From contig JAVLKG010000002.1 of assembly GCA_032128875.1 (NCBI GenBank), positions 512,001-576,000 on the forward strand: a stretch of 64,000 bases of DNA, given 5' to 3'. The position numbers were made by a program, and so were the translations under genes. The notes beneath the pieces were generated by a model. It was not told the DNA's origin. It saw only the letters and a list, made by a program, of their open reading frames with translations, and did no database searches. The DNA is from Candidatus Melainabacteria bacterium 17Bon1m. GTDB taxonomy: Bacteria; Cyanobacteriota; Vampirovibrionia; Obscuribacterales; Obscuribacteraceae. Below, piece after piece: positions 1-64,000 of the stretch (the first letter of the stretch is position 1; every line of letters begins with the position of its first letter).

Positions 1-2
1 GC

Positions 3-884
3 ATGCGCCTGGAGCAAACGCCACAGCCTTTTGTTGATGGGCAGGAAAAACGTTCTGCCGGCTCCGGAGTGATTATTAGAGAAGACGGCTATATTCTCAC
101 AAACAGTCACGTGGCCCGAAATGACAGTCTGATAAAGGTCACCCTTAACGACAAGCGTGAATTTCAGGGGCAGTTGGTCGGCAAGGACAATTTCACCGAT
201 CTGGCGCTCGTCAAAATCAATGCCACTGGTCTTCCAATCGCGCGGTTGGGCACCAGCAAGCACATACGACCGGGGGAGTGGGCAATAGCCATCGGTAACC
301 CCTTTGGATTCGAGCACACCGTGACGCTCGGAATTGTAAGCGCCATCGGCAGGTCTGTTGCTGATTTAAATCACCACGTCGAACTCATTCAGACAGATGC
401 GGCTATTAATCCAGGTAATTCAGGCGGACCGCTGCTTAACCTGGGTGGTGACGTAATTGGCATCAATACGGCCATTCGATATGACGCTCAAAACATAGGT
501 TTTGCAATTCCGGTCGACGTGGCCAGAGAAGTTGCGACTGGATTACTTTCTCCGTATCACGCGATAAGCAGACCGTATTTAGGGATTTACATGAGAGACC
601 TCGATCCTAAGGTGAGAGAAGCTCTTTCTATTCCCAAAGATGTCCGTGGCGTGCTTGTCCGCAAAGTGGCGGCTGGCGGACCTTCCAATCGGGCAAAGCT
701 GGCGCCCGGAGACCTCATTCAAAAGGTCAATGGAGTGCTGGTTGCCTCGTCAAAGGATATGCGCGAGATCATAAAAGCCTGCAAGCCCGGAGACGTGCTT
801 AAAGTATCGTTTACGAGGAAAGGTACTGTCTCTGAGACGGAGCTCACGGTAGGCGACTATTCCAAGGAAGTTGTCGACGATTAA
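3..884 (+). CDS. htrA: HtrA/DegP-family trypsin-like serine protease with PDZ domain (probably 5'-truncated by window edge)
   Basis: GSGVII, TNSH, DLAL and IQTDAAINPGNSGGPL motifs; C-terminal PDZ (RPYLGI...GDLIQKVNG). Confidence 0.93.
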   Translation: MRLEQTPQPFVDGQEKRSAGSGVIIREDGYILTNSHVARNDSLIKVTLNDKREFQGQLVGKDNFTDLALVKINATGLPIARLGTSKHIRPGEWAIAIGNPFGFEHTVTLGIVSAIGRSVADLNHHVELIQTDAAINPGNSGGPLLNLGGDVIGINTAIRYDAQNIGFAIPVDVAREVATGLLSPYHAISRPYLGIYMRDLDPKVREALSIPKDVRGVLVRKVAAGGPSNRAKLAPGDLIQKVNGVLVASSKDMREIIKACKPGDVLKVSFTRKGTVSETELTVGDYSKEVVDD

Positions 885-903
885 TGCTGGACGCATGAGT
901 TTT

Positions 904-1024
904 GACTTCCGAATTTGATTTCCGAATCTAATTTCCAAATCTGCCTTCCAAATCTGACTTCCGAAGCTGACCTTATGATTCGGGACTTTTGATTCTGGAC
1001 TTCTAAATCTAGAACTCCGAATTA
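904..1024. repeat. Degenerate 13-bp tandem repeat (about 9 units)
   Basis: gacttccgaattt/gatttccgaatct/aatttccaaatct/gccttccaaatct/gacttccgaagct at exact 13-bp period (904-968), then four looser 13-15 bp units. Confidence 0.8.
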
Positions 1025-1191
1025 AGGTTGCCGGTGGTATTTTCCCCAATGCGTGCCTTCTACCGCTCACATAGTATGCAGGTATCTTTTGGCGACCTTT
1101 TCCGAATCAATAACAACGTAGCTTCAGGCAAACCTGTGGCAGAGCATTCCTGCGAATTACAAGCAGCGTAAATGGCTCCTTTTGTGGAGAA

Positions 1192-2916
1192 TTGGCTTAT
1201 ATGCCCGGTGGCGATTTCAGAGATAGTGTCTTGCAAGCTTCTGCTAAAGCCGAGGCGGTCAGCGAAGATGCAACAGAGCAAAAGCCACAAAAGAGTAGTG
1301 GTGATGCCTTCTCTGACTTTGCGGCCGGCGCTTGGTCTTCGTTTAAGTATTCGCTCGTTCAGGCCCCTCTGACCGGTGCAACACAATTAATAGATAAGGC
1401 CGCCGGAACTAATTGGGAGCAAAGCACCAAACTTTTTGATAAGCCCGCACATGCCGAATTCGGGTCTGCGGGTTGGGTAGGAGAAGCCGTTGGAGGCACA
1501 GCCGGAGCCGCCTTGCCATTTATTCTCATGGCTCGCGTCGCTGGTCCAGGCGCCGCGGCAAAAATGGAACAGTCTGCAGCATACGGTATTGCCAGCAAAG
1601 AAGCTGTTTTTCCTGTACTCAAATCTATAGGGGCCGGCGTAGCCTATAACGGAATATTCACTCCTGTAGAACAGGGCGAAGATTTCCTTTCCGCTCGCGC
1701 CAGAAACATGGCAGTTGGTGGACTGACATGGGGCAGTTTGACCGCAACAAGTATCGGGTTGAAAGGGCTTGGTTTGCGTTCTTTCAACCAGACTGCAATA
1801 GCTGAAGCGCAAGGATTAGCACCAGCTGCGAAATATACCGAGGGCGTATTTGCAAATAATACAGTCCGAACCGTCTTGAAAAATGATGTATTCAATGGAG
1901 CAGCCGGTGGTATTGTCGGCGGTATCGTAGACGTCCAAGGGCGCTCTCTGCTTTCTGGTCACGGACTGGCATCTGCTGGTGATACCATGCAAGGCGCAGC
2001 AACGTTTGCGCTGGGCGGCGCCCTTATGGGCGGTACCAATATTCTCTATGAAAAGGTTCGACCCACAAGTGGCGACAAAAGATATAGAACTCTTGAAGAC
2101 ATTACAAAGGTCGCTGATTCCACGCGGGATCCAAGCGCTCCACCGCGATATTACTATGACAATCTTGCCGCGCAGGAAGGAAACGTCATGGGTGGGCGAC
2201 ACGAGCAAATGTCGGCTCTCAAAGGTATGATCGAACAAAGCCGTCTACCGCAAGGCGAACAAGGCAAAGTCTTACGAGCTCACCAAGATTTAGTGACAGG
2301 CCTAGAAGCTGTGCATGACCATGGTCCTGTCGGAGTGATGTACGGCTCTGCTCGCACCAAATCAGATACTTTTGCTTATCAAAGAGGAAGACTCACTTCG
2401 GCACTTGTTGCGAAAGAGGGCTATCCAATGATGACCGGCGGGGGACCCGGAATGATGGAAGCTGGCAATCGCGGCGCTTATGAAGCCGGTGGCCGCTCAA
2501 TCGGGGTTTCGCTGGAATTGCCGCACGAACCAATCGGCAACGGCTATCAAACAACAATTCTAAGTGCTAAGGACTTCGGTCCTCGCAAAGAAATTCTGCG
2601 CACTCACGATTTTGCTGTCGTTGAAAAAGGTGGCATCGGTTCTGTCGACGAGATGGCCGAGCTTCTTACTCACTTGCAGACAGGTATGAAGCAAAGAACT
2701 CCCGTCTACATAATGTACGAGAAGCCTTACAAGCATTTTGATAGCATGATGCGCGAGATGGAAAAACAAGGTCTCATCTCCAAGGGCGACCGCGAATTAT
2801 ATAAAATAGTCAAATCTCCATATGAGATAGCTGCAGACTTGCGTGCCAGACGAGAAGCCGGTTTGCTGCGCCCGGGAACTAACAAGCCGATGATTAGTCA
2901 ACCGATCGGTTCTTAA
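1192..2916 (+). CDS. Gly/Ala-rich N-terminal region fused to C-terminal LOG (SLOG) family nucleotide phosphoribohydrolase-like domain
   Basis: C-terminal about 200 aa: YGSAR, MTGGGPGMMEAGNRGA, LPHEP, FGPRK and KGGIGSVDE (variant of PGGxGTxxE). Confidence 0.8.
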   Translation: MAYMPGGDFRDSVLQASAKAEAVSEDATEQKPQKSSGDAFSDFAAGAWSSFKYSLVQAPLTGATQLIDKAAGTNWEQSTKLFDKPAHAEFGSAGWVGEAVGGTAGAALPFILMARVAGPGAAAKMEQSAAYGIASKEAVFPVLKSIGAGVAYNGIFTPVEQGEDFLSARARNMAVGGLTWGSLTATSIGLKGLGLRSFNQTAIAEAQGLAPAAKYTEGVFANNTVRTVLKNDVFNGAAGGIVGGIVDVQGRSLLSGHGLASAGDTMQGAATFALGGALMGGTNILYEKVRPTSGDKRYRTLEDITKVADSTRDPSAPPRYYYDNLAAQEGNVMGGRHEQMSALKGMIEQSRLPQGEQGKVLRAHQDLVTGLEAVHDHGPVGVMYGSARTKSDTFAYQRGRLTSALVAKEGYPMMTGGGPGMMEAGNRGAYEAGGRSIGVSLELPHEPIGNGYQTTILSAKDFGPRKEILRTHDFAVVEKGGIGSVDEMAELLTHLQTGMKQRTPVYIMYEKPYKHFDSMMREMEKQGLISKGDRELYKIVKSPYEIAADLRARREAGLLRPGTNKPMISQPIGS

Positions 2917-2941
2917 GACACAGATCTCAGGAAATAGAAAA

Positions 2942-3268
2942 ATGACCCTAACTCAAAAGAAATGCATTCCGTGCAACGGCGGAACGCCTCAGTTGACCTC
3001 GGCCCAGAGAGCTGAGCTTCTCAAAGAAATTAGTGGATGGAACGTTGAAGACGAAAAGAAACTGGTCAAGGCTTTCTCATTCGACGATTTCAATGGGGCC
3101 ATGAGGCTGGCTAACAAGTGTTGGGAAGTCGCTGAATCCGAGGGGCACCATCCCGATCTCTTTGTCGCCTGGGGCAAATTGAAAGTTGAAATCTGGACGC
3201 ATGCCGTTGGCGGGCTTACCGAGAGTGACTTCATTCTTGCCGCAAAGATAGACGAAGCGGCAAAGTGA
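2942..3268 (+). CDS. phhB: Pterin-4-alpha-carbinolamine dehydratase
   Basis: CIPC N-terminus, EGHHPDL, WTHAVGGLTESDFILAAKID. Confidence 0.93.
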   Translation: MTLTQKKCIPCNGGTPQLTSAQRAELLKEISGWNVEDEKKLVKAFSFDDFNGAMRLANKCWEVAESEGHHPDLFVAWGKLKVEIWTHAVGGLTESDFILAAKIDEAAK

Positions 3269-3298
3269 TTGAGCTGCAATTAGTCTATGGCATTTGCG

Positions 3299-4021
3299 CT
3301 ATGGGAAAAGTTTGTAGCAGAGTGCTGACAACCCAAACAACACAAATATGATCGCCCATATCCATTGTGGCGAAGCGGCTCCGCTTCCCTTCATCTCTTT
3401 GGAGCGTGAAGAGTTTCGCATCGCCTGTGATGTGCCGGTCTGTTTTTGCGCTGCTACCGAATCTTCGGAGGACGCTGCAGCAGCCGCTGCAGGCGCCGTT
3501 TTGCCCCCACCTTTTGCAGAACTTATGATAGCTGCTACATCGTCATCTTCATCGTCATCAGACAGAGCCGCTGCAAGACCAGGAGGTATCGCATCTTTTG
3601 CCGGCTCTTTTGCAGCCGGAGCGGCTGCCGCTGGCGCTGCATGAAGCTGTTCTGCTTTCAGCACGACTCTTTTGACTACATCGGGAAGCTGATCTTTCCA
3701 CGTTTGTGAATCGAGGAAGTCCGTCGCGCCTAATTGCATGGAAGTTTTTATCAAACCGCCATCAAGCGTTTCATTGCTCACCAAAAACTGAATTTTTGGA
3801 TGCTGTTCTCTTAAGTCTCCCAGCATGGTCAGCGCCTTCATGGGCTCCGGCGCCAACTCAATCCAAACCAGTTTTGGAGAAAGCGCGGTGATTTGTTTCG
3901 CCGCACTTTGACGATTCACTGTACCTATGAGTCGCAGCTCTTTGTGAGCTCCGATCAATGCCTCAATTTGCTTGGCCTTGTCTTCTCCTGCCTCGCAAAT
4001 GATCAATGTAGGTAACGACAC
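3299..4021 (-). CDS. Atypical receiver-like domain (CpaE/TadZ N-terminal-like), Ala-rich linker and C-terminal TM helix
   Basis: Receiver-fold pattern (LIICE, PKLVWIEL, MQLGATDFL) with Glu at the phospho-Asp position; hydrophobic C-terminus WIWAIIFVLFGLSAL. Confidence 0.6.
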   Translation of the reverse strand: MSLPTLIICEAGEDKAKQIEALIGAHKELRLIGTVNRQSAAKQITALSPKLVWIELAPEPMKALTMLGDLREQHPKIQFLVSNETLDGGLIKTSMQLGATDFLDSQTWKDQLPDVVKRVVLKAEQLHAAPAAAAPAAKEPAKDAIPPGLAAALSDDDEDDDVAAIISSAKGGGKTAPAAAAAASSEDSVAAQKQTGTSQAMRNSSRSKEMKGSGAASPQWIWAIIFVLFGLSALCYKLFP

Positions 4022-4042
4022 TATCTACCTCGAATCTAGTTA

Positions 4043-6523
4043 TTACGTTAGAGAGAAACCACTTAGGACTCCGCTTGTTTCCATGATTTTGCGGCGCACA
4101 TCTTCGGCCCCGATCGAGCCTAGTTCAAGGTCTTTGAAAATGCACAGCAGTTGCATGGAAGTCATCAAGCAAAGATTTTTCTTCTTGGCGAACTCAGCCA
4201 GCGCGTCAGTGAAATCGGGCTCAGTTCTTTCGCTTGGCGGTCTATTCGACCAGGTGCAAGCAACCAACAAGCCTTTTGGTTCACTTTCATGCTCGCCCCA
4301 GTAATTGATTACCGACTCACCGAGGAGAGCCAAGTCAGTACGCTTCGCTTGCGCATTGCTCTTCACTACGTGAGTGAGAACGTCTGCTTTTTCCCCGAGG
4401 TTCAACCACAATTCATTGGCATTGTTCGGTGAAACTGTCGCTGTCCAGCCGATTTTGCCGAATGCCTTCTGGCAAGCGGAAACCAGACCTGTTCCATCAG
4501 CCGACAAAAGCGAATTCTTAACGCCGTCAAGAAGGGAGATTCTCGATTCGATGGTGCTAATGCGATTTTGAATCTGACGAATTTGCTCGTTGAGATCGTT
4601 TCTCTCAGACTTGAGTTCATTCAGCCCAGGAAAGGAATACTGCAAGCACCAATCTGGTGCTCCGACTGCGGTGTTTTCTTCCAATTGTGTCGTCATTGTC
4701 CTTGCCTGTGATGAGAGTGGAGATTCAACTGGAGTTTCCGGCTTGGGCGGCGGAGGAGGAGCTGGTGGAGGTGGTGGCGGCGGAGGTGGCGGCGGCGGTG
4801 GCGGCTCCGGTTCCCTAGGGGGCGGAGGTGGTGGCGGCGGCGGTGCCTCGAACCTAATAGGCTCCGGCTCTATGACCGGTGGCGGCGGCGGAGGAAGCGG
4901 TGGTGGTGGTGGCGGTGGTGGAGGAGGCGGAGGAGGCGGCGGCGGCGGTGGTGGCAGAGGCGGTGCTTCCGGCTCGTCCATTTGCGTCAACGAATCGCCC
5001 AACGTGATTGGAGCATGCGTTCCGGTCGAAGTAGTCTCCGACGGCTCTTCTTCACGTGGTGCCTGTGGTTGTGTCGCTTGTCCCGAGACTTTGAGTGACT
5101 CGAGTTGGGCCATCAAACTGTTTGCTTTGCCAGTAGCGTCCAACGCTTCTACCGGCGTGGGCGGAGGAGGAGGCGGAGGAGGTGGGGGTGGTGGTAGCGG
5201 CTCCGGGATGGGCGGAGGAGGAGGTGGAGGAGGAGGTGGAGGAGGAGGAGGAGGTGGTGGTGGTGGCGGCGGTGGTGGTGGCGGAGGTGGTGGCGGCGGC
5301 GCCGGAGGTTCTGGTTCCGGTCCACTTAAAAGCGCTCCAAGAGATGCCTTCACAGGCGCTTCCGTTTTTGCAGCCTCTGCCTTAACCGAGTTAAGAATGT
5401 CTTCAGCGCTCATTGCCGCAGAGTTCGCAGTTAAATCGATTGTTTCCGGAGACAAGCTTTCTATGCTTGTTGCAGGTAATTTGTCGTAGGTCGCCATCGG
5501 TGAATTGTATTCGCCCGACGTCAGAGTCAGAGGCGGCACTGAAGATGCTACAGGAGTCGGTTCTGGTAAAGTTGCCGTGCTCGATTCTGCAGATTTTTGC
5601 GCCAACATAGCACCCAAGCCTGAGCCGCCTGCTGGAGCGGGTGCAGGTTCTTGAATTTGTGGGCTTTCCAACCTTGGCAGTTGAGTGCTCGAGGTACTTG
5701 CTTTGTTGGCGACAAATTTGTGAGGATCCGGCGCCGTTGCTTGTGCTTGATGTTCGACCGAAGCTGCAACCAGAGCTGCTGTTTCGTCTTTGACGTACTG
5801 GGATATGTCCTCACCTTCACGCTTGGAATACCAGAGGTTCAAGCAGTGAATTAGAGTCCGGTCGAAATCCGGCGAATAAGGAGCGGGCAAGAAAATGATC
5901 CTTCCGCCCTTGTCTCCGGCATATAAATGTGCGGAGATGCATTTCTTCGGACCGGCAGTTGCAAGAACGTTGTAGCCTTCCGTCAAGAAATCGGTGCGTA
6001 TTATGGTGCTCCACTCCACGCCCGGTTGTGCAAGATATGAAGCGAATTCCGATTCATTGCCTTCATCGGTCAATTCCACGTTTCGACCGTGAGAGACGGC
6101 ACTCATATGCCTGGTGTTTCTTTCAGTCGATTTATCTGGTGCCAGACTGAGCAGCCAGACATAGTTGTCCATCGCTGTAGTCTTTCCTTGAATAAGGAAT
6201 GGGCGGGCTAAGAAATAAACCAGAATGCCGCCCTTTTCGAGAAACTTCACCAGTTGCTCGGTGCGGCTGTTAATTTCGTCTGAGATCGCTTCCAGCAGCG
6301 CGTCATTGGTGGTGTTGACCGAAGTCAGTCCTTCAGTCTGCGCGCTTTCGACCTGCCGAACCATGTCCGGGTCACGATCGAAAAGGTGCAGCGTGCTCAC
6401 CGGATTGACGATGATCGCCGTGTAGTAATCGAGTGGTTTGGCGCGCCCGGACGTGAGGAAAGACTCTTCGCCGAAGCCAGGGCAATTCAGCCTGAGAATC
6501 CTATCCTTCTCAATGGATTTCAT
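4043..6523 (-). CDS. Large poly-proline-linker protein with globular N-terminal domain, coiled coil and alpha/beta C-terminal domain
   Basis: 826-aa ORF with several poly-Pro tracts; heptad coiled coil LNELKSERNDLNEQIRQIQNRISTIESRISLL. Confidence 0.8.
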   Translation of the reverse strand: MKSIEKDRILRLNCPGFGEESFLTSGRAKPLDYYTAIIVNPVSTLHLFDRDPDMVRQVESAQTEGLTSVNTTNDALLEAISDEINSRTEQLVKFLEKGGILVYFLARPFLIQGKTTAMDNYVWLLSLAPDKSTERNTRHMSAVSHGRNVELTDEGNESEFASYLAQPGVEWSTIIRTDFLTEGYNVLATAGPKKCISAHLYAGDKGGRIIFLPAPYSPDFDRTLIHCLNLWYSKREGEDISQYVKDETAALVAASVEHQAQATAPDPHKFVANKASTSSTQLPRLESPQIQEPAPAPAGGSGLGAMLAQKSAESSTATLPEPTPVASSVPPLTLTSGEYNSPMATYDKLPATSIESLSPETIDLTANSAAMSAEDILNSVKAEAAKTEAPVKASLGALLSGPEPEPPAPPPPPPPPPPPPPPPPPPPPPPPPPPPPPPIPEPLPPPPPPPPPPPPTPVEALDATGKANSLMAQLESLKVSGQATQPQAPREEEPSETTSTGTHAPITLGDSLTQMDEPEAPPLPPPPPPPPPPPPPPPPPPPLPPPPPPVIEPEPIRFEAPPPPPPPPPREPEPPPPPPPPPPPPPPAPPPPPKPETPVESPLSSQARTMTTQLEENTAVGAPDWCLQYSFPGLNELKSERNDLNEQIRQIQNRISTIESRISLLDGVKNSLLSADGTGLVSACQKAFGKIGWTATVSPNNANELWLNLGEKADVLTHVVKSNAQAKRTDLALLGESVINYWGEHESEPKGLLVACTWSNRPPSERTEPDFTDALAEFAKKKNLCLMTSMQLLCIFKDLELGSIGAEDVRRKIMETSGVLSGFSLT
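4742..5308 (-). repeat. CCN trinucleotide tracts encoding poly-proline
   Basis: GGN runs on + strand; longest is 30 consecutive Pro codons at 5210-5299. Confidence 0.9.
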
Positions 6524-6650
6524 TATTGGTACCTTTCAAGAATCTTCTCAAGAGACTTTTCACCGCTTACTCGATTCGTTATACCCACTAATTAAAAAGC
6601 GATCAAAGTCATATCGTTGCCAAGCATGACCGTCGCAGCTTTTCTTAATG

Positions 6651-7346
6651 TCAAGCCAAACTTCTTGGTGCAATGAGCTCCTCAAGTTCGACTTCATCCA
6701 TGCTGTTCAGGACCAGGTCAGCGTGTGCAAAATCCTGGTGCCTAGTAGCCTGGCACGGAATAGCAATGCACATCATACCCGCTGCCTTAGCCGCACAAAC
6801 CCCATTGAATGTATCTTCGATTACCAGACACTCGGAGGGTTGGACGCCCAGTCTTTGAGCCGCCAAAAGGAAAACATCGGGCGCCGGCTTGCCGTTTGGA
6901 ACTTCGTCACCGGAGCAGAGGTGTCCGAAGTACTTGCGCGTGCCTGTGATTTCTACAACAAGCTCGATCGTCGGCATCGTCGCAGAGGAGGCAATTACGC
7001 GTGGAACGTTCAATCTGTGAGCATTCTCCAGCGTTTTAAGCACGCCAGGTTGGATTGTGAGTTGCTCCACGAAGAGTTTGTGAAGCATCTCTTCCTTCTT
7101 TGCGACAAACTCAAGCGGGGTCATCTCGAGTTTATGTCGCTCGAGTAAATGTTTTGCACAATCCACGTCTTTCATACCGAGGAATTTGTGGTTGTCTTCT
7201 TCAAGAAACGTCAGTCCAAAATTGGCAAGAAATCGCTGATAAGCGAGCAAATGTAATGGCTCTGAATCAATGAGTACTCCGTCCATATCAAAGACGATTG
7301 CGCGTACGCCCTTAATAGTCGATTTGCCATTGGGTATCGAAGACAT
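6651..7346 (-). CDS. HAD-superfamily phosphatase (beta-PGM/CbbY-like)
   Basis: FDMDGVLIDSE motif I, IASS motif II, KPAPD and IEDT..G motifs. Confidence 0.92.
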   Translation of the reverse strand: MSSIPNGKSTIKGVRAIVFDMDGVLIDSEPLHLLAYQRFLANFGLTFLEEDNHKFLGMKDVDCAKHLLERHKLEMTPLEFVAKKEEMLHKLFVEQLTIQPGVLKTLENAHRLNVPRVIASSATMPTIELVVEITGTRKYFGHLCSGDEVPNGKPAPDVFLLAAQRLGVQPSECLVIEDTFNGVCAAKAAGMMCIAIPCQATRHQDFAHADLVLNSMDEVELEELIAPRSLA

Positions 7347-7380
7347 TGATGTTTCCTCTTGATTGACGCAAATATATCAA

Positions 7381-7410
7381 ATGGGGACGGTTTGTATATC
7401 CCGTCCCCAT
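7381..7410 (-). terminator. Probable intrinsic terminator hairpin
   Basis: Perfect 10-bp inverted repeat atggggacgg/ccgtccccat; T-rich tail on minus strand, downstream of the 7475-7870 gene. Confidence 0.55.
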
Positions 7411-7474
7411 CGTCTAATTTCTTGCTTTTGTTCGCTTGTAAAACTTAATTCGACTGGTGCGAATCAGTTAGAGC

Positions 7475-7870
7475 TTAGTGCGAATCGAGCTCGTCACCCA
7501 TGCTGTAGGTTTCGAGGCTGAAGGGTTTTTCCCAACCGTGGTTGATGGAGTTTCTGCCGCCGGAGTACATGCCTTCTGCGGTTCCAACTACCATTCCGAA
7601 CGGGACGCCCATGAGAGAAGCCATGCCCAACGGAATCATGTGCTCTTTGCCACCGATGTTATCGGCGAACTTTTCTGAGAATTCAACACTACGGGAGCCT
7701 GTGCGGCGCACGATAGCTACCGGAATTCCCACAACCATGCCGGTGCCGATGGCAGCCATGCGTACAGGCAACATGAGAGTTTGCTTCGCCATGGACCCTT
7801 CACTTTCTGCAAAAGCAGGAGTATTAAGGGTGAGGGCGAGAAGCGCCAAAAGTCCGATCTTCTTAATCAC
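7475..7870 (-). CDS. Exported/membrane hypothetical protein
   Basis: Signal peptide MIKKIGLLALLALTLNTPAFA; GGAGG RBS upstream; two Gly-rich hydrophobic segments. Confidence 0.75.
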   Translation of the reverse strand: MIKKIGLLALLALTLNTPAFAESEGSMAKQTLMLPVRMAAIGTGMVVGIPVAIVRRTGSRSVEFSEKFADNIGGKEHMIPLGMASLMGVPFGMVVGTAEGMYSGGRNSINHGWEKPFSLETYSMGDELDSH

Positions 7871-8076
7871 AACGTATCCTCCAAAGCTGGCCGTTGCGGG
7901 GTTTCCGCAGTTTGCTCCCGACTCCCTTCTAATGTGACTCTTGGTAACTAGGGGTCATAGTAAGCGTAAGACGAAGTCATAATAACACCGTCTTAGTACA
8001 GACTCTGTTGGTGTACTGTAAAATCATGCCCGGCTGCAAAGGGCGCCGGACGGCTAAAGTAAGCCTTGTTTTTTAC

Positions 8077-9264
8077 ATGAGCAATTCAAATTCCACTTAT
8101 CACCGCAAGGGCTTCGGCCTCAAAGACGAGATTCACGGCGAGCTCAAGGCTGCCTACGAATCGGCTTTGATTGCTGAGCTGAGAGAAAATAACAACACTC
8201 TGGTCCGTTACGGCTTAACCATCAAGCTCGCTTCGGCGTTCGGATTTTGCTGGGGCGTCGACCGAGCCGTTTCGATGGCTTACGAGACCCGCCGTCATTT
8301 CCCGGACAAACGCATCTGGATTACAAACGAGATCATTCACAACCCGGTAGTCAATCAAAATCTTCGCGAGATGCAAATCGATTTCGTTGAGGTCAAATCT
8401 GACGGGACCAAAGACTTCTCCCATGTGAAAGAAGGCGAAGTTGTTATTTTGCCTGCTTTCGGTGCATCCGTAGAAGAGATGGATTTGCTCGAATCGAAAA
8501 AATGCGAAATCGTTGACACCACCTGCCCGTGGGTATCAAGGGTGTGGAATCGAGTCGCTAAGTACGAGCAAGGAGAATTTACTGCGATTATTCACGGTAA
8601 ATACAATCACGAAGAAACAATCGCGACTTCATCGAGAGCCCGTCACTATCTGATTGTTCAAAACATGTCCGAAGCCAATTGGGTGGCTGAATATATTTTG
8701 AATGGCGGCAAGAAAGAAGAATTCCTCGAGCGGTTTAAATCGGCTCATTCTAAAGAATTCGATCCTGACGAGCGCCTGGTGAGAATTGGCGTAGCCAACC
8801 AAACCACAATGCTCAAGGGCGAAACAGAACAAATCGGCAAACTGTTTGAGCGCACGATGCTCTCAAAGTACGGTCCGGAGCAATTGGACAAACATTTCTT
8901 GAGCCCCGGCGACACCATATGTGATGCCACGCAAGAGCGGCAGGATGCCATGCTCAATCTCATTGAAGAGAAACTTGATTTAGTTCTCGTGATTGGCGGC
9001 TTCAATTCCTCGAATACCGGCCATTTGCATGAAATAGCCGATCACAGAAAAATCCGTTCGTATCATATTGATGGACCCTCTTGCATAGGACCCGGCAATC
9101 AGATTAAGCACAAGCCGCAAAATTCAGTCGAATGCATAGTAGAGAACAATTGGCTTCCGGATGGCGATCTGACTATAGGAGTTACTGCTGGCGCATCTAC
9201 TCCTGACCAGGTTGTAGCGGAAGTTTTAGAAGCAGTATTTGCGATGCGCGGAGGCGCGAAGTGA
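8077..9264 (+). CDS. ispH: 4-hydroxy-3-methylbut-2-enyl diphosphate reductase (long cyanobacterial/plant-type)
   Basis: [38 protein letters not shown] and TAGASTPD; start set to ATG 8077 (ORF open from 8008). Confidence 0.97.
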
Positions 9265-10316
9265 CATCTCCAGCCCTCAGCGATAAACTTGCCTCGGCTC
9301 CTTTCATGCAGGCGCTCAGACGTGAGAAGTCTGATTACACGCCGGTCTGGCTGATGCGCCAAGCCGGACGTTTTATGCCGGAATATCGCGAAGTTCGCTC
9401 GAAAACAGGTTTTCTTGAACTTTGCCACAATCCACAGCTTTGCGCTGAAGTGACTGTAATGGCCGTCGACTTGTTGAAGGTTGATGCCGCGATCATTTTC
9501 TCTGATATTTTGCTTCCGCTGCAGTCTTTAGGTTGCGGATTGGAATTTGTCAAAGGCGATGGACCGGTCATTCATAATCCAGTTCGTACTATTGACGATG
9601 TGGAAAAATTGCCTGCCATCGATTGCAAAGACAGCCTTTCGTATGTCCTCGAAGCAGTTAGAACTACCCGCCGAGAACTTCCGGAAAACATTCCCCTGAT
9701 AGGTTTTGCAGGAGCGCCATTTACGCTGGCTTCGTATTTGATTGAAGGCGGATCTTCGCGTAATTTCGAGAAAACCAAGCGCTTTATGTACACGCAAAGG
9801 CGTGCCTGGGACAAACTCATGCAGCATCTTTCCAAGATAATTACCGACCATCTCAACAATCAAATTGACGCAGGCGCGCAAGCTGTGCAGATTTTCGACA
9901 GTTGGGTTGGTTGTCTTGGCCAATCCGATTACACTGAATTCGTGCTGCCACATGTCGCACGCACCATATCCGGTATTAAGAAGGGCGCTCCGGTAATTCA
10001 CTTCGGAACGGGCACATCAGCTTTGCTCGAACTTTTGAGACAGGCCGGTGGAGACGTTATCGGCATTGACTGGAGAATCGAGTTGGCATCGGCCTGGCAA
10101 AAGGTGGGCTACGACAGGGCCGTTCAAGGCAATCTGGATCCGGTTGTGCTCTTTGCTGATAAAGATGAAATCAAAAGGCGCGCTGCGAATGTTCTCAAAC
10201 AGGCTGACGGCAGACCGGGGCACGTTTTCAATCTCGGTCACGGAGTGCTTCCTGAAACACCATATGAAAATGTGAAATATCTGGTAGAGATAGTTCACGA
10301 ACTCGGTCGCAAATGA
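9261..10316 (+). CDS. hemE: Uroporphyrinogen decarboxylase
   Basis: [45 protein letters not shown]. Confidence 0.97.
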
Positions 10317-11785
10317 CATCGCTTGCCAAGAAAGTTGTCATCATAGGTGGTGGCATATCAGGATTATCCGCAGCATTTCGATTGACGCAACTATGCGGTG
10401 ATGAACCAATCGAAGTAACCCTAATCGAGGCTAGCTCCCGCTTTGGTGGCGTAATAAGAACTCAATTTGTCGACAATTGTCTGATTGAGCATGGTCCCGA
10501 TAATATGTTGACTGCTAAGCCGTGGGGTGTAAATCTCATGAAAGAGCTTGGCATGGAAAAACAAATCGTCGAGACCGATGAAGCAAATCGTCGTGCTTTC
10601 ATTGCTGCAAAAGACGGTCTTCTTCCCATGCCTGAAGGTTTTCGTTTAATAGCACCAGCAAGCATTGCCGCACTTGCCGCGTCTCCTTGTTTGAGTCTTG
10701 CAGGAAAGCTGAGAGCTGTATGTGAGACTCTAGTTCCACGCCACGAAAAATTGTCATCTGGTAGTTTGCCGGATGATTTTGACGAGAGTCTTAGCAGTTT
10801 CGTGACCCGGCGGTTGGGAAAAGAAGCGCTCGATAAGCTGGCTCAGCCATTGTTTTCCGGCATTTATACGGCTGATCCAGAAACCCTCAGCATGCGTGCT
10901 ACCATGCCGCAATTTCTCGAATATGAAGCACAGTATGGCAGCGTTATTCGTGGTCTGAAGTCCTCGGGCAAAGAGAATGGCAAAGCTGAAGCCGTTCGAT
11001 ACAGTATGTTTATCGCTCCGCAAAGAGGCATGGGGTCAATTGTCGACGCGCTGGTCGATGAATTGAAGCGCCATAATAATGTCTCGCTCCGGACTGAAAC
11101 ACGTGTCACTGATCTGAATTTTTCTACCTGCGAAAAACAATGGGCTGTAAAACTTGCCGATCAATCAACCATCAACGCAGATGCAGTCCTTCTCTGTCTG
11201 CCAGCGCATGGAGCTGCAAAATTATTGCGCGAGACAAATGCTGAAATCAGTGAACTCTTAGCGTTTATAAACTATGCATCGTCTGCAGTCGTCAACTTTA
11301 TTGTCGAGCGTGAACGGGTTCTGCACCCCTTAGATGGCTTTGGTTTTGTTGTGCCTGCCGAACTTGGAAAACACGTTCTTGCCGGCAGTTTTTCCAGCGT
11401 GAAGTTTAAAAATCGGGCGCCGGAAGGTCTGACTGTATTGCGAGCATTCGTGGGCGGAGCTCTATTTCCTGAGATGCTGATGCTGTCGGATGCGGAAATA
11501 CGCGATCGAGCGTTTGAAGATTTGAGCTTTTATTTGTCTATCAGTCCACCGGCTCGCGGTTTGCCCTACAAGCATGCCTCAGTGACACGGTGGAATAATT
11601 CTATGCCGCAGTATAAAGTCGGACATCGAAACACTGTGCGGGCGATTGAGAAGCAGATTGAAACTCTCAGCGGCGTTTTCCTTTGTGGCGCAGCCTATGA
11701 GGGCGTCGGTATCCCGGACTGTATTCGCAGTGCAGACAAAGCTGCCGAATCTGTTTATCTTTCTCTCTTCGCTACTGTTTCATAA
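10313..11785 (+). CDS. hemY: HemY-type FAD-dependent protoporphyrinogen/coproporphyrinogen oxidase
   Basis: GGGISGL FAD motif, EHGPD, GIYTAD, MPQYKVGH, GVGIPDCI; ATGA overlap with hemE. Confidence 0.93.
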   Translation: MTSLAKKVVIIGGGISGLSAAFRLTQLCGDEPIEVTLIEASSRFGGVIRTQFVDNCLIEHGPDNMLTAKPWGVNLMKELGMEKQIVETDEANRRAFIAAKDGLLPMPEGFRLIAPASIAALAASPCLSLAGKLRAVCETLVPRHEKLSSGSLPDDFDESLSSFVTRRLGKEALDKLAQPLFSGIYTADPETLSMRATMPQFLEYEAQYGSVIRGLKSSGKENGKAEAVRYSMFIAPQRGMGSIVDALVDELKRHNNVSLRTETRVTDLNFSTCEKQWAVKLADQSTINADAVLLCLPAHGAAKLLRETNAEISELLAFINYASSAVVNFIVERERVLHPLDGFGFVVPAELGKHVLAGSFSSVKFKNRAPEGLTVLRAFVGGALFPEMLMLSDAEIRDRAFEDLSFYLSISPPARGLPYKHASVTRWNNSMPQYKVGHRNTVRAIEKQIETLSGVFLCGAAYEGVGIPDCIRSADKAAESVYLSLFATVS

Positions 11786-11896
11786 TCGGCCATTTAATGA
11801 TTATTGACCGGCCCAGATTGGGCAAAGAACTTTTGGTTCTGTCTTAACGAGCGACATGCTCGCTGGAATTATGCCTTTCTAGATCGATGGAGTCTG

Positions 11897-12949
11897 ATGG
11901 AATCTGTAATTCGCAAAGATAAGGATGCCGCCAAGCGACCGCCCAAGCATAAGATTGCTACGGTAGATAGCGGCTGTAATCTTTGCGGGTCATTTCGCCC
12001 AGCTCTCTACACGAGAGGCAAGGAGCATGAATACACCAATACAACCGACGATGTGTTCACCATCGTAAGCTGCACTAGCTGCAAGCTTATCTATATGGAC
12101 CCACGCCCTGATTTCCGGGAATTGGGTACCATATATCCGCCCAACTATTACTCATACAATCAAGACATTCTGCGGCGCAAAGCTAATCCGCGTTCAATAT
12201 TGAGCAGTCTTCGCTACAAGGGCTTTCGTGCCAAAGTAGAAAAGTCCCTCAAGCTGGCGGGACTGGAAGAGAAGGGCCAAGTCAAAATACTCGACATTGG
12301 CTGTGGTGATGGGCATTTGCTTAACCTCTATCGCGAAGCTTATGGCGACAAAGTTGAGACGCATGGTGTCGACTTCAACTTAGAGGCGGTAGTTTTAGCC
12401 TCAGCGGCTGGGCACCTCACGTATAAGGGCAGGTTCGAGGATGCTCAGATAGGTGAAAACCAATTCGACCTTGTTGTCGCCAGCCATGTGATCGAGCATG
12501 TCTCGGACCCGGTCTGGTTTACCGAGAAAGTCTCACAAGTCTTGAAGCCTGGTGGTGTTTTCTGGTTTGAAACGCCCAACATTGGCTCTATCGATGCAAA
12601 ATGGTTCAAAGAAGGGCATTGGGGTGGTTATCACTTCCCGCGTCATTGGTTTTTCTTCACGCCTGAGACAATCAAAATGTTGGCTGAGAAAACGCGTTTT
12701 ACCCTTGAATCCATCGACTACGTGCCAAATGCCATTTTCTGGTTTTGGACTTTTCACAGTCTCATGGTCGCGAAGAGTGAAAAGCTAAGACCACTGGCTG
12801 ACTTTCTCTTTCCGCCCATCGATTTTCAAAAGGACTCGCTGGCCAATTTCCTGAGAATCTGCCTTTTCTCGGTGGTCGACGTTTTGATAAAGCGTCGCAC
12901 CGGGCAGACTTCAAATATGATCGTGGTTTTCCGGAAGCCTCAGTTTTAA
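11897..12949 (+). CDS. Class I SAM-dependent methyltransferase with N-terminal Zn-binding CxxC...CxxC
   Basis: CNLCG...CTSC, ILDIGCGDG, SHVIEHV, ETPN, WGGYHFPRHW; ATG 11897 with GGAG RBS. Confidence 0.85.
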   Translation: MESVIRKDKDAAKRPPKHKIATVDSGCNLCGSFRPALYTRGKEHEYTNTTDDVFTIVSCTSCKLIYMDPRPDFRELGTIYPPNYYSYNQDILRRKANPRSILSSLRYKGFRAKVEKSLKLAGLEEKGQVKILDIGCGDGHLLNLYREAYGDKVETHGVDFNLEAVVLASAAGHLTYKGRFEDAQIGENQFDLVVASHVIEHVSDPVWFTEKVSQVLKPGGVFWFETPNIGSIDAKWFKEGHWGGYHFPRHWFFFTPETIKMLAEKTRFTLESIDYVPNAIFWFWTFHSLMVAKSEKLRPLADFLFPPIDFQKDSLANFLRICLFSVVDVLIKRRTGQTSNMIVVFRKPQF

Positions 12950-12959
12950 CCGACAGCCA

Positions 12960-15023
12960 GTGAGCTTGGATAAAACACCAGTAACAGGGTCGCAATTCAG
13001 TGATTCGTCTTCTGCGGCGAACGGTGAAACTTTGACCATGCCGGTTTGCCCGTCTTGCGGCATGAAGCTTGCTCACGGAACGATCAAATGTCCTAACGAC
13101 GGCACGGAAGTAGTGACAAAGTACAAATCCGGCGATTGCCTGAGCGAGAAGTATCAATTTCTCGAATCAGTCGGCTCGGGCGGCATGGGCATCATTTACA
13201 AGGCCAATCATCTGGCTTTGAATCGCATCGTAGCCATCAAACTTCTGCACCCATATTTGTTGAATCCCGACACTATTATGCGATTCCAGCGCGAAGCTCG
13301 CACTGCTAGTAAACTTCGTCATCCCAATTTGATCGAAGTACAAGATGTGGGCAGCACTGACGAAGGTCAGCCCTACATGGTCATGGACTTCATTAGCGGC
13401 AAGTCCCTGTCTGATCTTATACGCGAGAAGGGGCGCCTCACGGTAGAGGAGACGATACGGATTTTTATTCAGATCTGCAATGGACTCGCTTATGCGCATA
13501 AGCAGAATATTCTTCATCGCGATTTGAAGCCCAGCAATGTGATGCTTGTCACTGATGAGCACGGCGTAACAGTAGCGAAGATTTTAGACTTTGGTATTGC
13601 AAAAGTATTGGAAGAAGGCGAGAACAAAGGCGCCACTTTGACAAAGACAGGCGATGTGTTCGGCAGCCCGCTCTACATGAGCCCGGAGCAGGGGTCCGGT
13701 GGAAAAGTCGATCGGCGCTCCGATTGTTATTCTCTCGGGTGTATGCTTTTTGAGTGCCTGACAGGCACGCCACCTTTTGTCGGCAAGAGCATAATAGAGA
13801 CATTGATGGGTCACGCGCAACAGCGCCCACCCAGTCTAAAAGAAGCTACTCTTGGCTCAGATTTTCCGGAAGAGCTCAATGCTCTTGTTTTGAAGCTGCT
13901 TGCTAAGGCTCCTGATGACAGGTATCAGTCTGTCGTAGAGGTACGCGAAGACTTGCAAGCTATCCTCGATTCATTGGCTCATGCTCATACTGACACACTT
14001 GATTCCGTCTCAAAGAGCGAATTGCGAAAAAAGGCGGGAAGTGACGGCACCGTATCTGATGGCAGGAAGAGTTTCTGGGTCACTGCCAGTGGAAAAGACT
14101 TGACTATTCTGCTTTTATCTTTGGCCGTGATCGTTTTGGTTGGCAAAGACATTTGGATCTCATACAGTGAGCAAAAAGACAGCACTTTGCCTACGGTTGA
14201 AGCAGACAATAAGTACAAGGTGAATTTCGAGTCTTTTGCAAACGATACCTCAAATGAAGTGCAGCGGACTCTGGATTTGCATCCAAGCGCAGACGTCTTT
14301 GAATTACGCGGAGTTGACATTGATGATTCATCTCTGGCTGTGTTGAAAAACAACCAGCAAATTCAGAAGCTCGATTTAGAATCTACAGGCTTGAAAGGCA
14401 CTGGACTTGCTGTTTGTCAGACTCTGCCCAATTTGGAAAAGCTGAACGTTTCTGCAAATCCATTGACTGACGAAGGAGTGATGGTAATAAGCCAGCTTCG
14501 CCAAGTAAAAAATCTTGAGATGAAAGGGATAACACTGTCTCCGTTGGCCATGAGCTACATCGGAAAAATGAAGAATCTGACCAAGTTGGAATTGGATGAG
14601 GATGACCTTCAGGATAAGAATCTCGCTTACTTGTCGAACATGCCCGCGCTTGAGGAGTTGTCGCTAAACGATCAGAAGAAAATGAGCGACAGGAATTTGC
14701 TTGTGCTGAGAAATCTTCCGGCTTTAAAAATGTTGGATGTCAGCGGAACAAAAGCGACGGGAAAAGGTCTCGTTCATCCTAACGAATACCCTCATCTGGA
14801 GAAGGTTTCGCTCACTGATAATAAACTTTCTGAAGAAGGTTTTCGTGCGCTTGGAAAATTGAAGAATTTGCAAGAACTGGATCTTCGTCGATCGACTTTC
14901 GATGCAAATTGGATCAAGTTTTTGAAAACTTGTCCAAGGCTGAATAAGTTGAAGGTGGCGGGCGAAGTAGACATGGGAACAATTGAGCGCTTGCTGCCCC
15001 ATGTGAAAATCAATCCGGAGTAA
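12960..15023 (+). CDS. Hanks-type Ser/Thr kinase with Zn-ribbon, TM helix and C-terminal leucine-rich repeats
   Basis: CPSCG..CPND; GSGGMG, VAIK, HRDLKPSN, DFG, SPE; TM LTILLLSLAVIVLVG; repeated LxxLxLxx units. Confidence 0.93.
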   Translation: MSLDKTPVTGSQFSDSSSAANGETLTMPVCPSCGMKLAHGTIKCPNDGTEVVTKYKSGDCLSEKYQFLESVGSGGMGIIYKANHLALNRIVAIKLLHPYLLNPDTIMRFQREARTASKLRHPNLIEVQDVGSTDEGQPYMVMDFISGKSLSDLIREKGRLTVEETIRIFIQICNGLAYAHKQNILHRDLKPSNVMLVTDEHGVTVAKILDFGIAKVLEEGENKGATLTKTGDVFGSPLYMSPEQGSGGKVDRRSDCYSLGCMLFECLTGTPPFVGKSIIETLMGHAQQRPPSLKEATLGSDFPEELNALVLKLLAKAPDDRYQSVVEVREDLQAILDSLAHAHTDTLDSVSKSELRKKAGSDGTVSDGRKSFWVTASGKDLTILLLSLAVIVLVGKDIWISYSEQKDSTLPTVEADNKYKVNFESFANDTSNEVQRTLDLHPSADVFELRGVDIDDSSLAVLKNNQQIQKLDLESTGLKGTGLAVCQTLPNLEKLNVSANPLTDEGVMVISQLRQVKNLEMKGITLSPLAMSYIGKMKNLTKLELDEDDLQDKNLAYLSNMPALEELSLNDQKKMSDRNLLVLRNLPALKMLDVSGTKATGKGLVHPNEYPHLEKVSLTDNKLSEEGFRALGKLKNLQELDLRRSTFDANWIKFLKTCPRLNKLKVAGEVDMGTIERLLPHVKINPE

Positions 15024-15032
15024 TATGCAAAA

Positions 15033-15070
15033 AATGCTGCTCACCGGCAGCATTCTTCTTTTACTCTTTT
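15033..15070 (+). terminator. Intrinsic terminator after kinase gene
   Basis: aatgctgc-N6-gcagcatt hairpin followed by long T-rich tract. Confidence 0.6.
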
Positions 15071-15098
15071 TCTTTTCTATCAAAAATCGGCGCTTTTG

Positions 15099-15131
15099 GA
15101 GTCAGACCGTTGGTCCGACTCTTTTGATTTT
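15099..15131. terminator. Second hairpin between convergent genes
   Basis: gagtcagacc-gtt-ggtccgactc (one mismatch) followed by ttttgatttt. Confidence 0.4.
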
Positions 15132-15278
15132 CAGTTCTTTCTCGGCTTAGCGCCGTATTACCGGAAGAACAAGCAACGCAACCAGAGTCCAACTCAGACA
15201 ATGATAAATATGCCCATCCCTTGGCAGCCTAAACGCAATTGAGGGTTTTGAAGATTAACATGCTCTCAGCTTTGCGGC

Positions 15279-16304
15279 TCAGGCACTATTAGGTTTGCGC
15301 GCAGTCAAAGACATATTAGATGTTGTTCCGGTCATTGCTTTCAAAACGACGTCCAGCAAAGTGAACGCGGATACGAATATCAGATTTTTCAAGCTGTTTT
15401 TCTGAAATTCAGTAGGTGGAAAGATCCAGTCTGAAAATCTGCTGAAACTTCCTTCCCTATCTCGATCTACTGAGCCAATGAGCGAATGCATTGTCCAGTT
15501 CCAGAAAGCCGGTGCCGGATGAAATTGCGTTTGTTCGACGATAAAACCGCGTTCTTCAATCATTTTTTTCAAAGTGTTCGGACTGTAAAAGATCCAGTGC
15601 CTGGGAAAGTGATATCCGCCCCAGTGGCGGTTCTTGAATAGCTTTGCGTCGGCGGCTTCGATGTTGGGTGTCTCGACAAGGAAGATGCCTCCAGGCTTGA
15701 GCACTTCAAATGCTTTTTGAGCGAAAAGTTTTGGATCGGCAACGTGTTCTATCACGTGTGTGGCAACTACAAGATCGAAGTAGGCTGCCGGGACATCGGC
15801 TTCTTCAAAGCGCCCTGCATAAACTGTATGACCGGCTTGTCGCGCCAGTTCTACAGCCTTTTCATCGAAATCTACACCATAAGTCTCGACATTCACGCTC
15901 CGTACTTGTTTGTACCAATTGAGCGCACGCCCGTCTGCGCAACCGATATCCAGCACTTTGACGGTAGAATTCGGACCGCACATCGATACAGCCTTCTCCA
16001 GGCGGTTCAGATAAACGTGCCGCCGGGCTTTGTAGAGAAGGGAATCGGTGTTCTCAGTGGCTTTTTGCGCTAAATGGTAGGCGTAATAATCGTTGGGATA
16101 GATTGTGGATAGTTCGGATACATCCGGGCGAGGATTGAGATAGACGAGTCCGCAATCCGTGCACTTGACCACGCGAAATACATCGGAAGTAGTGTTTTTG
16201 TACTCATGTTCTGTGCCCTCAGTAACCAGAGTGGAGTTATTACTGCCGCAGTTGTTGCAGCAGACCTCCACTTTCTTGATTGCTGTTTTCATGGCACTTT
16301 GCAT
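15279..16304 (-). CDS. Class I SAM-dependent methyltransferase with Zn-binding motif (paralog of 11897-12949)
   Basis: CNNCG...CTDCG, VLDIGCADG, THVIEHV, ETPN, WGGYHFPRHW. Confidence 0.85.
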   Translation of the reverse strand: MQSAMKTAIKKVEVCCNNCGSNNSTLVTEGTEHEYKNTTSDVFRVVKCTDCGLVYLNPRPDVSELSTIYPNDYYAYHLAQKATENTDSLLYKARRHVYLNRLEKAVSMCGPNSTVKVLDIGCADGRALNWYKQVRSVNVETYGVDFDEKAVELARQAGHTVYAGRFEEADVPAAYFDLVVATHVIEHVADPKLFAQKAFEVLKPGGIFLVETPNIEAADAKLFKNRHWGGYHFPRHWIFYSPNTLKKMIEERGFIVEQTQFHPAPAFWNWTMHSLIGSVDRDREGSFSRFSDWIFPPTEFQKNSLKNLIFVSAFTLLDVVLKAMTGTTSNMSLTARKPNSA

Positions 16305-16461
16305 TTCTTGCTCTTAGCCAAGCCCAAAGGCGGCTTAATTTGTGTTTGCGGCGCTCCAGCTACAATTTTTACGATAGCAGGCTTCAAGATTCAACTTATG
16401 GCGCCCCGCTTGCTGCATAATTCTAAGAACGGTATCCCTATAAAAGCGCAGAAACTACCCT

Positions 16462-18135
16462 ATGCCACGTAAGCAAGCGCCAGCGCAGGAAGAAAAGCAG
16501 AGCCGTTCCGGCTCGTGGGTGCAGGTCGAAGGCGGCCCGATTTTGGCTTGCATAGACATGGGTACCAACTCATTTCACATGATTGTCTGCCAGGCCAGCC
16601 CTGAGCGTGACCATTTCGAAGTGATTACCAAGGTAAAAGAGGCGGTGCCCTTCTTCAGACGGTCGCTCACTGCTCACTATATCGACGAAGTAGCGTTGCA
16701 TTCGGCGATAAGCATTTTGAAAGTAATGCGCAAAAAGGCTTATGAAAAGGGTGCCAACAGCATTGTAGCCGTGGCAACATCGGCAGTGCGGGAATCTCGC
16801 AACGGTGCTGAAGTACTGAGCAAAATCAAAGAAGAATTGGAAATAGATGCGCGTATGATCTCCGGAAAGGAAGAGGCGCGCCTGATTTACCTCGGTGTGT
16901 TGTGGAGCATGCCGAAGCTGAAAGGACAATTCGGTATCGTCGATATCGGCGGCGGGTCTACCGAAGTGATCATGGGTGATCGGCATGGCATCGGCTTTGC
17001 TGAATCCTACAAACTTGGTGCTGCTCGTCTTACTCAACGATTTTTCAAGAAAGGGCAACCGACGCAAGAGACACTGCGCGAACTGCACGATGAAGTGAGG
17101 GGCGTGCTGCGCCCTGCTGCTGCAAGGCTCAACGAACTTGGTGGAGTACAGCAACTGATCGGTACATCAGGTACTGTTCAATCGCTTGCGAAAATCGATC
17201 GTGCGCGTCAAGGCAAACCCGGACATGAACTGCAGGGCTGGAAAATCTCTCAAAAACGCCTTGAAGAGATAGTCTTACTTATCGAAGAGAGTTCTATCAA
17301 GCAAGAGAAAATCAAAGGTGTAAGTTCTGATCGAAGCCAGACTATTCTTGCAGGCGCAATTGTTTTGCTTGAAACCATGCGTTCTTTCAATGTATCTGAA
17401 GTCATAGTTTGCACCGCAGCACTAAGAGAAGGCTGTGTTGTCGATCGATTTTTGCAGACCGGTTGGTTGGATGGCGGATTGAAAGAACATCGCGATCCGC
17501 GCTCAACATCAGTGCATCAACTCATGGACAAGTATCATGTGCCATACGATCACGCCGAGCAAGTAGCGAGAATCGCCTCTGACATTTTTATTCAAACGCG
17601 CGGCATTCTGCATGAATACACACCATATGTAGGACATCTCCTCTGGTCCGCATCAATGTTGCACGACATTGGGATGTTTATTGGAAGAAACGGGCACCAC
17701 AAGCATTCGTATTATTTGATCAAGCATTCTGGACTGCTAGGACACTCAGAAGAGGAAGTCGGCATCATTGCAGCGATTGCTCGTTATCACAGAGGCAGCG
17801 AACCGAAAGATTCGCATGAGGCGTTCTATACTGTCACGCCTGAAAATAGAAAGGTGCTGACCGATATGGCAGCAATTTTGCGTGTCGCCGAAGCTCTAGA
17901 TCGCAGTCACAAACAGGTTATTGAGCGAGTCACAGTGGCAATGCAACCGTTTCAAAAAGGCGGCTATGAGAAAAAACTGTTATCGCTTATCGTGAAATTG
18001 AAATCCGGCGAAAATTGCTATTCGGAAAGTTGGGCATTGCTCGAGAAGAAAGAGTTTTTCGAGAATCAGTTTCAAGTCCGGCTCAGTCTGCAGGTTCAAG
18101 CCGAAGCAGGCTATGCGGTTAAGTCGAACAAATAG
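16462..18135 (+). CDS. ppx: Ppx/GppA exopolyphosphatase with HD domain
   Basis: IDMGTNS, ATSAVRE, EEARL, DIGGGSTE, LREG; C-terminal LHDIG...HHKHSYY. Confidence 0.93.
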   Translation: MPRKQAPAQEEKQSRSGSWVQVEGGPILACIDMGTNSFHMIVCQASPERDHFEVITKVKEAVPFFRRSLTAHYIDEVALHSAISILKVMRKKAYEKGANSIVAVATSAVRESRNGAEVLSKIKEELEIDARMISGKEEARLIYLGVLWSMPKLKGQFGIVDIGGGSTEVIMGDRHGIGFAESYKLGAARLTQRFFKKGQPTQETLRELHDEVRGVLRPAAARLNELGGVQQLIGTSGTVQSLAKIDRARQGKPGHELQGWKISQKRLEEIVLLIEESSIKQEKIKGVSSDRSQTILAGAIVLLETMRSFNVSEVIVCTAALREGCVVDRFLQTGWLDGGLKEHRDPRSTSVHQLMDKYHVPYDHAEQVARIASDIFIQTRGILHEYTPYVGHLLWSASMLHDIGMFIGRNGHHKHSYYLIKHSGLLGHSEEEVGIIAAIARYHRGSEPKDSHEAFYTVTPENRKVLTDMAAILRVAEALDRSHKQVIERVTVAMQPFQKGGYEKKLLSLIVKLKSGENCYSESWALLEKKEFFENQFQVRLSLQVQAEAGYAVKSNK

Positions 18136-18159
18136 AGAATTAGTGATACAGGTTTTGGA

Positions 18160-18927
18160 ATGAAAAAAATTGCAATCGCGACAATGGCTCTTGCCGCATT
18201 TAGTCCTGCATTAGCTCAGACTTCGAGTTCTCCGAATTCTCTACCGCCACCAGCAAGCTCCCTCGGCGCTACCAACCCGCCTGTCAGTGTCCAGCAGACC
18301 AAGTCATTTGAATTGTTTCGTCAGGGACAAAACGATTTCATTCAGAAGAATTACTCAGAGGCTGAAAGCAATTGGAAGAAGGCGATCGAGTTGGCGCCAA
18401 CTGAAAATGACAATAAAAGTAAAGCCGAGTGCATGTGCGGACTGGCAATTGTCTATACGAAGCAAGGCCGCATCACTGATGCCAAAAAAGCGAGCGACGA
18501 AGCAATTCAATTCATAACAAGTTCGTTCGGCGCAGACGATCCACGCCTGGCACTATTGAAAAGACTATCGGAAGGTGCCAGCAACAAGTGCGTAGCGCCT
18601 TCCGTCGATGAGTCAGGGTCTGAATGGATGAAGAATATCGAAGCCGGAACAGCAGCCATGAACTCGGGTAATTTCAGCGATGCGGTGTCTAGCTTTGAAG
18701 CTGCGCTGGCTATAGTCGACAAGACTCAGCCTGATTCAGGAGTAGCTGCTGCAACTCTGTCACCCTTAGTCGCTGCCTATTTGAAGTCCGGAGATCTGAA
18801 GAAGGCAGAAGCGACAATCAATAGAGCGCTACCCCTGTGTAAGAAGTATTTCCCGGACAAGCCAAAGTTGACCGAAGCACTGCAAAGTGAATTGGCTTCC
18901 CTGAAAGCCAAGCAGTCTAAACCGTAG
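18160..18927 (+). CDS. Secreted TPR protein
   Basis: Signal peptide; TPR-like helices (NYSEAESNWKKAIELAP, GNFSDAVSSFEAALAI). Confidence 0.75.
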   Translation: MKKIAIATMALAAFSPALAQTSSSPNSLPPPASSLGATNPPVSVQQTKSFELFRQGQNDFIQKNYSEAESNWKKAIELAPTENDNKSKAECMCGLAIVYTKQGRITDAKKASDEAIQFITSSFGADDPRLALLKRLSEGASNKCVAPSVDESGSEWMKNIEAGTAAMNSGNFSDAVSSFEAALAIVDKTQPDSGVAAATLSPLVAAYLKSGDLKKAEATINRALPLCKKYFPDKPKLTEALQSELASLKAKQSKP

Positions 18928-18944
18928 AGATTAACGGAACCGGC

Positions 18945-20306
18945 TTATTGTGCGCCTGCGCCTGAGCGTTGTGCGAGGCGATTTTTCTCTGCCAATTCGC
19001 GAACGTGTGCAAGTCTTCTTTCCATTTTCTTTTGGGTGATGCCGTTCATCATCATTTTCGGTACTGGCAAACCAGTGTCGATGTGCGAAGACAGTTCGAG
19101 CGTAGTCGATTTGCCGTCTGCTGAAGGGGTTAGTACCCAGCTGCCTTCCATCGATTTGAACTTGTCTGATTTGACCATTTGATAGTCGATGCGACGATTA
19201 GGAATTTCCTGCGTGTTTATCAAGCAGGTCGCCGAACCAATCATTGGCAGTGCAGTAAATTTCTGCTCCAATTGTGACTCGTTGACGCCTTGTCTCATGA
19301 TTTTGCTGTATGCAAGTTCTGGGTCAACCTTTCTCTGCTCGTGAACAGCGTTGAATACGACATCAGGCGGCGCCTTAATGACGATAGATGCTTTTACTCT
19401 CGACTTACCGCTATTCAAGTTTGGTTTTGGTGTCTCTGCTTGAACAGCTTGAGCGGTCGATTGTTTTTCTTGCTGTGCTGCAGATTCCTTTTTGACTTTG
19501 GAAATTCTGTCTCCGAAGACGCCTGGAAGCAGCCGACTTGTCTTGCCCTCATTCTTATCGTCTGAAGACTTATCTTCGTTTTTTGCTTCCTTTTCTTTCT
19601 TCTCTTTCTTTTCCTTCTTTGTTTCGGCCTTGGATTCAGTTTTAGACTCAGGCACCGTATTTGGTGACGGCTTGGCCGCGATTGCTGTAGGTTTTTTTGC
19701 TGGTGCCGCTATTTGCTCTGCAGAATCTAGATCTTGGATGTGCGACTTATATGCAGGAGTTGCTTTTGTATTTACATGTGCAACTTCGTAGTCTGCACTT
19801 TCTTCGAGAGTTGGCTGTTGCACGCGTGCCGGTGGTGCTTTTACTGCAACCGGCTCTGCTTGTCTTTGAACTTGCTGAGCAACTTGATGCTCTATATGTT
19901 GTTCTTCTCTGGCAAGCGTCTTAAGCACTGCCGCTTGAGCCGTCAAGGTTTCGTGCAATGAATTCTGTTTTTGTTCGATAACAGTGGTGCGTTTATTCAT
20001 CTGCAGTTGCAGCTGAGTCATTTGCGCCTGCAATTGCGTCAATTGCTGCTGAATCTGATAGAGCTGTGCTTGCAGCGTTTGCGGAGAATTAGCATCCTTA
20101 TCTTCGCTACCGAACAGTCCTTTAGCTTGCGCGGAAGAACCAAGGATGGTGCAAAGGACTAAAGATATGGCAACTGCAATAGTTTGCCGTTTGAGCGATG
20201 CTCTCAAATCGTTCTTAATCACGTGCGTCTCTCTTTCTACGGATACGATAAAAAGCGAAAAAACCTGTATCGGTGGCGCTTTTAGCACATCGGCAAAGCT
20301 TATCAT
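18945..20306 (-). CDS. Exported coiled-coil protein with C-terminal SRPBCC/START (polyketide cyclase/CoQ10-like) domain
   Basis: Signal-like IAVAISLVLCTILGSSAQA; Gln-rich coiled coil; C-terminal IVIKAPPDVVFNAV...FKSMEGSWVL; true start may be GTG 20222. Confidence 0.7.
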   Translation of the reverse strand: MISFADVLKAPPIQVFSLFIVSVERETHVIKNDLRASLKRQTIAVAISLVLCTILGSSAQAKGLFGSEDKDANSPQTLQAQLYQIQQQLTQLQAQMTQLQLQMNKRTTVIEQKQNSLHETLTAQAAVLKTLAREEQHIEHQVAQQVQRQAEPVAVKAPPARVQQPTLEESADYEVAHVNTKATPAYKSHIQDLDSAEQIAAPAKKPTAIAAKPSPNTVPESKTESKAETKKEKKEKKEKEAKNEDKSSDDKNEGKTSRLLPGVFGDRISKVKKESAAQQEKQSTAQAVQAETPKPNLNSGKSRVKASIVIKAPPDVVFNAVHEQRKVDPELAYSKIMRQGVNESQLEQKFTALPMIGSATCLINTQEIPNRRIDYQMVKSDKFKSMEGSWVLTPSADGKSTTLELSSHIDTGLPVPKMMMNGITQKKMERRLAHVRELAEKNRLAQRSGAGAQ

Positions 20307-20465
20307 GACAAGTGGGGGATTTGAAGAGGAGTAAGACTAAAAGAAAGTCATACACTTGTCATGAGTTTCGCGAGTCTGTCTAATGCTCAGTCTCGCACTA
20401 AAAAATTGACGGCTGCTTGATAACTGTTTTGGCCGGCAAGCAGATTCGGAAATTGGCGAGAAAGC

Positions 20466-21116
20466 TTACACGCCTATTGGAATGAACTTCGGCACAAGTC
20501 TGCGCCATTTCATCTTTTCTGCGTATTCGCGGTAGCCGTCGCCCAAGCTTTCGAGCAAGATCTTTTCTTCGTATTTGGCGCGATTCAGCCACAAAGGTGC
20601 GACTACACAAACGGTAAAAAGCACCAGCGGGACAGATGTTGAAGCCAGCGAAGCGCCGAGCAGCGATTGAATGATTCCGGAATAGGCTGGGTGCATGACG
20701 AATTTCAGCAATCCGTCGCTTTTCACTTTGTGATCTTCAAGAATTTCGGCGTCAGTGGTGAAAGCTTCCCCAAGAGAAATCCAACCGCCGATCATGAAAA
20801 TCAAACCGCTTATCAAAACGAGAATTCCCAACCAGGAAATGATCATCGTAATGCCGGTAGGTTCGCCCTGACCGAGCGTGATCAACGGATGCGCCCAATC
20901 TGCTTTTATAACGTCGGAGTACATCAAAAATGCAGGAATTAAAGCGAAGATCGTTGCTACCGAAGCATATTGAGGTGCGCGTTGAATGATGAAGTTCTTT
21001 TCGTATTTAACTCCGGTTCCGCGGCGAATGAAGGCTTTGGTAAGAACCGGCGCTGCAATTACCGCACCCACTGATACCAAGGCTACGGTCACCAATGTTG
21101 GGACGTTGAAACTCAC
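20466..21116 (-). CDS. ICMT/PEMT-family integral membrane methyltransferase
   Basis: Multiple TM helices; GLLKFVMHPAYSG and RAKYEEKIL...GDGYREY motifs; GGAG RBS. Confidence 0.8.
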   Translation of the reverse strand: MSFNVPTLVTVALVSVGAVIAAPVLTKAFIRRGTGVKYEKNFIIQRAPQYASVATIFALIPAFLMYSDVIKADWAHPLITLGQGEPTGITMIISWLGILVLISGLIFMIGGWISLGEAFTTDAEILEDHKVKSDGLLKFVMHPAYSGIIQSLLGASLASTSVPLVLFTVCVVAPLWLNRAKYEEKILLESLGDGYREYAEKMKWRRLVPKFIPIGV

Positions 21117-21361
21117 TTAGTTATCTCCCTCTAAAGAGAATCGATTGCCGGGCAATCCGAAATCGTTTTGAAATTTTGCCTGGAACTTTCTGAAGACAGC
21201 TTGCCATCTTTAGTCGTATCACTGTACAGGCAGGTAGCTCTCTGCGTCAACGAAAACACATTTGAACAATCGAGACTCCATCGTGATTTGTTTGAAACAC
21301 GAGTTGACTGACGTCAGTTGCATTTATTTGTTTCATTGGCAATTGTTCATTGCCGAAAGAA

Positions 21362-22075
21362 TTAGCGAGCGTCTTCGAGTAATTGCTCGTCGGACTCAAG
21401 CGGGCATTTCCAGAGTCTGTAGAGTGCATTGAGCACTGTTTGAGCGGGCTGTGGCAATTCGTCACCAGGTGCCACTTCGATATCGTCCAGCATACGTCTC
21501 ATCCAGAGTGCGTGACGAGTATGCGGACGTGAGTGATGTCTCAGCCATTCCAAGCCGTCCTCAACTTCTTCTTTCGTATATTCAGAAGCATGATCGGCGA
21601 AATACTTTTCAAAAATTTCGAGAGTCTGGCGTGCATACGCTGTTGCGGCCAACTCTGCCGTTACTACTGCCAGTACTCCGTCTTTATGATTTGGGCTTTC
21701 GCACCATCTGCGCATAACCTGGCAAAGATGATGGCTTGCTTCGTTCAAAAGATCAGTCTTCAATTGTTCGTCCGTAATGCCTGCCAGGTGGCACTGTTTG
21801 ACGTACATCTGCTGGTAGGTCAGCTCTTCATCAGCTAATTGGTTGAACAGCTTTTTGCCGGCGTCCATGTTATCGGGCAGACAATCTCTGACAAGCGAGA
21901 TATTGCGCGGCAACTCCCTGATAAATGGCCAGAGGCTCAAACAGATTTCGCTTCCCAGAGGGATGACCGTTTCGTCTTGGATGCCGCCACTAAAGGGACT
22001 TGTTTTGCATCCGAGCGTTATTCTTTCGATAAGGGTTGGCATCCACCCCGATTTACGCGACATATTAGATTCCAA
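21362..22075 (-). CDS. Heme-oxygenase-like (TenA/PqqC/CADD-type) iron-containing redox protein
   Basis: Helical pattern WPFIRELP, LADEEL, AELAA, GLEWLRHHSRPHTRHALWM. Confidence 0.6.
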   Translation of the reverse strand: MESNMSRKSGWMPTLIERITLGCKTSPFSGGIQDETVIPLGSEICLSLWPFIRELPRNISLVRDCLPDNMDAGKKLFNQLADEELTYQQMYVKQCHLAGITDEQLKTDLLNEASHHLCQVMRRWCESPNHKDGVLAVVTAELAATAYARQTLEIFEKYFADHASEYTKEEVEDGLEWLRHHSRPHTRHALWMRRMLDDIEVAPGDELPQPAQTVLNALYRLWKCPLESDEQLLEDAR

Positions 22076-22331
22076 TAACCTATAAAACCCCAGTCATATA
22101 CTTTACTACGCAAATTAGACAGTCCTATGTAATCTAACTAATGAATGTTAAGCACCGGTGAGAAATCCCCTAAAAGTCTGCAGAACTGCGTTATCAGGGG
22201 GATGTAGAGATCTCAAGCAGTGTTAAACTCAGGCGCTGGCGCACATTTGCGGATTTTTACGAACTTAATTTCGATATTCGAGCCAGAATATATATTTTGG
22301 TTTTCAAATCTTAGGGAATTCCCCCAGCTCA

Positions 22332-23399
22332 ATGCCTTCAGTCGACAGCAGTCAAGAAAAGCAGACGGCACAGGCCGAAGAAAAGGTTGTTTCACCTTTG
22401 CCCTTGCCCATGCAGAGTCTGGCAACGGGAGAAAAGCTGCAGAGCAGAACGGATAGCTCGGTCGAAATCGTCAATGTTCGTGGTGCGAACCTGCAATTGC
22501 GTAAATTTCTCCCTCAAGATTCATCGCTGAATTTTGCTCCCGAACAACCAGCCAAAATCAACGAGAATAAACCAGTCGCTCTCTACTTGCACGGCATTGA
22601 AGGCCATGCCGAATGGTTCGCTAATACTGCTTCTGTGCTCAATCAAGCCGGCATTTCGGTCTATGCGCCGGACAGGCGCGGAGCCGGTCTTAATTTCTTC
22701 GAGCGCGGGCACGTGGAAAATGCCCAAGTGTTGATCGAAGACGTTGAGTTTTTCCTGAGCCTGGTTGCCGAAAGACACCCCGGGGCGCCGCTCTTTCTTA
22801 TCGGGAACTGCTGGGGAGCGAAATTGGCCGCTATTGTTGCTTCTGAAACACACAAATGGTCGACCAAAAGCGCAGAACATCCCGCAAAACCTGAACTTAC
22901 GGGCCTGGTCTTAATTTGCCCGGCAATAAAAACCAAGCCCGACCTGAAATTCTCTGACAAACTGTCGATTGCAGCTGCTTTGATCGCAGGAAAAGACGCC
23001 CTCAAACAACAGCTGCCGATTCCTCTCACCACTTTGATGTTTACCGACAATCATCTCTTTCTCGACTATATCGATAAAGACCCTCTACGACTGACGTCTG
23101 CTAGTAAAGCCTTTTACTTTGCCAGTTTTCTTCTCAGTCTAAAGTCCGCTCGAATCGCGCCATCCATCAAGATTCCCACCCTGATTCTCCAGTCAGATAA
23201 CGATGCGATTGTCGATGTTCCCGGCATCGAAAGTTGGTTTTCCAAAATTGCAACTGCCGATAAGAGATACAAAAAATACGACGGCGCTGCGCACAGTATG
23301 GATTTCGATAAGCGGCAATTTATGGATTATGCTCGCGACCTTACCGAATGGATAGAGGAGATCGGCACCCAAAGTCAAAAGCAGGGTGTCTTGCAATGA
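22332..23399 (+). CDS. Alpha/beta hydrolase (lysophospholipase/Hydrolase_4-like) with Cys at the nucleophile elbow
   Basis: LHGIEGH, PDRRGAG..RGH, GNCWG, DAIV, AHSM. Confidence 0.85.
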   Translation: MPSVDSSQEKQTAQAEEKVVSPLPLPMQSLATGEKLQSRTDSSVEIVNVRGANLQLRKFLPQDSSLNFAPEQPAKINENKPVALYLHGIEGHAEWFANTASVLNQAGISVYAPDRRGAGLNFFERGHVENAQVLIEDVEFFLSLVAERHPGAPLFLIGNCWGAKLAAIVASETHKWSTKSAEHPAKPELTGLVLICPAIKTKPDLKFSDKLSIAAALIAGKDALKQQLPIPLTTLMFTDNHLFLDYIDKDPLRLTSASKAFYFASFLLSLKSARIAPSIKIPTLILQSDNDAIVDVPGIESWFSKIATADKRYKKYDGAAHSMDFDKRQFMDYARDLTEWIEEIGTQSQKQGVLQ

Positions 23400-24625
23400 T
23401 CAAAATCACTGATATTCAAGTATCGACTGTCCTTCTGCCGTTTCGATTTGCGTTTAAACACAGCCTGGCTTCGCGCTCATTTTCGACCAACGTCATCGTC
23501 AAAGTGAAGATGGAAGACACCGCAACGGGTGCCACTGTATTTGGTTTGGGCGAAAGCGTTCCTAGAGACTACGTCACCGGTGAAACCTGCGAAACCGCAC
23601 TAGCTGAGATTAAGAGCAACTTTGCTCCCAGATTTCTCAACCAGAATCTCGATCAAGAACGCAAAGCGACTGAATCAGTAAGGCGAATGATAGAAGAGGT
23701 CGCTGCCTCTCTCAATGTCTACGGACGCAGAGTGGGAGCCTCTTTCTGCGCCCTGGAACTGGCACTTCTTGATGCTGCCGCCAAAATTGAGGGTGTTTCT
23801 ATTAGCCAGTGGTTGGCTGCCGAAAACGGCCGAGACGCTGTTGAATCAATTGATTACGGTGGCGTCATTCCTTTTGGAAAACGCAAAGTGCTCGCCGCAT
23901 TGCTTTACTTTTATAAGTTCTACGGATACAAAACCGTCAAATTGAAAGTCGGCGACGATCCAGACCTCGATCTCTTTACAGTCCGAAAAGCACGCGAACT
24001 TCTGGGATCCTCCACCGTCATTAGAGTTGATGCGAATTGCGCCTGGGACTTCGACAGCACAGTTGATTTTTCTCAAAAGGCGCAGGGCTACAACATAGCC
24101 TCTATTGAGCAACCGGTGCCCTTCGACCGGCTGGACGAATTGGTCGAGCTGACAAAGGTTTTGAAGGAAGAAATAGTCGTTGACGAATCATTGTGTACAG
24201 TGCAAGAGGCTCAAGACCTGGCGACAAAAAGAGCGTGTGGCGGTTTCAACATAAGAATTTCCAAGGTTGGTGGTCTTTTGGCTGCTCAGAAAATAATTGA
24301 CATTGCCCACAAGAATGGAATTAGCATCCATCTTGGCGCTCAGGTTGGCGAGAGCGGTATTTTGACGGCGGCCGGAAGAGCTTTGGCATGCGCGAATCAG
24401 AAATTTGAAAATTACGAAGGCGCCGCTAATTTTTTCCTCCTCAAAGAAGATCTGACAAAAGAAAATATGACCGCCGGTTTTGGCGGCAGAGGCAAAATGC
24501 CTAACGGTAAAGGTATTGGCGTGACGGTAAACGAGCAAAATTTAAATCGGTTTGAAGTGAAGCTTCAATCTGCCGATGCGAGTTCCGCTGCCCTTGAGGC
24601 GACAGGGAGAGGTCTTCATGTTTAA
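23396..24625 (+). CDS. Enolase-superfamily (muconate cycloisomerase/epimerase subgroup) enzyme
   Basis: GLGE, ELALLD, KLKVG, RVDAN, IEQP, DES, ISKVGG; ATGA overlap with upstream gene. Confidence 0.88.
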   Translation: MIKITDIQVSTVLLPFRFAFKHSLASRSFSTNVIVKVKMEDTATGATVFGLGESVPRDYVTGETCETALAEIKSNFAPRFLNQNLDQERKATESVRRMIEEVAASLNVYGRRVGASFCALELALLDAAAKIEGVSISQWLAAENGRDAVESIDYGGVIPFGKRKVLAALLYFYKFYGYKTVKLKVGDDPDLDLFTVRKARELLGSSTVIRVDANCAWDFDSTVDFSQKAQGYNIASIEQPVPFDRLDELVELTKVLKEEIVVDESLCTVQEAQDLATKRACGGFNIRISKVGGLLAAQKIIDIAHKNGISIHLGAQVGESGILTAAGRALACANQKFENYEGAANFFLLKEDLTKENMTAGFGGRGKMPNGKGIGVTVNEQNLNRFEVKLQSADASSAALEATGRGLHV

Positions 24626-26285
24626 ACGTCCCAGTTTGATTCATATGGGTCAGTTATATAGGCGCGCGACGCACATTCGGCGTTTTTTCAACGCTGTCAA
24701 AAATCCTCAAGAAGTGCAAGCGCAGAAATTGCTCGGCTATATTCGCGCCAATGAAAATAGCGCCTTCGGCAAAGCAAATAATTTCGACAAGATACGCACC
24801 GTCGAAGACTATCAACGCTATGTTCGCCCCTGCAAATATGAAGATCTTCAGCCATATATCGATAAGGTTCGCGCCGGTGCTACCAATCAATTGACGCGCG
24901 AAAATCCATTTATGTTTGCCACTACCAGTGGCACCACTGCCCTTCCGAAATTCATTCCTATAACGGCAACGCATATTCGCGATTACACGCATGCGTTTCA
25001 AGTGCACAACTATCACTTGATTCAAGATTATCCGCGCGCCGCGGACGGTCGATTTCTTTTAATCACAAGCAATGATGAAGAAGGGCGCACCGAATCTAAC
25101 ATTCCCTATGGTGCTGTTTCCGGCATGTTGAATCGCCGGCAACCGGAGATCATCCGCAAGCATTTTGCTACTCCATACGAACTTTGCAAAATCAAAAATG
25201 TCGATGCCAAATACTATTTGATGTTGCGCTCTGCTCTCGGATTGGATGTAACGGCGGTGATTTGCTGCAATCCATCTAGTTTGCTTTTGCTGGCAGATCA
25301 AATGAAAGAGCACGCAGCAGATTTGGTCGCCGACCTCTTTGACGGCACGGTCAAAAACACATACAGACCCCCTGCTGAATACAGCGATGCCTTTGCGAAA
25401 TTCTTCGTACCCAACAAAGAACGTGCTCGCCAACTCGACAAAATGCTTGAGAAAGACGGCTTGCTCCTGCCTCGCACTGTCTGGTCGAATTTGGAAATTC
25501 TGGTGTCCTGGAAAGGTGGACCGATGGCTTTCTATTTGGACAAGCTTCCTGAAATGTATGGAAATATGCCGGTCCGTGATTTCGGTTATATGGCAAGCGA
25601 GGGGCGCGGATCCATTCCGATTACCAGCGAAGGCTCAGGTGGCGTTTTGGCTATTACTAGCCACTTCTATGAATTCGTAGAGGAAGACGCGCACGAACAG
25701 CCCAATCCGAAATTCCTGCTTGCGCATCAACTGAAAAAGGGTGGACGTTATTTCATCTACTTCACCACCGGCGCCGGTCTATATCGGTACAACATCAATG
25801 ATTTGGTGGAAGTTGTAGATTTTGAGGGCAATGCACCGATTATTCGATTTGTTCAAAAGGGCATGGGTGTCAGCTCAATAACTGGGGAAAAACTCACCGA
25901 AGAGCAGGTTTTGGTTGCACTGACGATGGCAAAAACTCAGTTGGGCTTGAGCGAAGTCGAACATTGCACGGTGGAAGTAGAACTCGGCTCACCGCCTTTC
26001 TACGTGGCATTCGCAGAGACGAGTTCTGAGTTGCCGGACTCCGTGAAAAATCAGTTTATTCGTATATTTGATGATTCACTCAAAAATCAAAATCCAGAGT
26101 ATCAAGATAAGCGGTCAACCAAACGGCTTGGATTGCCGGTCATGCGCACTCTGCCCTCGGGGACTTACATGAAATTGAGACAACAACGCGTGCTGCAGGG
26201 GGCACCTGAAGCGCAGGTTAAAATACCTCTCTTGAGTGCGCACAGCTCCTTTACCGGGCAGTTGGCGCAAATCCAAGTCTCATAA
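24618..26285 (+). CDS. GH3-family acyl-acid amido synthetase
   Basis: TTSGTT..PKFIP, YMASEG, FYEF, GLYRYNIND, GEKLTE; ATG 24618 with GGAGAGG RBS. Confidence 0.9.
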   Translation: MFKRPSLIHMGQLYRRATHIRRFFNAVKNPQEVQAQKLLGYIRANENSAFGKANNFDKIRTVEDYQRYVRPCKYEDLQPYIDKVRAGATNQLTRENPFMFATTSGTTALPKFIPITATHIRDYTHAFQVHNYHLIQDYPRAADGRFLLITSNDEEGRTESNIPYGAVSGMLNRRQPEIIRKHFATPYELCKIKNVDAKYYLMLRSALGLDVTAVICCNPSSLLLLADQMKEHAADLVADLFDGTVKNTYRPPAEYSDAFAKFFVPNKERARQLDKMLEKDGLLLPRTVWSNLEILVSWKGGPMAFYLDKLPEMYGNMPVRDFGYMASEGRGSIPITSEGSGGVLAITSHFYEFVEEDAHEQPNPKFLLAHQLKKGGRYFIYFTTGAGLYRYNINDLVEVVDFEGNAPIIRFVQKGMGVSSITGEKLTEEQVLVALTMAKTQLGLSEVEHCTVEVELGSPPFYVAFAETSSELPDSVKNQFIRIFDDSLKNQNPEYQDKRSTKRLGLPVMRTLPSGTYMKLRQQRVLQGAPEAQVKIPLLSAHSSFTGQLAQIQVS

Positions 26286-26303
26286 CAAGGAAAGGAAAAT
26301 TCA

Positions 26304-27356
26304 ATGACTGGAAAAGTAAAGGTGGCGATAACGGGAGCCTCTGGGCTCGTAGGAAGTCACCTGGCAGAGCATCTCGTTCTGAGCGGATACGATGTTGTTG
26401 CTATGTCGCGGAATGCTTCAAGTGAAAAGTGTTTGACTGCAATTACCGGTCCTGGCAAATTGACTTTGCTAAATGTTGATGTGAATGATGAAAACGCATT
26501 GCAACACGCTTTTACCGGCTGTGATGTTGTCGTCCATGCGGCAGGCACCGTTGATCCTTACGGCTCGCGCCAGACAATTTTCAAAACCAATGTTGAAGGC
26601 ACTCGCAACGCCATGTCTGCCGCTCGCAATCGCGGGGTAAAGCAGTTTATCTTTGTCAGCAGCCTGTCTGTAATTACAGGTCAAGGTGACCAGTTCGATG
26701 TCGATGAAACTGCCGAGCTCAAACCTTGCGGCGAGTCGTATGCCGATTCGAAAGTAGAAGCCGAAAGGCTGGTGATGAGCGAGCCTGAAACCTCTTCGAT
26801 GAAAGTTACGTCAGTGCGTCCCGGCTTTATATATGGGCCCAGAGAGAAAGCCTGGATGCCTCGCTTGATCAATTCAATTGGCACAGGTAAGGCAATGTTG
26901 ATTGGTGGTGGCGTCAAAGAAACCAACGTCATCTATGTCGGTAATCTGAGCAAAGCGATTGAAAATGCCTTTCTCAATCCAAAAGCGTACGGACAAGTAT
27001 TCAATTTGACCGATGGGGAAAAGGTCACCAAAAAAGAACTCTTTGATGCGATTGCTGATGGGTTGGGGCTTCCTAGAGTATCGAAACAGATACCTGTTCC
27101 AGTTGCGCGCTTTGCCTGCGAGTTGATTTCCTCTTTTGCGCCTCTTTTGCCAGTGGAAAAGCAGCGCGGACTGGCACGCTTTTCGCGAGCAGCATTCCGC
27201 CTGGCCGGAGTGAATCAGGGCTTTTCGGTCAAGAAGGCAGAACGAGACCTAAACTATGTCAATCGCACCTCATTTAAGGAAGGCATGGCCAAGACTCTGG
27301 AATACTTCAAAGCTGAGCGCCAGGGTGCGCAAAAAGAGGTTGCAACGCGCAGATGA
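26304..27356 (+). CDS. Extended SDR, 3-beta-hydroxysteroid dehydrogenase/OleD-like
   Basis: TGASGLVG, VVHAA, SSLSV, YADSK, RPGFIYGP. Confidence 0.88.
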   Translation: MTGKVKVAITGASGLVGSHLAEHLVLSGYDVVAMSRNASSEKCLTAITGPGKLTLLNVDVNDENALQHAFTGCDVVVHAAGTVDPYGSRQTIFKTNVEGTRNAMSAARNRGVKQFIFVSSLSVITGQGDQFDVDETAELKPCGESYADSKVEAERLVMSEPETSSMKVTSVRPGFIYGPREKAWMPRLINSIGTGKAMLIGGGVKETNVIYVGNLSKAIENAFLNPKAYGQVFNLTDGEKVTKKELFDAIADGLGLPRVSKQIPVPVARFACELISSFAPLLPVEKQRGLARFSRAAFRLAGVNQGFSVKKAERDLNYVNRTSFKEGMAKTLEYFKAERQGAQKEVATRR

Positions 27357-27613
27357 TGAATGCCAAAGAGTTTGTAATCGACTATATAGGCAGGCACAAA
27401 CACCCTGTTAATGCTTGCTTGCACTTGGTCGGTGTGCCGTCGGCGTTTTACGGCATGTTTTTATTTGTAACCGGCAAATTTGCCTGGGGTTCTGCACTCA
27501 TTGTCCTTGGCTATTTTCTTCAATACCTTGGTCACAAAGCGCAGGGAAATGAAGTTGGCGAAGTTACTCTTATAAAACACCTATGGAAAAAAGTTTCCGC
27601 ACCGCGGAGTTGA
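27353..27613 (+). CDS. Mpo1/DUF962-like small membrane protein
   Basis: YIGRHKHPVNACLHLVGVP and QYLGH..QGN His motifs, two TM helices; translationally coupled. Confidence 0.78.
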   Translation: MMNAKEFVIDYIGRHKHPVNACLHLVGVPSAFYGMFLFVTGKFAWGSALIVLGYFLQYLGHKAQGNEVGEVTLIKHLWKKVSAPRS

Positions 27614-27617
27614 ACAG

Positions 27618-28634
27618 ATGAACGAAATATTGACGCAGCCCAATGAATTGAAATCGCGATTCGATCTCGCCGGTCGAGGCCCTATTGTTGTCGATGGTGC
27701 GACCGGTTATCTCGGCAGTCACCTTGTCGCTGCACTTGCCGCATCCGGAGCCGATATTCGCTGCTTGGTGCATAAAGGCAGCAAAGCGGAGGATGTGCAG
27801 GTTCTCAAAAATTTGGGCGCTAAGGTTTTTGTTGGCGAACTAACAGGTAATGATGAGCAAGTCACCAGCGCATTTAAAGATGCGCGAGTCGGCGTTCATC
27901 TGATTGGCAGCATCGCGCCCAAGAAGGGGCTCAGCCACGATCTTCTCCATGTCGTTATGACCGATTCATTTATTGAAAAGTCTAAAGCAGGCGGAGTGGA
28001 AAATGCACTCATGGTCACCGCACTTGGTACCAAAGCAAATGCTCCCAGCACTTATCATGCCACCAAATGGTTGGCAGAAGAAAGCCTGCGTAAGAGTGGT
28101 TTGAATTCAACTATCCTGCGCCCGTCGCTGCTTGTGGGACGTCAGGTTGGACGAAGAAACAGTAAACTGGTCGATCGACTGCTTAAGGTTATTGCTGAGA
28201 AAAAAGCGGTGCCTCTGGTTAATGGTGGCGCAAACAAGTTGCAGCCGCTCTTCATCGGCGATATGGCAATGGCTGCAGTTGCGTCGATTGATAAGCTGAC
28301 CGGTGCAAATGGCGAAGTATCCGGCGGCGTCAATGACCACGGCTCAAAAGATCCGATTGAGCTGGGAGGCAACGAAATATTGCCCATGCGCGACTTTGTA
28401 AAACAGCTGATGGCCGTGCTTCACGTCGATAAATCAATAGTTACCCTTCCGTACCCGATTGCAATGGCGGCGGCTACTGTCTGTCAGTTGATTCAAGAAG
28501 TTCCAGTGCTTTCGTGCGATCAGGTCAAGCTGTCAATGCGGGATAATATCTGCACCGATAATCGAATTGAGGAGCTTCTGGGTGCGAAGCCTGTGCCCTT
28601 GAGTACCGCTCTTCAGGTCTATGCGTCTAAGTAG
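27618..28634 (+). CDS. Atypical SDR, NDUFA9 (complex I 39-kDa subunit)-like NAD(P)H-binding protein
   Basis: GATGYLG, VHLIG, TALG, YHATKWLAE, ILRPSL, LQPLFIGD. Confidence 0.8.
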   Translation: MNEILTQPNELKSRFDLAGRGPIVVDGATGYLGSHLVAALAASGADIRCLVHKGSKAEDVQVLKNLGAKVFVGELTGNDEQVTSAFKDARVGVHLIGSIAPKKGLSHDLLHVVMTDSFIEKSKAGGVENALMVTALGTKANAPSTYHATKWLAEESLRKSGLNSTILRPSLLVGRQVGRRNSKLVDRLLKVIAEKKAVPLVNGGANKLQPLFIGDMAMAAVASIDKLTGANGEVSGGVNDHGSKDPIELGGNEILPMRDFVKQLMAVLHVDKSIVTLPYPIAMAAATVCQLIQEVPVLSCDQVKLSMRDNICTDNRIEELLGAKPVPLSTALQVYASK

Positions 28635-28640
28635 GAATAA

Positions 28641-29672
28641 ATGGAAGCTCAGGGTCCCTTGAAAATTTTAGTCACCGGCGCAAGCGGTTTTATTGGCACC
28701 AGCCTGGTGCCGAAGCTTGTGGCATTAGGACATAAAGTTCGCACCATGGGGCGCAGTAGCTCGTGCCCCAAGGACTTTCAAGGATTGGCTTTGGAGCACA
28801 AGCGCGGGGATGTTACCAATCCTGAGCAGGTGCAGGACGCGGTTGCCGGCTGCGACGTTGTCTATCACCTGGCTGGTCTTGTCTCTTACAAGAAAAGGGA
28901 TTTGAATCGGCAGTATGCGGTCAATGTGCTCGGAACGCGTAATGTCCTTGATGCATGCTTGCGCAATAACGTGAAGCGCGTCATTCATACAAGCTCTGTT
29001 GCTGCTATGGGCATACCTGAAGAAGGACAGATTGCCGATGAAGAGTTCGAGTACAACCTGCATGGACTAGGACTTTCTTACTGCGACACCAAGCATGAAG
29101 CAGAGCTGGAAGTAAATTCTTTCGTCCGGCAGGGCTTACCTGTCATTATGCTCAACCCCGGTATCATATTTGGTGAAGGCGATACTCATCCTCATCATCA
29201 CGTGATCTTCGGCGCCATGGCTAAAGGATGGGCGGTAGGCGTGCCGCCTGGCGGTGTGCCGTTCTCAGACATCAATGATGTCGTAGACGCTCATATCAAC
29301 GCGCTTACGCAAGGGCGCACAGGCGAGAGATATGTGCTTGTCAGTGCAAACCTGACTATGAAAGAAGCAGGCACGATTTTTTCTAAAATCTTCGGGACGA
29401 GAGCACCTATGCTGGAAATCCCTGGTCCTTTGCTGGTTGGTTTAGGAACAGCAGTAGAAACGATATTTCCTCTCTTCGGACTCAATCCGGCGCTATCCAG
29501 ACAGGTTGCCTGGCTCAGTCAGCATAAAATCTTCTTTTCTTCGAAGAAGGCAGAAGAGGAGCTGAATTTCCACGCCACTCCATTTTCAGAAACGATTAAA
29601 AGAACCACGCCCTATTACCTGGGCAAATCTTCAAATGGAAAAGATGGGGCGCGAACATCTGTAAGAGTTTAA
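28641..29672 (+). CDS. Extended SDR, dihydroflavonol-reductase/HpnA-like
   Basis: TGASGFIG, VYHLAG, HTSSVA, YCDTK, GRTGERYVL. Confidence 0.88.
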   Translation: MEAQGPLKILVTGASGFIGTSLVPKLVALGHKVRTMGRSSSCPKDFQGLALEHKRGDVTNPEQVQDAVAGCDVVYHLAGLVSYKKRDLNRQYAVNVLGTRNVLDACLRNNVKRVIHTSSVAAMGIPEEGQIADEEFEYNLHGLGLSYCDTKHEAELEVNSFVRQGLPVIMLNPGIIFGEGDTHPHHHVIFGAMAKGWAVGVPPGGVPFSDINDVVDAHINALTQGRTGERYVLVSANLTMKEAGTIFSKIFGTRAPMLEIPGPLLVGLGTAVETIFPLFGLNPALSRQVAWLSQHKIFFSSKKAEEELNFHATPFSETIKRTTPYYLGKSSNGKDGARTSVRV

Positions 29673-29741
29673 TACAGGCTCTTTCGTTCGATCACATCAA
29701 ATTGGCGAGCACTAAATATGGTGCTAACGCGCTCTTTCAAT

Positions 29742-30461
29742 CTACCGTGTTTCACCGACTGTGCGGGACTGTGTTTGTCCTTGCGTTCCTGTTTGTACAG
29801 GTGTAACGGTGCCGGGTGCAGCCGTTGTTGTTGCCGATGTGGCTTCCTGAATGCGACGCAGAGACAGCTTTTGTTCTTGCACGTTCTGATACAAAATTCT
29901 GTAATAGCGCGAAAGCATTTCGGTCTTCGCTGCCTTATAACCAGTCAGACATTCAGCAAACGCTTCATCGTACTTGCCGACCGAACTAAGTGTCTTGATC
30001 AAGCTGGCCCGGGCAGGGTCGTAATTAGCATTGCTCTTGAGTGCTTCTCTAAAGCAGGCTTCGGCATCATTGAGCCTACCCATTTTCGAATACGCTTCAC
30101 CCAGCGTGTAATTGTCGAAAGGAGTAGCTTTTGCCATCTTCTGAATGATTATCAGCTGGTACATAGCCTCTTGAAGCGAGCCATGGCGCAAAAGGGCAAA
30201 AGCGAGGTAGCGGCGGGCGGACACACTGTCCGGATCGGCTGTTACTGCTGCTGCCAAAATGCGAATGGCACCTTCATAGTTGCCTTTGCGCATTTGCTCA
30301 TAACCTTTTTGCAAATACTGTCCGACAGTAGCGCTTACGACTTTGGTTCTTGCCTGCGGCTTTGCCGGTGCCGAAGCAGTGGCTTGAGCTACATTCGATG
30401 AGATGCCGGTCGCTACGATAATCGCCCCGAGGGTAAACATCGCTGTCTTTCTGCCTGACAT
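29742..30461 (-). CDS. Secreted TPR protein
   Basis: ATG 30461 with GGAGAG RBS, signal peptide, 4-5 TPR-like repeats. Confidence 0.8.
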   Translation of the reverse strand: MSGRKTAMFTLGAIIVATGISSNVAQATASAPAKPQARTKVVSATVGQYLQKGYEQMRKGNYEGAIRILAAAVTADPDSVSARRYLAFALLRHGSLQEAMYQLIIIQKMAKATPFDNYTLGEAYSKMGRLNDAEACFREALKSNANYDPARASLIKTLSSVGKYDEAFAECLTGYKAAKTEMLSRYYRILYQNVQEQKLSLRRIQEATSATTTAAPGTVTPVQTGTQGQTQSRTVGETR

Positions 30462-30794
30462 CAAAAGCTCTCCTTGCCGATTCCGAACTTGTTTTAAAAC
30501 GCCATAGACGTTCCTAGCCAAATAGTAACACCATGAAAACATTGTGATTCAGTTTTCGGCCCAGTCCTGCCAATTTTGGCAATCAACGAATCAGCTTGGC
30601 GGACAAAGCCATGTACCAATCATGTTTGCCAGGAGGTTAAAAGGACCTCTTTGGAACTTGGTAATGCCACAGTTTGAATTGCAACTATGGCTACGATAAA
30701 GAATGGAAATTAGCTTAAGCCGTGCAGCAAAACTGCCCTAAATACGTCTCGGCATTGTGCCATAAAAATAGATCGCAATGCGAAACTACAATAT

Positions 30795-31469
30795 CTACGC
30801 TCCGGGAGGCGGCTCGTTAGATGGTGTCTGATCTTGCAGATTGTCGGGCGTGATATCGGGACGATCGATCGGTTTTACTTCCGGAACAGGCGTCAGCTCA
30901 AGTCTGCGAATCGCCAGGCGCAACTTATAGAGATAGGCTCTCTTCTTTTCGTCCGGAGTATCGGCAATAAGTTCGGCTAGAGTCTTGTAAGCAGTCTTGA
31001 AGTCACGCTGCATCGCTTTGGCTCTGACGATGCCACAACTTGCCCAGAAAAGCTCAGGATTTAGTTTTAGAGCGTCAGTGAATGCTTCTTCGGCTTGAAC
31101 GTAACTTCCGGCGATCAAATAGACTTCACCGAATGTGCACCAGTCAACAGCTCCGGGCGGTGACAAGCGTGTCAAGAGGATGAGCTGATCCAGCGCATCT
31201 TCTGCAGAACCTGCACACAGGAGTGCATATGCCAGGCAGCGTCTTGCCAGAGGATCGTTGTTGTTCTGCTTGACTGCTTCCCGGAATGTTGTGATTGCGC
31301 CTCTGTAATCAGCCTTTTTCAGCTGTTCGTAGCCCTTTTTCACAATCTGGGGAATTTCAGGAGCCTTGGTCTGTGCCGGTACCGCAAACGCGGGGGTGGC
31401 GGTGTTAATAGCAAGAAGCGTCGCCGCGATCCTCAAGACCATATCGACTTTTCTCACCCGCAGACTCAT
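30795..31469 (-). CDS. Secreted TPR protein (paralog of neighbour)
   Basis: Signal peptide ..TPAFA; KGYEQL..ADYRGAI..ARRCLAYALL matches neighbour. Confidence 0.8.
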   Translation of the reverse strand: MSLRVRKVDMVLRIAATLLAINTATPAFAVPAQTKAPEIPQIVKKGYEQLKKADYRGAITTFREAVKQNNNDPLARRCLAYALLCAGSAEDALDQLILLTRLSPPGAVDWCTFGEVYLIAGSYVQAEEAFTDALKLNPELFWASCGIVRAKAMQRDFKTAYKTLAELIADTPDEKKRAYLYKLRLAIRRLELTPVPEVKPIDRPDITPDNLQDQTPSNEPPPGA

Positions 31470-31670
31470 ATCAGCTCTCCCGACTCGACTCAGAACAGAT
31501 CACTAGAAGCATCTTAACACCTGTCGTGCTCCGTATCACACTCAAAGACCGTTCTATGTGAGCTTTACATCTTATCTTTGACTGTTGTCACGGCTGACTA
31601 TATCCCAAAGATAACCAACAGTTAGAAATTGGTTGATTGGCTTCTCGCCCTCCGGCAGTTCAAGGAGACA

Positions 31671-32459
31671 TCAGTCTTGAGTGCTGCCGTAACTCTCATT
31701 AGACGTCAAATGCTGCTTGAGGCGGATCAATATTCCTTTGAGTAGGTCCGCTTCTCGCTTACTCGGATGCGTTCTTTGCCAGAGCTGTCTGAATTCAGTT
31801 TGCACCAGTTGGCGGTTGTATGTGCGCGAGAAATTCACAGAATCGGAAATCTGCCCGAACAGCTCGAGCAACTCATCGTCTATCGCGCCTGTTGAGAGTT
31901 CCGTTGCATTGTTTGGCCAACTTGATCTAGGAAAATTATTTCCCAACCGCGAGATCTCATACCCAATAACGCAAGCCGCTTGAGCCAGATTTAGAGACGG
32001 CAATGCTTCGGAGGTTGGGATCGTGATTATATGGTGGCAGCGGTTCAAATCCTCTTGACGCAAGCCATCCCGTTCATCGCCAAGTACAAAGGCCACTTTG
32101 TTTTCCTTTGCCGCATCCAAAACAGTTTGTGAAATCTCCGCAAGAGGAACCGGTATTAGTTTTCTCTGTTTTCCGGATGTAGTTCCTATCGCAACCGCGA
32201 TGTCTTTCAGAGCGTCTTCCAGTGATTCGAATACTGAAGCTCCTTTCAAAATATCGAAGGCACCGACTGCCATTTTCCTAGCTTCTGCATCTTTGTAATT
32301 CTTTGGAGGTGACACCAAACGCAGATCGCTCAATGCGAAATTCTTCATGGCGCGCGCCACTGCACCAATGTTTCCCAGGTATACAGGTTTGACGATTATA
32401 AAGACGACATTTTCTAAAACAGAGTGACTACCGATTTCTTCGTTCGCGCTTTCAGTCAT
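31671..32459 (-). CDS. trmJ: TrmJ/LasT SPOUT tRNA methyltransferase
   Basis: GNIGAVARAMKNF, AFVLGDERDGL, PSLNLAQA. Confidence 0.88.
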   Translation of the reverse strand: MTESANEEIGSHSVLENVVFIIVKPVYLGNIGAVARAMKNFALSDLRLVSPPKNYKDAEARKMAVGAFDILKGASVFESLEDALKDIAVAIGTTSGKQRKLIPVPLAEISQTVLDAAKENKVAFVLGDERDGLRQEDLNRCHHIITIPTSEALPSLNLAQAACVIGYEISRLGNNFPRSSWPNNATELSTGAIDDELLELFGQISDSVNFSRTYNRQLVQTEFRQLWQRTHPSKREADLLKGILIRLKQHLTSNESYGSTQD

Positions 32460-34473
32460 TGTTCTTTAATTCCACAACGCGTTCGTGAAGCAAGTTTTTG
32501 ATCTCATCAACCGAAAGATCGCGTAGTTCTTTTACTTCCAAGGGCTTTCCGATGGCGACGCGGATGGCTGCAGGACGGGGAGTCTTCTTTCCCTTTGGCC
32601 ATGCTTCAAATCCGCCTGTGATGGCAAAAGGAACAATGGGGCATTGCGCGTCCTTCTGCAATCTGGCCACCCCTGATTGAAATTCTCCAATGCTTCCGTC
32701 GCGTGTCAACTTTCCTTCCGGGAAAATGAGGACGCTTTCCCCCTTTGATAAACACGCTTCTGCCGATTTAAGAGCGTCGGATCCTTGCCCTCGTTTAAGT
32801 GGAATGGCGCCAAGTGTCGCCGCCAAATGACCAATCACCGGCCATTTCATGGCATCATCCATAACAAGAAAGCGCGTTCTTCTCTCAAAAATTGCGCCCA
32901 CAATCAAAGGGTCCAACCAACCAGTATGATTGCCGGCCAAGATAACCGTTCTTCTGCGTCCCCAGTGGCTGACACCAGATGCGGTATCATCAAGCTGGTG
33001 CGACTTGTCGATGATTTGGAATTGGAAAAAAACTTTCAAAAGCGCTCTGGCAAAGAGGCGGCAGAGCAAAAATACAAGATCATTCCAGACAAATGCCATC
33101 AAGAGAGCAAAAATCAGAGCGGTAATGGAGAGAACTCTCAGCGCCGGTAAAAGCGAAACCGAAGGCAAAATGCGTTCCATATAAATTGCCGCGAAAAGCA
33201 GCGGCAACAGTTGCAGGGATACTCTCAATCCCAATGCTCGTCCACGATACTGTCGGGGGAAAATACTCTGACACAGCGTGTCCAGCAAAGACTGCGATTT
33301 GCTGGCTGTATAACCAAGTGCAAAAACCCCAAGCTGGGCGATCATCAACCTGCCTGTAGACGCCGTGATCACTGCTGCAATCGATGAGACTGCCAGAACT
33401 ATCGCCAATCCTTCAGTTAGTTTTGTCAGCCCGCCCCGTTTCACAATTTGATTTGCAGCCAAGCCGCCGCACATCAAACCTAATGCCAGCGCCGGCAAAA
33501 GGTCGGTCATCAGAGGAAAGCTAAGCCGATGCCCTTGCCAGGCAAAAAGCGTCAGGCAGACAAAAAATGCCAGGGAGAACGTGCCCACCCCGGCGCTGAC
33601 AAAGAGAGTTTTTGCGGCGCGTTGGTGACGTTTTAAATACAGCCAGAAAGACATTTCCGCTGGTTTTTCTTTGCGCTTGAATGCAGCGTTGCAGATGTCT
33701 TCGACTTTGCTTCCTGCAAAATAAGCAAGGACGTACAAGACAACTGACGCTCTAAGTAAAGTCCAGGGAAACTCCGCACCTGTGGCTAACCATATAAGTG
33801 TAGAGGACATGATCGCTGCTGCCAGACTTGCCCAGAATAATGAATTCAGGCGCACCAGCGGTGCCAGGAAACTTTCCTTGCCATTACTTTCAACGGATAA
33901 TTTCACCACGCGTGGTGTCACCTTCAACCGGCAAATATCGAATACTGCCGAGGCCGAACTGAGAGCCACAATAAGTGAACCAACGATTAGACAACGCTGT
34001 ACCTCGTCTAACATTTGCGGCAGCAGCATGGAGAGACCAAGCAATATCGCGCCGCGAACAAGAAGTGACTGGTTGAGCAGACGGAAAGGACTGAATTTGT
34101 CCGCCAGAATGCCGGCCGGAAATGAGAAAAGAATGCAAGGCAAAAGCAAGAGACATGAGGAAAGCCCGAGCAATTCTCCTTGCGGTCCAAAAAGAATAAT
34201 CAAAGAAAAGAGGCTGAGCATCGACAACTTGTCGGCAGTCTCAGACAAAAAATTGGTGGCGATGAAACAGCGCCGGGCAATTTTTTCATCCCGCTCTGGC
34301 GAGAGATTGGATTCCATGCTCAAAGCAGCCAAATTCGGGCTTTCGACCGATTTTGCCTTGCTGGTGCTGCGATTTGACTCATAACTGGTCGAACTTAGCA
34401 GTTTTTGCCCTCGTCTGTAGATCGCATATAAAACAGCTATCCACCGTGTTATTGCTGTTTTGTGACAGATCAA
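32452..34473 (-). CDS. MFS transporter (LplT-like) fused to PlsC-type acyltransferase
   Basis: AGILADKF MFS motif and about 12 hydrophobic segments; C-terminal NHTGWLD and FPEG; start uncertain (alternative ATG 34317). Confidence 0.85.
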   Translation of the reverse strand: MICHKTAITRWIAVLYAIYRRGQKLLSSTSYESNRSTSKAKSVESPNLAALSMESNLSPERDEKIARRCFIATNFLSETADKLSMLSLFSLIILFGPQGELLGLSSCLLLLPCILFSFPAGILADKFSPFRLLNQSLLVRGAILLGLSMLLPQMLDEVQRCLIVGSLIVALSSASAVFDICRLKVTPRVVKLSVESNGKESFLAPLVRLNSLFWASLAAAIMSSTLIWLATGAEFPWTLLRASVVLYVLAYFAGSKVEDICNAAFKRKEKPAEMSFWLYLKRHQRAAKTLFVSAGVGTFSLAFFVCLTLFAWQGHRLSFPLMTDLLPALALGLMCGGLAANQIVKRGGLTKLTEGLAIVLAVSSIAAVITASTGRLMIAQLGVFALGYTASKSQSLLDTLCQSIFPRQYRGRALGLRVSLQLLPLLFAAIYMERILPSVSLLPALRVLSITALIFALLMAFVWNDLVFLLCRLFARALLKVFFQFQIIDKSHQLDDTASGVSHWGRRRTVILAGNHTGWLDPLIVGAIFERRTRFLVMDDAMKWPVIGHLAATLGAIPLKRGQGSDALKSAEACLSKGESVLIFPEGKLTRDGSIGEFQSGVARLQKDAQCPIVPFAITGGFEAWPKGKKTPRPAAIRVAIGKPLEVKELRDLSVDEIKNLLHERVVELKNND

Positions 34474-34634
34474 TCTTACTTTCTAACCTGCACTGCTCGT
34501 CAAATGAAACAAGAATCAGAGGATGCGGATTTCGGGTGAAAGCGGATGTTGCAGCAAAAAAATGACTTCTTGTTAACAGCGGGCGAACATTCAAAGAACG
34601 TGAGACAATCAACTTTCTATAGGCTTGCGAGACT

Positions 34635-35912
34635 GTGAAAATGGCGCCGATTGCGGCACGTACCTTGCTTACTACGCTTTTAGCTATCCTGACCTCGATG
34701 CCTGCCGCCTGCCTGGCTGACGAGCTCGCGCCTTCAGCACAGTCGTCTGAGACGGCATCGTCTCCAGCTGCAATGTCCGCCTCAGGTTCCAAGCAAGATG
34801 ATACCGACCCTCCATCGGATAAGGGCGAGGGCCACTCGAAGTCGAAAAAGAAGAAGTCCGGCTCGAAAGCAGAGTCCCGCTCGAAAGAGAAGTCCTCGAA
34901 TAATGAGAGTGACTCGAATGAGAAATCATCAACAAAAGCAGAAGGCGGTTCTGAAAAGACTCCTGACAATTCGAAAGGCAAGAACAAGACCAAAACGGTA
35001 AGACGCGGCACGCCGCCGTGTTTGTCCTGGGTTGACTATGAACAGCCAGTGCGCGCTGTTCTGCTTTGTGTTCACGGACTGGGTCTGCACAACGGCACCT
35101 ACGATGCATTCGGCAATCGCATGTCAAAAATGGGCTTTGCCGTCTACGCCATTGACGTTAGAGGCTTTGGTTCCTGGATGGCTGCTCAGGGCAGAGAGAA
35201 GGTAGATTTCGACGGTTGCATGGAAGATGTGAAAAGCACTCTCAAAGTGGTCCATAGAGCCCATCCAGGGCTTCCTGTTTTCATATTGGGCGAATCGATG
35301 GGCGGCGCTATTGCCTTACGAGCCTGCGCTCAGTTTCCAGAACTCGTTGATGGCTTGATTTCATCAGTACCTGCCGGCGATCGTTTCAAGCAAGGACAGA
35401 CAAAACTGACCGTTGCTTTTCATTTGATTGCAGATCCGAATACTCCTTTTGATATAGGCACTTCGGTTATCAAGCAAGCGACTGCTAAACCTGAATTGCG
35501 CGATTCGTGGGGAAATAACCCTCTTTCAAGGTTGAAAGTCTCCGCAAATGAGTTGATTCAATTCCAAAACTTTATGAATCAAAATCACAAGTACGCAGTG
35601 TTGATCAAGGACCGCCCTGTTCTTTTCGTACAAGGTTGTGATGACAAATTGGTTCGCCCGGAAGGCACGGTTGAACTCTACAACCGCCTGGCAACCAAAG
35701 ACCGGCAAATAGAATTAATCCCGAAAGCCGAGCACCTAATTTTCGAGGAAGGCCAGTTTACGGATCGGGAGGTGGAGATTGTCAACAAATGGTTGACTTC
35801 ACACCTCAATTCGACAAAAGTCGCTCCCCAGGACTCCGGCGCACAGGCAGTTCCAAACAAGACTGACGGTGAAAAGACCGACACTTCCAAAAAAGAGATT
35901 GGAGCAAATTAG
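34635..35912 (+). CDS. Exported lysophospholipase-like alpha/beta hydrolase
   Basis: Signal peptide and Ser/Lys-rich linker; VHGLGLH, DVRGFG, GESMGG, DKLV, EHLI. Confidence 0.85.
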   Translation: MKMAPIAARTLLTTLLAILTSMPAACLADELAPSAQSSETASSPAAMSASGSKQDDTDPPSDKGEGHSKSKKKKSGSKAESRSKEKSSNNESDSNEKSSTKAEGGSEKTPDNSKGKNKTKTVRRGTPPCLSWVDYEQPVRAVLLCVHGLGLHNGTYDAFGNRMSKMGFAVYAIDVRGFGSWMAAQGREKVDFDGCMEDVKSTLKVVHRAHPGLPVFILGESMGGAIALRACAQFPELVDGLISSVPAGDRFKQGQTKLTVAFHLIADPNTPFDIGTSVIKQATAKPELRDSWGNNPLSRLKVSANELIQFQNFMNQNHKYAVLIKDRPVLFVQGCDDKLVRPEGTVELYNRLATKDRQIELIPKAEHLIFEEGQFTDREVEIVNKWLTSHLNSTKVAPQDSGAQAVPNKTDGEKTDTSKKEIGAN

Positions 35913-35980
35913 TCGAGCGAACTAGACGGTATCCCGGAAAAGACAAGACAATATATGTCTGTATGTGAGGTTATGGCGTT

Positions 35981-36709
35981 ATGTTGCGTACTAGTACCAA
36001 GTTAATCAGTGCGATATCGGCAGCGGTTTTTTTGACAGGCATGTTTTATTCGCAAGCGTCGGCTGTCCCGGCACCGGCAGCCAGTCCGTATACCCGTTGT
36101 ATGGCGCAGGGAAAGAATTGTGTCACTAAAGGCGACCTGAAGAACGCAATCACGCACTTTCAAATTGCCGTCAAGGAAAATCCGAACAGCTGCGAAGCAC
36201 ACCTGTTGTTGGGCCAAAGCTATTGCAAAGTAAAACAATTCGTCAAAGCAAAAGACGAGTTGAGGCGTGCGATCAGGCTTGGCAAAGGAAATAAGAATGC
36301 ACAGTTAGCAAACCAGGCGCTGATGCAATTACCGAAGAATATCCTCAGTCCGAAAACCGGAGCAGAAACTCGCATGATAGCTTCGATGCTCGGTCTTTCT
36401 CGTGTTCGTGGTGCAGGAGGCGAATCGAAACCAACCGTTATCGATTTTTATGCTTCATGGTGCCAGCCGTGCAAACAGACGAATACAGCTTTGGATAAGT
36501 TCAAAGAATCATACGGTGATCGAGTTTCCTTTATGCGTGTTGATGTGGATGATCCAAACAATGAGCGCATCATCGATCAGTATGAAGTGAGTCCAATTCC
36601 GACGCTCGTGTTTCTCAACACCGAAGGCGAAGTGGTTTCATTCACGATCGGATTTTCAGGTGAAAAAGGTATCGATGACGGTATCAAAAAAATCTTGACA
36701 AAAGGATAA
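35981..36709 (+). CDS. Exported TPR-thioredoxin fusion
   Basis: Signal peptide; TPRs; DFYASWCQPC and IPT thioredoxin motifs. Confidence 0.85.
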   Translation: MLRTSTKLISAISAAVFLTGMFYSQASAVPAPAASPYTRCMAQGKNCVTKGDLKNAITHFQIAVKENPNSCEAHLLLGQSYCKVKQFVKAKDELRRAIRLGKGNKNAQLANQALMQLPKNILSPKTGAETRMIASMLGLSRVRGAGGESKPTVIDFYASWCQPCKQTNTALDKFKESYGDRVSFMRVDVDDPNNERIIDQYEVSPIPTLVFLNTEGEVVSFTIGFSGEKGIDDGIKKILTKG

Positions 36710-36712
36710 AGA

Positions 36713-39049
36713 GTGGCGAAGCAAACAACCCAAGTCGAACAAGAGAATTATTGGCTGGAGGCAAGGAAGCGCCCGCAAGGTGCTGCACTTGCCTTTAGTG
36801 ATTCTGCGAACCTACCTTTTGAATGCACATACCACAAGTGCAGTATTGCCGGCGTTTCTGTTGTGAGAATAGATGCGTGGCCCGAGGGTGAGAAAGGAGT
36901 CAAAGGAGTACCTTTCTCTTTTGCTCTCGATATAGAGGCTGAAGAAGACGGCGGCACTGGTGGTTTTGACAGGTCCGATGAAACAGAGGAGATTTCTTTC
37001 TTCTCCTCAGGAGAAGCCGGAAGGCTTGATTGGCAGGACGGTGCGGAATCCGATTTGGAAGCAGTCTTTCCTTTTGGCTTGAAGTTTCAGCGCACAGCAA
37101 AGAGCCGCTTCAATTTTATTTTTGATCTGCCGGATGACACTCGTTGCTACGGGCTGGGAGAAAGACTTTCCGGTTTGAACCGCCGCGGTGCCGTGCATAC
37201 GCTCATAAATACAGATAATTCGAAGCATCTGCCGTCTATGGATGCTATGTACAAATCCTTGCCTCTGCTTTTTCTCTGGCACCAGGGACAGTGGCACGCC
37301 GCATTTTTAGATTCGCCGGCTTGTCAAAAGTGGGACCTTGATTCAAGTATGAGCGGTGAAGCTCTCATCACGCTACTTAGCCGTCGAGGTTGGCAGCTCT
37401 ACTTGTTTGGGCAAGCGCCCCTCAAAGATCTGGTAGCTGCGTATACGGTGTTGACGGGAAGGTCGAAATTACCCCCTCTTTGGGCTCTGGGACACCAGCA
37501 GTCCCGATGGAGTTATCCTGACGAGCAAACAGTGCGAGGCATCGCGCATGAGTTTCGCAGCCGATCGATTCCCTGCGATACGATCGTTCTTGATATTGAT
37601 TACATGGATGATTACCGGGTTTTCACAACCTCCGACGAGCGTTTTCCGAATATGAAAAAGCTCGTCAGCGATCTTGGACAGCAGAATTTCAAAGTCATAA
37701 CGATAGTTGATCCAGGGGTGAAGAAAGACTCTAAGTATTCCGTATTCAATGACGGAAAGAAGCAGGATTGTTTCGTCAAGAAGGCAGACGGAAAGATCTA
37801 TACCGGAAATGTTTGGCCCGGAGTTTCTGCCTTTCCTGATTTCCTGCGTCCTGAGGTCCGTCGATGGTGGGGTGCCCAGCACGGCTTCTATACTGACTTG
37901 GGAATCAAAGGCATTTGGACGGACATGAATGAGCCGGCCATTTTTGATGCTAATGAACCGCTCGACGGTATCACTGATGAATTGCCGGAAGATAAAGATC
38001 AGCTTTTCATGCAGATGTCGCCGGAAGGCGAGGTTGGGCATATGGAAGTGCGCAACCTGTACGGAATGCAGATGAGCCGTGCAACATGGCAGGCGCTGAA
38101 GGCACTTCGTCCAAAGGAGCGCCCTTTCGTTCTTACGCGTGCTGGCTATGCCGGTATGCAAAGATATTCCGCTGTTTGGTTGGGCGACAACAATTCCTGG
38201 TGGGAACACTTGCAGATGAGCATCCCGATGCTCGTAAGCGTAGGATTGTGCGGCGTTCCCTTTGCGGGCGTCGACATTGGTGGTTTCGCATTTGATACCA
38301 CCGGTGAATTGCTCGCACGCTGGTATTCAGCTGGACTCTTCTATCCGTTTTTCAGAAATCACTGTGCATTGAGCGGGCGTTTGCAAGAGCCATGGCACTT
38401 CGGTGAAAGAGTTGAGAAAGCAGTTAAGAAGTTTATCGAGTTTCATTACAGGCTTTTGCCCTATCTGCAGGGGCTATTTTTCGAGCACATGATCAACGGC
38501 TCGCCGATTATGCGTCCATTGGCATTTCATGCCGAGGATGATGAACACGCACTTGATATAGACGATCAGTTCTTTTTCGGAAAAGACATCTTGGTGGCGC
38601 CTATTGTGCATCGTGCTAAGCGGTCTCGTCCTGTGTATCTGCCTGCCGGTAATTGGTATCGTTTGGAAGGTGGGGCTGACGCCAAGCCGTATGCGGGAAA
38701 TCGAACATACGAGGTTGCTTTTGGTTTTGACGAAGTGCCGGCCTTTGTAAGAGAAGGAAGCATAATTCCTCTTGCAGATTTAAGAATGACTGCAGAAGAA
38801 ACCCGAACGGCACCTGTCACTTTCGTGGTTTTCGGCGAAAAGGCCGAAGGCAGTTATTTGGAAGAGGATGGTATCAGCTTTGATTATGAAGCTGGCCAGT
38901 TCAATCTTTTCCAAATGCAGTATCGCCAGGGGAAAATGGAGTGTCAGCCTCTATCCCTCGGCTACGGTATAAGTGGGCGCGAATTTTACTATTCGCTCAA
39001 GGATGTCAGCCCTGAGGCACAAAAGCACAAATTCGAGTTGTCCTACTGA
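36713..39049 (+). CDS. GH31 alpha-glucosidase
   Basis: YGLGE, LDIDYM, GIWTDMNEP (nucleophile), WLGDN, DIGGF, FFRNH. Confidence 0.93.
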   Translation: MAKQTTQVEQENYWLEARKRPQGAALAFSDSANLPFECTYHKCSIAGVSVVRIDAWPEGEKGVKGVPFSFALDIEAEEDGGTGGFDRSDETEEISFFSSGEAGRLDWQDGAESDLEAVFPFGLKFQRTAKSRFNFIFDLPDDTRCYGLGERLSGLNRRGAVHTLINTDNSKHLPSMDAMYKSLPLLFLWHQGQWHAAFLDSPACQKWDLDSSMSGEALITLLSRRGWQLYLFGQAPLKDLVAAYTVLTGRSKLPPLWALGHQQSRWSYPDEQTVRGIAHEFRSRSIPCDTIVLDIDYMDDYRVFTTSDERFPNMKKLVSDLGQQNFKVITIVDPGVKKDSKYSVFNDGKKQDCFVKKADGKIYTGNVWPGVSAFPDFLRPEVRRWWGAQHGFYTDLGIKGIWTDMNEPAIFDANEPLDGITDELPEDKDQLFMQMSPEGEVGHMEVRNLYGMQMSRATWQALKALRPKERPFVLTRAGYAGMQRYSAVWLGDNNSWWEHLQMSIPMLVSVGLCGVPFAGVDIGGFAFDTTGELLARWYSAGLFYPFFRNHCALSGRLQEPWHFGERVEKAVKKFIEFHYRLLPYLQGLFFEHMINGSPIMRPLAFHAEDDEHALDIDDQFFFGKDILVAPIVHRAKRSRPVYLPAGNWYRLEGGADAKPYAGNRTYEVAFGFDEVPAFVREGSIIPLADLRMTAEETRTAPVTFVVFGEKAEGSYLEEDGISFDYEAGQFNLFQMQYRQGKMECQPLSLGYGISGREFYYSLKDVSPEAQKHKFELSY

Positions 39050-39143
39050 GCCTACTTTTGAGGGCTTTCAAGGGCATTGTTAAGAGCCCTTAACAAGCCA
39101 AGAGCCAAAATAGGTTAGACTTTGCGCGTCCCTCGCTACGCAC

Positions 39144-40796
39144 TTGCGCAAGAAAAACACTATGAATTCGTGGAACGCAACTTCAGCTTCTTCAAAGCTG
39201 CCAATGTCCCAGGGCGACTATAAAAATGTGGCTGAAATTCTTGCTTGGCAGGCTGAAGCTCAACCGCAAAAGGTAGCCGTTCGCTACCAGGGCACCAGTT
39301 ATTCGTATGGACGAATTTATGCGACCAGTCTCGATATAGTCTCTGCGCTTTTCAGAGTCGGTGTCGTATCCGCAGACAAAGTTGGGGTCATTTTCCCCAA
39401 TCACCCCGACTTCATCGCAGCCTTCTTCGCTGTAAGTTCTCTCGGTGGAACGGTTGTTCCAATTAACCCGCTTTTGAAAGCCGAAGAGATCAAACACATT
39501 CTTTCCGACTCCCAAGCAAAAGTGCTTATCGTGCACGAATCGACTGCGGGTGAGGTTGCCGATGCGGTTGAAAATTTACCGAATCTCGAGCATGTTTTTG
39601 TTCTTACCTACGGTGATAAGGGCGGTTACACTGCCGTTGAGCTGAGTGAGAAAGCTGCTGCTCGCGTCAAAATGACTCAGCTGTGCATGTCTTACGTTTC
39701 AGAATCAGCAAGCTGTTCGAGCTTTTTCGGCAAGATAGCGAAAGTCGATCCTGAAGTGGATCTGGCTGTTTTGGTCTATACATCCGGTACTACCGGCAAG
39801 CCCAAAGGGGCAATGCTTACCCACAAAAACTTGCTCGGGGCAGTTACGGCTGCTCATGCGGCTTTTCCAGTAAACTCCGAAGATCGTTTGCTTGGTGCCT
39901 TGCCTTTGTGCCACATATACGGATTGACTGTGGTGATGCTTGGGACGATGCATAAGGGCGGCTCGCTTGCCTTGATCGAGAAATTTGATGTCGTTCCCGC
40001 GCTTAAGACGATCGAAGAAGAGCGAGTAACGGTTCTACCCGCGGTGCCAACCATGTATCAATACATGATTATGCATCTGGAAAAACAGACCTTCGATCTC
40101 TCTTCTTTGAGACTTTGCCTTGCAGGCGGCGCGCCGCTGTCCAAGACTGTTTTCGATTCCCTCTCTCGTTTTGTGAAAGCACCACTTGTTGAAGGATACG
40201 GACTTACTGAAGTCAGTTGCGTGGCAACTCTGAATCCTGTGGATGGTGTCAACGTCCACGGATCTGTTGGACCCGCAATTCCGACAGTGTCCATCGGAAT
40301 CTTTGACAAAGATGGAAAAGAGTTGCCGCCCGGCATTGAGAATGTCGGTGAGATCGCAATCAAAGGTCCCAATGTAATGCGCGGCTACTACGGAGCGCCT
40401 GAGAAGTCCGCCGAAGTATTGAAGGACGGCTGGTTTTTCACCGGTGACCTTGGTTATCTGGATGAGAATAAGTATCTGTGGATTGTCGGTCGCGCTAAGG
40501 AATTGATTATCCGCGGCGGGCAAAACATCTACCCGCGCGAAGTAGAGAGCGTTATCGCAAAATTGAAAGGCGTCGTAGATGTGGCTGTAATTGGTGTTCC
40601 TGAGCCAATCATGGGTGAGCGAGTCAAAGCAGTAGTCGTACTCGATAAGGACGCTGAAGTCACTGAAGAGCAAGTGAAAGAGTTTTGCCAAAAACGTTTG
40701 GCAGACTACAAAGTTCCGCGCGTTGTCGAGTTCATCGACAAGATGCCTCGTAATTCGACAGGCAAGATTTTGAAGTCGCAGCTGGTAAAGAAGTAA
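39144..40796 (+). CDS. Long-chain fatty acid-CoA ligase (AMP-binding)
   Basis: YTSGTTGKPKG, EGYGLTE, TGDLG, RGGQNIYPRE, PRNSTGKILK; start may be 39162 or 39204. Confidence 0.92.
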   Translation: MRKKNTMNSWNATSASSKLPMSQGDYKNVAEILAWQAEAQPQKVAVRYQGTSYSYGRIYATSLDIVSALFRVGVVSADKVGVIFPNHPDFIAAFFAVSSLGGTVVPINPLLKAEEIKHILSDSQAKVLIVHESTAGEVADAVENLPNLEHVFVLTYGDKGGYTAVELSEKAAARVKMTQLCMSYVSESASCSSFFGKIAKVDPEVDLAVLVYTSGTTGKPKGAMLTHKNLLGAVTAAHAAFPVNSEDRLLGALPLCHIYGLTVVMLGTMHKGGSLALIEKFDVVPALKTIEEERVTVLPAVPTMYQYMIMHLEKQTFDLSSLRLCLAGGAPLSKTVFDSLSRFVKAPLVEGYGLTEVSCVATLNPVDGVNVHGSVGPAIPTVSIGIFDKDGKELPPGIENVGEIAIKGPNVMRGYYGAPEKSAEVLKDGWFFTGDLGYLDENKYLWIVGRAKELIIRGGQNIYPREVESVIAKLKGVVDVAVIGVPEPIMGERVKAVVVLDKDAEVTEEQVKEFCQKRLADYKVPRVVEFIDKMPRNSTGKILKSQLVKK

Positions 40797-41191
40797 AACT
40801 CAGCCCTGTTTTAGCGAAAAATCACTCGATTGAGTGAGAGTCACACTTTAGTGTGATCTTGGCTTCTTGTTTGTCTGGAAAGGCTCAGCTGGCCATTTGT
40901 TCGGGACTCTTGCGCCGATGAGTGTCAGGAAATTGGCAATAAAGAGACTTGTCTGTCTTTGATAAAATAGGATTTAGCTTGTAGAAGCTATTGGTTCTCA
41001 AAAACGGCCTCCCGTCAGACCTGCTCTGCATTTTTGATATTTCGTGGACAAAGTTTTGCCCACAGGAGTCCATTTGTCGCACAGGGGTGGTTATTCTACC
41101 TGTCACTTCCGCAGTGTTTCAATTTTTTATGCCGGGTAACTATACTTACACGGAGTAGTTGCTCTGCTTTTTACATAGGAGTCCAAGCGCC

Positions 41192-41884
41192 ATGCAATCG
41201 CCGATCAGGCAAGACACCGTAAGCGTCTTCATCGCAGAAGACCATGAGATAACGCGCGTCGGGTTGCGATTGACGCTTGAGCAGATATCGGGATTCAAGG
41301 TCGTTGGAGAAGCCAATGATGGGCGCGTAGCCGTAGACAACGTAGTCAGCGTAAAACCTGACGTCGTGCTGATGGATATCGGTCTTCCCACAATGGACGG
41401 CATCGAGGCCACGAAGAAGGTAAAAGAACTGGCGCCTGACAGCAAAGTGATTATGCTCACCTCGCACGATAGTGACCGCGACGTTTTTGCGGCATTGGCG
41501 GCTGGTGCAGATGGCTATTGTTTGAAGGAAGTATCCGGCAATCAGCTGGCGATGGCCATTAGGTGTGTTGCGGATGGCGCTGCTTGGCTCGATCCCGGAG
41601 TCGCAAGCCGGGTGCTGAAAGCCTGTGCCGTGGGCGGAAACGTTCCTCAGGCGGCGGTAAGCATGTCGCAAAAACCTCAATCAAATGGCCAGCAAACTTT
41701 GTCTCAAAGAGAGTTGGACGTGTTGAAACTGGTTGTAGATGGACTGAGCAACCAGGAAATCGCCGACAAGCTAGTCGTAAGCGTGGAGACCGTAAAAACT
41801 CACATGCGACACATTATGGAAAAAATGGCTGTTTCAGATCGAACACAAGCCGCTGTAAAAGCCATGCGCGAAGGCTTGGTTTAA
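41192..41884 (+). CDS. NarL/LuxR-family response regulator
   Basis: AEDH, LMDIG, GYCLK; HTH LSQRELDVL..GLSNQEIA..ETVKTH; AGGAG RBS before ATG 41192. Confidence 0.93.
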   Translation: MQSPIRQDTVSVFIAEDHEITRVGLRLTLEQISGFKVVGEANDGRVAVDNVVSVKPDVVLMDIGLPTMDGIEATKKVKELAPDSKVIMLTSHDSDRDVFAALAAGADGYCLKEVSGNQLAMAIRCVADGAAWLDPGVASRVLKACAVGGNVPQAAVSMSQKPQSNGQQTLSQRELDVLKLVVDGLSNQEIADKLVVSVETVKTHMRHIMEKMAVSDRTQAAVKAMREGLV

Positions 41885-41939
41885 ACACAGCAACGCCCTG
41901 TTTTTCCTTTATGCGCCTGAACGTTTGTCTGTTTCTTAC

Positions 41940-42794
41940 TTAATGAGTGTGCATTTCTCTTGCCATTTGCTGCAGGCGGAAAATGCGCTCTTGTGTGGGC
42001 GGGTGTGTAGACATTAAGTTGAACAGCCAATTTTGTGGAAAAGGATTGGCAATATACAGGGATGAATAAGCTGGATTACTATCAGTCATCGGTCTGACTT
42101 GCGCACCACGTTCGATTTTCGCCAGCGCATCCGCCAATTCAAGGGGCTTGCCGCACATCTCGGCACCAGTCGCATCAGCTTCATACTCACGAGATCTGGA
42201 GATTGCCAAATTTATGAGTGTTGCAGCAATCGGTGCAAAGATTGCTGCGACAAGCATGACTATCGGATTCGGACCGTCATCGTCTCTCGAACCTACAAAG
42301 TAAATTCCATTTTGCGCAACCATTGTGACCACGCCGGCAAGCACCGCAGCGATTGTAGTGAGAAGTACATCTCGGTTTTTTACGTGACCCAACTCGTGAG
42401 CCAGTACGCCTTCCAATTCGCTTTCGGAAAGCATTTTGAGAATTCCTGCGGTGACAGCGACAGCAGAGTGTTCTGGGTCGCGCCCAGTGGCGAAGGCGTT
42501 AGGTGAATCTGTAGGAATCAAATATATAGGGGGCACTGGTATTCCCGCTTTGGCTGCCAACCTTTCAATGATCTCGTAGAGCACTGGCGCTTGCTCTCTG
42601 GCGATCGGCTGTGCTCCGTGGGCTGCCAATGCAATTTTGTCGGAAAACCAATAGCTGCCGACATTCATTACGCAGGCGAAAACAAAGGCAATCATCATGC
42701 CGGATTTGCCGCCAAATATACCGCCCACTAGCACAATCAAAGCGGTGAGAACGCCCATGAAAACTAAGGTCTTCAGTGTATTGACGAAATGCAT
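41940..42794 (-). CDS. htpX: HtpX zinc metalloprotease
   Basis: PNAFATG, LAHELGH, SRSREYEAD, STHPP. Confidence 0.95.
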   Translation of the reverse strand: MHFVNTLKTLVFMGVLTALIVLVGGIFGGKSGMMIAFVFACVMNVGSYWFSDKIALAAHGAQPIAREQAPVLYEIIERLAAKAGIPVPPIYLIPTDSPNAFATGRDPEHSAVAVTAGILKMLSESELEGVLAHELGHVKNRDVLLTTIAAVLAGVVTMVAQNGIYFVGSRDDDGPNPIVMLVAAIFAPIAATLINLAISRSREYEADATGAEMCGKPLELADALAKIERGAQVRPMTDSNPAYSSLYIANPFPQNWLFNLMSTHPPTQERIFRLQQMAREMHTH

Positions 42795-42950
42795 AATCGG
42801 TTACCTATTGCCCCTAGGTGAGTAGCCACATAACTACATTCACTTTATGCAGCAGAAAAGTAAAATTCCCCGTTGATAGCGATTTCTTAAACATCTTGCA
42901 CCCTGGCGCTCTATAATCGTCAACCTGTCGAAAGACTTGTTGCAGAAGGA

Positions 42951-44348
42951 ATGAAGATGGCTGAAACACGCAAAGAAAGAGACTCGATGGGCGAGATGGA
43001 AGTTCCTGCCGATGCCTATTACGGAGCGAGCACTCAGCGAGCCGTAATCAACTTCCCAATTAGTGACCTTCGATTTTCAAGAACGTTTGTCAGGGCTCTT
43101 GGCCTGATAAAGAGATTTGCTGCAGAAGCCAATCTTGAGTTTGGTGACCTGGCAGAAAAGAACGCACAAGCGATCTCAAAAGCGGCACAAGAGGTTGCCG
43201 ACGGTCAGTTCGACACACATTTTGTCGTCGATGTTTTTCAAACGGGCTCCGGCACTTCGACAAATATGAATGCAAATGAAGTAATTGCCAATCGTGCCAT
43301 GGAAATTTTGGGCGGTAAGCTCGGAGACCGCCATCTCGTCCATCCTAATGATCACGTCAACTTTGGTATGTCTTCTAATGATTGCATTCCTACTGCAATT
43401 CATATCGCCGCCTTGATCGATATCAAAGAGAGCCTGAGACCCGCACTAGAAGAGTTGAATGCATCACTCAAGAAAAAATCTGATGAGTTCATGCCAGTAA
43501 TCAAAACCGGCCGAACCCACTTGCAAGACGCAACACCGATTCGGCTAGGACAGGAGTTTCTCGGATATGCAGGGCAAGTAGAACGCGCACTTGAGCGCCT
43601 TGATTACTCTGTTTCCAGACTATCCGAAGTTGCACTTGGTGGTACTGCTGTTGGTACCGGAATCAACAGCCGTCCCGAGTTTCCTTCAAAAGTGTTGGGC
43701 AAAATTTCAAAGGTTATTGGGATTGAACTTAAGGAATCAGACAATCATTTCCAAGCTCAAAGCACCATTGATGAAGTCGTTGACTGTTCTGGGCAGCTGA
43801 AGACGATTGCAGTAAGTTTGCTCAAAATTGCAAACGATATTCGCTGGCTCGGATGTGGTCCACGAGGGGGAATTGGCGAGATTGCATTGCCCGAGGTTCA
43901 ACCGGGTTCGTCCATTATGCCGGGTAAGGTCAATCCTGTAATCGCGGAATCTCTGACAATGGTTTGTGCGCAAGTAATTGGAAATGATGCCACCATTGCA
44001 GTCGCCGGAGCTTCTGGAAATTTCGAGTTGAACGTGATGATGCCGGTGGCTGCGTACAACTTATTACAGTCGATAAATCTGTTGGCGACAGCATCCTCGA
44101 ATTTCAGCAGACAATGCATAGATGGATTAACAGCAACAGACAAGGGTCCTCACTTTGTTGAGCAAGGCTTGGCATTGTGTACGGCACTTGTTCCTGCAAT
44201 TGGATATGATGCGTCTGCAAACATATCCAAGATAGCGTTTAAGACTGGAAAAACGGTACGAGAAGTAGCGCTTCAGGAGACTAAGCTCTCGAAGGAAGAA
44301 CTTGATGCACTACTTGATCCATTTAAAATGACGGCACCTGGATTGTGA
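42951..44348 (+). CDS. fumC: Class II fumarate hydratase
   Basis: FQTGSGTSTNMN, GRTHLQDATP, GSSIMPGKVNP. Confidence 0.95.
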   Translation: MKMAETRKERDSMGEMEVPADAYYGASTQRAVINFPISDLRFSRTFVRALGLIKRFAAEANLEFGDLAEKNAQAISKAAQEVADGQFDTHFVVDVFQTGSGTSTNMNANEVIANRAMEILGGKLGDRHLVHPNDHVNFGMSSNDCIPTAIHIAALIDIKESLRPALEELNASLKKKSDEFMPVIKTGRTHLQDATPIRLGQEFLGYAGQVERALERLDYSVSRLSEVALGGTAVGTGINSRPEFPSKVLGKISKVIGIELKESDNHFQAQSTIDEVVDCSGQLKTIAVSLLKIANDIRWLGCGPRGGIGEIALPEVQPGSSIMPGKVNPVIAESLTMVCAQVIGNDATIAVAGASGNFELNVMMPVAAYNLLQSINLLATASSNFSRQCIDGLTATDKGPHFVEQGLALCTALVPAIGYDASANISKIAFKTGKTVREVALQETKLSKEELDALLDPFKMTAPGL

Positions 44349-44370
44349 TGAACTTGGAGGAACTGCTTCT

Positions 44371-45054
44371 ATGAATCTGAGATATGTGATTGCATTGTCC
44401 TTTTCGCTTGCCTTTACATTTTCCCTTGCTTCTTCACTTCCCGCCTTCTCACAATCAACACCGGCGTCTCCGGCTGCGGCTGCTATTGATCCGGCTAAGC
44501 TCACCTTGCCAGACCCGGCAGAGTGTTTAAGGCGTGTTCGCGGATTCGAACCTACATTGCTCAACTTGAAGCAAACTTGCAAAGGAACGATCAATGCAAT
44601 TATTCCTGACGCTGCCGCCTATGAGAAAACGTTGCCTCCGATTGATAAAGTCATCGCCGACAAAGACGCTAAGAACCTCAGGAATTACGGCGGTTTGAGC
44701 GAAGCGTTTTTCTACAACGACAACGCTGAAAAAGGAAAAGAGCTGTTTTCTAAATTCGAAGCAAATGCCGAAAGCATATTAGGCGCTGAGGACACTTTTC
44801 TTGGACTCGTAAAAGGTGACATCGGCCTCTACTATTATTTTCAAAACGATTTTGCCAATGCAGAAACGTACATACTAGACGCTGTATCGAAGCTAGAACC
44901 GCATTTAAATGCAGCTAACTCAAACAATGTTTTGAGCTCATACATGGCATTGTGCTTGATTTACGACAAGGCTGGAAAACAAGATAAAGCACTTGCGTAT
45001 GCAACCAAAGCTGTTGATCTTTCAATAAAGCAAAGACAAGCACCAGTAAAGTAA
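44371..45054 (+). CDS. Secreted TPR-like protein
   Basis: Signal peptide, GGAGG RBS, C-terminal TPR-like helices. Confidence 0.7.
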   Translation: MNLRYVIALSFSLAFTFSLASSLPAFSQSTPASPAAAAIDPAKLTLPDPAECLRRVRGFEPTLLNLKQTCKGTINAIIPDAAAYEKTLPPIDKVIADKDAKNLRNYGGLSEAFFYNDNAEKGKELFSKFEANAESILGAEDTFLGLVKGDIGLYYYFQNDFANAETYILDAVSKLEPHLNAANSNNVLSSYMALCLIYDKAGKQDKALAYATKAVDLSIKQRQAPVK

Positions 45055-45292
45055 CAGAATAAGTTGAGCGTGCTGTGCTTATCGGCGATTGCTCAATAGC
45101 ATGACACTGATTTACGACAGTTGCGGCCAAAGAGAAGATGCTAGTTTGACTACTAAATGCAGATGAGTACTGTGTTTATGGCTCATGCACCAGCAATTTG
45201 TACGTTCCTAACGAATTAACCTCCGATTTATTCATTTGCGACTAAGATATGCGGATGTTGTAAATGCGTCACATACGCGCGAGGATTTTTCT

Positions 45293-46543
45293 ATGACTAC
45301 TTTTAGAGAGGCAGCGGATGCCGGGTATCTCAAGTTGGTCGCACTTTGGGACAAGGGTAAAGCGTTTAACCCTCCCACGGAGGGTGGTGGCGGACGCTTT
45401 TGGATGGCAGGCAATACCGTTCAAGTAGCAGTCGACTATCTTGTACAAACGCAGCAAAGCGACAAACTCGGCTATATGTCTGACGCGATTTCATTCTTTG
45501 AAACTTGGGTGAAGGGTAACGATCCAGATCCGAAGAATTGGAAGAACAACGGAACTTGGATCGACGATTACGGATGGTGGGGTATCGCTCTCATCAAAGC
45601 GTATGAATTCTCTGGCGTTTTAGGTTATGACAACGATCCTGTTTTGAAAGGAAAGATCGAGAAACACGTGAAAGATTGCTGGACTGCAATGCATGCAGCT
45701 TGGGATCCAACGCGCGTTCCCAATGATGATCCAAGGATAAACATCGTTGGAGGCATCAACAACTCAATCCAGGGTGTAAGCGACAAAGTTAAGTTGGCTG
45801 GAAGAAACTGCGTCACTAATGAAGTTTATTGGCTCTTGAGTCTATTGATGGCAAGAGTAATGAACGATAAGAGCTATCTCGATCCAGCCACCGATGCATC
45901 TGCTTGGTTTACTGCTGCCATAAATGCCAACATTCTCAGCCGAGTGGACATGATCAATGGTCAAGAAGATTACACCAATTTGGTATTGGAGCGATTCAAA
46001 GGTGTGCCAAATTACACAGATCCCAAAGTAGATAACTTGGTCTGGACTGGAGATCAAGGACTCTTCATTGGCGCTAGCATTGAAAACGTTGCCCAAAATC
46101 GCTCGGATCAACCCGGATTGCTGGCGGCTTACAACATTGCCGATTCGGTGAAGCAACGCATGACGCTAAAAAATCAGGTGGTACACGAAGAACTGTTCAA
46201 GATTGCAGATTATCGAATGGATTATGCGGGCGGTAAGGGCGTATTCATGCGTAATCTGCAAGTGCTGAATGTCATCGACCATAAAGAGTCCAATGGACAA
46301 TACGATCCCATCATCAAAGCAAATGCTTCGGCTGTTTGGAATAATCGTCTACCAGATCAGAGATTCCGTTATTACTGGAATGCTGAGCTTCCAGAACCTG
46401 ATGTCGCTACTTGGAAATACAACAAGACAATTGTGGATGCGGTTCTGCATGCTTCAGGTCTGAGTGCGCTGACTGCAGCATTGCCTTGGTTTGCTGACCA
46501 GCAAATTCAGCCAGTTGCTGTGGCTGGTGCGGTAGGCGGCTAG
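45293..46543 (+). CDS. GH76-like glycoside hydrolase ((alpha/alpha)6 barrel)
   Basis: FWMAG, WIDDYGWWG (DD catalytic pair), NCVTNE, WTGDQG, KGVFMRNL; GAGG RBS before ATG 45293. Confidence 0.75.
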   Translation: MTTFREAADAGYLKLVALWDKGKAFNPPTEGGGGRFWMAGNTVQVAVDYLVQTQQSDKLGYMSDAISFFETWVKGNDPDPKNWKNNGTWIDDYGWWGIALIKAYEFSGVLGYDNDPVLKGKIEKHVKDCWTAMHAAWDPTRVPNDDPRINIVGGINNSIQGVSDKVKLAGRNCVTNEVYWLLSLLMARVMNDKSYLDPATDASAWFTAAINANILSRVDMINGQEDYTNLVLERFKGVPNYTDPKVDNLVWTGDQGLFIGASIENVAQNRSDQPGLLAAYNIADSVKQRMTLKNQVVHEELFKIADYRMDYAGGKGVFMRNLQVLNVIDHKESNGQYDPIIKANASAVWNNRLPDQRFRYYWNAELPEPDVATWKYNKTIVDAVLHASGLSALTAALPWFADQQIQPVAVAGAVGG

Positions 46544-46563
46544 CTAAATCAGATTGATAACAT

Positions 46564-46598
46564 GAGGATTGGTGGTTTCATCAATCCTCGTTGTTTTC
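46564..46598 (+). terminator. Terminator hairpin between convergent genes
   Basis: gaggattggtg-gttt-catcaatcctc followed by gttgtttt. Confidence 0.6.
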
Positions 46599-46638
46599 TG
46601 ATCTGTCTGAATTTATCGTCTGCCTGATTTGTGAGCAC

Positions 46639-47589
46639 TCAATCGTAGTGGCGCATCTCGCTTCGGTCATCTACGCCCCCAGGATTTGATGCGCTTGCTT
46701 TTTTGCCTACATAGTCGAACGTGTATTCGATGTCGATCGTCGGTGGAGAGCCAGAGCCAAGTTTTGGCAGTGGACTTATTGCAGAAATAGTTTTCATCGC
46801 AGAATCATCACATGCTTTGTTGCCGGAAGATTTAGCGACTCTCGGGTTTGATGTTTTTCCTGATTTATCAACAGTGAAGTGAACTACAACTTTCATTGGT
46901 TTCAAACCGGCCGGCGGGCGCCAAGCATTTCTGATTTTGCTTTGAATTGCAGCCATGTAGCGAGCTCCGTCGAATGGCTCTATTACTACATCGTCGCTTG
47001 GATTTGGAGCGGAGTTTTTTGAATGAGTTGTGGATTGCGTTGGTGTCTGTTTTGCCGAAGTTTTCGATGTTTCAGGTGGGGAGTTTTCATTTGCTTCTTC
47101 TGTCTCTTGCGCCTCTTCATCCTCTTTCCTTTCGCTATACCTAGACTTGGGCGGATGTTTTACTGCATCGATAAAGGCAAGCGTGACGCATCCGCCGAAC
47201 ATAGTGAGGCAAATCAAAACAGCAACTATGCCTGTTGATTGTCGAACAAAACGTGTTGAATTGCGCCGCTTTGCCTTAGCAATTTGCTTGAGGATGTCTG
47301 CGTTGTTTGTTGCTTCTGCAATTGCTGTGAGAAACAGTTCGTCTCCGCAAATGAGTGTGTCGCCAGTTTGATGCGCTTGCAAAACGATTTTGTCTTCGGC
47401 CGAGCCGCCAACTCTGACTTCCCATTCGGTCAGTGGGACAGAGATTGGTTCGTTGTCATTTTCTTCCAGATAAATAATTATCATGTCGTCTTGGAAGGAA
47501 ACGGTAGCAGGAATAGATTCTCCCGTACCGCGCTCATAGAGTCGCGCCAGGAAGTTCATCTGCCGGTCGCCTAACTGTCTGCTGCCCAT
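46639..47589 (-). CDS. Single-pass membrane protein with C-terminal TonB/TolA-like domain
   Basis: TM GIVAVLICLTMFGG; YMAAIQSKIRNAW..VHFTVDKSG..KSSGN..CDDSAM..PLPKL. Confidence 0.8.
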   Translation of the reverse strand: MGSRQLGDRQMNFLARLYERGTGESIPATVSFQDDMIIIYLEENDNEPISVPLTEWEVRVGGSAEDKIVLQAHQTGDTLICGDELFLTAIAEATNNADILKQIAKAKRRNSTRFVRQSTGIVAVLICLTMFGGCVTLAFIDAVKHPPKSRYSERKEDEEAQETEEANENSPPETSKTSAKQTPTQSTTHSKNSAPNPSDDVVIEPFDGARYMAAIQSKIRNAWRPPAGLKPMKVVVHFTVDKSGKTSNPRVAKSSGNKACDDSAMKTISAISPLPKLGSGSPPTIDIEYTFDYVGKKASASNPGGVDDRSEMRHYD

Positions 47590-47719
47590 TTATCCCCACA
47601 AGCATGCTCCTTGGAATATTCCCAGTTACTAGCAAAGCTCTTACGTTTAAGAATCTAATTTTCTGTTTGACTTGGCTTTACCACGGGTAAGTGGGACAAG
47701 TCACCTGGGAGCTAGTCAA

Positions 47720-48424
47720 ATGCAATACGACGTCTTGCACGAGGGGTCTAACGCCGTACTTCTGGTTTCGTTGAAACGCGGCGAATCGGTGAGAGCGGAA
47801 TCGGGCGCAATGGTAGCCAAATCGCCGAAACTCCATATCCGCGGAAAAATGTGGGGCGGTTTTTTTGGAGCATTGCAGCGCTCTGTATTGGGTGGAGAAA
47901 CATTCTTCTTTCAAGAAATTTCTGCTGAAGACGGCAACGGTGATGTGTTATTGGCACCAAGTTTGATCGGTGATGTGAAAGTCATTTCGCTTCAGGACGG
48001 TCAGGATTATTATGTGCAAAATGGCTGTTTATTGGCTGCATTAGAGCACGTGGAGATGGGCACGAAGGCACAGAAGTTGACCGCCGGTTTATTCTCCGGT
48101 GCGGGTTTTTTCGTCCTTCATCTCAAAGGCAGCGGACATTTTGTCATCAGCGCATTTGGCGCAATTATGGAAATACCTATTCCCGCCGGTCAGGAATATA
48201 TCGTCGACAACGGGCATGTCGTCGCCTGGTCTGGAGACACTGAGTATCACATGGTTAAAGCTGGAAAAACATGGTTTAGCAGCATGACGAGCGGTGAGGG
48301 GCTTGCATGTAAATTTCAAGGACCTGGAAAGGTTTGGATTCAAACGCGCAATCCTCGATCGTTTGGAGCCTGGATCGGTCAGTTTGTAAGAGCACGGGGC
48401 GGACTGCTTTCTCTTATCGGATAA
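47720..48424 (+). CDS. TIGR00266/AIM24 family protein
   Basis: GESVRAESGAMV, GGETFF, VDNGHVVAW, SGEGLACKFQGPGKVWIQTRN. Confidence 0.9.
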   Translation: MQYDVLHEGSNAVLLVSLKRGESVRAESGAMVAKSPKLHIRGKMWGGFFGALQRSVLGGETFFFQEISAEDGNGDVLLAPSLIGDVKVISLQDGQDYYVQNGCLLAALEHVEMGTKAQKLTAGLFSGAGFFVLHLKGSGHFVISAFGAIMEIPIPAGQEYIVDNGHVVAWSGDTEYHMVKAGKTWFSSMTSGEGLACKFQGPGKVWIQTRNPRSFGAWIGQFVRARGGLLSLIG

Positions 48425-48436
48425 ACAGAAACAGTT

Positions 48437-49537
48437 GTGGAAAGTTATCAGGCACGATTTTATGATTCTTCCAGCAGTGCGCCGGACCAAGTGCGAGTGC
48501 AGGTTGGCAGCGGAAAGATCAGTGTTGTGGGCACCGCATTTTGTATACCCTTCGAAGAGCTTACTTTGCAAGTCGGCGGGCACGATGGTGACAGGTTTAA
48601 ACTCGTTTGCGAGCGTCAGAGTGTTGCAATCGTTTCGGAAGATCGCAATTTGCTAACTGCAATTGCTAATGCTGCAGGTGGAACTGAGCTTGGCAAACAA
48701 GCTGCTCTAGCAGATCGCAAGATCGTTAAAAGAAGCTCGAACAAAGCTCGCTACTGGACAATTGTCGCGGGTTCTATCGCCGCACTGGGAATAGCGGGAT
48801 ACTTGCTGCTCGACCCGTTGTCAGCCGCGGTTGCGACCATGATCGATCCATCATTCGAAATTAAGTTGGGCGAAATGCTCGCTCAGACGGACAAGCTCGA
48901 TAAGAAATCTGAGAGTTACAAGCGCGTTGCAAATATAGGTCAGAAGCTTGTTGCTCAACTGGATAAGTGTCCCTACAAGTTTCAGTTCTACGTGAAGAAG
49001 GACAAGGAGATTAATGCTTGTGCATATCCCGGTGGCATTCTTATTGTCAATTCTGCGCTTATCGAAGAGGCTAAGAGTGATGATGAATTGGCTGGTGTTA
49101 TCTCGCATGAAATCGGACACGTGATCCACCGCCACACGTTGAAGCAAGCACTGCATAATTGCGGATTGATCACTTGCCTCAGTATCATCTCAGGGGGCGT
49201 GGGAGATAACGAGAAAATTGAAGCAGCATTTGCATTGGCACAGAAGTTGGAATCACTAAATTTCAGCAGAACACAAGAAACTGACGCCGACTTGACTGGT
49301 TTAGCGTTAGAAGTAAAAGCAGGCTATAGCGGTGATGGACTGGTTGAATTTTTCAAGCTTTTAGAGAAACAAGAGAAGGCGCTGGGAAAAGGGGCTGCAC
49401 CGCTTTTTGCTATGTTGTCTACGCACCCAATGAGCGCTGAGAGAGTTGCAAGAATCGAAACAGAATTGAAGCGTCTTAAGGCAGAGAATAGCAAGGATAA
49501 AGAAGCATCCGGTGGAAACACTGACGGCGGAAAGTGA
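48437..49537 (+). CDS. M48 family membrane-anchored zinc metallopeptidase
   Basis: NACAYPGG, ELAGVISHEIGH, FSRTQETDAD, LSTHP. Confidence 0.9.
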   Translation: MESYQARFYDSSSSAPDQVRVQVGSGKISVVGTAFCIPFEELTLQVGGHDGDRFKLVCERQSVAIVSEDRNLLTAIANAAGGTELGKQAALADRKIVKRSSNKARYWTIVAGSIAALGIAGYLLLDPLSAAVATMIDPSFEIKLGEMLAQTDKLDKKSESYKRVANIGQKLVAQLDKCPYKFQFYVKKDKEINACAYPGGILIVNSALIEEAKSDDELAGVISHEIGHVIHRHTLKQALHNCGLITCLSIISGGVGDNEKIEAAFALAQKLESLNFSRTQETDADLTGLALEVKAGYSGDGLVEFFKLLEKQEKALGKGAAPLFAMLSTHPMSAERVARIETELKRLKAENSKDKEASGGNTDGGK

Positions 49538-49555
49538 TGTGTTTGTGCTTTGGAG

Positions 49556-51469
49556 CTAGCCGACGTGAATGAGCGGGCGGCGTTTTGAATCGTGTTCTGC
49601 TGAGCGCAGAATTTCTCGTGTTAGAGGAGCTGTTTCACCCTCGCCCAAGAAAATGTATTTCACGATGTAAGAAATCGGGTGACCTTCAGTCCATCCGAGA
49701 TAGGCGTGAGGAACTTTGTGCGTACGATCACGGATGTAGAGAAGCAACGCCGCAAGAGCGTTAGGAACCGCTGATGAGGTGCATCTCAAAACCTGGTATC
49801 CGTTAATCACCTGACCGCTGACTTCAAGGCATTCATCGATAAACTCAGAGGTGTCGTCTGTCTTCACCTCAAAGAAGATGAAGTCACCTTCGGGATGTTG
49901 GATACTGTGAACGTGTCGTGCCCACTCTTCTTTGACACCATAATTGATATCATCCGGGCGGTGGGCAAGAATACGAATTTCCCCCCAGTGTTTTTCTGTC
50001 GCTTCGTCTATGAATTTTTCAGCTTGTTCATCGAGTTTGACTGAAGAAATGCGCAATTCTGTCGAGCGTATGGCACGAGAGATGAGCGAGCTGGCAAGAA
50101 TTGCAACGATGAAGAAAGATGCGATTTGCAAGCCTTCTGTGTTCTGCAGCGTGTTGGCGCAAAGTGTATAGATGAATATTGCGCTGATAAGAATAAAACA
50201 GATTCTAATCAGCCAGTTGCGTTTCCACATTGAGAATGTGGCGGCAATAGCTGCTGACGTCATCAACACAAGAACACCGGTCGCGTATGCTCCGGCTTGA
50301 GCATCGACGTTTGCTTTGAACATAATTGTCACTGCTGCTTCGACGATGAAGAAGAAAATCACCAGTGGACGAGTGGCGAGTGCCCAGTCAGGCGCCATGC
50401 CGTAGCGCGGCAAGTATTTTGGTACAAGCGTAAGCAAGCCGGCGATAGCAGACGCGCCGGCAAACCAGAGAATGGAGATGGTAGATAAGTCATAGATACT
50501 GCCGACCAAGTGACCGCAATACTTGTGGCATAGATACGAAAGTGCGCGGCCGTTTGCTTCGCCGCCTTCGGCAAACAATTCAGGTGGAATGAGCAGCGAA
50601 GTGGTGATACTACTTAAGGTCAGGTAAAAGCACATAATAATGGCAGCAGTTGCCAAAAGCTTTTTGGAATTCTTGATTCGACCCTGGGGATGTTTGGGAT
50701 CGTCGTGTGGAAGCCCTTTTACAAGCGGCATGACGGCGACGCCGGTTTCAAATCCTGAAAGACCCAGCGCCAGTTTGGGGAACAAAAGCATCGAGACGAG
50801 GAACATCTCAAGCGGCGAATGGTATCGATTCATAAGCGACTGCCATGCGTCGTCAAAAACATGTGGATTGTCCATCAAATGCTGACCGGCCGCAAACAGT
50901 ACATATGCGTTGAGACTAAGATAAATAGCTACAATGACGGCAGCAACTCCAATTGCTTCACGAAATCCTTTCAAGAAGACACCGGAGAGCAAACTGAGCA
51001 AAAGAAGCGTCACTAAGACACGATCTTTGTTATGCATCCAGACTGGAATGACTGGACTTTCGATAATGTGAGCAGTTGCGTCGGCTGCTGAAAGTGTAAT
51101 CGTAATGATGAATGCTGTTGCGGCAAAACCGAGCAATATAAGGACTACTGTTTTTCCTCGCCAGCCCCCCAGCAAACGCTCCAGCATTGAAACGGAGCCC
51201 TGTCCATGAGGGCTTTCTGATGCAACAACAAAATAAGTCGGTAGTGCTGCTGCCAGCGTCATGAGCACAAGAACTAGTGTCGCCAGTGGTGACAGTAAGC
51301 CGGCAGCAAGAAATGCGATACCGGGCTGATATCCCAAGGTGGAAAAGTAATCCACCCCAGTAAGGCACATAACTTTCCACCAACTGTCTTGATGGGCGGG
51401 CTCGGCCGTATTGGCCTTGGCGCCTTTCATCAGCCATTTGGAGAATTCGGTAGTCTGTTTTTTAGTCAC
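49556..51469 (-). CDS. APC-superfamily transporter with cytoplasmic C-terminal domain
   Basis: [40 protein letters not shown]; about 12 TM helices. Confidence 0.88.
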
Positions 51470-51602
51470 AGGGGTGAGTCGATCTATTGAACGAATCCGA
51501 ATCTAACTTTACTTCTAGCCATTCCACGTTTCAATCCCGGGCGCATCAATTCTTTCAGACAAGGGCAAGACTTAACTTCGAGCACTTTTCAAGTAAATAA
51601 AC

Positions 51603-53522
51603 CTAAGTTTGTGGGGTCGCATTGATCACACATGCATGGACGCCCGTGTTGGTTTCAATCTCTCGAGCAAACTCGCGAGCTTGTGTTGGATCTTGACCTG
51701 TACCTAGGAAGATCTTTTTGAACTTGCGGTAACGCTTCAATTGGATCATTCCGTCGATCAAAGTCTCCGGCAAAACTTTCACTGTCAAAATCAAATCGCG
51801 GTCTTTGAATTTTGGTGCCACCTGTTGCGATACCACTCTTTGCAACAATTCAAAAACTACGCCTCGTCGTGCAGCTTCTTCTTCAGCATGGAATATGACT
51901 ACTTCTTTTTCTCCAGGTTCCTCATGTTCGAGGAGGTCAAGTAGAAGTACGGTAAGATTTCTCGCTTTTGCTCCGGCAGTGCAAAGAACGTAGGTAGGAA
52001 GGTTGACGGGCAGATCGTCAACATTTTGGAATTTACCAAGCCCTAGGCGCAAGTCAGGTAAATGCTGCAATCGACCTTCTAAAACACCGAGCCTGTAAAA
52101 TGCGGTAACCATAAGAACAATGAGGAAGATTGAAAGACCTAACATTCTTGCGGTTGATGAATATATGAAAAGAGTTACTTCCGCAAAAGAAAGTGCGATC
52201 AAACCAAGTACAGCCGGCACAGGCATGCTCCAGTCGCCTAGATGCCATATCCATCGAGTCCGGTAAGGCGAGCGAGCAACTTTCAGCGGCATTCTTGCTC
52301 TCAGTAAGATTACTCCGAAGCAGAAAGACATCATCACGCCAAGAAAAGCCATTCCATAGACTTCGCCCAGCACGTTAACTTCGCCAGGAAGCAGGCAAAT
52401 CATCACAATTGTTACCAGCATGAAAGATAGTGCGCAATTTGGATAACCCTGAAAGAATGGCAAGCGTTCTCGAGTTTTGTTGAGTGGCCACGGCGCATTG
52501 TCAGCCCATCGTCTCAAAAAGAAGCCTGGGAGATTTCCTTGTTTTGCCATTGTGGTGCATAGCCCTATGCAGCCAGCATAGGCGGTATTAACCGCTGCAA
52601 ACAGAATCAAGCAAGCGTCCAAAACCAAAATAATCAAACCACTTTGACCAAACTCGATAAATGCTAATCCGCTTAGCAGGCTGTTCGAATAGGTATTCAT
52701 CTGTTCTGGAGTCAGAAGAATAATGCAGAGGTAAGAAGTAAGAGGTGCAGTAATACCCACCAAGGAAACAACTACCAGATACACCTTACGCAGTGTGAGC
52801 CAGGTAGGCGTCTTTAGCTGCTCCACAATTTGCGCTGCAGCTTCAAACCCTGTGATGCCTAGAAACGCCGCAGCGAAGCCTCTATACATGTCCTGTGTGG
52901 AAATCGTCGGTAGTCCTTCAAAAACACGGGCAAAATTTGCCCCGCTCGAGAAAGCAATGAATAGCCCATAGAAATCCATCACTAGCAAAAGACCGAAGTG
53001 GAATGCAGCTATTCCCAGAACAATTTTTGCCGGCTCTTTGATCCCAACAATGTTTAGAAGTCCAAAAAATACAACGGGAATTGAAGCAACTGCGACAACA
53101 TTTTGAACTGGCCAATTAACGATGTTATCGAAAGAATCTAGGTAGTATGCCCCCGAAATTGCACTGACAGCAGCAGTAGCCAGGTAGGAGAGTATTGAAA
53201 GGGCTCCTACTACCATAGCCATCCGCCTTCCGACAGTCTGTAGAACCATCATGTATGCACCCCCGTTAAAGGGGCTAGCGGCACAGCCTTCCTCATACGT
53301 GACCTTGAATAGCCACATGAGAATACAGACGACTAATATCATCAGAGGCGCTGCATATCCAACCAGAGGACGAATTATCCCTGTCGAATAGAAAACGGAC
53401 GTGCCAATATCCGCACCGACAATGGCTGCTGCTAGCCACCAGCTAAGCAGTTCGTCCTTGTGGTGGGTTACCTGTTGCGATGCAGCGGGCTGTGTGCTTG
53501 GTGCTGTAGACGGTTCTTGCAA
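51603..53522 (-). CDS. APC-superfamily transporter (divergent subfamily) with C-terminal alpha/beta domain
   Basis: GADIGTSVFY, NGGAY, LGITGFEA, YGMAFLGVM; about 12 TM helices. Confidence 0.85.
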   Translation of the reverse strand: MQEPSTAPSTQPAASQQVTHHKDELLSWWLAAAIVGADIGTSVFYSTGIIRPLVGYAAPLMILVVCILMWLFKVTYEEGCAASPFNGGAYMMVLQTVGRRMAMVVGALSILSYLATAAVSAISGAYYLDSFDNIVNWPVQNVVAVASIPVVFFGLLNIVGIKEPAKIVLGIAAFHFGLLLVMDFYGLFIAFSSGANFARVFEGLPTISTQDMYRGFAAAFLGITGFEAAAQIVEQLKTPTWLTLRKVYLVVVSLVGITAPLTSYLCIILLTPEQMNTYSNSLLSGLAFIEFGQSGLIILVLDACLILFAAVNTAYAGCIGLCTTMAKQGNLPGFFLRRWADNAPWPLNKTRERLPFFQGYPNCALSFMLVTIVMICLLPGEVNVLGEVYGMAFLGVMMSFCFGVILLRARMPLKVARSPYRTRWIWHLGDWSMPVPAVLGLIALSFAEVTLFIYSSTARMLGLSIFLIVLMVTAFYRLGVLEGRLQHLPDLRLGLGKFQNVDDLPVNLPTYVLCTAGAKARNLTVLLLDLLEHEEPGEKEVVIFHAEEEAARRGVVFELLQRVVSQQVAPKFKDRDLILTVKVLPETLIDGMIQLKRYRKFKKIFLGTGQDPTQAREFAREIETNTGVHACVINATPQT

Positions 53523-53763
53523 AGCTGTTACCGGAGACTCGTCGGCTCAAAAGCCGTTATGAACAGTTGCGATTATATTGCAAGCATTTTGAAAACCAAC
53601 AGATATGGCCTTTAATTCGCTTGATAACGTTGTACTTCTAAATATAGCTCTATAAAATCTTTGATTAAGCGAAAAACGCTGAAACCGCCAACCTGTGAGC
53701 GACGTGCGTCTTTTGATCTTACTTTTGCTTTTGGAGAATGAATTGCTTGACATGGCGATGCTT

Positions 53764-55713
53764 TCAGGCTACATGCACGCAGGGACGGAGGTTTTCGTCC
53801 TTTTCAGCCAGTCTCAAAATCTCGCGAGTTATTGAAGCTGTTTCACCTTCACCCAAGAATACGAATTTCATTACATACAAAAGCGGGGCGCCTTCCGTCC
53901 AGCCGAGATAGATATGTGGTTTTTTACCTGTAAGGTCGCGCAGGTATAGAAGAACGGCTGAAAGTGCATTGGGTACGGCTACCGCATTACAAGTCAGCAC
54001 GCTGTAGCCATTTCGTTTTTCACCCTTTACTTCAAGTACGTCTTCAATAAATTCAGATGCATCGCCAAGCAAGACTTCGATGAAGATCACGCCATCGCCG
54101 CTAATGTTATGTTTGTCGGATATTTCCTTGAGTTTGCCAGCATAATCAAAATTCCCCGGATGATGAGCAACCAGGCGAATTGTGCCGGGCAATTTCTGTC
54201 CTAACTCACCTGTGCTCAAAGACGAACTGCCTACTCCCATTGCTTCCTGCAAAATTGCCTCTGCTTGTTCGTCCACAACGACTTTCTTGATTCGCAGTTC
54301 AGTTGAGCGTCGCAAGCGAGACATGAAAGAGACAAAGATAATTGCCCAGATGAAGAAGCTGGCGATATGCAGACCTTCAGGCCGTTCGATAACGTTTGCC
54401 AGGGTAGTGTAAATGAAAAGTATTGTGATGGCTATTAGCATTAAGCGTCTTGCCACTGAGGTTTTCCAGTCTGTCAAAGTGACTGCGACGGCAGCAGAAG
54501 CCATAAGAACCAAAACACCTGTGGCATATGCAGCGCCTTGTGCATCTACAGACGCGCGGAAATAGTGTGTGACAGCAATACTGACGACAAAGAGCACAAG
54601 TACAAGAGGGCGCATTGCGCGAGCCCAGTCAGGCGCCATCCCGTATCGAGGTAGATAGCGCGGGACAAGATTGATCAAACCAGCCATAGCCGACGCGCCG
54701 GCAAACCAAAGAATTGCAATTGTGCTTAAGTCATAGACTGTTCCAAAAATGTCGCCAAGATAATGATGAGCCAGATACGCAAGTGCGCGCCCATTAGCTT
54801 TTCCGCCGTCTTGAAATTCTGCTGCAGGAATAAGAATTGTCGTTATCAGAGAAGTGGTGATAAGGAAGAAGCTCATCACTACAGCTGCTGTGGAAAGCAA
54901 TGTGCGGGTGTTTTTGATTCTGCCGGTTGGTGTGTTTTCTGTGTCGTCGCTATTGCCCTGCACAAGCGGCATTACCGCAACGCCGGTTTCGAAGCCGGAA
55001 AGTCCAAGTGCCAGTTTTGGAAAGAGAAGGAGACTGACCATGAACATTTTGGGAATGGAAGGATACTGAGAGGTAAGATTGCTGAGCCAGTCGGTGACTG
55101 GTTTTTGATTCTGTAAAACGTCATAACCGCAAACACTGACGACGATCAAATTAAGAGCAAGGTATATGCCGACAAGTATGATGGCAACGCCGATTGCTTC
55201 TCGAAAACCAATCAAAAAGATGCCGGCTAGAACTAGCAAGAGGCCGTCTGTGACAAGGAGAGGACTGAGACCAAAACCCTTCATGAAAACGTTTTCCACA
55301 ACGTGCTGTGCCGCATCGGCTGCAGAAAGAGTGATGGTAATTATGAAATCTGTTGCCGCAAAACCAATGAGGACAAGAACTGCAGCTTTACCCCTCCATC
55401 CTGGTAGCAAGTGCTCCAGCATCGCGACCGAGCCTTGACCGTGCGGCGAAACCTCAGCTACTCGTCTGTATATCGGCAACGCCGCAAAGAGTGTGAAAAG
55501 AACGAGTACCAGAGTGGCGAGAGGAGAAAGATAAGATGCCGCCAGAAAAGCAATGCCAGGTTGGTAACCGAGAGTGGAAAAATAGTCCACGCCGGTAAGG
55601 CACATTACCTGCCACCAGGGTGCTTTTGTGCTTTCGCCTTCGTCTTTCTTCGAAAGTCCCTTGAACAGCCACTTGCGGGCGTTCTTAATGGTTGGCGACT
55701 GGCTTTCTGTCAT
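53764..55713 (-). CDS. APC-superfamily transporter (paralog of 49556-51469)
   Basis: Shared [43 protein letters not shown] and YLGWTEG segments. Confidence 0.88.
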
Positions 55714-55881
55714 GTTGGAAAATTTCCTTTCTAAGTTTCTTTATCTACCCAATGCAGTCAGCAACCATGCTTTTCGCCGATTTTATCTGTTGTCAGGGTT
55801 CTTCAGGTCCTAGAAACACGTTACTATTCACCTTTTGATTGATACTGGAGAGATGCTTTGATAAGTAAGACCGAAAAGGCT

Positions 55882-57117
55882 ATGAAGTGGTCTTCGCTAA
55901 TCGGCGGGCGCGATGAGGACGATAAGTCGTCTTCGAAGCAAACAGCCAAGCAGATAATCACTCAGATGTCCGAGAGATTGCTGAGCGAACTCGGTCAAGA
56001 ACCTGATTTGGTCATCGCCTTTGTCTCTCACCATTATTCGCGCAACTTCGAGAAAATTCCCGGATATATCAAGGACAAATTGAAGCCGAAGGCGCTTATT
56101 GGCTGCTCTGCCGGTGGCTTGATTGGTGGTGGTGAGGAAGTTGAGCATGACAAAGGCATCGCTCTTGCAGGAGCCGTAATGCCCGGCGTAAATCTCTCCA
56201 CTTTCCACGTTTTCAATGAGCAATTGCCGGATGGTGATGCTCCGCCATCTGAGTGGGAAAAGATAGTCGGCATTGATAACAGTGTTGAGCCGTCATTCAT
56301 TCTGCTGCCGGACCCTTTCACGTTCAGAATCGAGACGATGGTGCAAGGGCTCGATTATGCTTTTGCCAATAGCGTGAAGGTTGGCGGAATGGCTAGTGGA
56401 GCAAACGAACCTGGCCGAAATGCGCTTTTTCTCAACGGCGATGTTTACACTGAAGGCATGGTAGGTCTCGCTGTTTCCGGCAATGTCACCGTTGACACTG
56501 TGGTGGCGCAAGGTTGCCGGCCTATTGGAAAACCGCTCACAGTCACGGCTTGCCAGGGCAATATACTTTTAGAATTGGATGGCGAGCCGGCAATTCACAA
56601 GCTGAAAAGTGTGCTTGAAGATCTCCCGCCGCATGATCAAGAACTTGCGCGCAACTCGCTTTTTCTTGGAGTTGTGATGAATGAGTTTAAGACTGATTTC
56701 AAATGCGGTGACTTCCTAATTCGTAATCTGGTCGGACTTGTACCTGAAGCCGGAGCAATTGTAGTCGGAGAATTGCTCAGGCAGGGACGTACAGTTCAGT
56801 TTCATTTGCGTGATGCTGCAACATCATCCGAAGACCTTCGTCTGATGCTGAAAAACTATTGCGATCGCACGCGTTTAAGCGGTGCCGGTGCCCAAGCGCA
56901 AGGGGCGCTTCTTTTCTCCTGCCTTGGACGGGGCAAATATTTGTACGGAACCAAAAACCACGACAGCGACATTTTCCGTGAGTATGTCGGCGAGGTGCCC
57001 TTAACAGGTTTTTTCTGTAATGGCGAAATTGGACCCGTGGGAGGAACCACTTTCCTGCACGGTTATACTTCCTCCTTCGGGTTATTTCGAGCGAAGGACA
57101 GCGCAGGTTCTTTATAA
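55882..57117 (+). CDS. FIST N/C domain sensor protein (NosP-like)
   Basis: IGCSAGGLI, DPF, VAQGCRPIG, QFHLRD, FSCLGRG, GFFCNGEIGP..LHGYT. Confidence 0.9.
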   Translation: MKWSSLIGGRDEDDKSSSKQTAKQIITQMSERLLSELGQEPDLVIAFVSHHYSRNFEKIPGYIKDKLKPKALIGCSAGGLIGGGEEVEHDKGIALAGAVMPGVNLSTFHVFNEQLPDGDAPPSEWEKIVGIDNSVEPSFILLPDPFTFRIETMVQGLDYAFANSVKVGGMASGANEPGRNALFLNGDVYTEGMVGLAVSGNVTVDTVVAQGCRPIGKPLTVTACQGNILLELDGEPAIHKLKSVLEDLPPHDQELARNSLFLGVVMNEFKTDFKCGDFLIRNLVGLVPEAGAIVVGELLRQGRTVQFHLRDAATSSEDLRLMLKNYCDRTRLSGAGAQAQGALLFSCLGRGKYLYGTKNHDSDIFREYVGEVPLTGFFCNGEIGPVGGTTFLHGYTSSFGLFRAKDSAGSL

Positions 57118-57145
57118 TCTTAAGCGAGAACGGGGAGGATGAATA

Positions 57146-57706
57146 ATGTCACTACTTAAGGTCGCTTCGAGTTTTAGCTCAAAGTCTTGCTCGCAGTTCA
57201 AAAAAATTGCACTTCTAGTTCTTGTCTGCGGACTTACAATTACCACTGCTGCGACTGCCGCACCGGCAAATAGAGCACCCGCCAAAGCTTCATCAAAAGC
57301 TCCAGCAAGCAAACCACACGTGGATAATTCAGGTCCATTGACCGGTTATTTCAATCGCACGAGGTTGCGAGTGCAAAATAACTGGCAGGTTCCTGATGGC
57401 AAGAATACTGTCGTTCTGACCGCCACCATCAATGCAGACGGCAGCACATCCGATGTTGTAGCGACCGGGCACCCGAAAGACGGGCAAGCAGAAGTCAGCG
57501 CTACCGATGCTTTCAACAAGTCGCTCCCTTTGGAAGCGCTGCCTGCAGGAGTGACGTCAGCGAAAATAACGATTAACTTCGAGTATTCATATGATCCGCA
57601 CGGTGACGGCTTCCACAAAGTGTCCGGTCAGATTTCCCAAACTGGTTCGCAACAAGCTCAACCAGCAAGTACCGCCGCTCCAGCCGAAGGCGGAGCAAAA
57701 TTCTAG
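57146..57706 (+). CDS. Exported protein with TonB/TolA C-terminal-like domain
   Basis: Signal peptide; YFNRTRLRVQNNW..TINADG..SATDAFNKSLPLEALP. Confidence 0.65.
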   Translation: MSLLKVASSFSSKSCSQFKKIALLVLVCGLTITTAATAAPANRAPAKASSKAPASKPHVDNSGPLTGYFNRTRLRVQNNWQVPDGKNTVVLTATINADGSTSDVVATGHPKDGQAEVSATDAFNKSLPLEALPAGVTSAKITINFEYSYDPHGDGFHKVSGQISQTGSQQAQPASTAAPAEGGAKF

Positions 57707-57747
57707 TTAGAAACACCTTCGTTTTAGCCAAACAACACGGATGAGCA

Positions 57748-59346
57748 ATGTCAGGTTTTCGCTTCTTCTCAAAGAAAAAGACTCCTGGCAGTAAAGTTCG
57801 CGAGGCGCGTTATGCTGGTTCGTGGTACAACGATGACCCGCTTAAGTTGAATCAGCAGTTAGAAGAGTACCTCCAATCAGCTAGTGGTGCTCTTTCCAGG
57901 CGCTCTGCTCATGCTCAATTTCAAGAACCGGAATTGAATTTATTGAGAGATGATGGCAATCTTTTAGCTATTGTAAGTCCGCATGCCGGTTATATGTTCT
58001 CGGGCCAAACAGCAGCGTTTGGTTATTCTCGTGCTCAAATGCAAGAGAAACAATTTCAGAAAATCCAGCGAGTTTTTCTTCTAGGACCTAGCCATTACAC
58101 AGGTTTTGAGGGCGCTGCTTTGAGCGACGCCACGGCATTTCAAACCCCGTTAGGAAATCTTCCGGTTGATCTGAAAACGGTCGAGGCGCTTTGCGATTTT
58201 CCTCTTTTTCGCTTTATGCCGGAGGTCCATCGCAAAGAACATTCTCTTGAGCTGCAGCTGCCTTTGATTTACAAAGCGTTTGGACCGATCGAAATTGTTC
58301 CGATCGTAATCGGCCAACTCGAAGACGAAATGGAAACCCGTTTGATTGGCGGCGCTCTAAAGCGTTTTCTCAAAGAAGATGACATTGTTGTCGTCAGCTC
58401 TGACTTTTGCCATGTCGGCCCGCGTTACCAGTATCAACCATTTACCGCCAATATCAAAGAAAATGTATATCGGCTAGACAAAGAAGCATTTACGTACATA
58501 AACCGCCTCGATCTTGAGGGTTTTATCGACTTCCGAGAGCGAACTGGTGCCACCATATGTGGTTTTTACCCACTTTGCGTTTTAATGTCGATATTGCCTG
58601 ACAATAGTGGCGGCACTGTTTTGAATTACGCAACTTCACAAGACTCACTCGTCGAGGATGACGAGAATTCAGTGAGCTACATGGCTATCGCATTAGGCGG
58701 GCAATCTGGTAAAAACTGCCGCTGGCTGCCGGATGACGAGATTCCCGAAAGCAATGCTCCGCTCACTTCTGAAGAGCGTCAGGCACTGCTTATGGTGGCA
58801 CGAGAAAGCATTGCGGCTGCCGCTTCAAAAAAAACACAACCAAATAATGCTGAACTGAAAAAAACATTCCCGCGCTTTGCTCACCCTCGCGGGGTTTTTG
58901 TCACGCTCTTCAAAAAGACGGACAATCCGTCCAACCCCGAAGAACGGCGCGAACTGAGAGGTTGTATAGGTCATATTTGGCCGGTTCGCCCGCTGGTCGA
59001 TGCCGTTTGTGAAAATGCAACTGGAGCTGCGATGCGCGATTATCGCTTTCTGCCGGTCACCGCGGACGATTTGGACAGCTTGGAAATTGAAATTAGTGTC
59101 TTGACGCCATTGAAGAGAATCGCCACCTATGATGAGATAGTAATAGGTAGAGATGGCGTCGTCCTCTATAAGAATGGAAGTCAGGCAGTCTTTCTGCCAC
59201 ATGTGGCAGAGCAATTCGGCTGGAATCTCGAGCAGACTCTTACACAGCTTTCCTTGAAAGCCGGACTGGGAGAGACAGCATGGAAGCAAGGAGCCAGATT
59301 CGACATATTCCAAACGGAGTCTTTTGAAGAGCACGAAGAGGGGTAG
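57748..59346 (+). CDS. AmmeMemoRadiSam protein B (Memo-like) fused to protein A (AMMECR1-like)
   Basis: AGSWY, SPHAGYMFSG, GPSH, EHSLELQLP, SSDFCH, TICG; C-terminal GVFVTL, LRGCIG, IEISVLTP, FLPHVA, KAG. Confidence 0.92.
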   Translation: MSGFRFFSKKKTPGSKVREARYAGSWYNDDPLKLNQQLEEYLQSASGALSRRSAHAQFQEPELNLLRDDGNLLAIVSPHAGYMFSGQTAAFGYSRAQMQEKQFQKIQRVFLLGPSHYTGFEGAALSDATAFQTPLGNLPVDLKTVEALCDFPLFRFMPEVHRKEHSLELQLPLIYKAFGPIEIVPIVIGQLEDEMETRLIGGALKRFLKEDDIVVVSSDFCHVGPRYQYQPFTANIKENVYRLDKEAFTYINRLDLEGFIDFRERTGATICGFYPLCVLMSILPDNSGGTVLNYATSQDSLVEDDENSVSYMAIALGGQSGKNCRWLPDDEIPESNAPLTSEERQALLMVARESIAAAASKKTQPNNAELKKTFPRFAHPRGVFVTLFKKTDNPSNPEERRELRGCIGHIWPVRPLVDAVCENATGAAMRDYRFLPVTADDLDSLEIEISVLTPLKRIATYDEIVIGRDGVVLYKNGSQAVFLPHVAEQFGWNLEQTLTQLSLKAGLGETAWKQGARFDIFQTESFEEHEEG

Positions 59347-59403
59347 AAAGATACGGGGGATTCGATTCGTTGCTGAGTCAGACATCCACCAAAAGGGGGA
59401 CAT

Positions 59404-60180
59404 GTGGGCTACGATTTGCCGGTTGGCCAGAAAGTAAGGGTCGTTCTAGCAGAAGACGATGAACCGACCAGATTCTGGTTGAAGTTGACTCTTCAGCAAT
59501 CCCAAACTTTTGAGGTTGTCGGACAGGCCGGCGATGGACGCTCTGCTGTGGCTATCACCAATGAGAATAAACCCGACCTGGTTTTGATGGATATCGGCAT
59601 GCCGATTATGGACGGTGTTGAAGCGGCGCGTCTGGTCAAAGAAGCTCTGCCCGAAACCAAAGTGATCATGTTCACCTCGCATGATACCGACGATTCTGTA
59701 TTTGCAGCTCTTTCTGCCGGTGCAGACGGATATTGCTTGAAAACGCTCACCGCTGAGCAACTGCTCAAAGCTGTATCCAGTGTTATGGATGGTGCGGCTT
59801 GGCTCGACCCGGGTATTGCCAGAAAAGTTTTGCGGGCGGCATCACATAGTGTCACCCCAAAAGACGGCGAATTGGAATCGGAGAAATCCGAAAGTGCTGC
59901 TGGGCCAGTTGCGAGCGACACTGGTAAGGATGCGCCTAAGGATCAAAAAGACACCAGAGACTCAAAAGACACACCAGGACCAAATCCATTTGCACTGTCC
60001 CAGCGTGAAATGGAAGTTTTGCAGCTACTTGTCGAAGGACTGAGCAATCAGGAGATTGCGGACAAATTGTGCTTGGGCACTGAGACTATCAAAACCCATA
60101 TGCGTCACATTATGCGCAAGCTGTCGGTTTCAGATAGAACGCAGGCGGCAATCAAGGCAATGCGCCAGGGCATTGTTTAA
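59404..60180 (+). CDS. NarL/LuxR-family response regulator (paralog of 41192-41884)
   Basis: AEDD, LMDIG, GADGYCLK, GAAWLDPG, LSQREMEVL..GLSNQEIA. Confidence 0.93.
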   Translation: MGYDLPVGQKVRVVLAEDDEPTRFWLKLTLQQSQTFEVVGQAGDGRSAVAITNENKPDLVLMDIGMPIMDGVEAARLVKEALPETKVIMFTSHDTDDSVFAALSAGADGYCLKTLTAEQLLKAVSSVMDGAAWLDPGIARKVLRAASHSVTPKDGELESEKSESAAGPVASDTGKDAPKDQKDTRDSKDTPGPNPFALSQREMEVLQLLVEGLSNQEIADKLCLGTETIKTHMRHIMRKLSVSDRTQAAIKAMRQGIV

Positions 60181-60212
60181 TCTGCCAGAGATTGCATAAA
60201 CACCGGGGCTGC

Positions 60213-60773
60213 TTATCCGAACAGTTTTGCAGCCAGCAAGAGCTGCTGAACAATGCACTGAATGGCGGTGAAAATCAAAAAAACAAGAGTGTGGTCTTGA
60301 TTGGCGAACCGCGACAGTTCGGCTTCGATGGAGGGAATTGCTTGTCCCTTTTCGGGCTGATTTAGAAGCGCATCAGGAATGATTAAGCGCGGATTTGTCC
60401 GCCACAATCCGTAGCTGAATAATTCTTCCGTCGTGGTGTCGACTACAGCCAATCTCAGACCTGGCAAAGACAATTTCTTACAATGCTCGCCAATCATCAA
60501 GGCTAATTCGGGATTGGTCTTGGCAATATCTTCAAGAGCGACAAAGCGAGCTTTGAAATAACGTCGCTCCGCCCAATCCAGCACCATAGGCAGTAGCATG
60601 ACGAAAAGAACGTTCCAGCAGAGCGTTAAAATTGCAGACCCTCTTGCACCAATCTCACCGATCGCAACACAGCGTGCCACCGGGAAGGCTAAACCTACGC
60701 CGACGATAAACGTGGTCAGGTAATAGATGCCTAAGACGGTTGATGGTTTGAGTGGTTTTGCAGTATTTGCCAT
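60213..60773 (-). CDS. Membrane protein, truncated catalytically degenerate HtpX-like
   Basis: Two N-terminal TMs, then a segment alignable by eye to HtpX core but with AELSR at the HExxH position. Confidence 0.55.
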   Translation of the reverse strand: MANTAKPLKPSTVLGIYYLTTFIVGVGLAFPVARCVAIGEIGARGSAILTLCWNVLFVMLLPMVLDWAERRYFKARFVALEDIAKTNPELALMIGEHCKKLSLPGLRLAVVDTTTEELFSYGLWRTNPRLIIPDALLNQPEKGQAIPSIEAELSRFANQDHTLVFLIFTAIQCIVQQLLLAAKLFG

Positions 60774-60896
60774 GATTTTTTGCCGGACTTACTCCGGCAT
60801 CATAGATAGGTCTCTTGCTACTCTTGTTCCACCTTGAACTGCCAATCAAACTGTCAATATCCTCATGACAACTAGGTCGCGGCTATAATTGGACTG

Positions 60897-61268
60897 TTGG
60901 GGAGCGGACACGAAGGGCGGAAACTTTTGAAGGGCAAAGCACTCCTCGAATGCAAGCATTTCGCTGCTGAATGGTTGCGGGCGTTTGAAATTAAGAGAGC
61001 GGGGGGCAATATTCAGCGATTGGACGAACTCGCCGATTTTAATGACGACGAAGTTCTCCGGCGCGGGTTATGGATGATTTCCATTGTGGGCGGCCCGGTT
61101 GTCTATCTTCTTTTGCCTTTCGTGTTGTCTATCCTGCAAACCTTTATCTGGGCGCAGTTGACGATCGTGCTTTGGACGCTTCTGAAAATCGCCATGGGTT
61201 TAATCTTTGCGATCTTCGCTTTGGCTGTGTATTTCACTTTCCTGCAAGACAGGGGATCAATCGGATAA
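60897..61268 (+). CDS. Hypothetical membrane protein
   Basis: Two to three hydrophobic segments; abuts the downstream GS-like gene; start uncertain. Confidence 0.5.
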   Translation: MGSGHEGRKLLKGKALLECKHFAAEWLRAFEIKRAGGNIQRLDELADFNDDEVLRRGLWMISIVGGPVVYLLLPFVLSILQTFIWAQLTIVLWTLLKIAMGLIFAIFALAVYFTFLQDRGSIG

Positions 61269-62621
61269 ATGATTCAGGTTAAGACTCTCGATGACATTGT
61301 GATGGAGGCTCAGCGGCAATCCATCAATCTGGTGCGATTTATATACGCCGACTTGAGCAGCATCATAAGAGGAAAGGCGACGCGCGCAGCTCATCTTAAG
61401 GAGAGGCTGGAAAGCGGAATTGGACTGGTCAAAGGAACGCTGGCGATGAATATGCTCGACCAGCTTCAGACTGATACCGGTTTTGGTGCCAGTGGCGAAA
61501 TCCGCTTGATCCCAGATCCCGACACCTGGACAGTGCTGCCTTACGCTGAGCGGCAGGCGGCTGTAATTTGTGATTTGATGGAACTCGACCACACACCATG
61601 GGAGCTTTGTCCGCGCGCTGTCCTGAAGCGTCAAATTCAAAAGGCGAAGGATATGGGTGTAAGTTTTCAGGTCGCCTTCGAACCGGAATTCATGCTCGGC
61701 ACCACTAGTGACGGCACGTTTCAACCGCTTGATCGCAGCTTGTGTTTTTCTACCGAGGGAATGAACCGAGCGTCACGCTTTATCAATAATTTTATTGACG
61801 CGCTCGCCAAACAAAATATTGAGACCGAGCAATATTATCCGGAACTCGGACATGGTCAGCATGAAGTCAGCATTACTCACATGCCGGCTTTGAAAGCTTG
61901 CGACAGGCAGATTTATTACAGAGAAACATTGAAGGGCGTTGCTCTTGATATGGGGATGGAAGCATACCTTGCGCCAAAACCATTCGAGAACCAGCCCGGA
62001 AACGGCTGCCATTTACACTTGTCCGCTTGGGATATCTATGGTGAGCGCAATTTATTGTTTGCCGACAGTGGACTCTCTCTTTTCGGAATGAAATTTGTTG
62101 CCGGCATACTCGAACACCTTCCGGCCCTTGTGGCATTGACTGCACCGTCGGTAAACTCTTACCGCCGTTTGAAGCCGAGTTCATGGGCGTCGGCGTATAC
62201 CTGTTGGGGTTTTGAGAATCGAGAAGCCGCAGTAAGAGTACCCTCTGTTTACTGGGGGCACGAAATGGCCACGACTAATATTGAAATAAAATGCGTTGAC
62301 TCGACTGCGAATCCATACATAGCGTTGGCAGGGATAATTGCCGCCGGTTTGGACGGAGTAGAAAGAAACCTTCAGCCACCAGATCCTGTATTCACGGATC
62401 CTGCCACCATGACTCCTGAAGAGCAGGATAAGAATAAAATTCGCAGACTGCCTACTAGCCTCATGGATGCGGTTTTAGAGCTGGAACAAGACAAGCTTCT
62501 TGTCGGTGTTTTGGGTTCTCGCTTAGCTGATACATATGCGGCAGTGAAGACCTCTGAATGTGGTGCTTTTGATGCGGCTAATCCGGAGTTCGAAATGACC
62601 CATCACCGAAATCGCTATTAA
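61269..62621 (+). CDS. Glutamine synthetase-like gamma-glutamyl ligase (GSI-like)
   Basis: RGK, PDPDT, EPEF, ELGHGQHE, PKPF..QPGNGCHLHLS, NSYRRL, WGFENREAAVRV, ANPY. Confidence 0.9.
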   Translation: MIQVKTLDDIVMEAQRQSINLVRFIYADLSSIIRGKATRAAHLKERLESGIGLVKGTLAMNMLDQLQTDTGFGASGEIRLIPDPDTWTVLPYAERQAAVICDLMELDHTPWELCPRAVLKRQIQKAKDMGVSFQVAFEPEFMLGTTSDGTFQPLDRSLCFSTEGMNRASRFINNFIDALAKQNIETEQYYPELGHGQHEVSITHMPALKACDRQIYYRETLKGVALDMGMEAYLAPKPFENQPGNGCHLHLSAWDIYGERNLLFADSGLSLFGMKFVAGILEHLPALVALTAPSVNSYRRLKPSSWASAYTCWGFENREAAVRVPSVYWGHEMATTNIEIKCVDSTANPYIALAGIIAAGLDGVERNLQPPDPVFTDPATMTPEEQDKNKIRRLPTSLMDAVLELEQDKLLVGVLGSRLADTYAAVKTSECGAFDAANPEFEMTHHRNRY

Positions 62622-62634
62622 CAAAGGAGACAGT

Positions 62635-63819
62635 GTGAGCGAGCTTCCGGGCATAGATTTGCGAAGTGCGATCATTATCGATCAGCACGCGCACTCTTTG
62701 GTCAACGATTTCGTTCAGTTCGAGGCGGTCGACCTGCGCCGTTGTTTTACCGAAAGCCGTACCATGGATATGTTGCAAAACCATGTTCAGAACTCGCTGT
62801 CATACATTGATATGATCCGCAAATTGGAATTTCTGTTGGACGTAAGCGGTGAGAAACAGCTTATTGAGCTTCGTCAAACGATGAGAGAATTCGACCTGGT
62901 GAATAGTTTGTTTGACGATGTTTCACTCGGCGCTTTCATTATTGATGACGGCTATTCATCAGGTAAGGCAATGCCGCTGCAGAAGTTTAGCCAACTAACA
63001 GACCGTCCTGTTTTTCGCTGCCTGCGTATTGAAAGTTTTATCGAAAAGGCTCTGTCGATGTCGTCGAGTTTTGGCGAACTAGAATCAAAGTTTCTATCCT
63101 TATTGTCTGAGCCTTCGGATGTGCCAGTCGTTGCACTAAAAACTATTCTGGCTTATCGAGGCGGACTGCGTTTTCTAGATACCACTAAAGAACTTGCTCA
63201 AGAGGAATTCTCACCATTAAAGGAAGGGGCTAAAGAGCGCTCCAGCGAACCTGGAAAATCCGGTGCAAGCAAGCCTTCCGTTCGAATAGAAAAATGCAAT
63301 CTGTACCACTATCTGGTGCTGCGAGCGTTCGAGTTTGCTGGTGACAGAAAGATTCCAGTTCAGATTCATACAGGCTTGGGAGATTCCGATGAGGATCTCT
63401 CTGAAAGCAATCCGCTTCATTTGAGAAGCCTTTTCGAAGATAAGCATTTCTCTTCAGTCAAATTTGTCTTGCTGCATTGTTATCCATTCGTCAAAGAAGC
63501 GGCTTATTTTGCGTCTCTTTATTCAAATGTCTATATGGATTTGTCGCTCGCTTGTTTTCTCGTCTCGGCTAACATCGAATCGATTTTGATGGATGCAGTC
63601 TCTCTTGCACCCGTTTCAAAAATTTTGAGTGGAACAGATGGTCACACCGTGCCGGAAACTTACTGGTACGGTGCGCTTTCATTGAAACGCGGTTTGTCTA
63701 GAGTACTCACAAAACTCGTACGTGAAGATTTCTTGGAACCCGCTCAGGCAATGAAAATTGCTGGCGATATTCTTCACGAAAACGCGCAAAGGCTTTATAG
63801 ATTGGAAGGTCTGGCATAG
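62635..63819 (+). CDS. Amidohydrolase-2 family protein (FluG N-terminal-like)
   Basis: IDQHAH, LKTILAYRGGL, QIHTGLGD, VLLHCYP, NVYMDLS, GTDGH..PETY. Confidence 0.85.
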   Translation: MSELPGIDLRSAIIIDQHAHSLVNDFVQFEAVDLRRCFTESRTMDMLQNHVQNSLSYIDMIRKLEFLLDVSGEKQLIELRQTMREFDLVNSLFDDVSLGAFIIDDGYSSGKAMPLQKFSQLTDRPVFRCLRIESFIEKALSMSSSFGELESKFLSLLSEPSDVPVVALKTILAYRGGLRFLDTTKELAQEEFSPLKEGAKERSSEPGKSGASKPSVRIEKCNLYHYLVLRAFEFAGDRKIPVQIHTGLGDSDEDLSESNPLHLRSLFEDKHFSSVKFVLLHCYPFVKEAAYFASLYSNVYMDLSLACFLVSANIESILMDAVSLAPVSKILSGTDGHTVPETYWYGALSLKRGLSRVLTKLVREDFLEPAQAMKIAGDILHENAQRLYRLEGLA

Positions 63820-63829
63820 TCCCGGTTCT

Positions 63830-63857
63830 CAAAAGACACCAAATGCAGTGTCTTTTG
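63830..63857. terminator. Hairpin between convergent genes (possible bidirectional terminator)
   Basis: caaaagacac-N8-gtgtcttttg perfect 10-bp inverted repeat. Confidence 0.55.
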
Positions 63858-63877
63858 GACGAATAGTTGCAAGAGGG

Positions 63878-64000
63878 TTATACAGGATAGGTGACCTTGG
63901 TTAGCTCTTCAGAAACTTTCCAGAGCTTCCTTTGCAGGTCTTCGTTGTGCGAAAGTTTATTTGAATCAACGCGAGTTGCATTACCTTTGGCACCACCAAA
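63878..64000 (-). CDS. 3' end of a probable retinol-dehydrogenase-like SDR oxidoreductase (partial, not in ORF track)
   Basis: Manual translation FGGAKGNATRVDSNKLSHNEDLQRKLWKVSEELTKVTYPV*, resembling the LW..SEELT C-terminus of this SDR group. Confidence 0.6.
   Translation of the reverse strand, partial: FGGAKGNATRVDSNKLSHNEDLQRKLWKVSEELTKVTYPV

Follow-up and report, generated by a model that had tools for sequence, protein, structure and literature searches.

In Singulisphaera acidiphila, the OlsH/OlsI/OlsG operon, described in 2025, makes ornithine lipid with a GH3 enzyme, an α/β-hydrolase and a methyltransferase, and OlsH is reported there to be an ATP-dependent GH3-family ligase attaching a free fatty acid to the amine of an amino acid, using no PKS, NRPS, acyl-CoA or ACP (PMC12493201). 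This is the closest known system to a gene cluster in the 64,000-nucleotide stretch of Candidatus Melainabacteria DNA analysed here (the window), in which a GH3 ligase, an α/β-hydrolase fold and a methyltransferase are likewise encoded together, OlsI and OlsG being likened by enzyme class. Relative to the operon as there described, the cluster adds a constant enolase-superfamily partner (ENOL) as well as heme-oxygenase-like (HO-like), three SDR and Mpo1-like genes, and its hydrolase (ABH) has a Cys nucleophile. The statement in an earlier note on this DNA that no characterised pathway has this composition has therefore been outdated since 2025 in that a similar operon is now described, although the cluster itself does differ. 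It could be read as an ornithine-lipid pathway (or that of another known acyloxyacyl aminolipid) of the OlsH/OlsI/OlsG type plus extra modifying enzymes, in which GH3 would produce the lyso-lipid, the α/β-hydrolase would O-acylate it and the membrane methyltransferase would N-methylate the head group. Indeed, the same three enzyme classes occur in one locus, Sinac_1599-1601, and OlsH homologues with other amino-acid specificities are expected according to the same paper (PMC12493201). OlsH is also the only NCBIfam model matched by our GH3, but at 104 bits against an equivalog cut-off of 620, with a second GH3 of the same genome reaching 108; OlsHI as described has nothing corresponding to the invariant enolase-family partner or to its fusions; and the methyltransferase matches Pfam PEMT (35.5 bits) more weakly than ICMT (40.7 bits). 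Identity with the OlsH pathway was rejected on the GH3 score and the enolase-family partner, and the broader ornithine-lipid reading appears very unlikely.

The cluster contains a run of seven plus-strand genes (22332-29672) in which, according to the ORF list, each gene overlaps its neighbour or leaves at most 18 nt, and the ORF coordinates agree with the co-oriented arrangement reported earlier (Table 1). The GH3 start at 24618 has GGGAGAGG upstream, the longest ORF beginning at 24576. The consensus scan placed no sigma-70-like site within the divergent intergenic region, and across the whole region 8 such sites were found against 10.4 expected from shuffles, i.e., no excess. All sampled words of 21300-29700 are present in RNA-Seq contigs of one sample (four runs), which reflects word presence and not co-transcription. 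No PKS or NRPS domain was found by Pfam among the 16 proteins scanned (16462-34473), in agreement with the earlier description of the cluster as PKS/NRPS-free, and the family assignments proposed at that time all hold in Pfam, NCBIfam and solved-structure relatives.

Table 1. Features of the GH3-enolase locus (positions in the window).
Feature	Position	Strand	Basis	Arrangement
SRPBCC/START-like gene	18945-20306	-		co-oriented with ICMT and HO-like genes
ICMT/PEMT gene	20466-21116	-		divergent from seven-gene run
HO-like gene	21362-22075	-		divergent from seven-gene run
Divergent intergenic region (256 bp), presumed promoter region	22076-22331	.	position only	
ABH, α/β-hydrolase	22332-23399	+	ORF	
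ENOL, enolase superfamily	23396-24625	+	ORF	4-nt ATGA overlap with ABH
GH3	24618-26285	+	ORF	8-nt overlap with ENOL at start 24618
SDR1	26304-27356	+	ORF	18-nt gap after GH3
Mpo1-like (DUF962)	27353-27613	+	ORF	ATGA overlap with SDR1
SDR2	27618-28634	+	ORF	4-nt gap after Mpo1-like gene
SDR3	28641-29672	+	ORF	6-nt gap after SDR2

Conservation was assessed across 71 loci of the Obscuribacterales type with a GH3 only 54-78% identical to that of the window (tblastn), with counts given as present over assessable divergent loci. The co-conservation that the earlier note had put forward as a test is borne out, the six partner genes of GH3 in the run being found in 59-65 of 61-66 assessable loci: ABH in 63/64, ENOL in 65/66, SDR1 in 64/65, the Mpo1-like gene in 63/65, SDR2 in 64/64 and SDR3 in 59/61. 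By contrast, the flank controls downstream of SDR3 are retained in only 7/58, 5/54 and 5/53 loci, which shows that the grouping is more than chance and makes SDR3 the last conserved gene of the operon. The divergent pair is also tied to the cluster, as had been supposed: the ICMT gene is kept in 58/58 loci and the HO-like gene in 43/59 (missing in 16/59), and both recur with ENOL-GH3 in other lineages. The genes thus form one conserved unit of about nine genes around the GH3 ligase and the enolase-family enzyme. Farther out, the SRPBCC gene is syntenic in 55/57 loci and a LolA-like gene occurs in at least 58 of 80 related loci. The upstream, housekeeping-looking Ppx is syntenic as well (51/56), so synteny alone over-counts cluster members; the SRPBCC protein, which synteny alone would place in the pathway, is possibly a lipid-binding accessory. 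Gene order is rearranged in one locus (L064).

The similar neighbourhoods elsewhere to which the earlier note referred do exist, in quite different lineages (GC 0.61-0.73 vs 0.48 here). Among 57 Pfam-annotated GH3 neighbourhoods from 301 genomes sampled in the phylum survey, eight carry HO-like, ENOL and GH3 genes in one direction, five of these with ICMT as well, and the remaining GH3s stand without these genes; in five loci of other lineages the ICMT gene directly follows GH3. An ABH-ENOL-GH3 trio recurs in GC-rich metagenome contigs, where ICMT is absent, MMPL, patatin and P450 genes neighbour the cluster, and a small cNMP-binding protein gene then follows GH3 in 4/4 annotated loci. When metagenome loci with an ENOL of at least 39% identity and at least 400 nt of downstream sequence were considered, GH3 was immediately downstream in 26 of 33 (25 counted plus L166, where ENOL and GH3 overlap), compared with 0 of 19 metagenome loci with more distant ENOL relatives. 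In a tree of 92 GH3 sequences, all 43 enolase-adjacent GH3s fall within one clade of 49; the window clade joins the GC-rich ABH-ENOL-GH3 group with support 1.0, and the node uniting all enolase-linked GH3s has a support of only 0.30. Furthermore, ENOL is fused to Hydrolase_4 (P0134, P0136 and P0138, and within one open frame in L147 and L167), to Haem_oxygenas_2 (P0147, P0163) and to MFS (P0121), and the fusions with hydrolase and oxygenase tie the enolase-family gene to them functionally. The invariant core, a point that the earlier note overlooked, is an enolase-family gene directly upstream of GH3, to which particular lineages have added the hydrolase, SDR and Mpo1 genes. These distributions could also reflect at least two separate units, namely ABH-ENOL-GH3 (together with HO-like and ICMT) and an unrelated lipid redox module, SDR1-Mpo1-SDR2-SDR3, adjacent only through inheritance within one order. 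In the phylum and metagenome neighbourhoods, SDR2 and SDR3 turned up solely in Obscuribacterales-type loci, contig L179 retains ABH-ENOL-SDR1-Mpo1-SDR2-SDR3 without GH3, and Ppx, which has no obvious link, is equally syntenic. However, the 4-nt overlaps and 4-18 nt gaps run through all seven genes, downstream flank genes are lost at the same divergence, and SDR1-like or Mpo1-like genes adjoin ENOL-GH3 in unrelated GC-rich contigs (L143, L148, L149, L150, L182, L194, L197), the SDR1 relatives at 29-34% identity and a 71-aa Mpo1-like relative beside MFS-enolase-GH3 in L143. We regard such a split as quite improbable.

The GH3 protein belongs to the GH3 family of ATP-dependent acyl acid amido synthetases (Pfam N/M/C domains, 206/71/63 bits), and its acid and amine specificity cannot be inferred from sequence. 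ENOL (Pfam MR_MLE_C, 139 bits, plus MR_MLE_N) is a member of the muconate-lactonizing subgroup of the enolase superfamily, and its nearest solved relatives are the dipeptide epimerases 3rit, 1jpm (1jpm/1tkk) and 3q45 and the racemase-type 2p88 (92-108 bits). Like these N-succinyl/N-acyl amino acid racemases and dipeptide epimerases, it keeps the Lys-x-Lys motif, the Asp/Glu/Asp metal ligands and the second Lys (K182-x-K184, D212, E238, D263 and K290, invariant in 27 sequences). Their substrates are N-acylated amino acids with a free carboxylate, which is what a GH3 produces, so that ENOL chemistry would suit the GH3 product; we know of no such racemase or epimerase that pairs with GH3. ENOL nevertheless shares little sequence identity with them, reaches no NCBIfam equivalog cut-off and lacks the Asp-x-Asp of the aligned dipeptide epimerases. 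Moreover, the top NCBIfam model is a broad muconate/chloromuconate cycloisomerase subfamily (130 bits vs cut-off 335, with 161 bits in the L091 relative), which leaves room for a reaction other than epimerisation, on an acid that is not an amide. ENOL would then act before GH3, on the substrate of the latter, a small polar acid rather than a lipid: the Cys-hydrolase would open a lactone or ester, ENOL would cycloisomerise, dehydrate or racemise the acid thus released, and GH3 would join that acid to an amino acid, much as plant GH3s conjugate hormones, the product being either a soluble signal or a detoxified conjugate. When chlorocatechol is degraded, dienelactone hydrolase, a Cys-nucleophile α/β-hydrolase, has a cycloisomerase of the same subgroup as its partner. 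ABH has a weak Pfam DLH match, ABH-ENOL fusions would suit consecutive steps on one acid, the cNMP-binding protein hints at signalling, and the best solved relative of GH3 is the jasmonate-Ile synthetase JAR1. Yet the cycloisomerase and DLH (19.8 bits vs 21) matches both lie below cut-off, solved muconate cycloisomerases score only 75-77 bits against ENOL, less than the epimerases and racemase, ABH is lipase-like, and the ICMT, Mpo1-like, SRPBCC, LolA-like, MMPL and patatin neighbours point to hydrophobic substrates. On balance, the small-acid route seems unlikely.

The claim of a Cys-type α/β-hydrolase is real: in ABH (Pfam Hydrolase_4, 135 bits; monoglyceride-lipase-like), with the triad Cys160-Asp-His321, the GNCWG motif corresponds to GHSMG in an alignment with human monoglyceride lipase, in which Asp and His match too, and at least 95% of 75 sequences retain the Cys. 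SDR1 and SDR3 are extended SDRs (Pfam 3Beta_HSD/Epimerase), SDR1 of the 3β-HSD family with OleD-type 2-alkyl-3-oxoalkanoate reductases as best NCBIfam match (150-153 bits vs cut-off 580) and SDR3 HpnA/SdmB-like (HpnA on top, 237 bits vs 368); SDR2 (Pfam NAD_binding_10/Epimerase) has complex-I NDUFA9 subunits as best solved relatives. The OleBCD olefin/β-lactone enzymes, which act on long-chain acids, likewise combine, in one gene set, an α/β-hydrolase with an enzyme that forms adenylates and with an OleD-like reductase of the 3β-HSD family, although SDR1 falls far below the OleD cut-off, OleC belongs to an adenylating family other than GH3, and no OleA thiolase was found by Pfam among the 16 neighbouring proteins. 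The Mpo1-like protein is a two-helix membrane protein of 86 aa with two hydrophobic segments (Pfam 43.3 bits vs cut-off 24, profile positions 2-64 of 95) and conserved His, Asn and Glu motifs, RHxHPxNAxLH and GHxxQGNEVGE; Pfam names its family for a 2-hydroxy fatty acid dioxygenase.

The ICMT/PEMT protein, with about five hydrophobic segments, is of a membrane SAM methyltransferase family (NCBIfam isoprenylcysteine O-methyltransferase, 51.8 bits vs cut-off 160), and the SRPBCC protein has a C-terminal Polyketide_cyc2 domain (Pfam, 42 bits) and a hydrophobic anchor at residues 41-61. The HO-like protein, a helical protein of the CADD/UndA type (Pfam TENA_THI-4, 25 bits; NCBIfam CADD, 31.7 bits), gave an AF2 model with pLDDT 89.6, whose best Foldseek matches are CADD, UndA, a TenA-like protein, BesC and HrmI (TM ~0.6). 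It shares the fold of the UndA/CADD HO-like oxidases (4wx0, 6p5q, 1rcw, 8va9; E ~2e-6), including UndA bound to lauric acid, UndA being an enzyme that binds medium-chain fatty acids. Identity is only 11-20%, and the metal site diverges, H-x3-H-x2-H replacing the H-x3-D-x2-H of PF14518 relatives; among orthologues, the residue that stands in place of the aspartate of that motif varies.

How might these proteins act together? GH3 would first adenylate a free, probably fatty, carboxylic acid and use it to acylate the α-amine of an amino acid, as does OlsH, the only characterised bacterial GH3. ENOL would bind the free α-carboxylate of the conjugate via Mg2+ while its two lysines abstract the α-proton, so that the conjugate would be epimerised to the D-form or, with lower probability, undergo β-elimination. 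The carboxylate would presumably be methylated by the ICMT-type membrane methyltransferase, and the amino acid or acyl chain oxidised by the HO-like protein. In Obscuribacterales, the added genes may alter the lipid moiety: the lipase-like hydrolase with its Cys nucleophile would free or transfer an acyl group, and the three extended SDRs and Mpo1-like membrane protein would perform hydroxy/oxo and α-oxidation chemistry. A natural product class of another phylum has the structure expected from a GH3 plus a carboxyl methyltransferase, a chemical analogy only; as of 2024 the genes for its synthase had yet to be identified. Against this scheme, the absence of HO-like in some loci, of ICMT from GC-rich loci and of GH3 from contig L179 means that parts are dispensable, the HO-like metal site is altered, and GH3 is distant from OlsH by its model score. 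We lean towards a lipid because ABH resembles monoglyceride lipases, SDR1 resembles OleD and SDR3 HpnA and SdmB, the Mpo1-like family bears a fatty-acid dioxygenase name, the HO-like model matches UndA with lauric acid, SRPBCC and LolA-like genes accompany the locus, MMPL, patatin and P450 genes adjoin it in GC-rich contigs, and OlsH takes free fatty acids (PMC12493201). Family membership and neighbours suggest an amide lipid or signal as the product, and at roughly even odds (about 0.5) the locus would encode a dedicated pathway, conserved by vertical descent, that makes a tailored N-acyl amino acid, with a cell-envelope lipoamino acid or a lipophilic signal as the likeliest form.

The seven co-oriented genes at 22332-29672 are as close-packed as the earlier note had described. 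ATGA overlaps join the α/β-hydrolase (ABH) to the enolase-superfamily enzyme (ENOL) and the first short-chain dehydrogenase-like gene (SDR1) to the Mpo1-like gene, ENOL and the GH3 amido synthetase overlap by 8 nt (counted from the GH3 start at 24618, which is preceded by a GGGAGAGG box), and the remaining gaps are 18, 4 and 6 nt. Its family calls were all borne out by Pfam and NCBIfam: Hydrolase_4 for ABH, MR_MLE for ENOL, a three-domain GH3, 3β-HSD/OleD-like SDR1, Mpo1-like, and HpnA/SdmB-like SDR3, with NDUFA9 subunits as the best solved relatives of SDR2, and a divergent pair made of a heme-oxygenase-like protein (HO-like) with TENA/CADD matches and an ICMT/PEMT membrane methyltransferase (ICMT). 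Pfam found no PKS or NRPS domain in the 16 proteins encoded at 16462-34473, in agreement with the proposal of a PKS/NRPS-free pathway. A ceramide-type pathway, an idea raised by the NDUFA9-like reductase, was dropped because a serine-palmitoyltransferase-like gene is absent among these neighbours (Pfam, 16 proteins). The window is part of contig 2 in an assembly that has 35 contigs and totals 7.55 Mb, and its GC content of ~0.48 is even along the whole length. All sampled words of 21300-29700 occur in four RNA-Seq runs (one sample, one study), a measure of word presence only for this putative operon, and a scan for promoters and terminators showed no excess of sites over shuffled sequence (8 vs 10.4 and 13 vs 12.1).

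Features of the locus and of related loci, with presence among the assessable loci of the 71-locus set
Feature	Location	Strand	Present/assessable	Remark
Ppx/GppA phosphatase	16462-18135	+	51/56	upstream flank; syntenic with the cluster in divergent loci
TPR protein genes	18160-18927, 29742-30542, 30795-31469			flanks
SRPBCC gene	18945-20306	-	55/57	upstream
ICMT	20466-21116	-	58/58	
HO-like	21362-22075	-	43/59	
ABH	22332-23399	+	63/64	
ENOL	23396-24625	+	65/66	
GH3	24618-26285	+		
SDR1	26304-27356	+	64/65	
Mpo1-like	27353-27613	+	63/65	
SDR2	27618-28634	+	64/64	
SDR3	28641-29672	+	59/61	
Downstream TPR gene			7/58	control
SpoU methylase			5/54	control
MFS-plus-acyltransferase fusion, 673 aa	32452-34473	-	5/53	flank; control
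Second GH3 of the genome	G000 contig 9, 96994-98547 (L083:9935-11626)			39% identical; no cluster gene nearby
LolA-like gene, examples in related loci	L004:5992-6789; L014:6019-6792	-		no Pfam match
Cyclic-nucleotide-binding-domain-only proteins, 152-167 aa	L159:11729-12190; L192:11791-12246; L157:10855-11346; L182:10818-11318			GC-rich contigs

The cluster is real, deeply conserved and functionally coupled. Relatives were collected at one genome per species (130 confirmed; the best 80 loci of 130 used), and Obscuribacterales or Melainabacteria account for the nearest GH3 homologues and for all of these 80 loci, apart from a few evidently mis-binned MAGs. Window proteins were searched against the 80 loci, and presence was counted in the 71 that have a GH3 with 54-78% identity to that of the window, a gene being assessable only where the locus is long enough to hold it. 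The co-conservation expected by the earlier note is evident, with the seven genes present in 59-65 of 61-66 assessable loci versus 5-7 of 53-58 for the downstream controls. Because SDR3 is retained and the downstream controls are mostly lost, the unit has a sharp 3′ border at SDR3; synteny alone cannot set the 5′ border, since the upstream SRPBCC and Ppx genes are also retained. As kin are non-independent, these counts reflect retention through deep divergence, not repeated assembly. Individual loci depart from the common order: L064 is rearranged (ICMT-GH3-SDR2-ABH, without ENOL, SDR1, Mpo1 and SDR3), L045 lacks Mpo1 and SDR3, and a metagenome contig (L179, GC 0.41) reads ABH-ENOL-SDR1-Mpo1-SDR2-SDR3, so that ENOL is followed by SDR1 and not by GH3. 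Single internal stop codons in one ABH (L022:7823-8782) and one ENOL (L039:1200-2408) may mark pseudogenes or assembly errors.

At least 58 of the 80 related loci have an additional gene of ~255 aa between ICMT and HO-like, and among them are relatives whose GH3 is 87-95% identical. It is absent between 21117 and 21361 of the window, from whose locus it has been lost, and is also missing from the related locus L003. Protein-language features place it nearest to LolA/DUF1571/MucB_RseB-type lipid-carrier folds (score 0.96), a predicted likeness that serves as a lead only; its candidacy as an HO-like paralogue was rejected (hhalign probability 0.4%).

Part of the system extends beyond the order. 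Of 301 genomes sampled from the phylum, 51 contain GH3 homologues, and 57 of their neighbourhoods were searched. Eight of these (L084, L086, L087, L089, L091, L102, L104 and L137) carry HO-like (Pfam Haem_oxygenas_2), ENOL and GH3 genes in the same direction, five of them with an ICMT/PEMT gene immediately 3′ of GH3 (Pfam), and ENOL adjoins GH3 in two more (L107, L111); the core-bearing loci elsewhere in the phylum have a GC content of 0.63-0.73. No cluster gene adjoins GH3 in the other 47 neighbourhoods, including that of the second GH3 of the window's genome. Since HO-like and ICMT genes co-occur with ENOL-GH3 in other lineages, the divergent HO-like/ICMT pair of the window belongs to the ENOL-GH3 system.

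Gene fusions were also found. A full HMMER search with ENOL returned 409 representatives at E ≤ 1e-30, and the best 150 include five long proteins, three of them Hydrolase_4-ENOL fusions (P0134, P0136, P0138) and two Haem_oxygenas_2-ENOL fusions (P0147, P0163). A separate search for longer proteins, which reached 717 aa upward only (fusions of ~620-710 aa came from the HMMER search instead), added an MFS-ENOL fusion (P0121). With the hydrolase fusions as seeds, a metagenome scan retrieved 80 loci, 54 of them with an ENOL at least 39% identical to a query. Where such an ENOL has at least 400 nt downstream, GH3 follows it directly in 26 of 33 metagenome loci, including an overlapping pair in L166, versus none of 19 for more distant ENOL relatives. 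In 30 of 50 assessable metagenome loci the gene immediately 5′ of ENOL is ABH. A single open frame spans both in L147 and L167; the other 32 adjacent pairs consist of separate genes.

The metagenome contigs that carry ABH-ENOL-GH3 are GC-rich (0.61-0.73), and in seven of them (L143, L148, L149, L150, L182, L194, L197) SDR1-like and Mpo1-like genes are again neighbours of ENOL-GH3. In all four annotated long GC-rich contigs a small cNMP-binding protein is encoded directly 3′ of GH3, with a patatin-cNMP protein and a large cNMP-binding protein encoded nearby, which suggests that the GC-rich version of the system is under cyclic-nucleotide control. Genes for MMPL, a P450 and an amino-acid permease are further neighbours. 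Two or three GH3 genes are present per locus in L182, L149, L150 and L194 (GH3-GH3-ABH-SDR1 ... ENOL-GH3), suggesting sequential amide-forming steps. A plasmid search with a GC-rich GH3 gave three distant matches (26-31% identity), and the one annotated context is not enolase-linked. In L220, on a Streptomyces sp. plasmid (NZ_CP027299.1, 23169-24839), a GH3 31% identical to a GC-rich cluster GH3 is part of a type I PKS locus that also encodes a P450, an aminotransferase and an F420 oxidoreductase, along with an additional threonyl-tRNA synthetase; this is a separate, unrelated use of bacterial GH3.

All three GH3 domains of the window protein (PF03321, PF23571 and PF23572; 206.4, 71.2 and 63.2 bits) score above the cut-off of 23.6, and its solved relatives are JAR1, GH3.15, GH3.12 and GH3.6. 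GH3 enzymes bind the nucleotide through a Ser/Thr-Gly-Thr-Thr loop, a Tyr-x-x-Ser-Glu-Gly motif and a Tyr-Arg-x-x-Asp motif. In the window protein these motifs read T103-S104-G105-T106-T107, Y324-M-A-S327-E328-G329 and Y389-R390-Y391...D395, and they are invariant in 20 orthologues. In a FastTree phylogeny of 92 GH3 sequences (one locus in five from L003-L082, together with all loci outside that range), all 43 enolase-adjacent GH3s fall into one clade of 49, with a node support of only 0.30; the other six are the paralogue of the window's genome and second GH3 copies that L182-type loci carry. The window GH3 group and the GC-rich ABH-ENOL-GH3 group are joined with a support of 1.0. The genomic second GH3 is sister to the enolase-linked group containing the window GH3 and scores 107.8 bits on the OlsH model NF052613 (cut-off 620). 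It adjoins a glycosyltransferase gene (L083:8559-9800, minus strand) whose best NCBIfam model is the hopanoid enzyme HpnI (105 bits vs a cut-off of 310).

The muconate-lactonizing subgroup of the enolase superfamily is defined by a Lys-x-Lys on strand 2, Asp/Glu/Asp metal ligands and a Lys on strand 6. Placed by alignment to 1jpm, this catalytic set in ENOL consists of K182, K184, D212, E238, D263 and K290, all of which align to the same residues in 1jpm, 3rit and 2p88 and show no variation across 27 sequences. Among solved structures, dipeptide epimerases and the racemase-type enzyme 2p88 are the closest to ENOL. In dipeptide epimerases, an Asp-x-Asp after strand 8 holds the free N-terminal ammonium; this motif is not kept in ENOL, where YEGAAN aligns to FDFDAP of 1jpm and NYE to DLD of 3rit. 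NCBIfam epimerase models reach 40-69 bits on ENOL vs cut-offs of 343-500, and its top model, the muconate/chloromuconate cycloisomerase TIGR02534, reaches 130.1 vs 334.95. ABH passes the Hydrolase_4 (monoglyceride-lipase-like) family score with 135 bits and departs from the Ser-Asp-His/G-x-S-x-G pattern in having a Cys nucleophile, its GNCWG aligning to the GHSMG elbow of human monoglyceride lipase (3pe6). The triad Asp and His align with 3pe6, and the Cys is nearly invariant among relatives; at this position two of the three fused ABH relatives have Cys and one has Ser. A complex prediction for ENOL 1-395 with ABH 76-350 scored 0.00, which is evidence neither way.

HO-like is modelled by AF2 with the seven-helix fold of the family (pLDDT 89.6, pTM 0.87), and the model matches CADD, UndA, BesC and HrmI at a Foldseek probability of 1.00, the UndA match having a bound fatty acid. 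By alignment only, the H-x3-D-x2-H of PF14518 neighbours reads H-x3-H-x2-H here, and in the second ligand helix a Glu is replaced by Thr or Ala. The homology to these neighbours is drawn from shared CADD profile matches, fold and collinear motifs, not from hhalign, which against four of them gave only a local 18-column match (probability 9.9%). The methyltransferase has about five hydrophobic segments and scores 40.7 bits as ICMT (PF04140) vs 35.5 as PEMT (PF04191), scores by which carboxylate-O and amine-N acceptors were compared, and 51.8 bits on the isoprenylcysteine methyltransferase equivalog (cut-off 160). The 86-aa Mpo1-like protein, with two hydrophobic helices and conserved His-rich motifs, scores 43.3 bits vs 24 on DUF962 (PF06127), covering profile positions 2-64 of 95 only. 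SDR1 reaches 149.6-153.2 bits on the OleD equivalog (cut-off 580), and no OleA-type thiolase was found among 16 neighbouring proteins (Pfam).

The closest characterised system is the ornithine-lipid operon OlsH/OlsI/OlsG of Singulisphaera acidiphila, whose α/β-hydrolase and methyltransferase recur here by Pfam as enzyme classes only; the GH3 enzyme OlsH uses free fatty acids and OlsI carries out O-acylation (PMC12493201). The earlier claim that no characterised pathway has such a composition must thus be narrowed, as a GH3 operon is now known, and it holds in that the window GH3 is not an OlsH equivalog (104.3 bits vs 620 on NF052613) and has an enolase partner, whereas OlsHI has none. A plain ornithine-lipid pathway, with which these shared classes would agree, is therefore less likely. 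In full-text literature searches for this gene combination, the sole relevant results were the OlsH paper and a review of it.

We assign the cluster to a class, as a variant of GH3-dependent N-acyl amino acid synthesis, with a proposed chemistry that is plausible but unproven. GH3 would ligate an acid to an amino acid, giving an N-acylated amino acid with a free α-carboxylate. ENOL would then α-deprotonate this product, resulting in epimerisation, or in elimination if the HO-like enzyme hydroxylates first, and ICMT would act last by carboxyl methylation. ICMT enzymes naturally act on the carboxylate of an N-acylated, lipid-bearing cysteine. The order GH3, ENOL, ICMT is proposed because the product type of GH3 is the substrate type of the nearest characterised relatives of ENOL, and of ICMT. 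The ABH Cys could serve acyl transfer through a thioester, like the O-acylation by OlsI, or release of free acid for GH3. We lean towards a lipid because of the lipase-like ABH, the Mpo1-like and OleD/HpnA-like families, the UndA-like fold matches, the SRPBCC gene, the LolA-like gene in related loci, the MMPL and patatin neighbours and the free fatty acids used by OlsH.

The main rival places ABH and ENOL before GH3, acting on a lactone or dicarboxylic acid, much as dienelactone hydrolase is paired with chloromuconate cycloisomerase. The top NCBIfam model of ENOL and the ABH-ENOL fusions speak for this order, but the model scores are sub-threshold and many neighbours are of lipid type. A chance adjacency of two units is less likely. 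Returning to action of ENOL on the GH3 product, we tentatively propose, at a probability of roughly 30%, that the enolase-linked GH3 clade is an undescribed and widespread PKS/NRPS-independent cluster class, present in Cyanobacteriota, both non-photosynthetic and other, as well as in soil bacteria of high GC content. Its products would be N-acyl amino acids in stereo-inverted (D) or dehydro form, frequently with a methylated carboxyl group.

There are thousands of bacterial GH3 enzymes, but OlsH is the only one with a known function (PMC12493201). In the present case adjacency, fusion and phylogeny link an entire GH3 clade to an enolase-superfamily enzyme, and this link makes N-acyl amino acids a concrete substrate class to test for an orphan branch of a superfamily that has been well studied. 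Because the locus is compact (~9.2 kb, or 10.7 kb including the SRPBCC gene), direct expression and assay are feasible. Furthermore, the cluster hints at unknown lipids in the Obscuribacterales, uncultured non-photosynthetic relatives of cyanobacteria.
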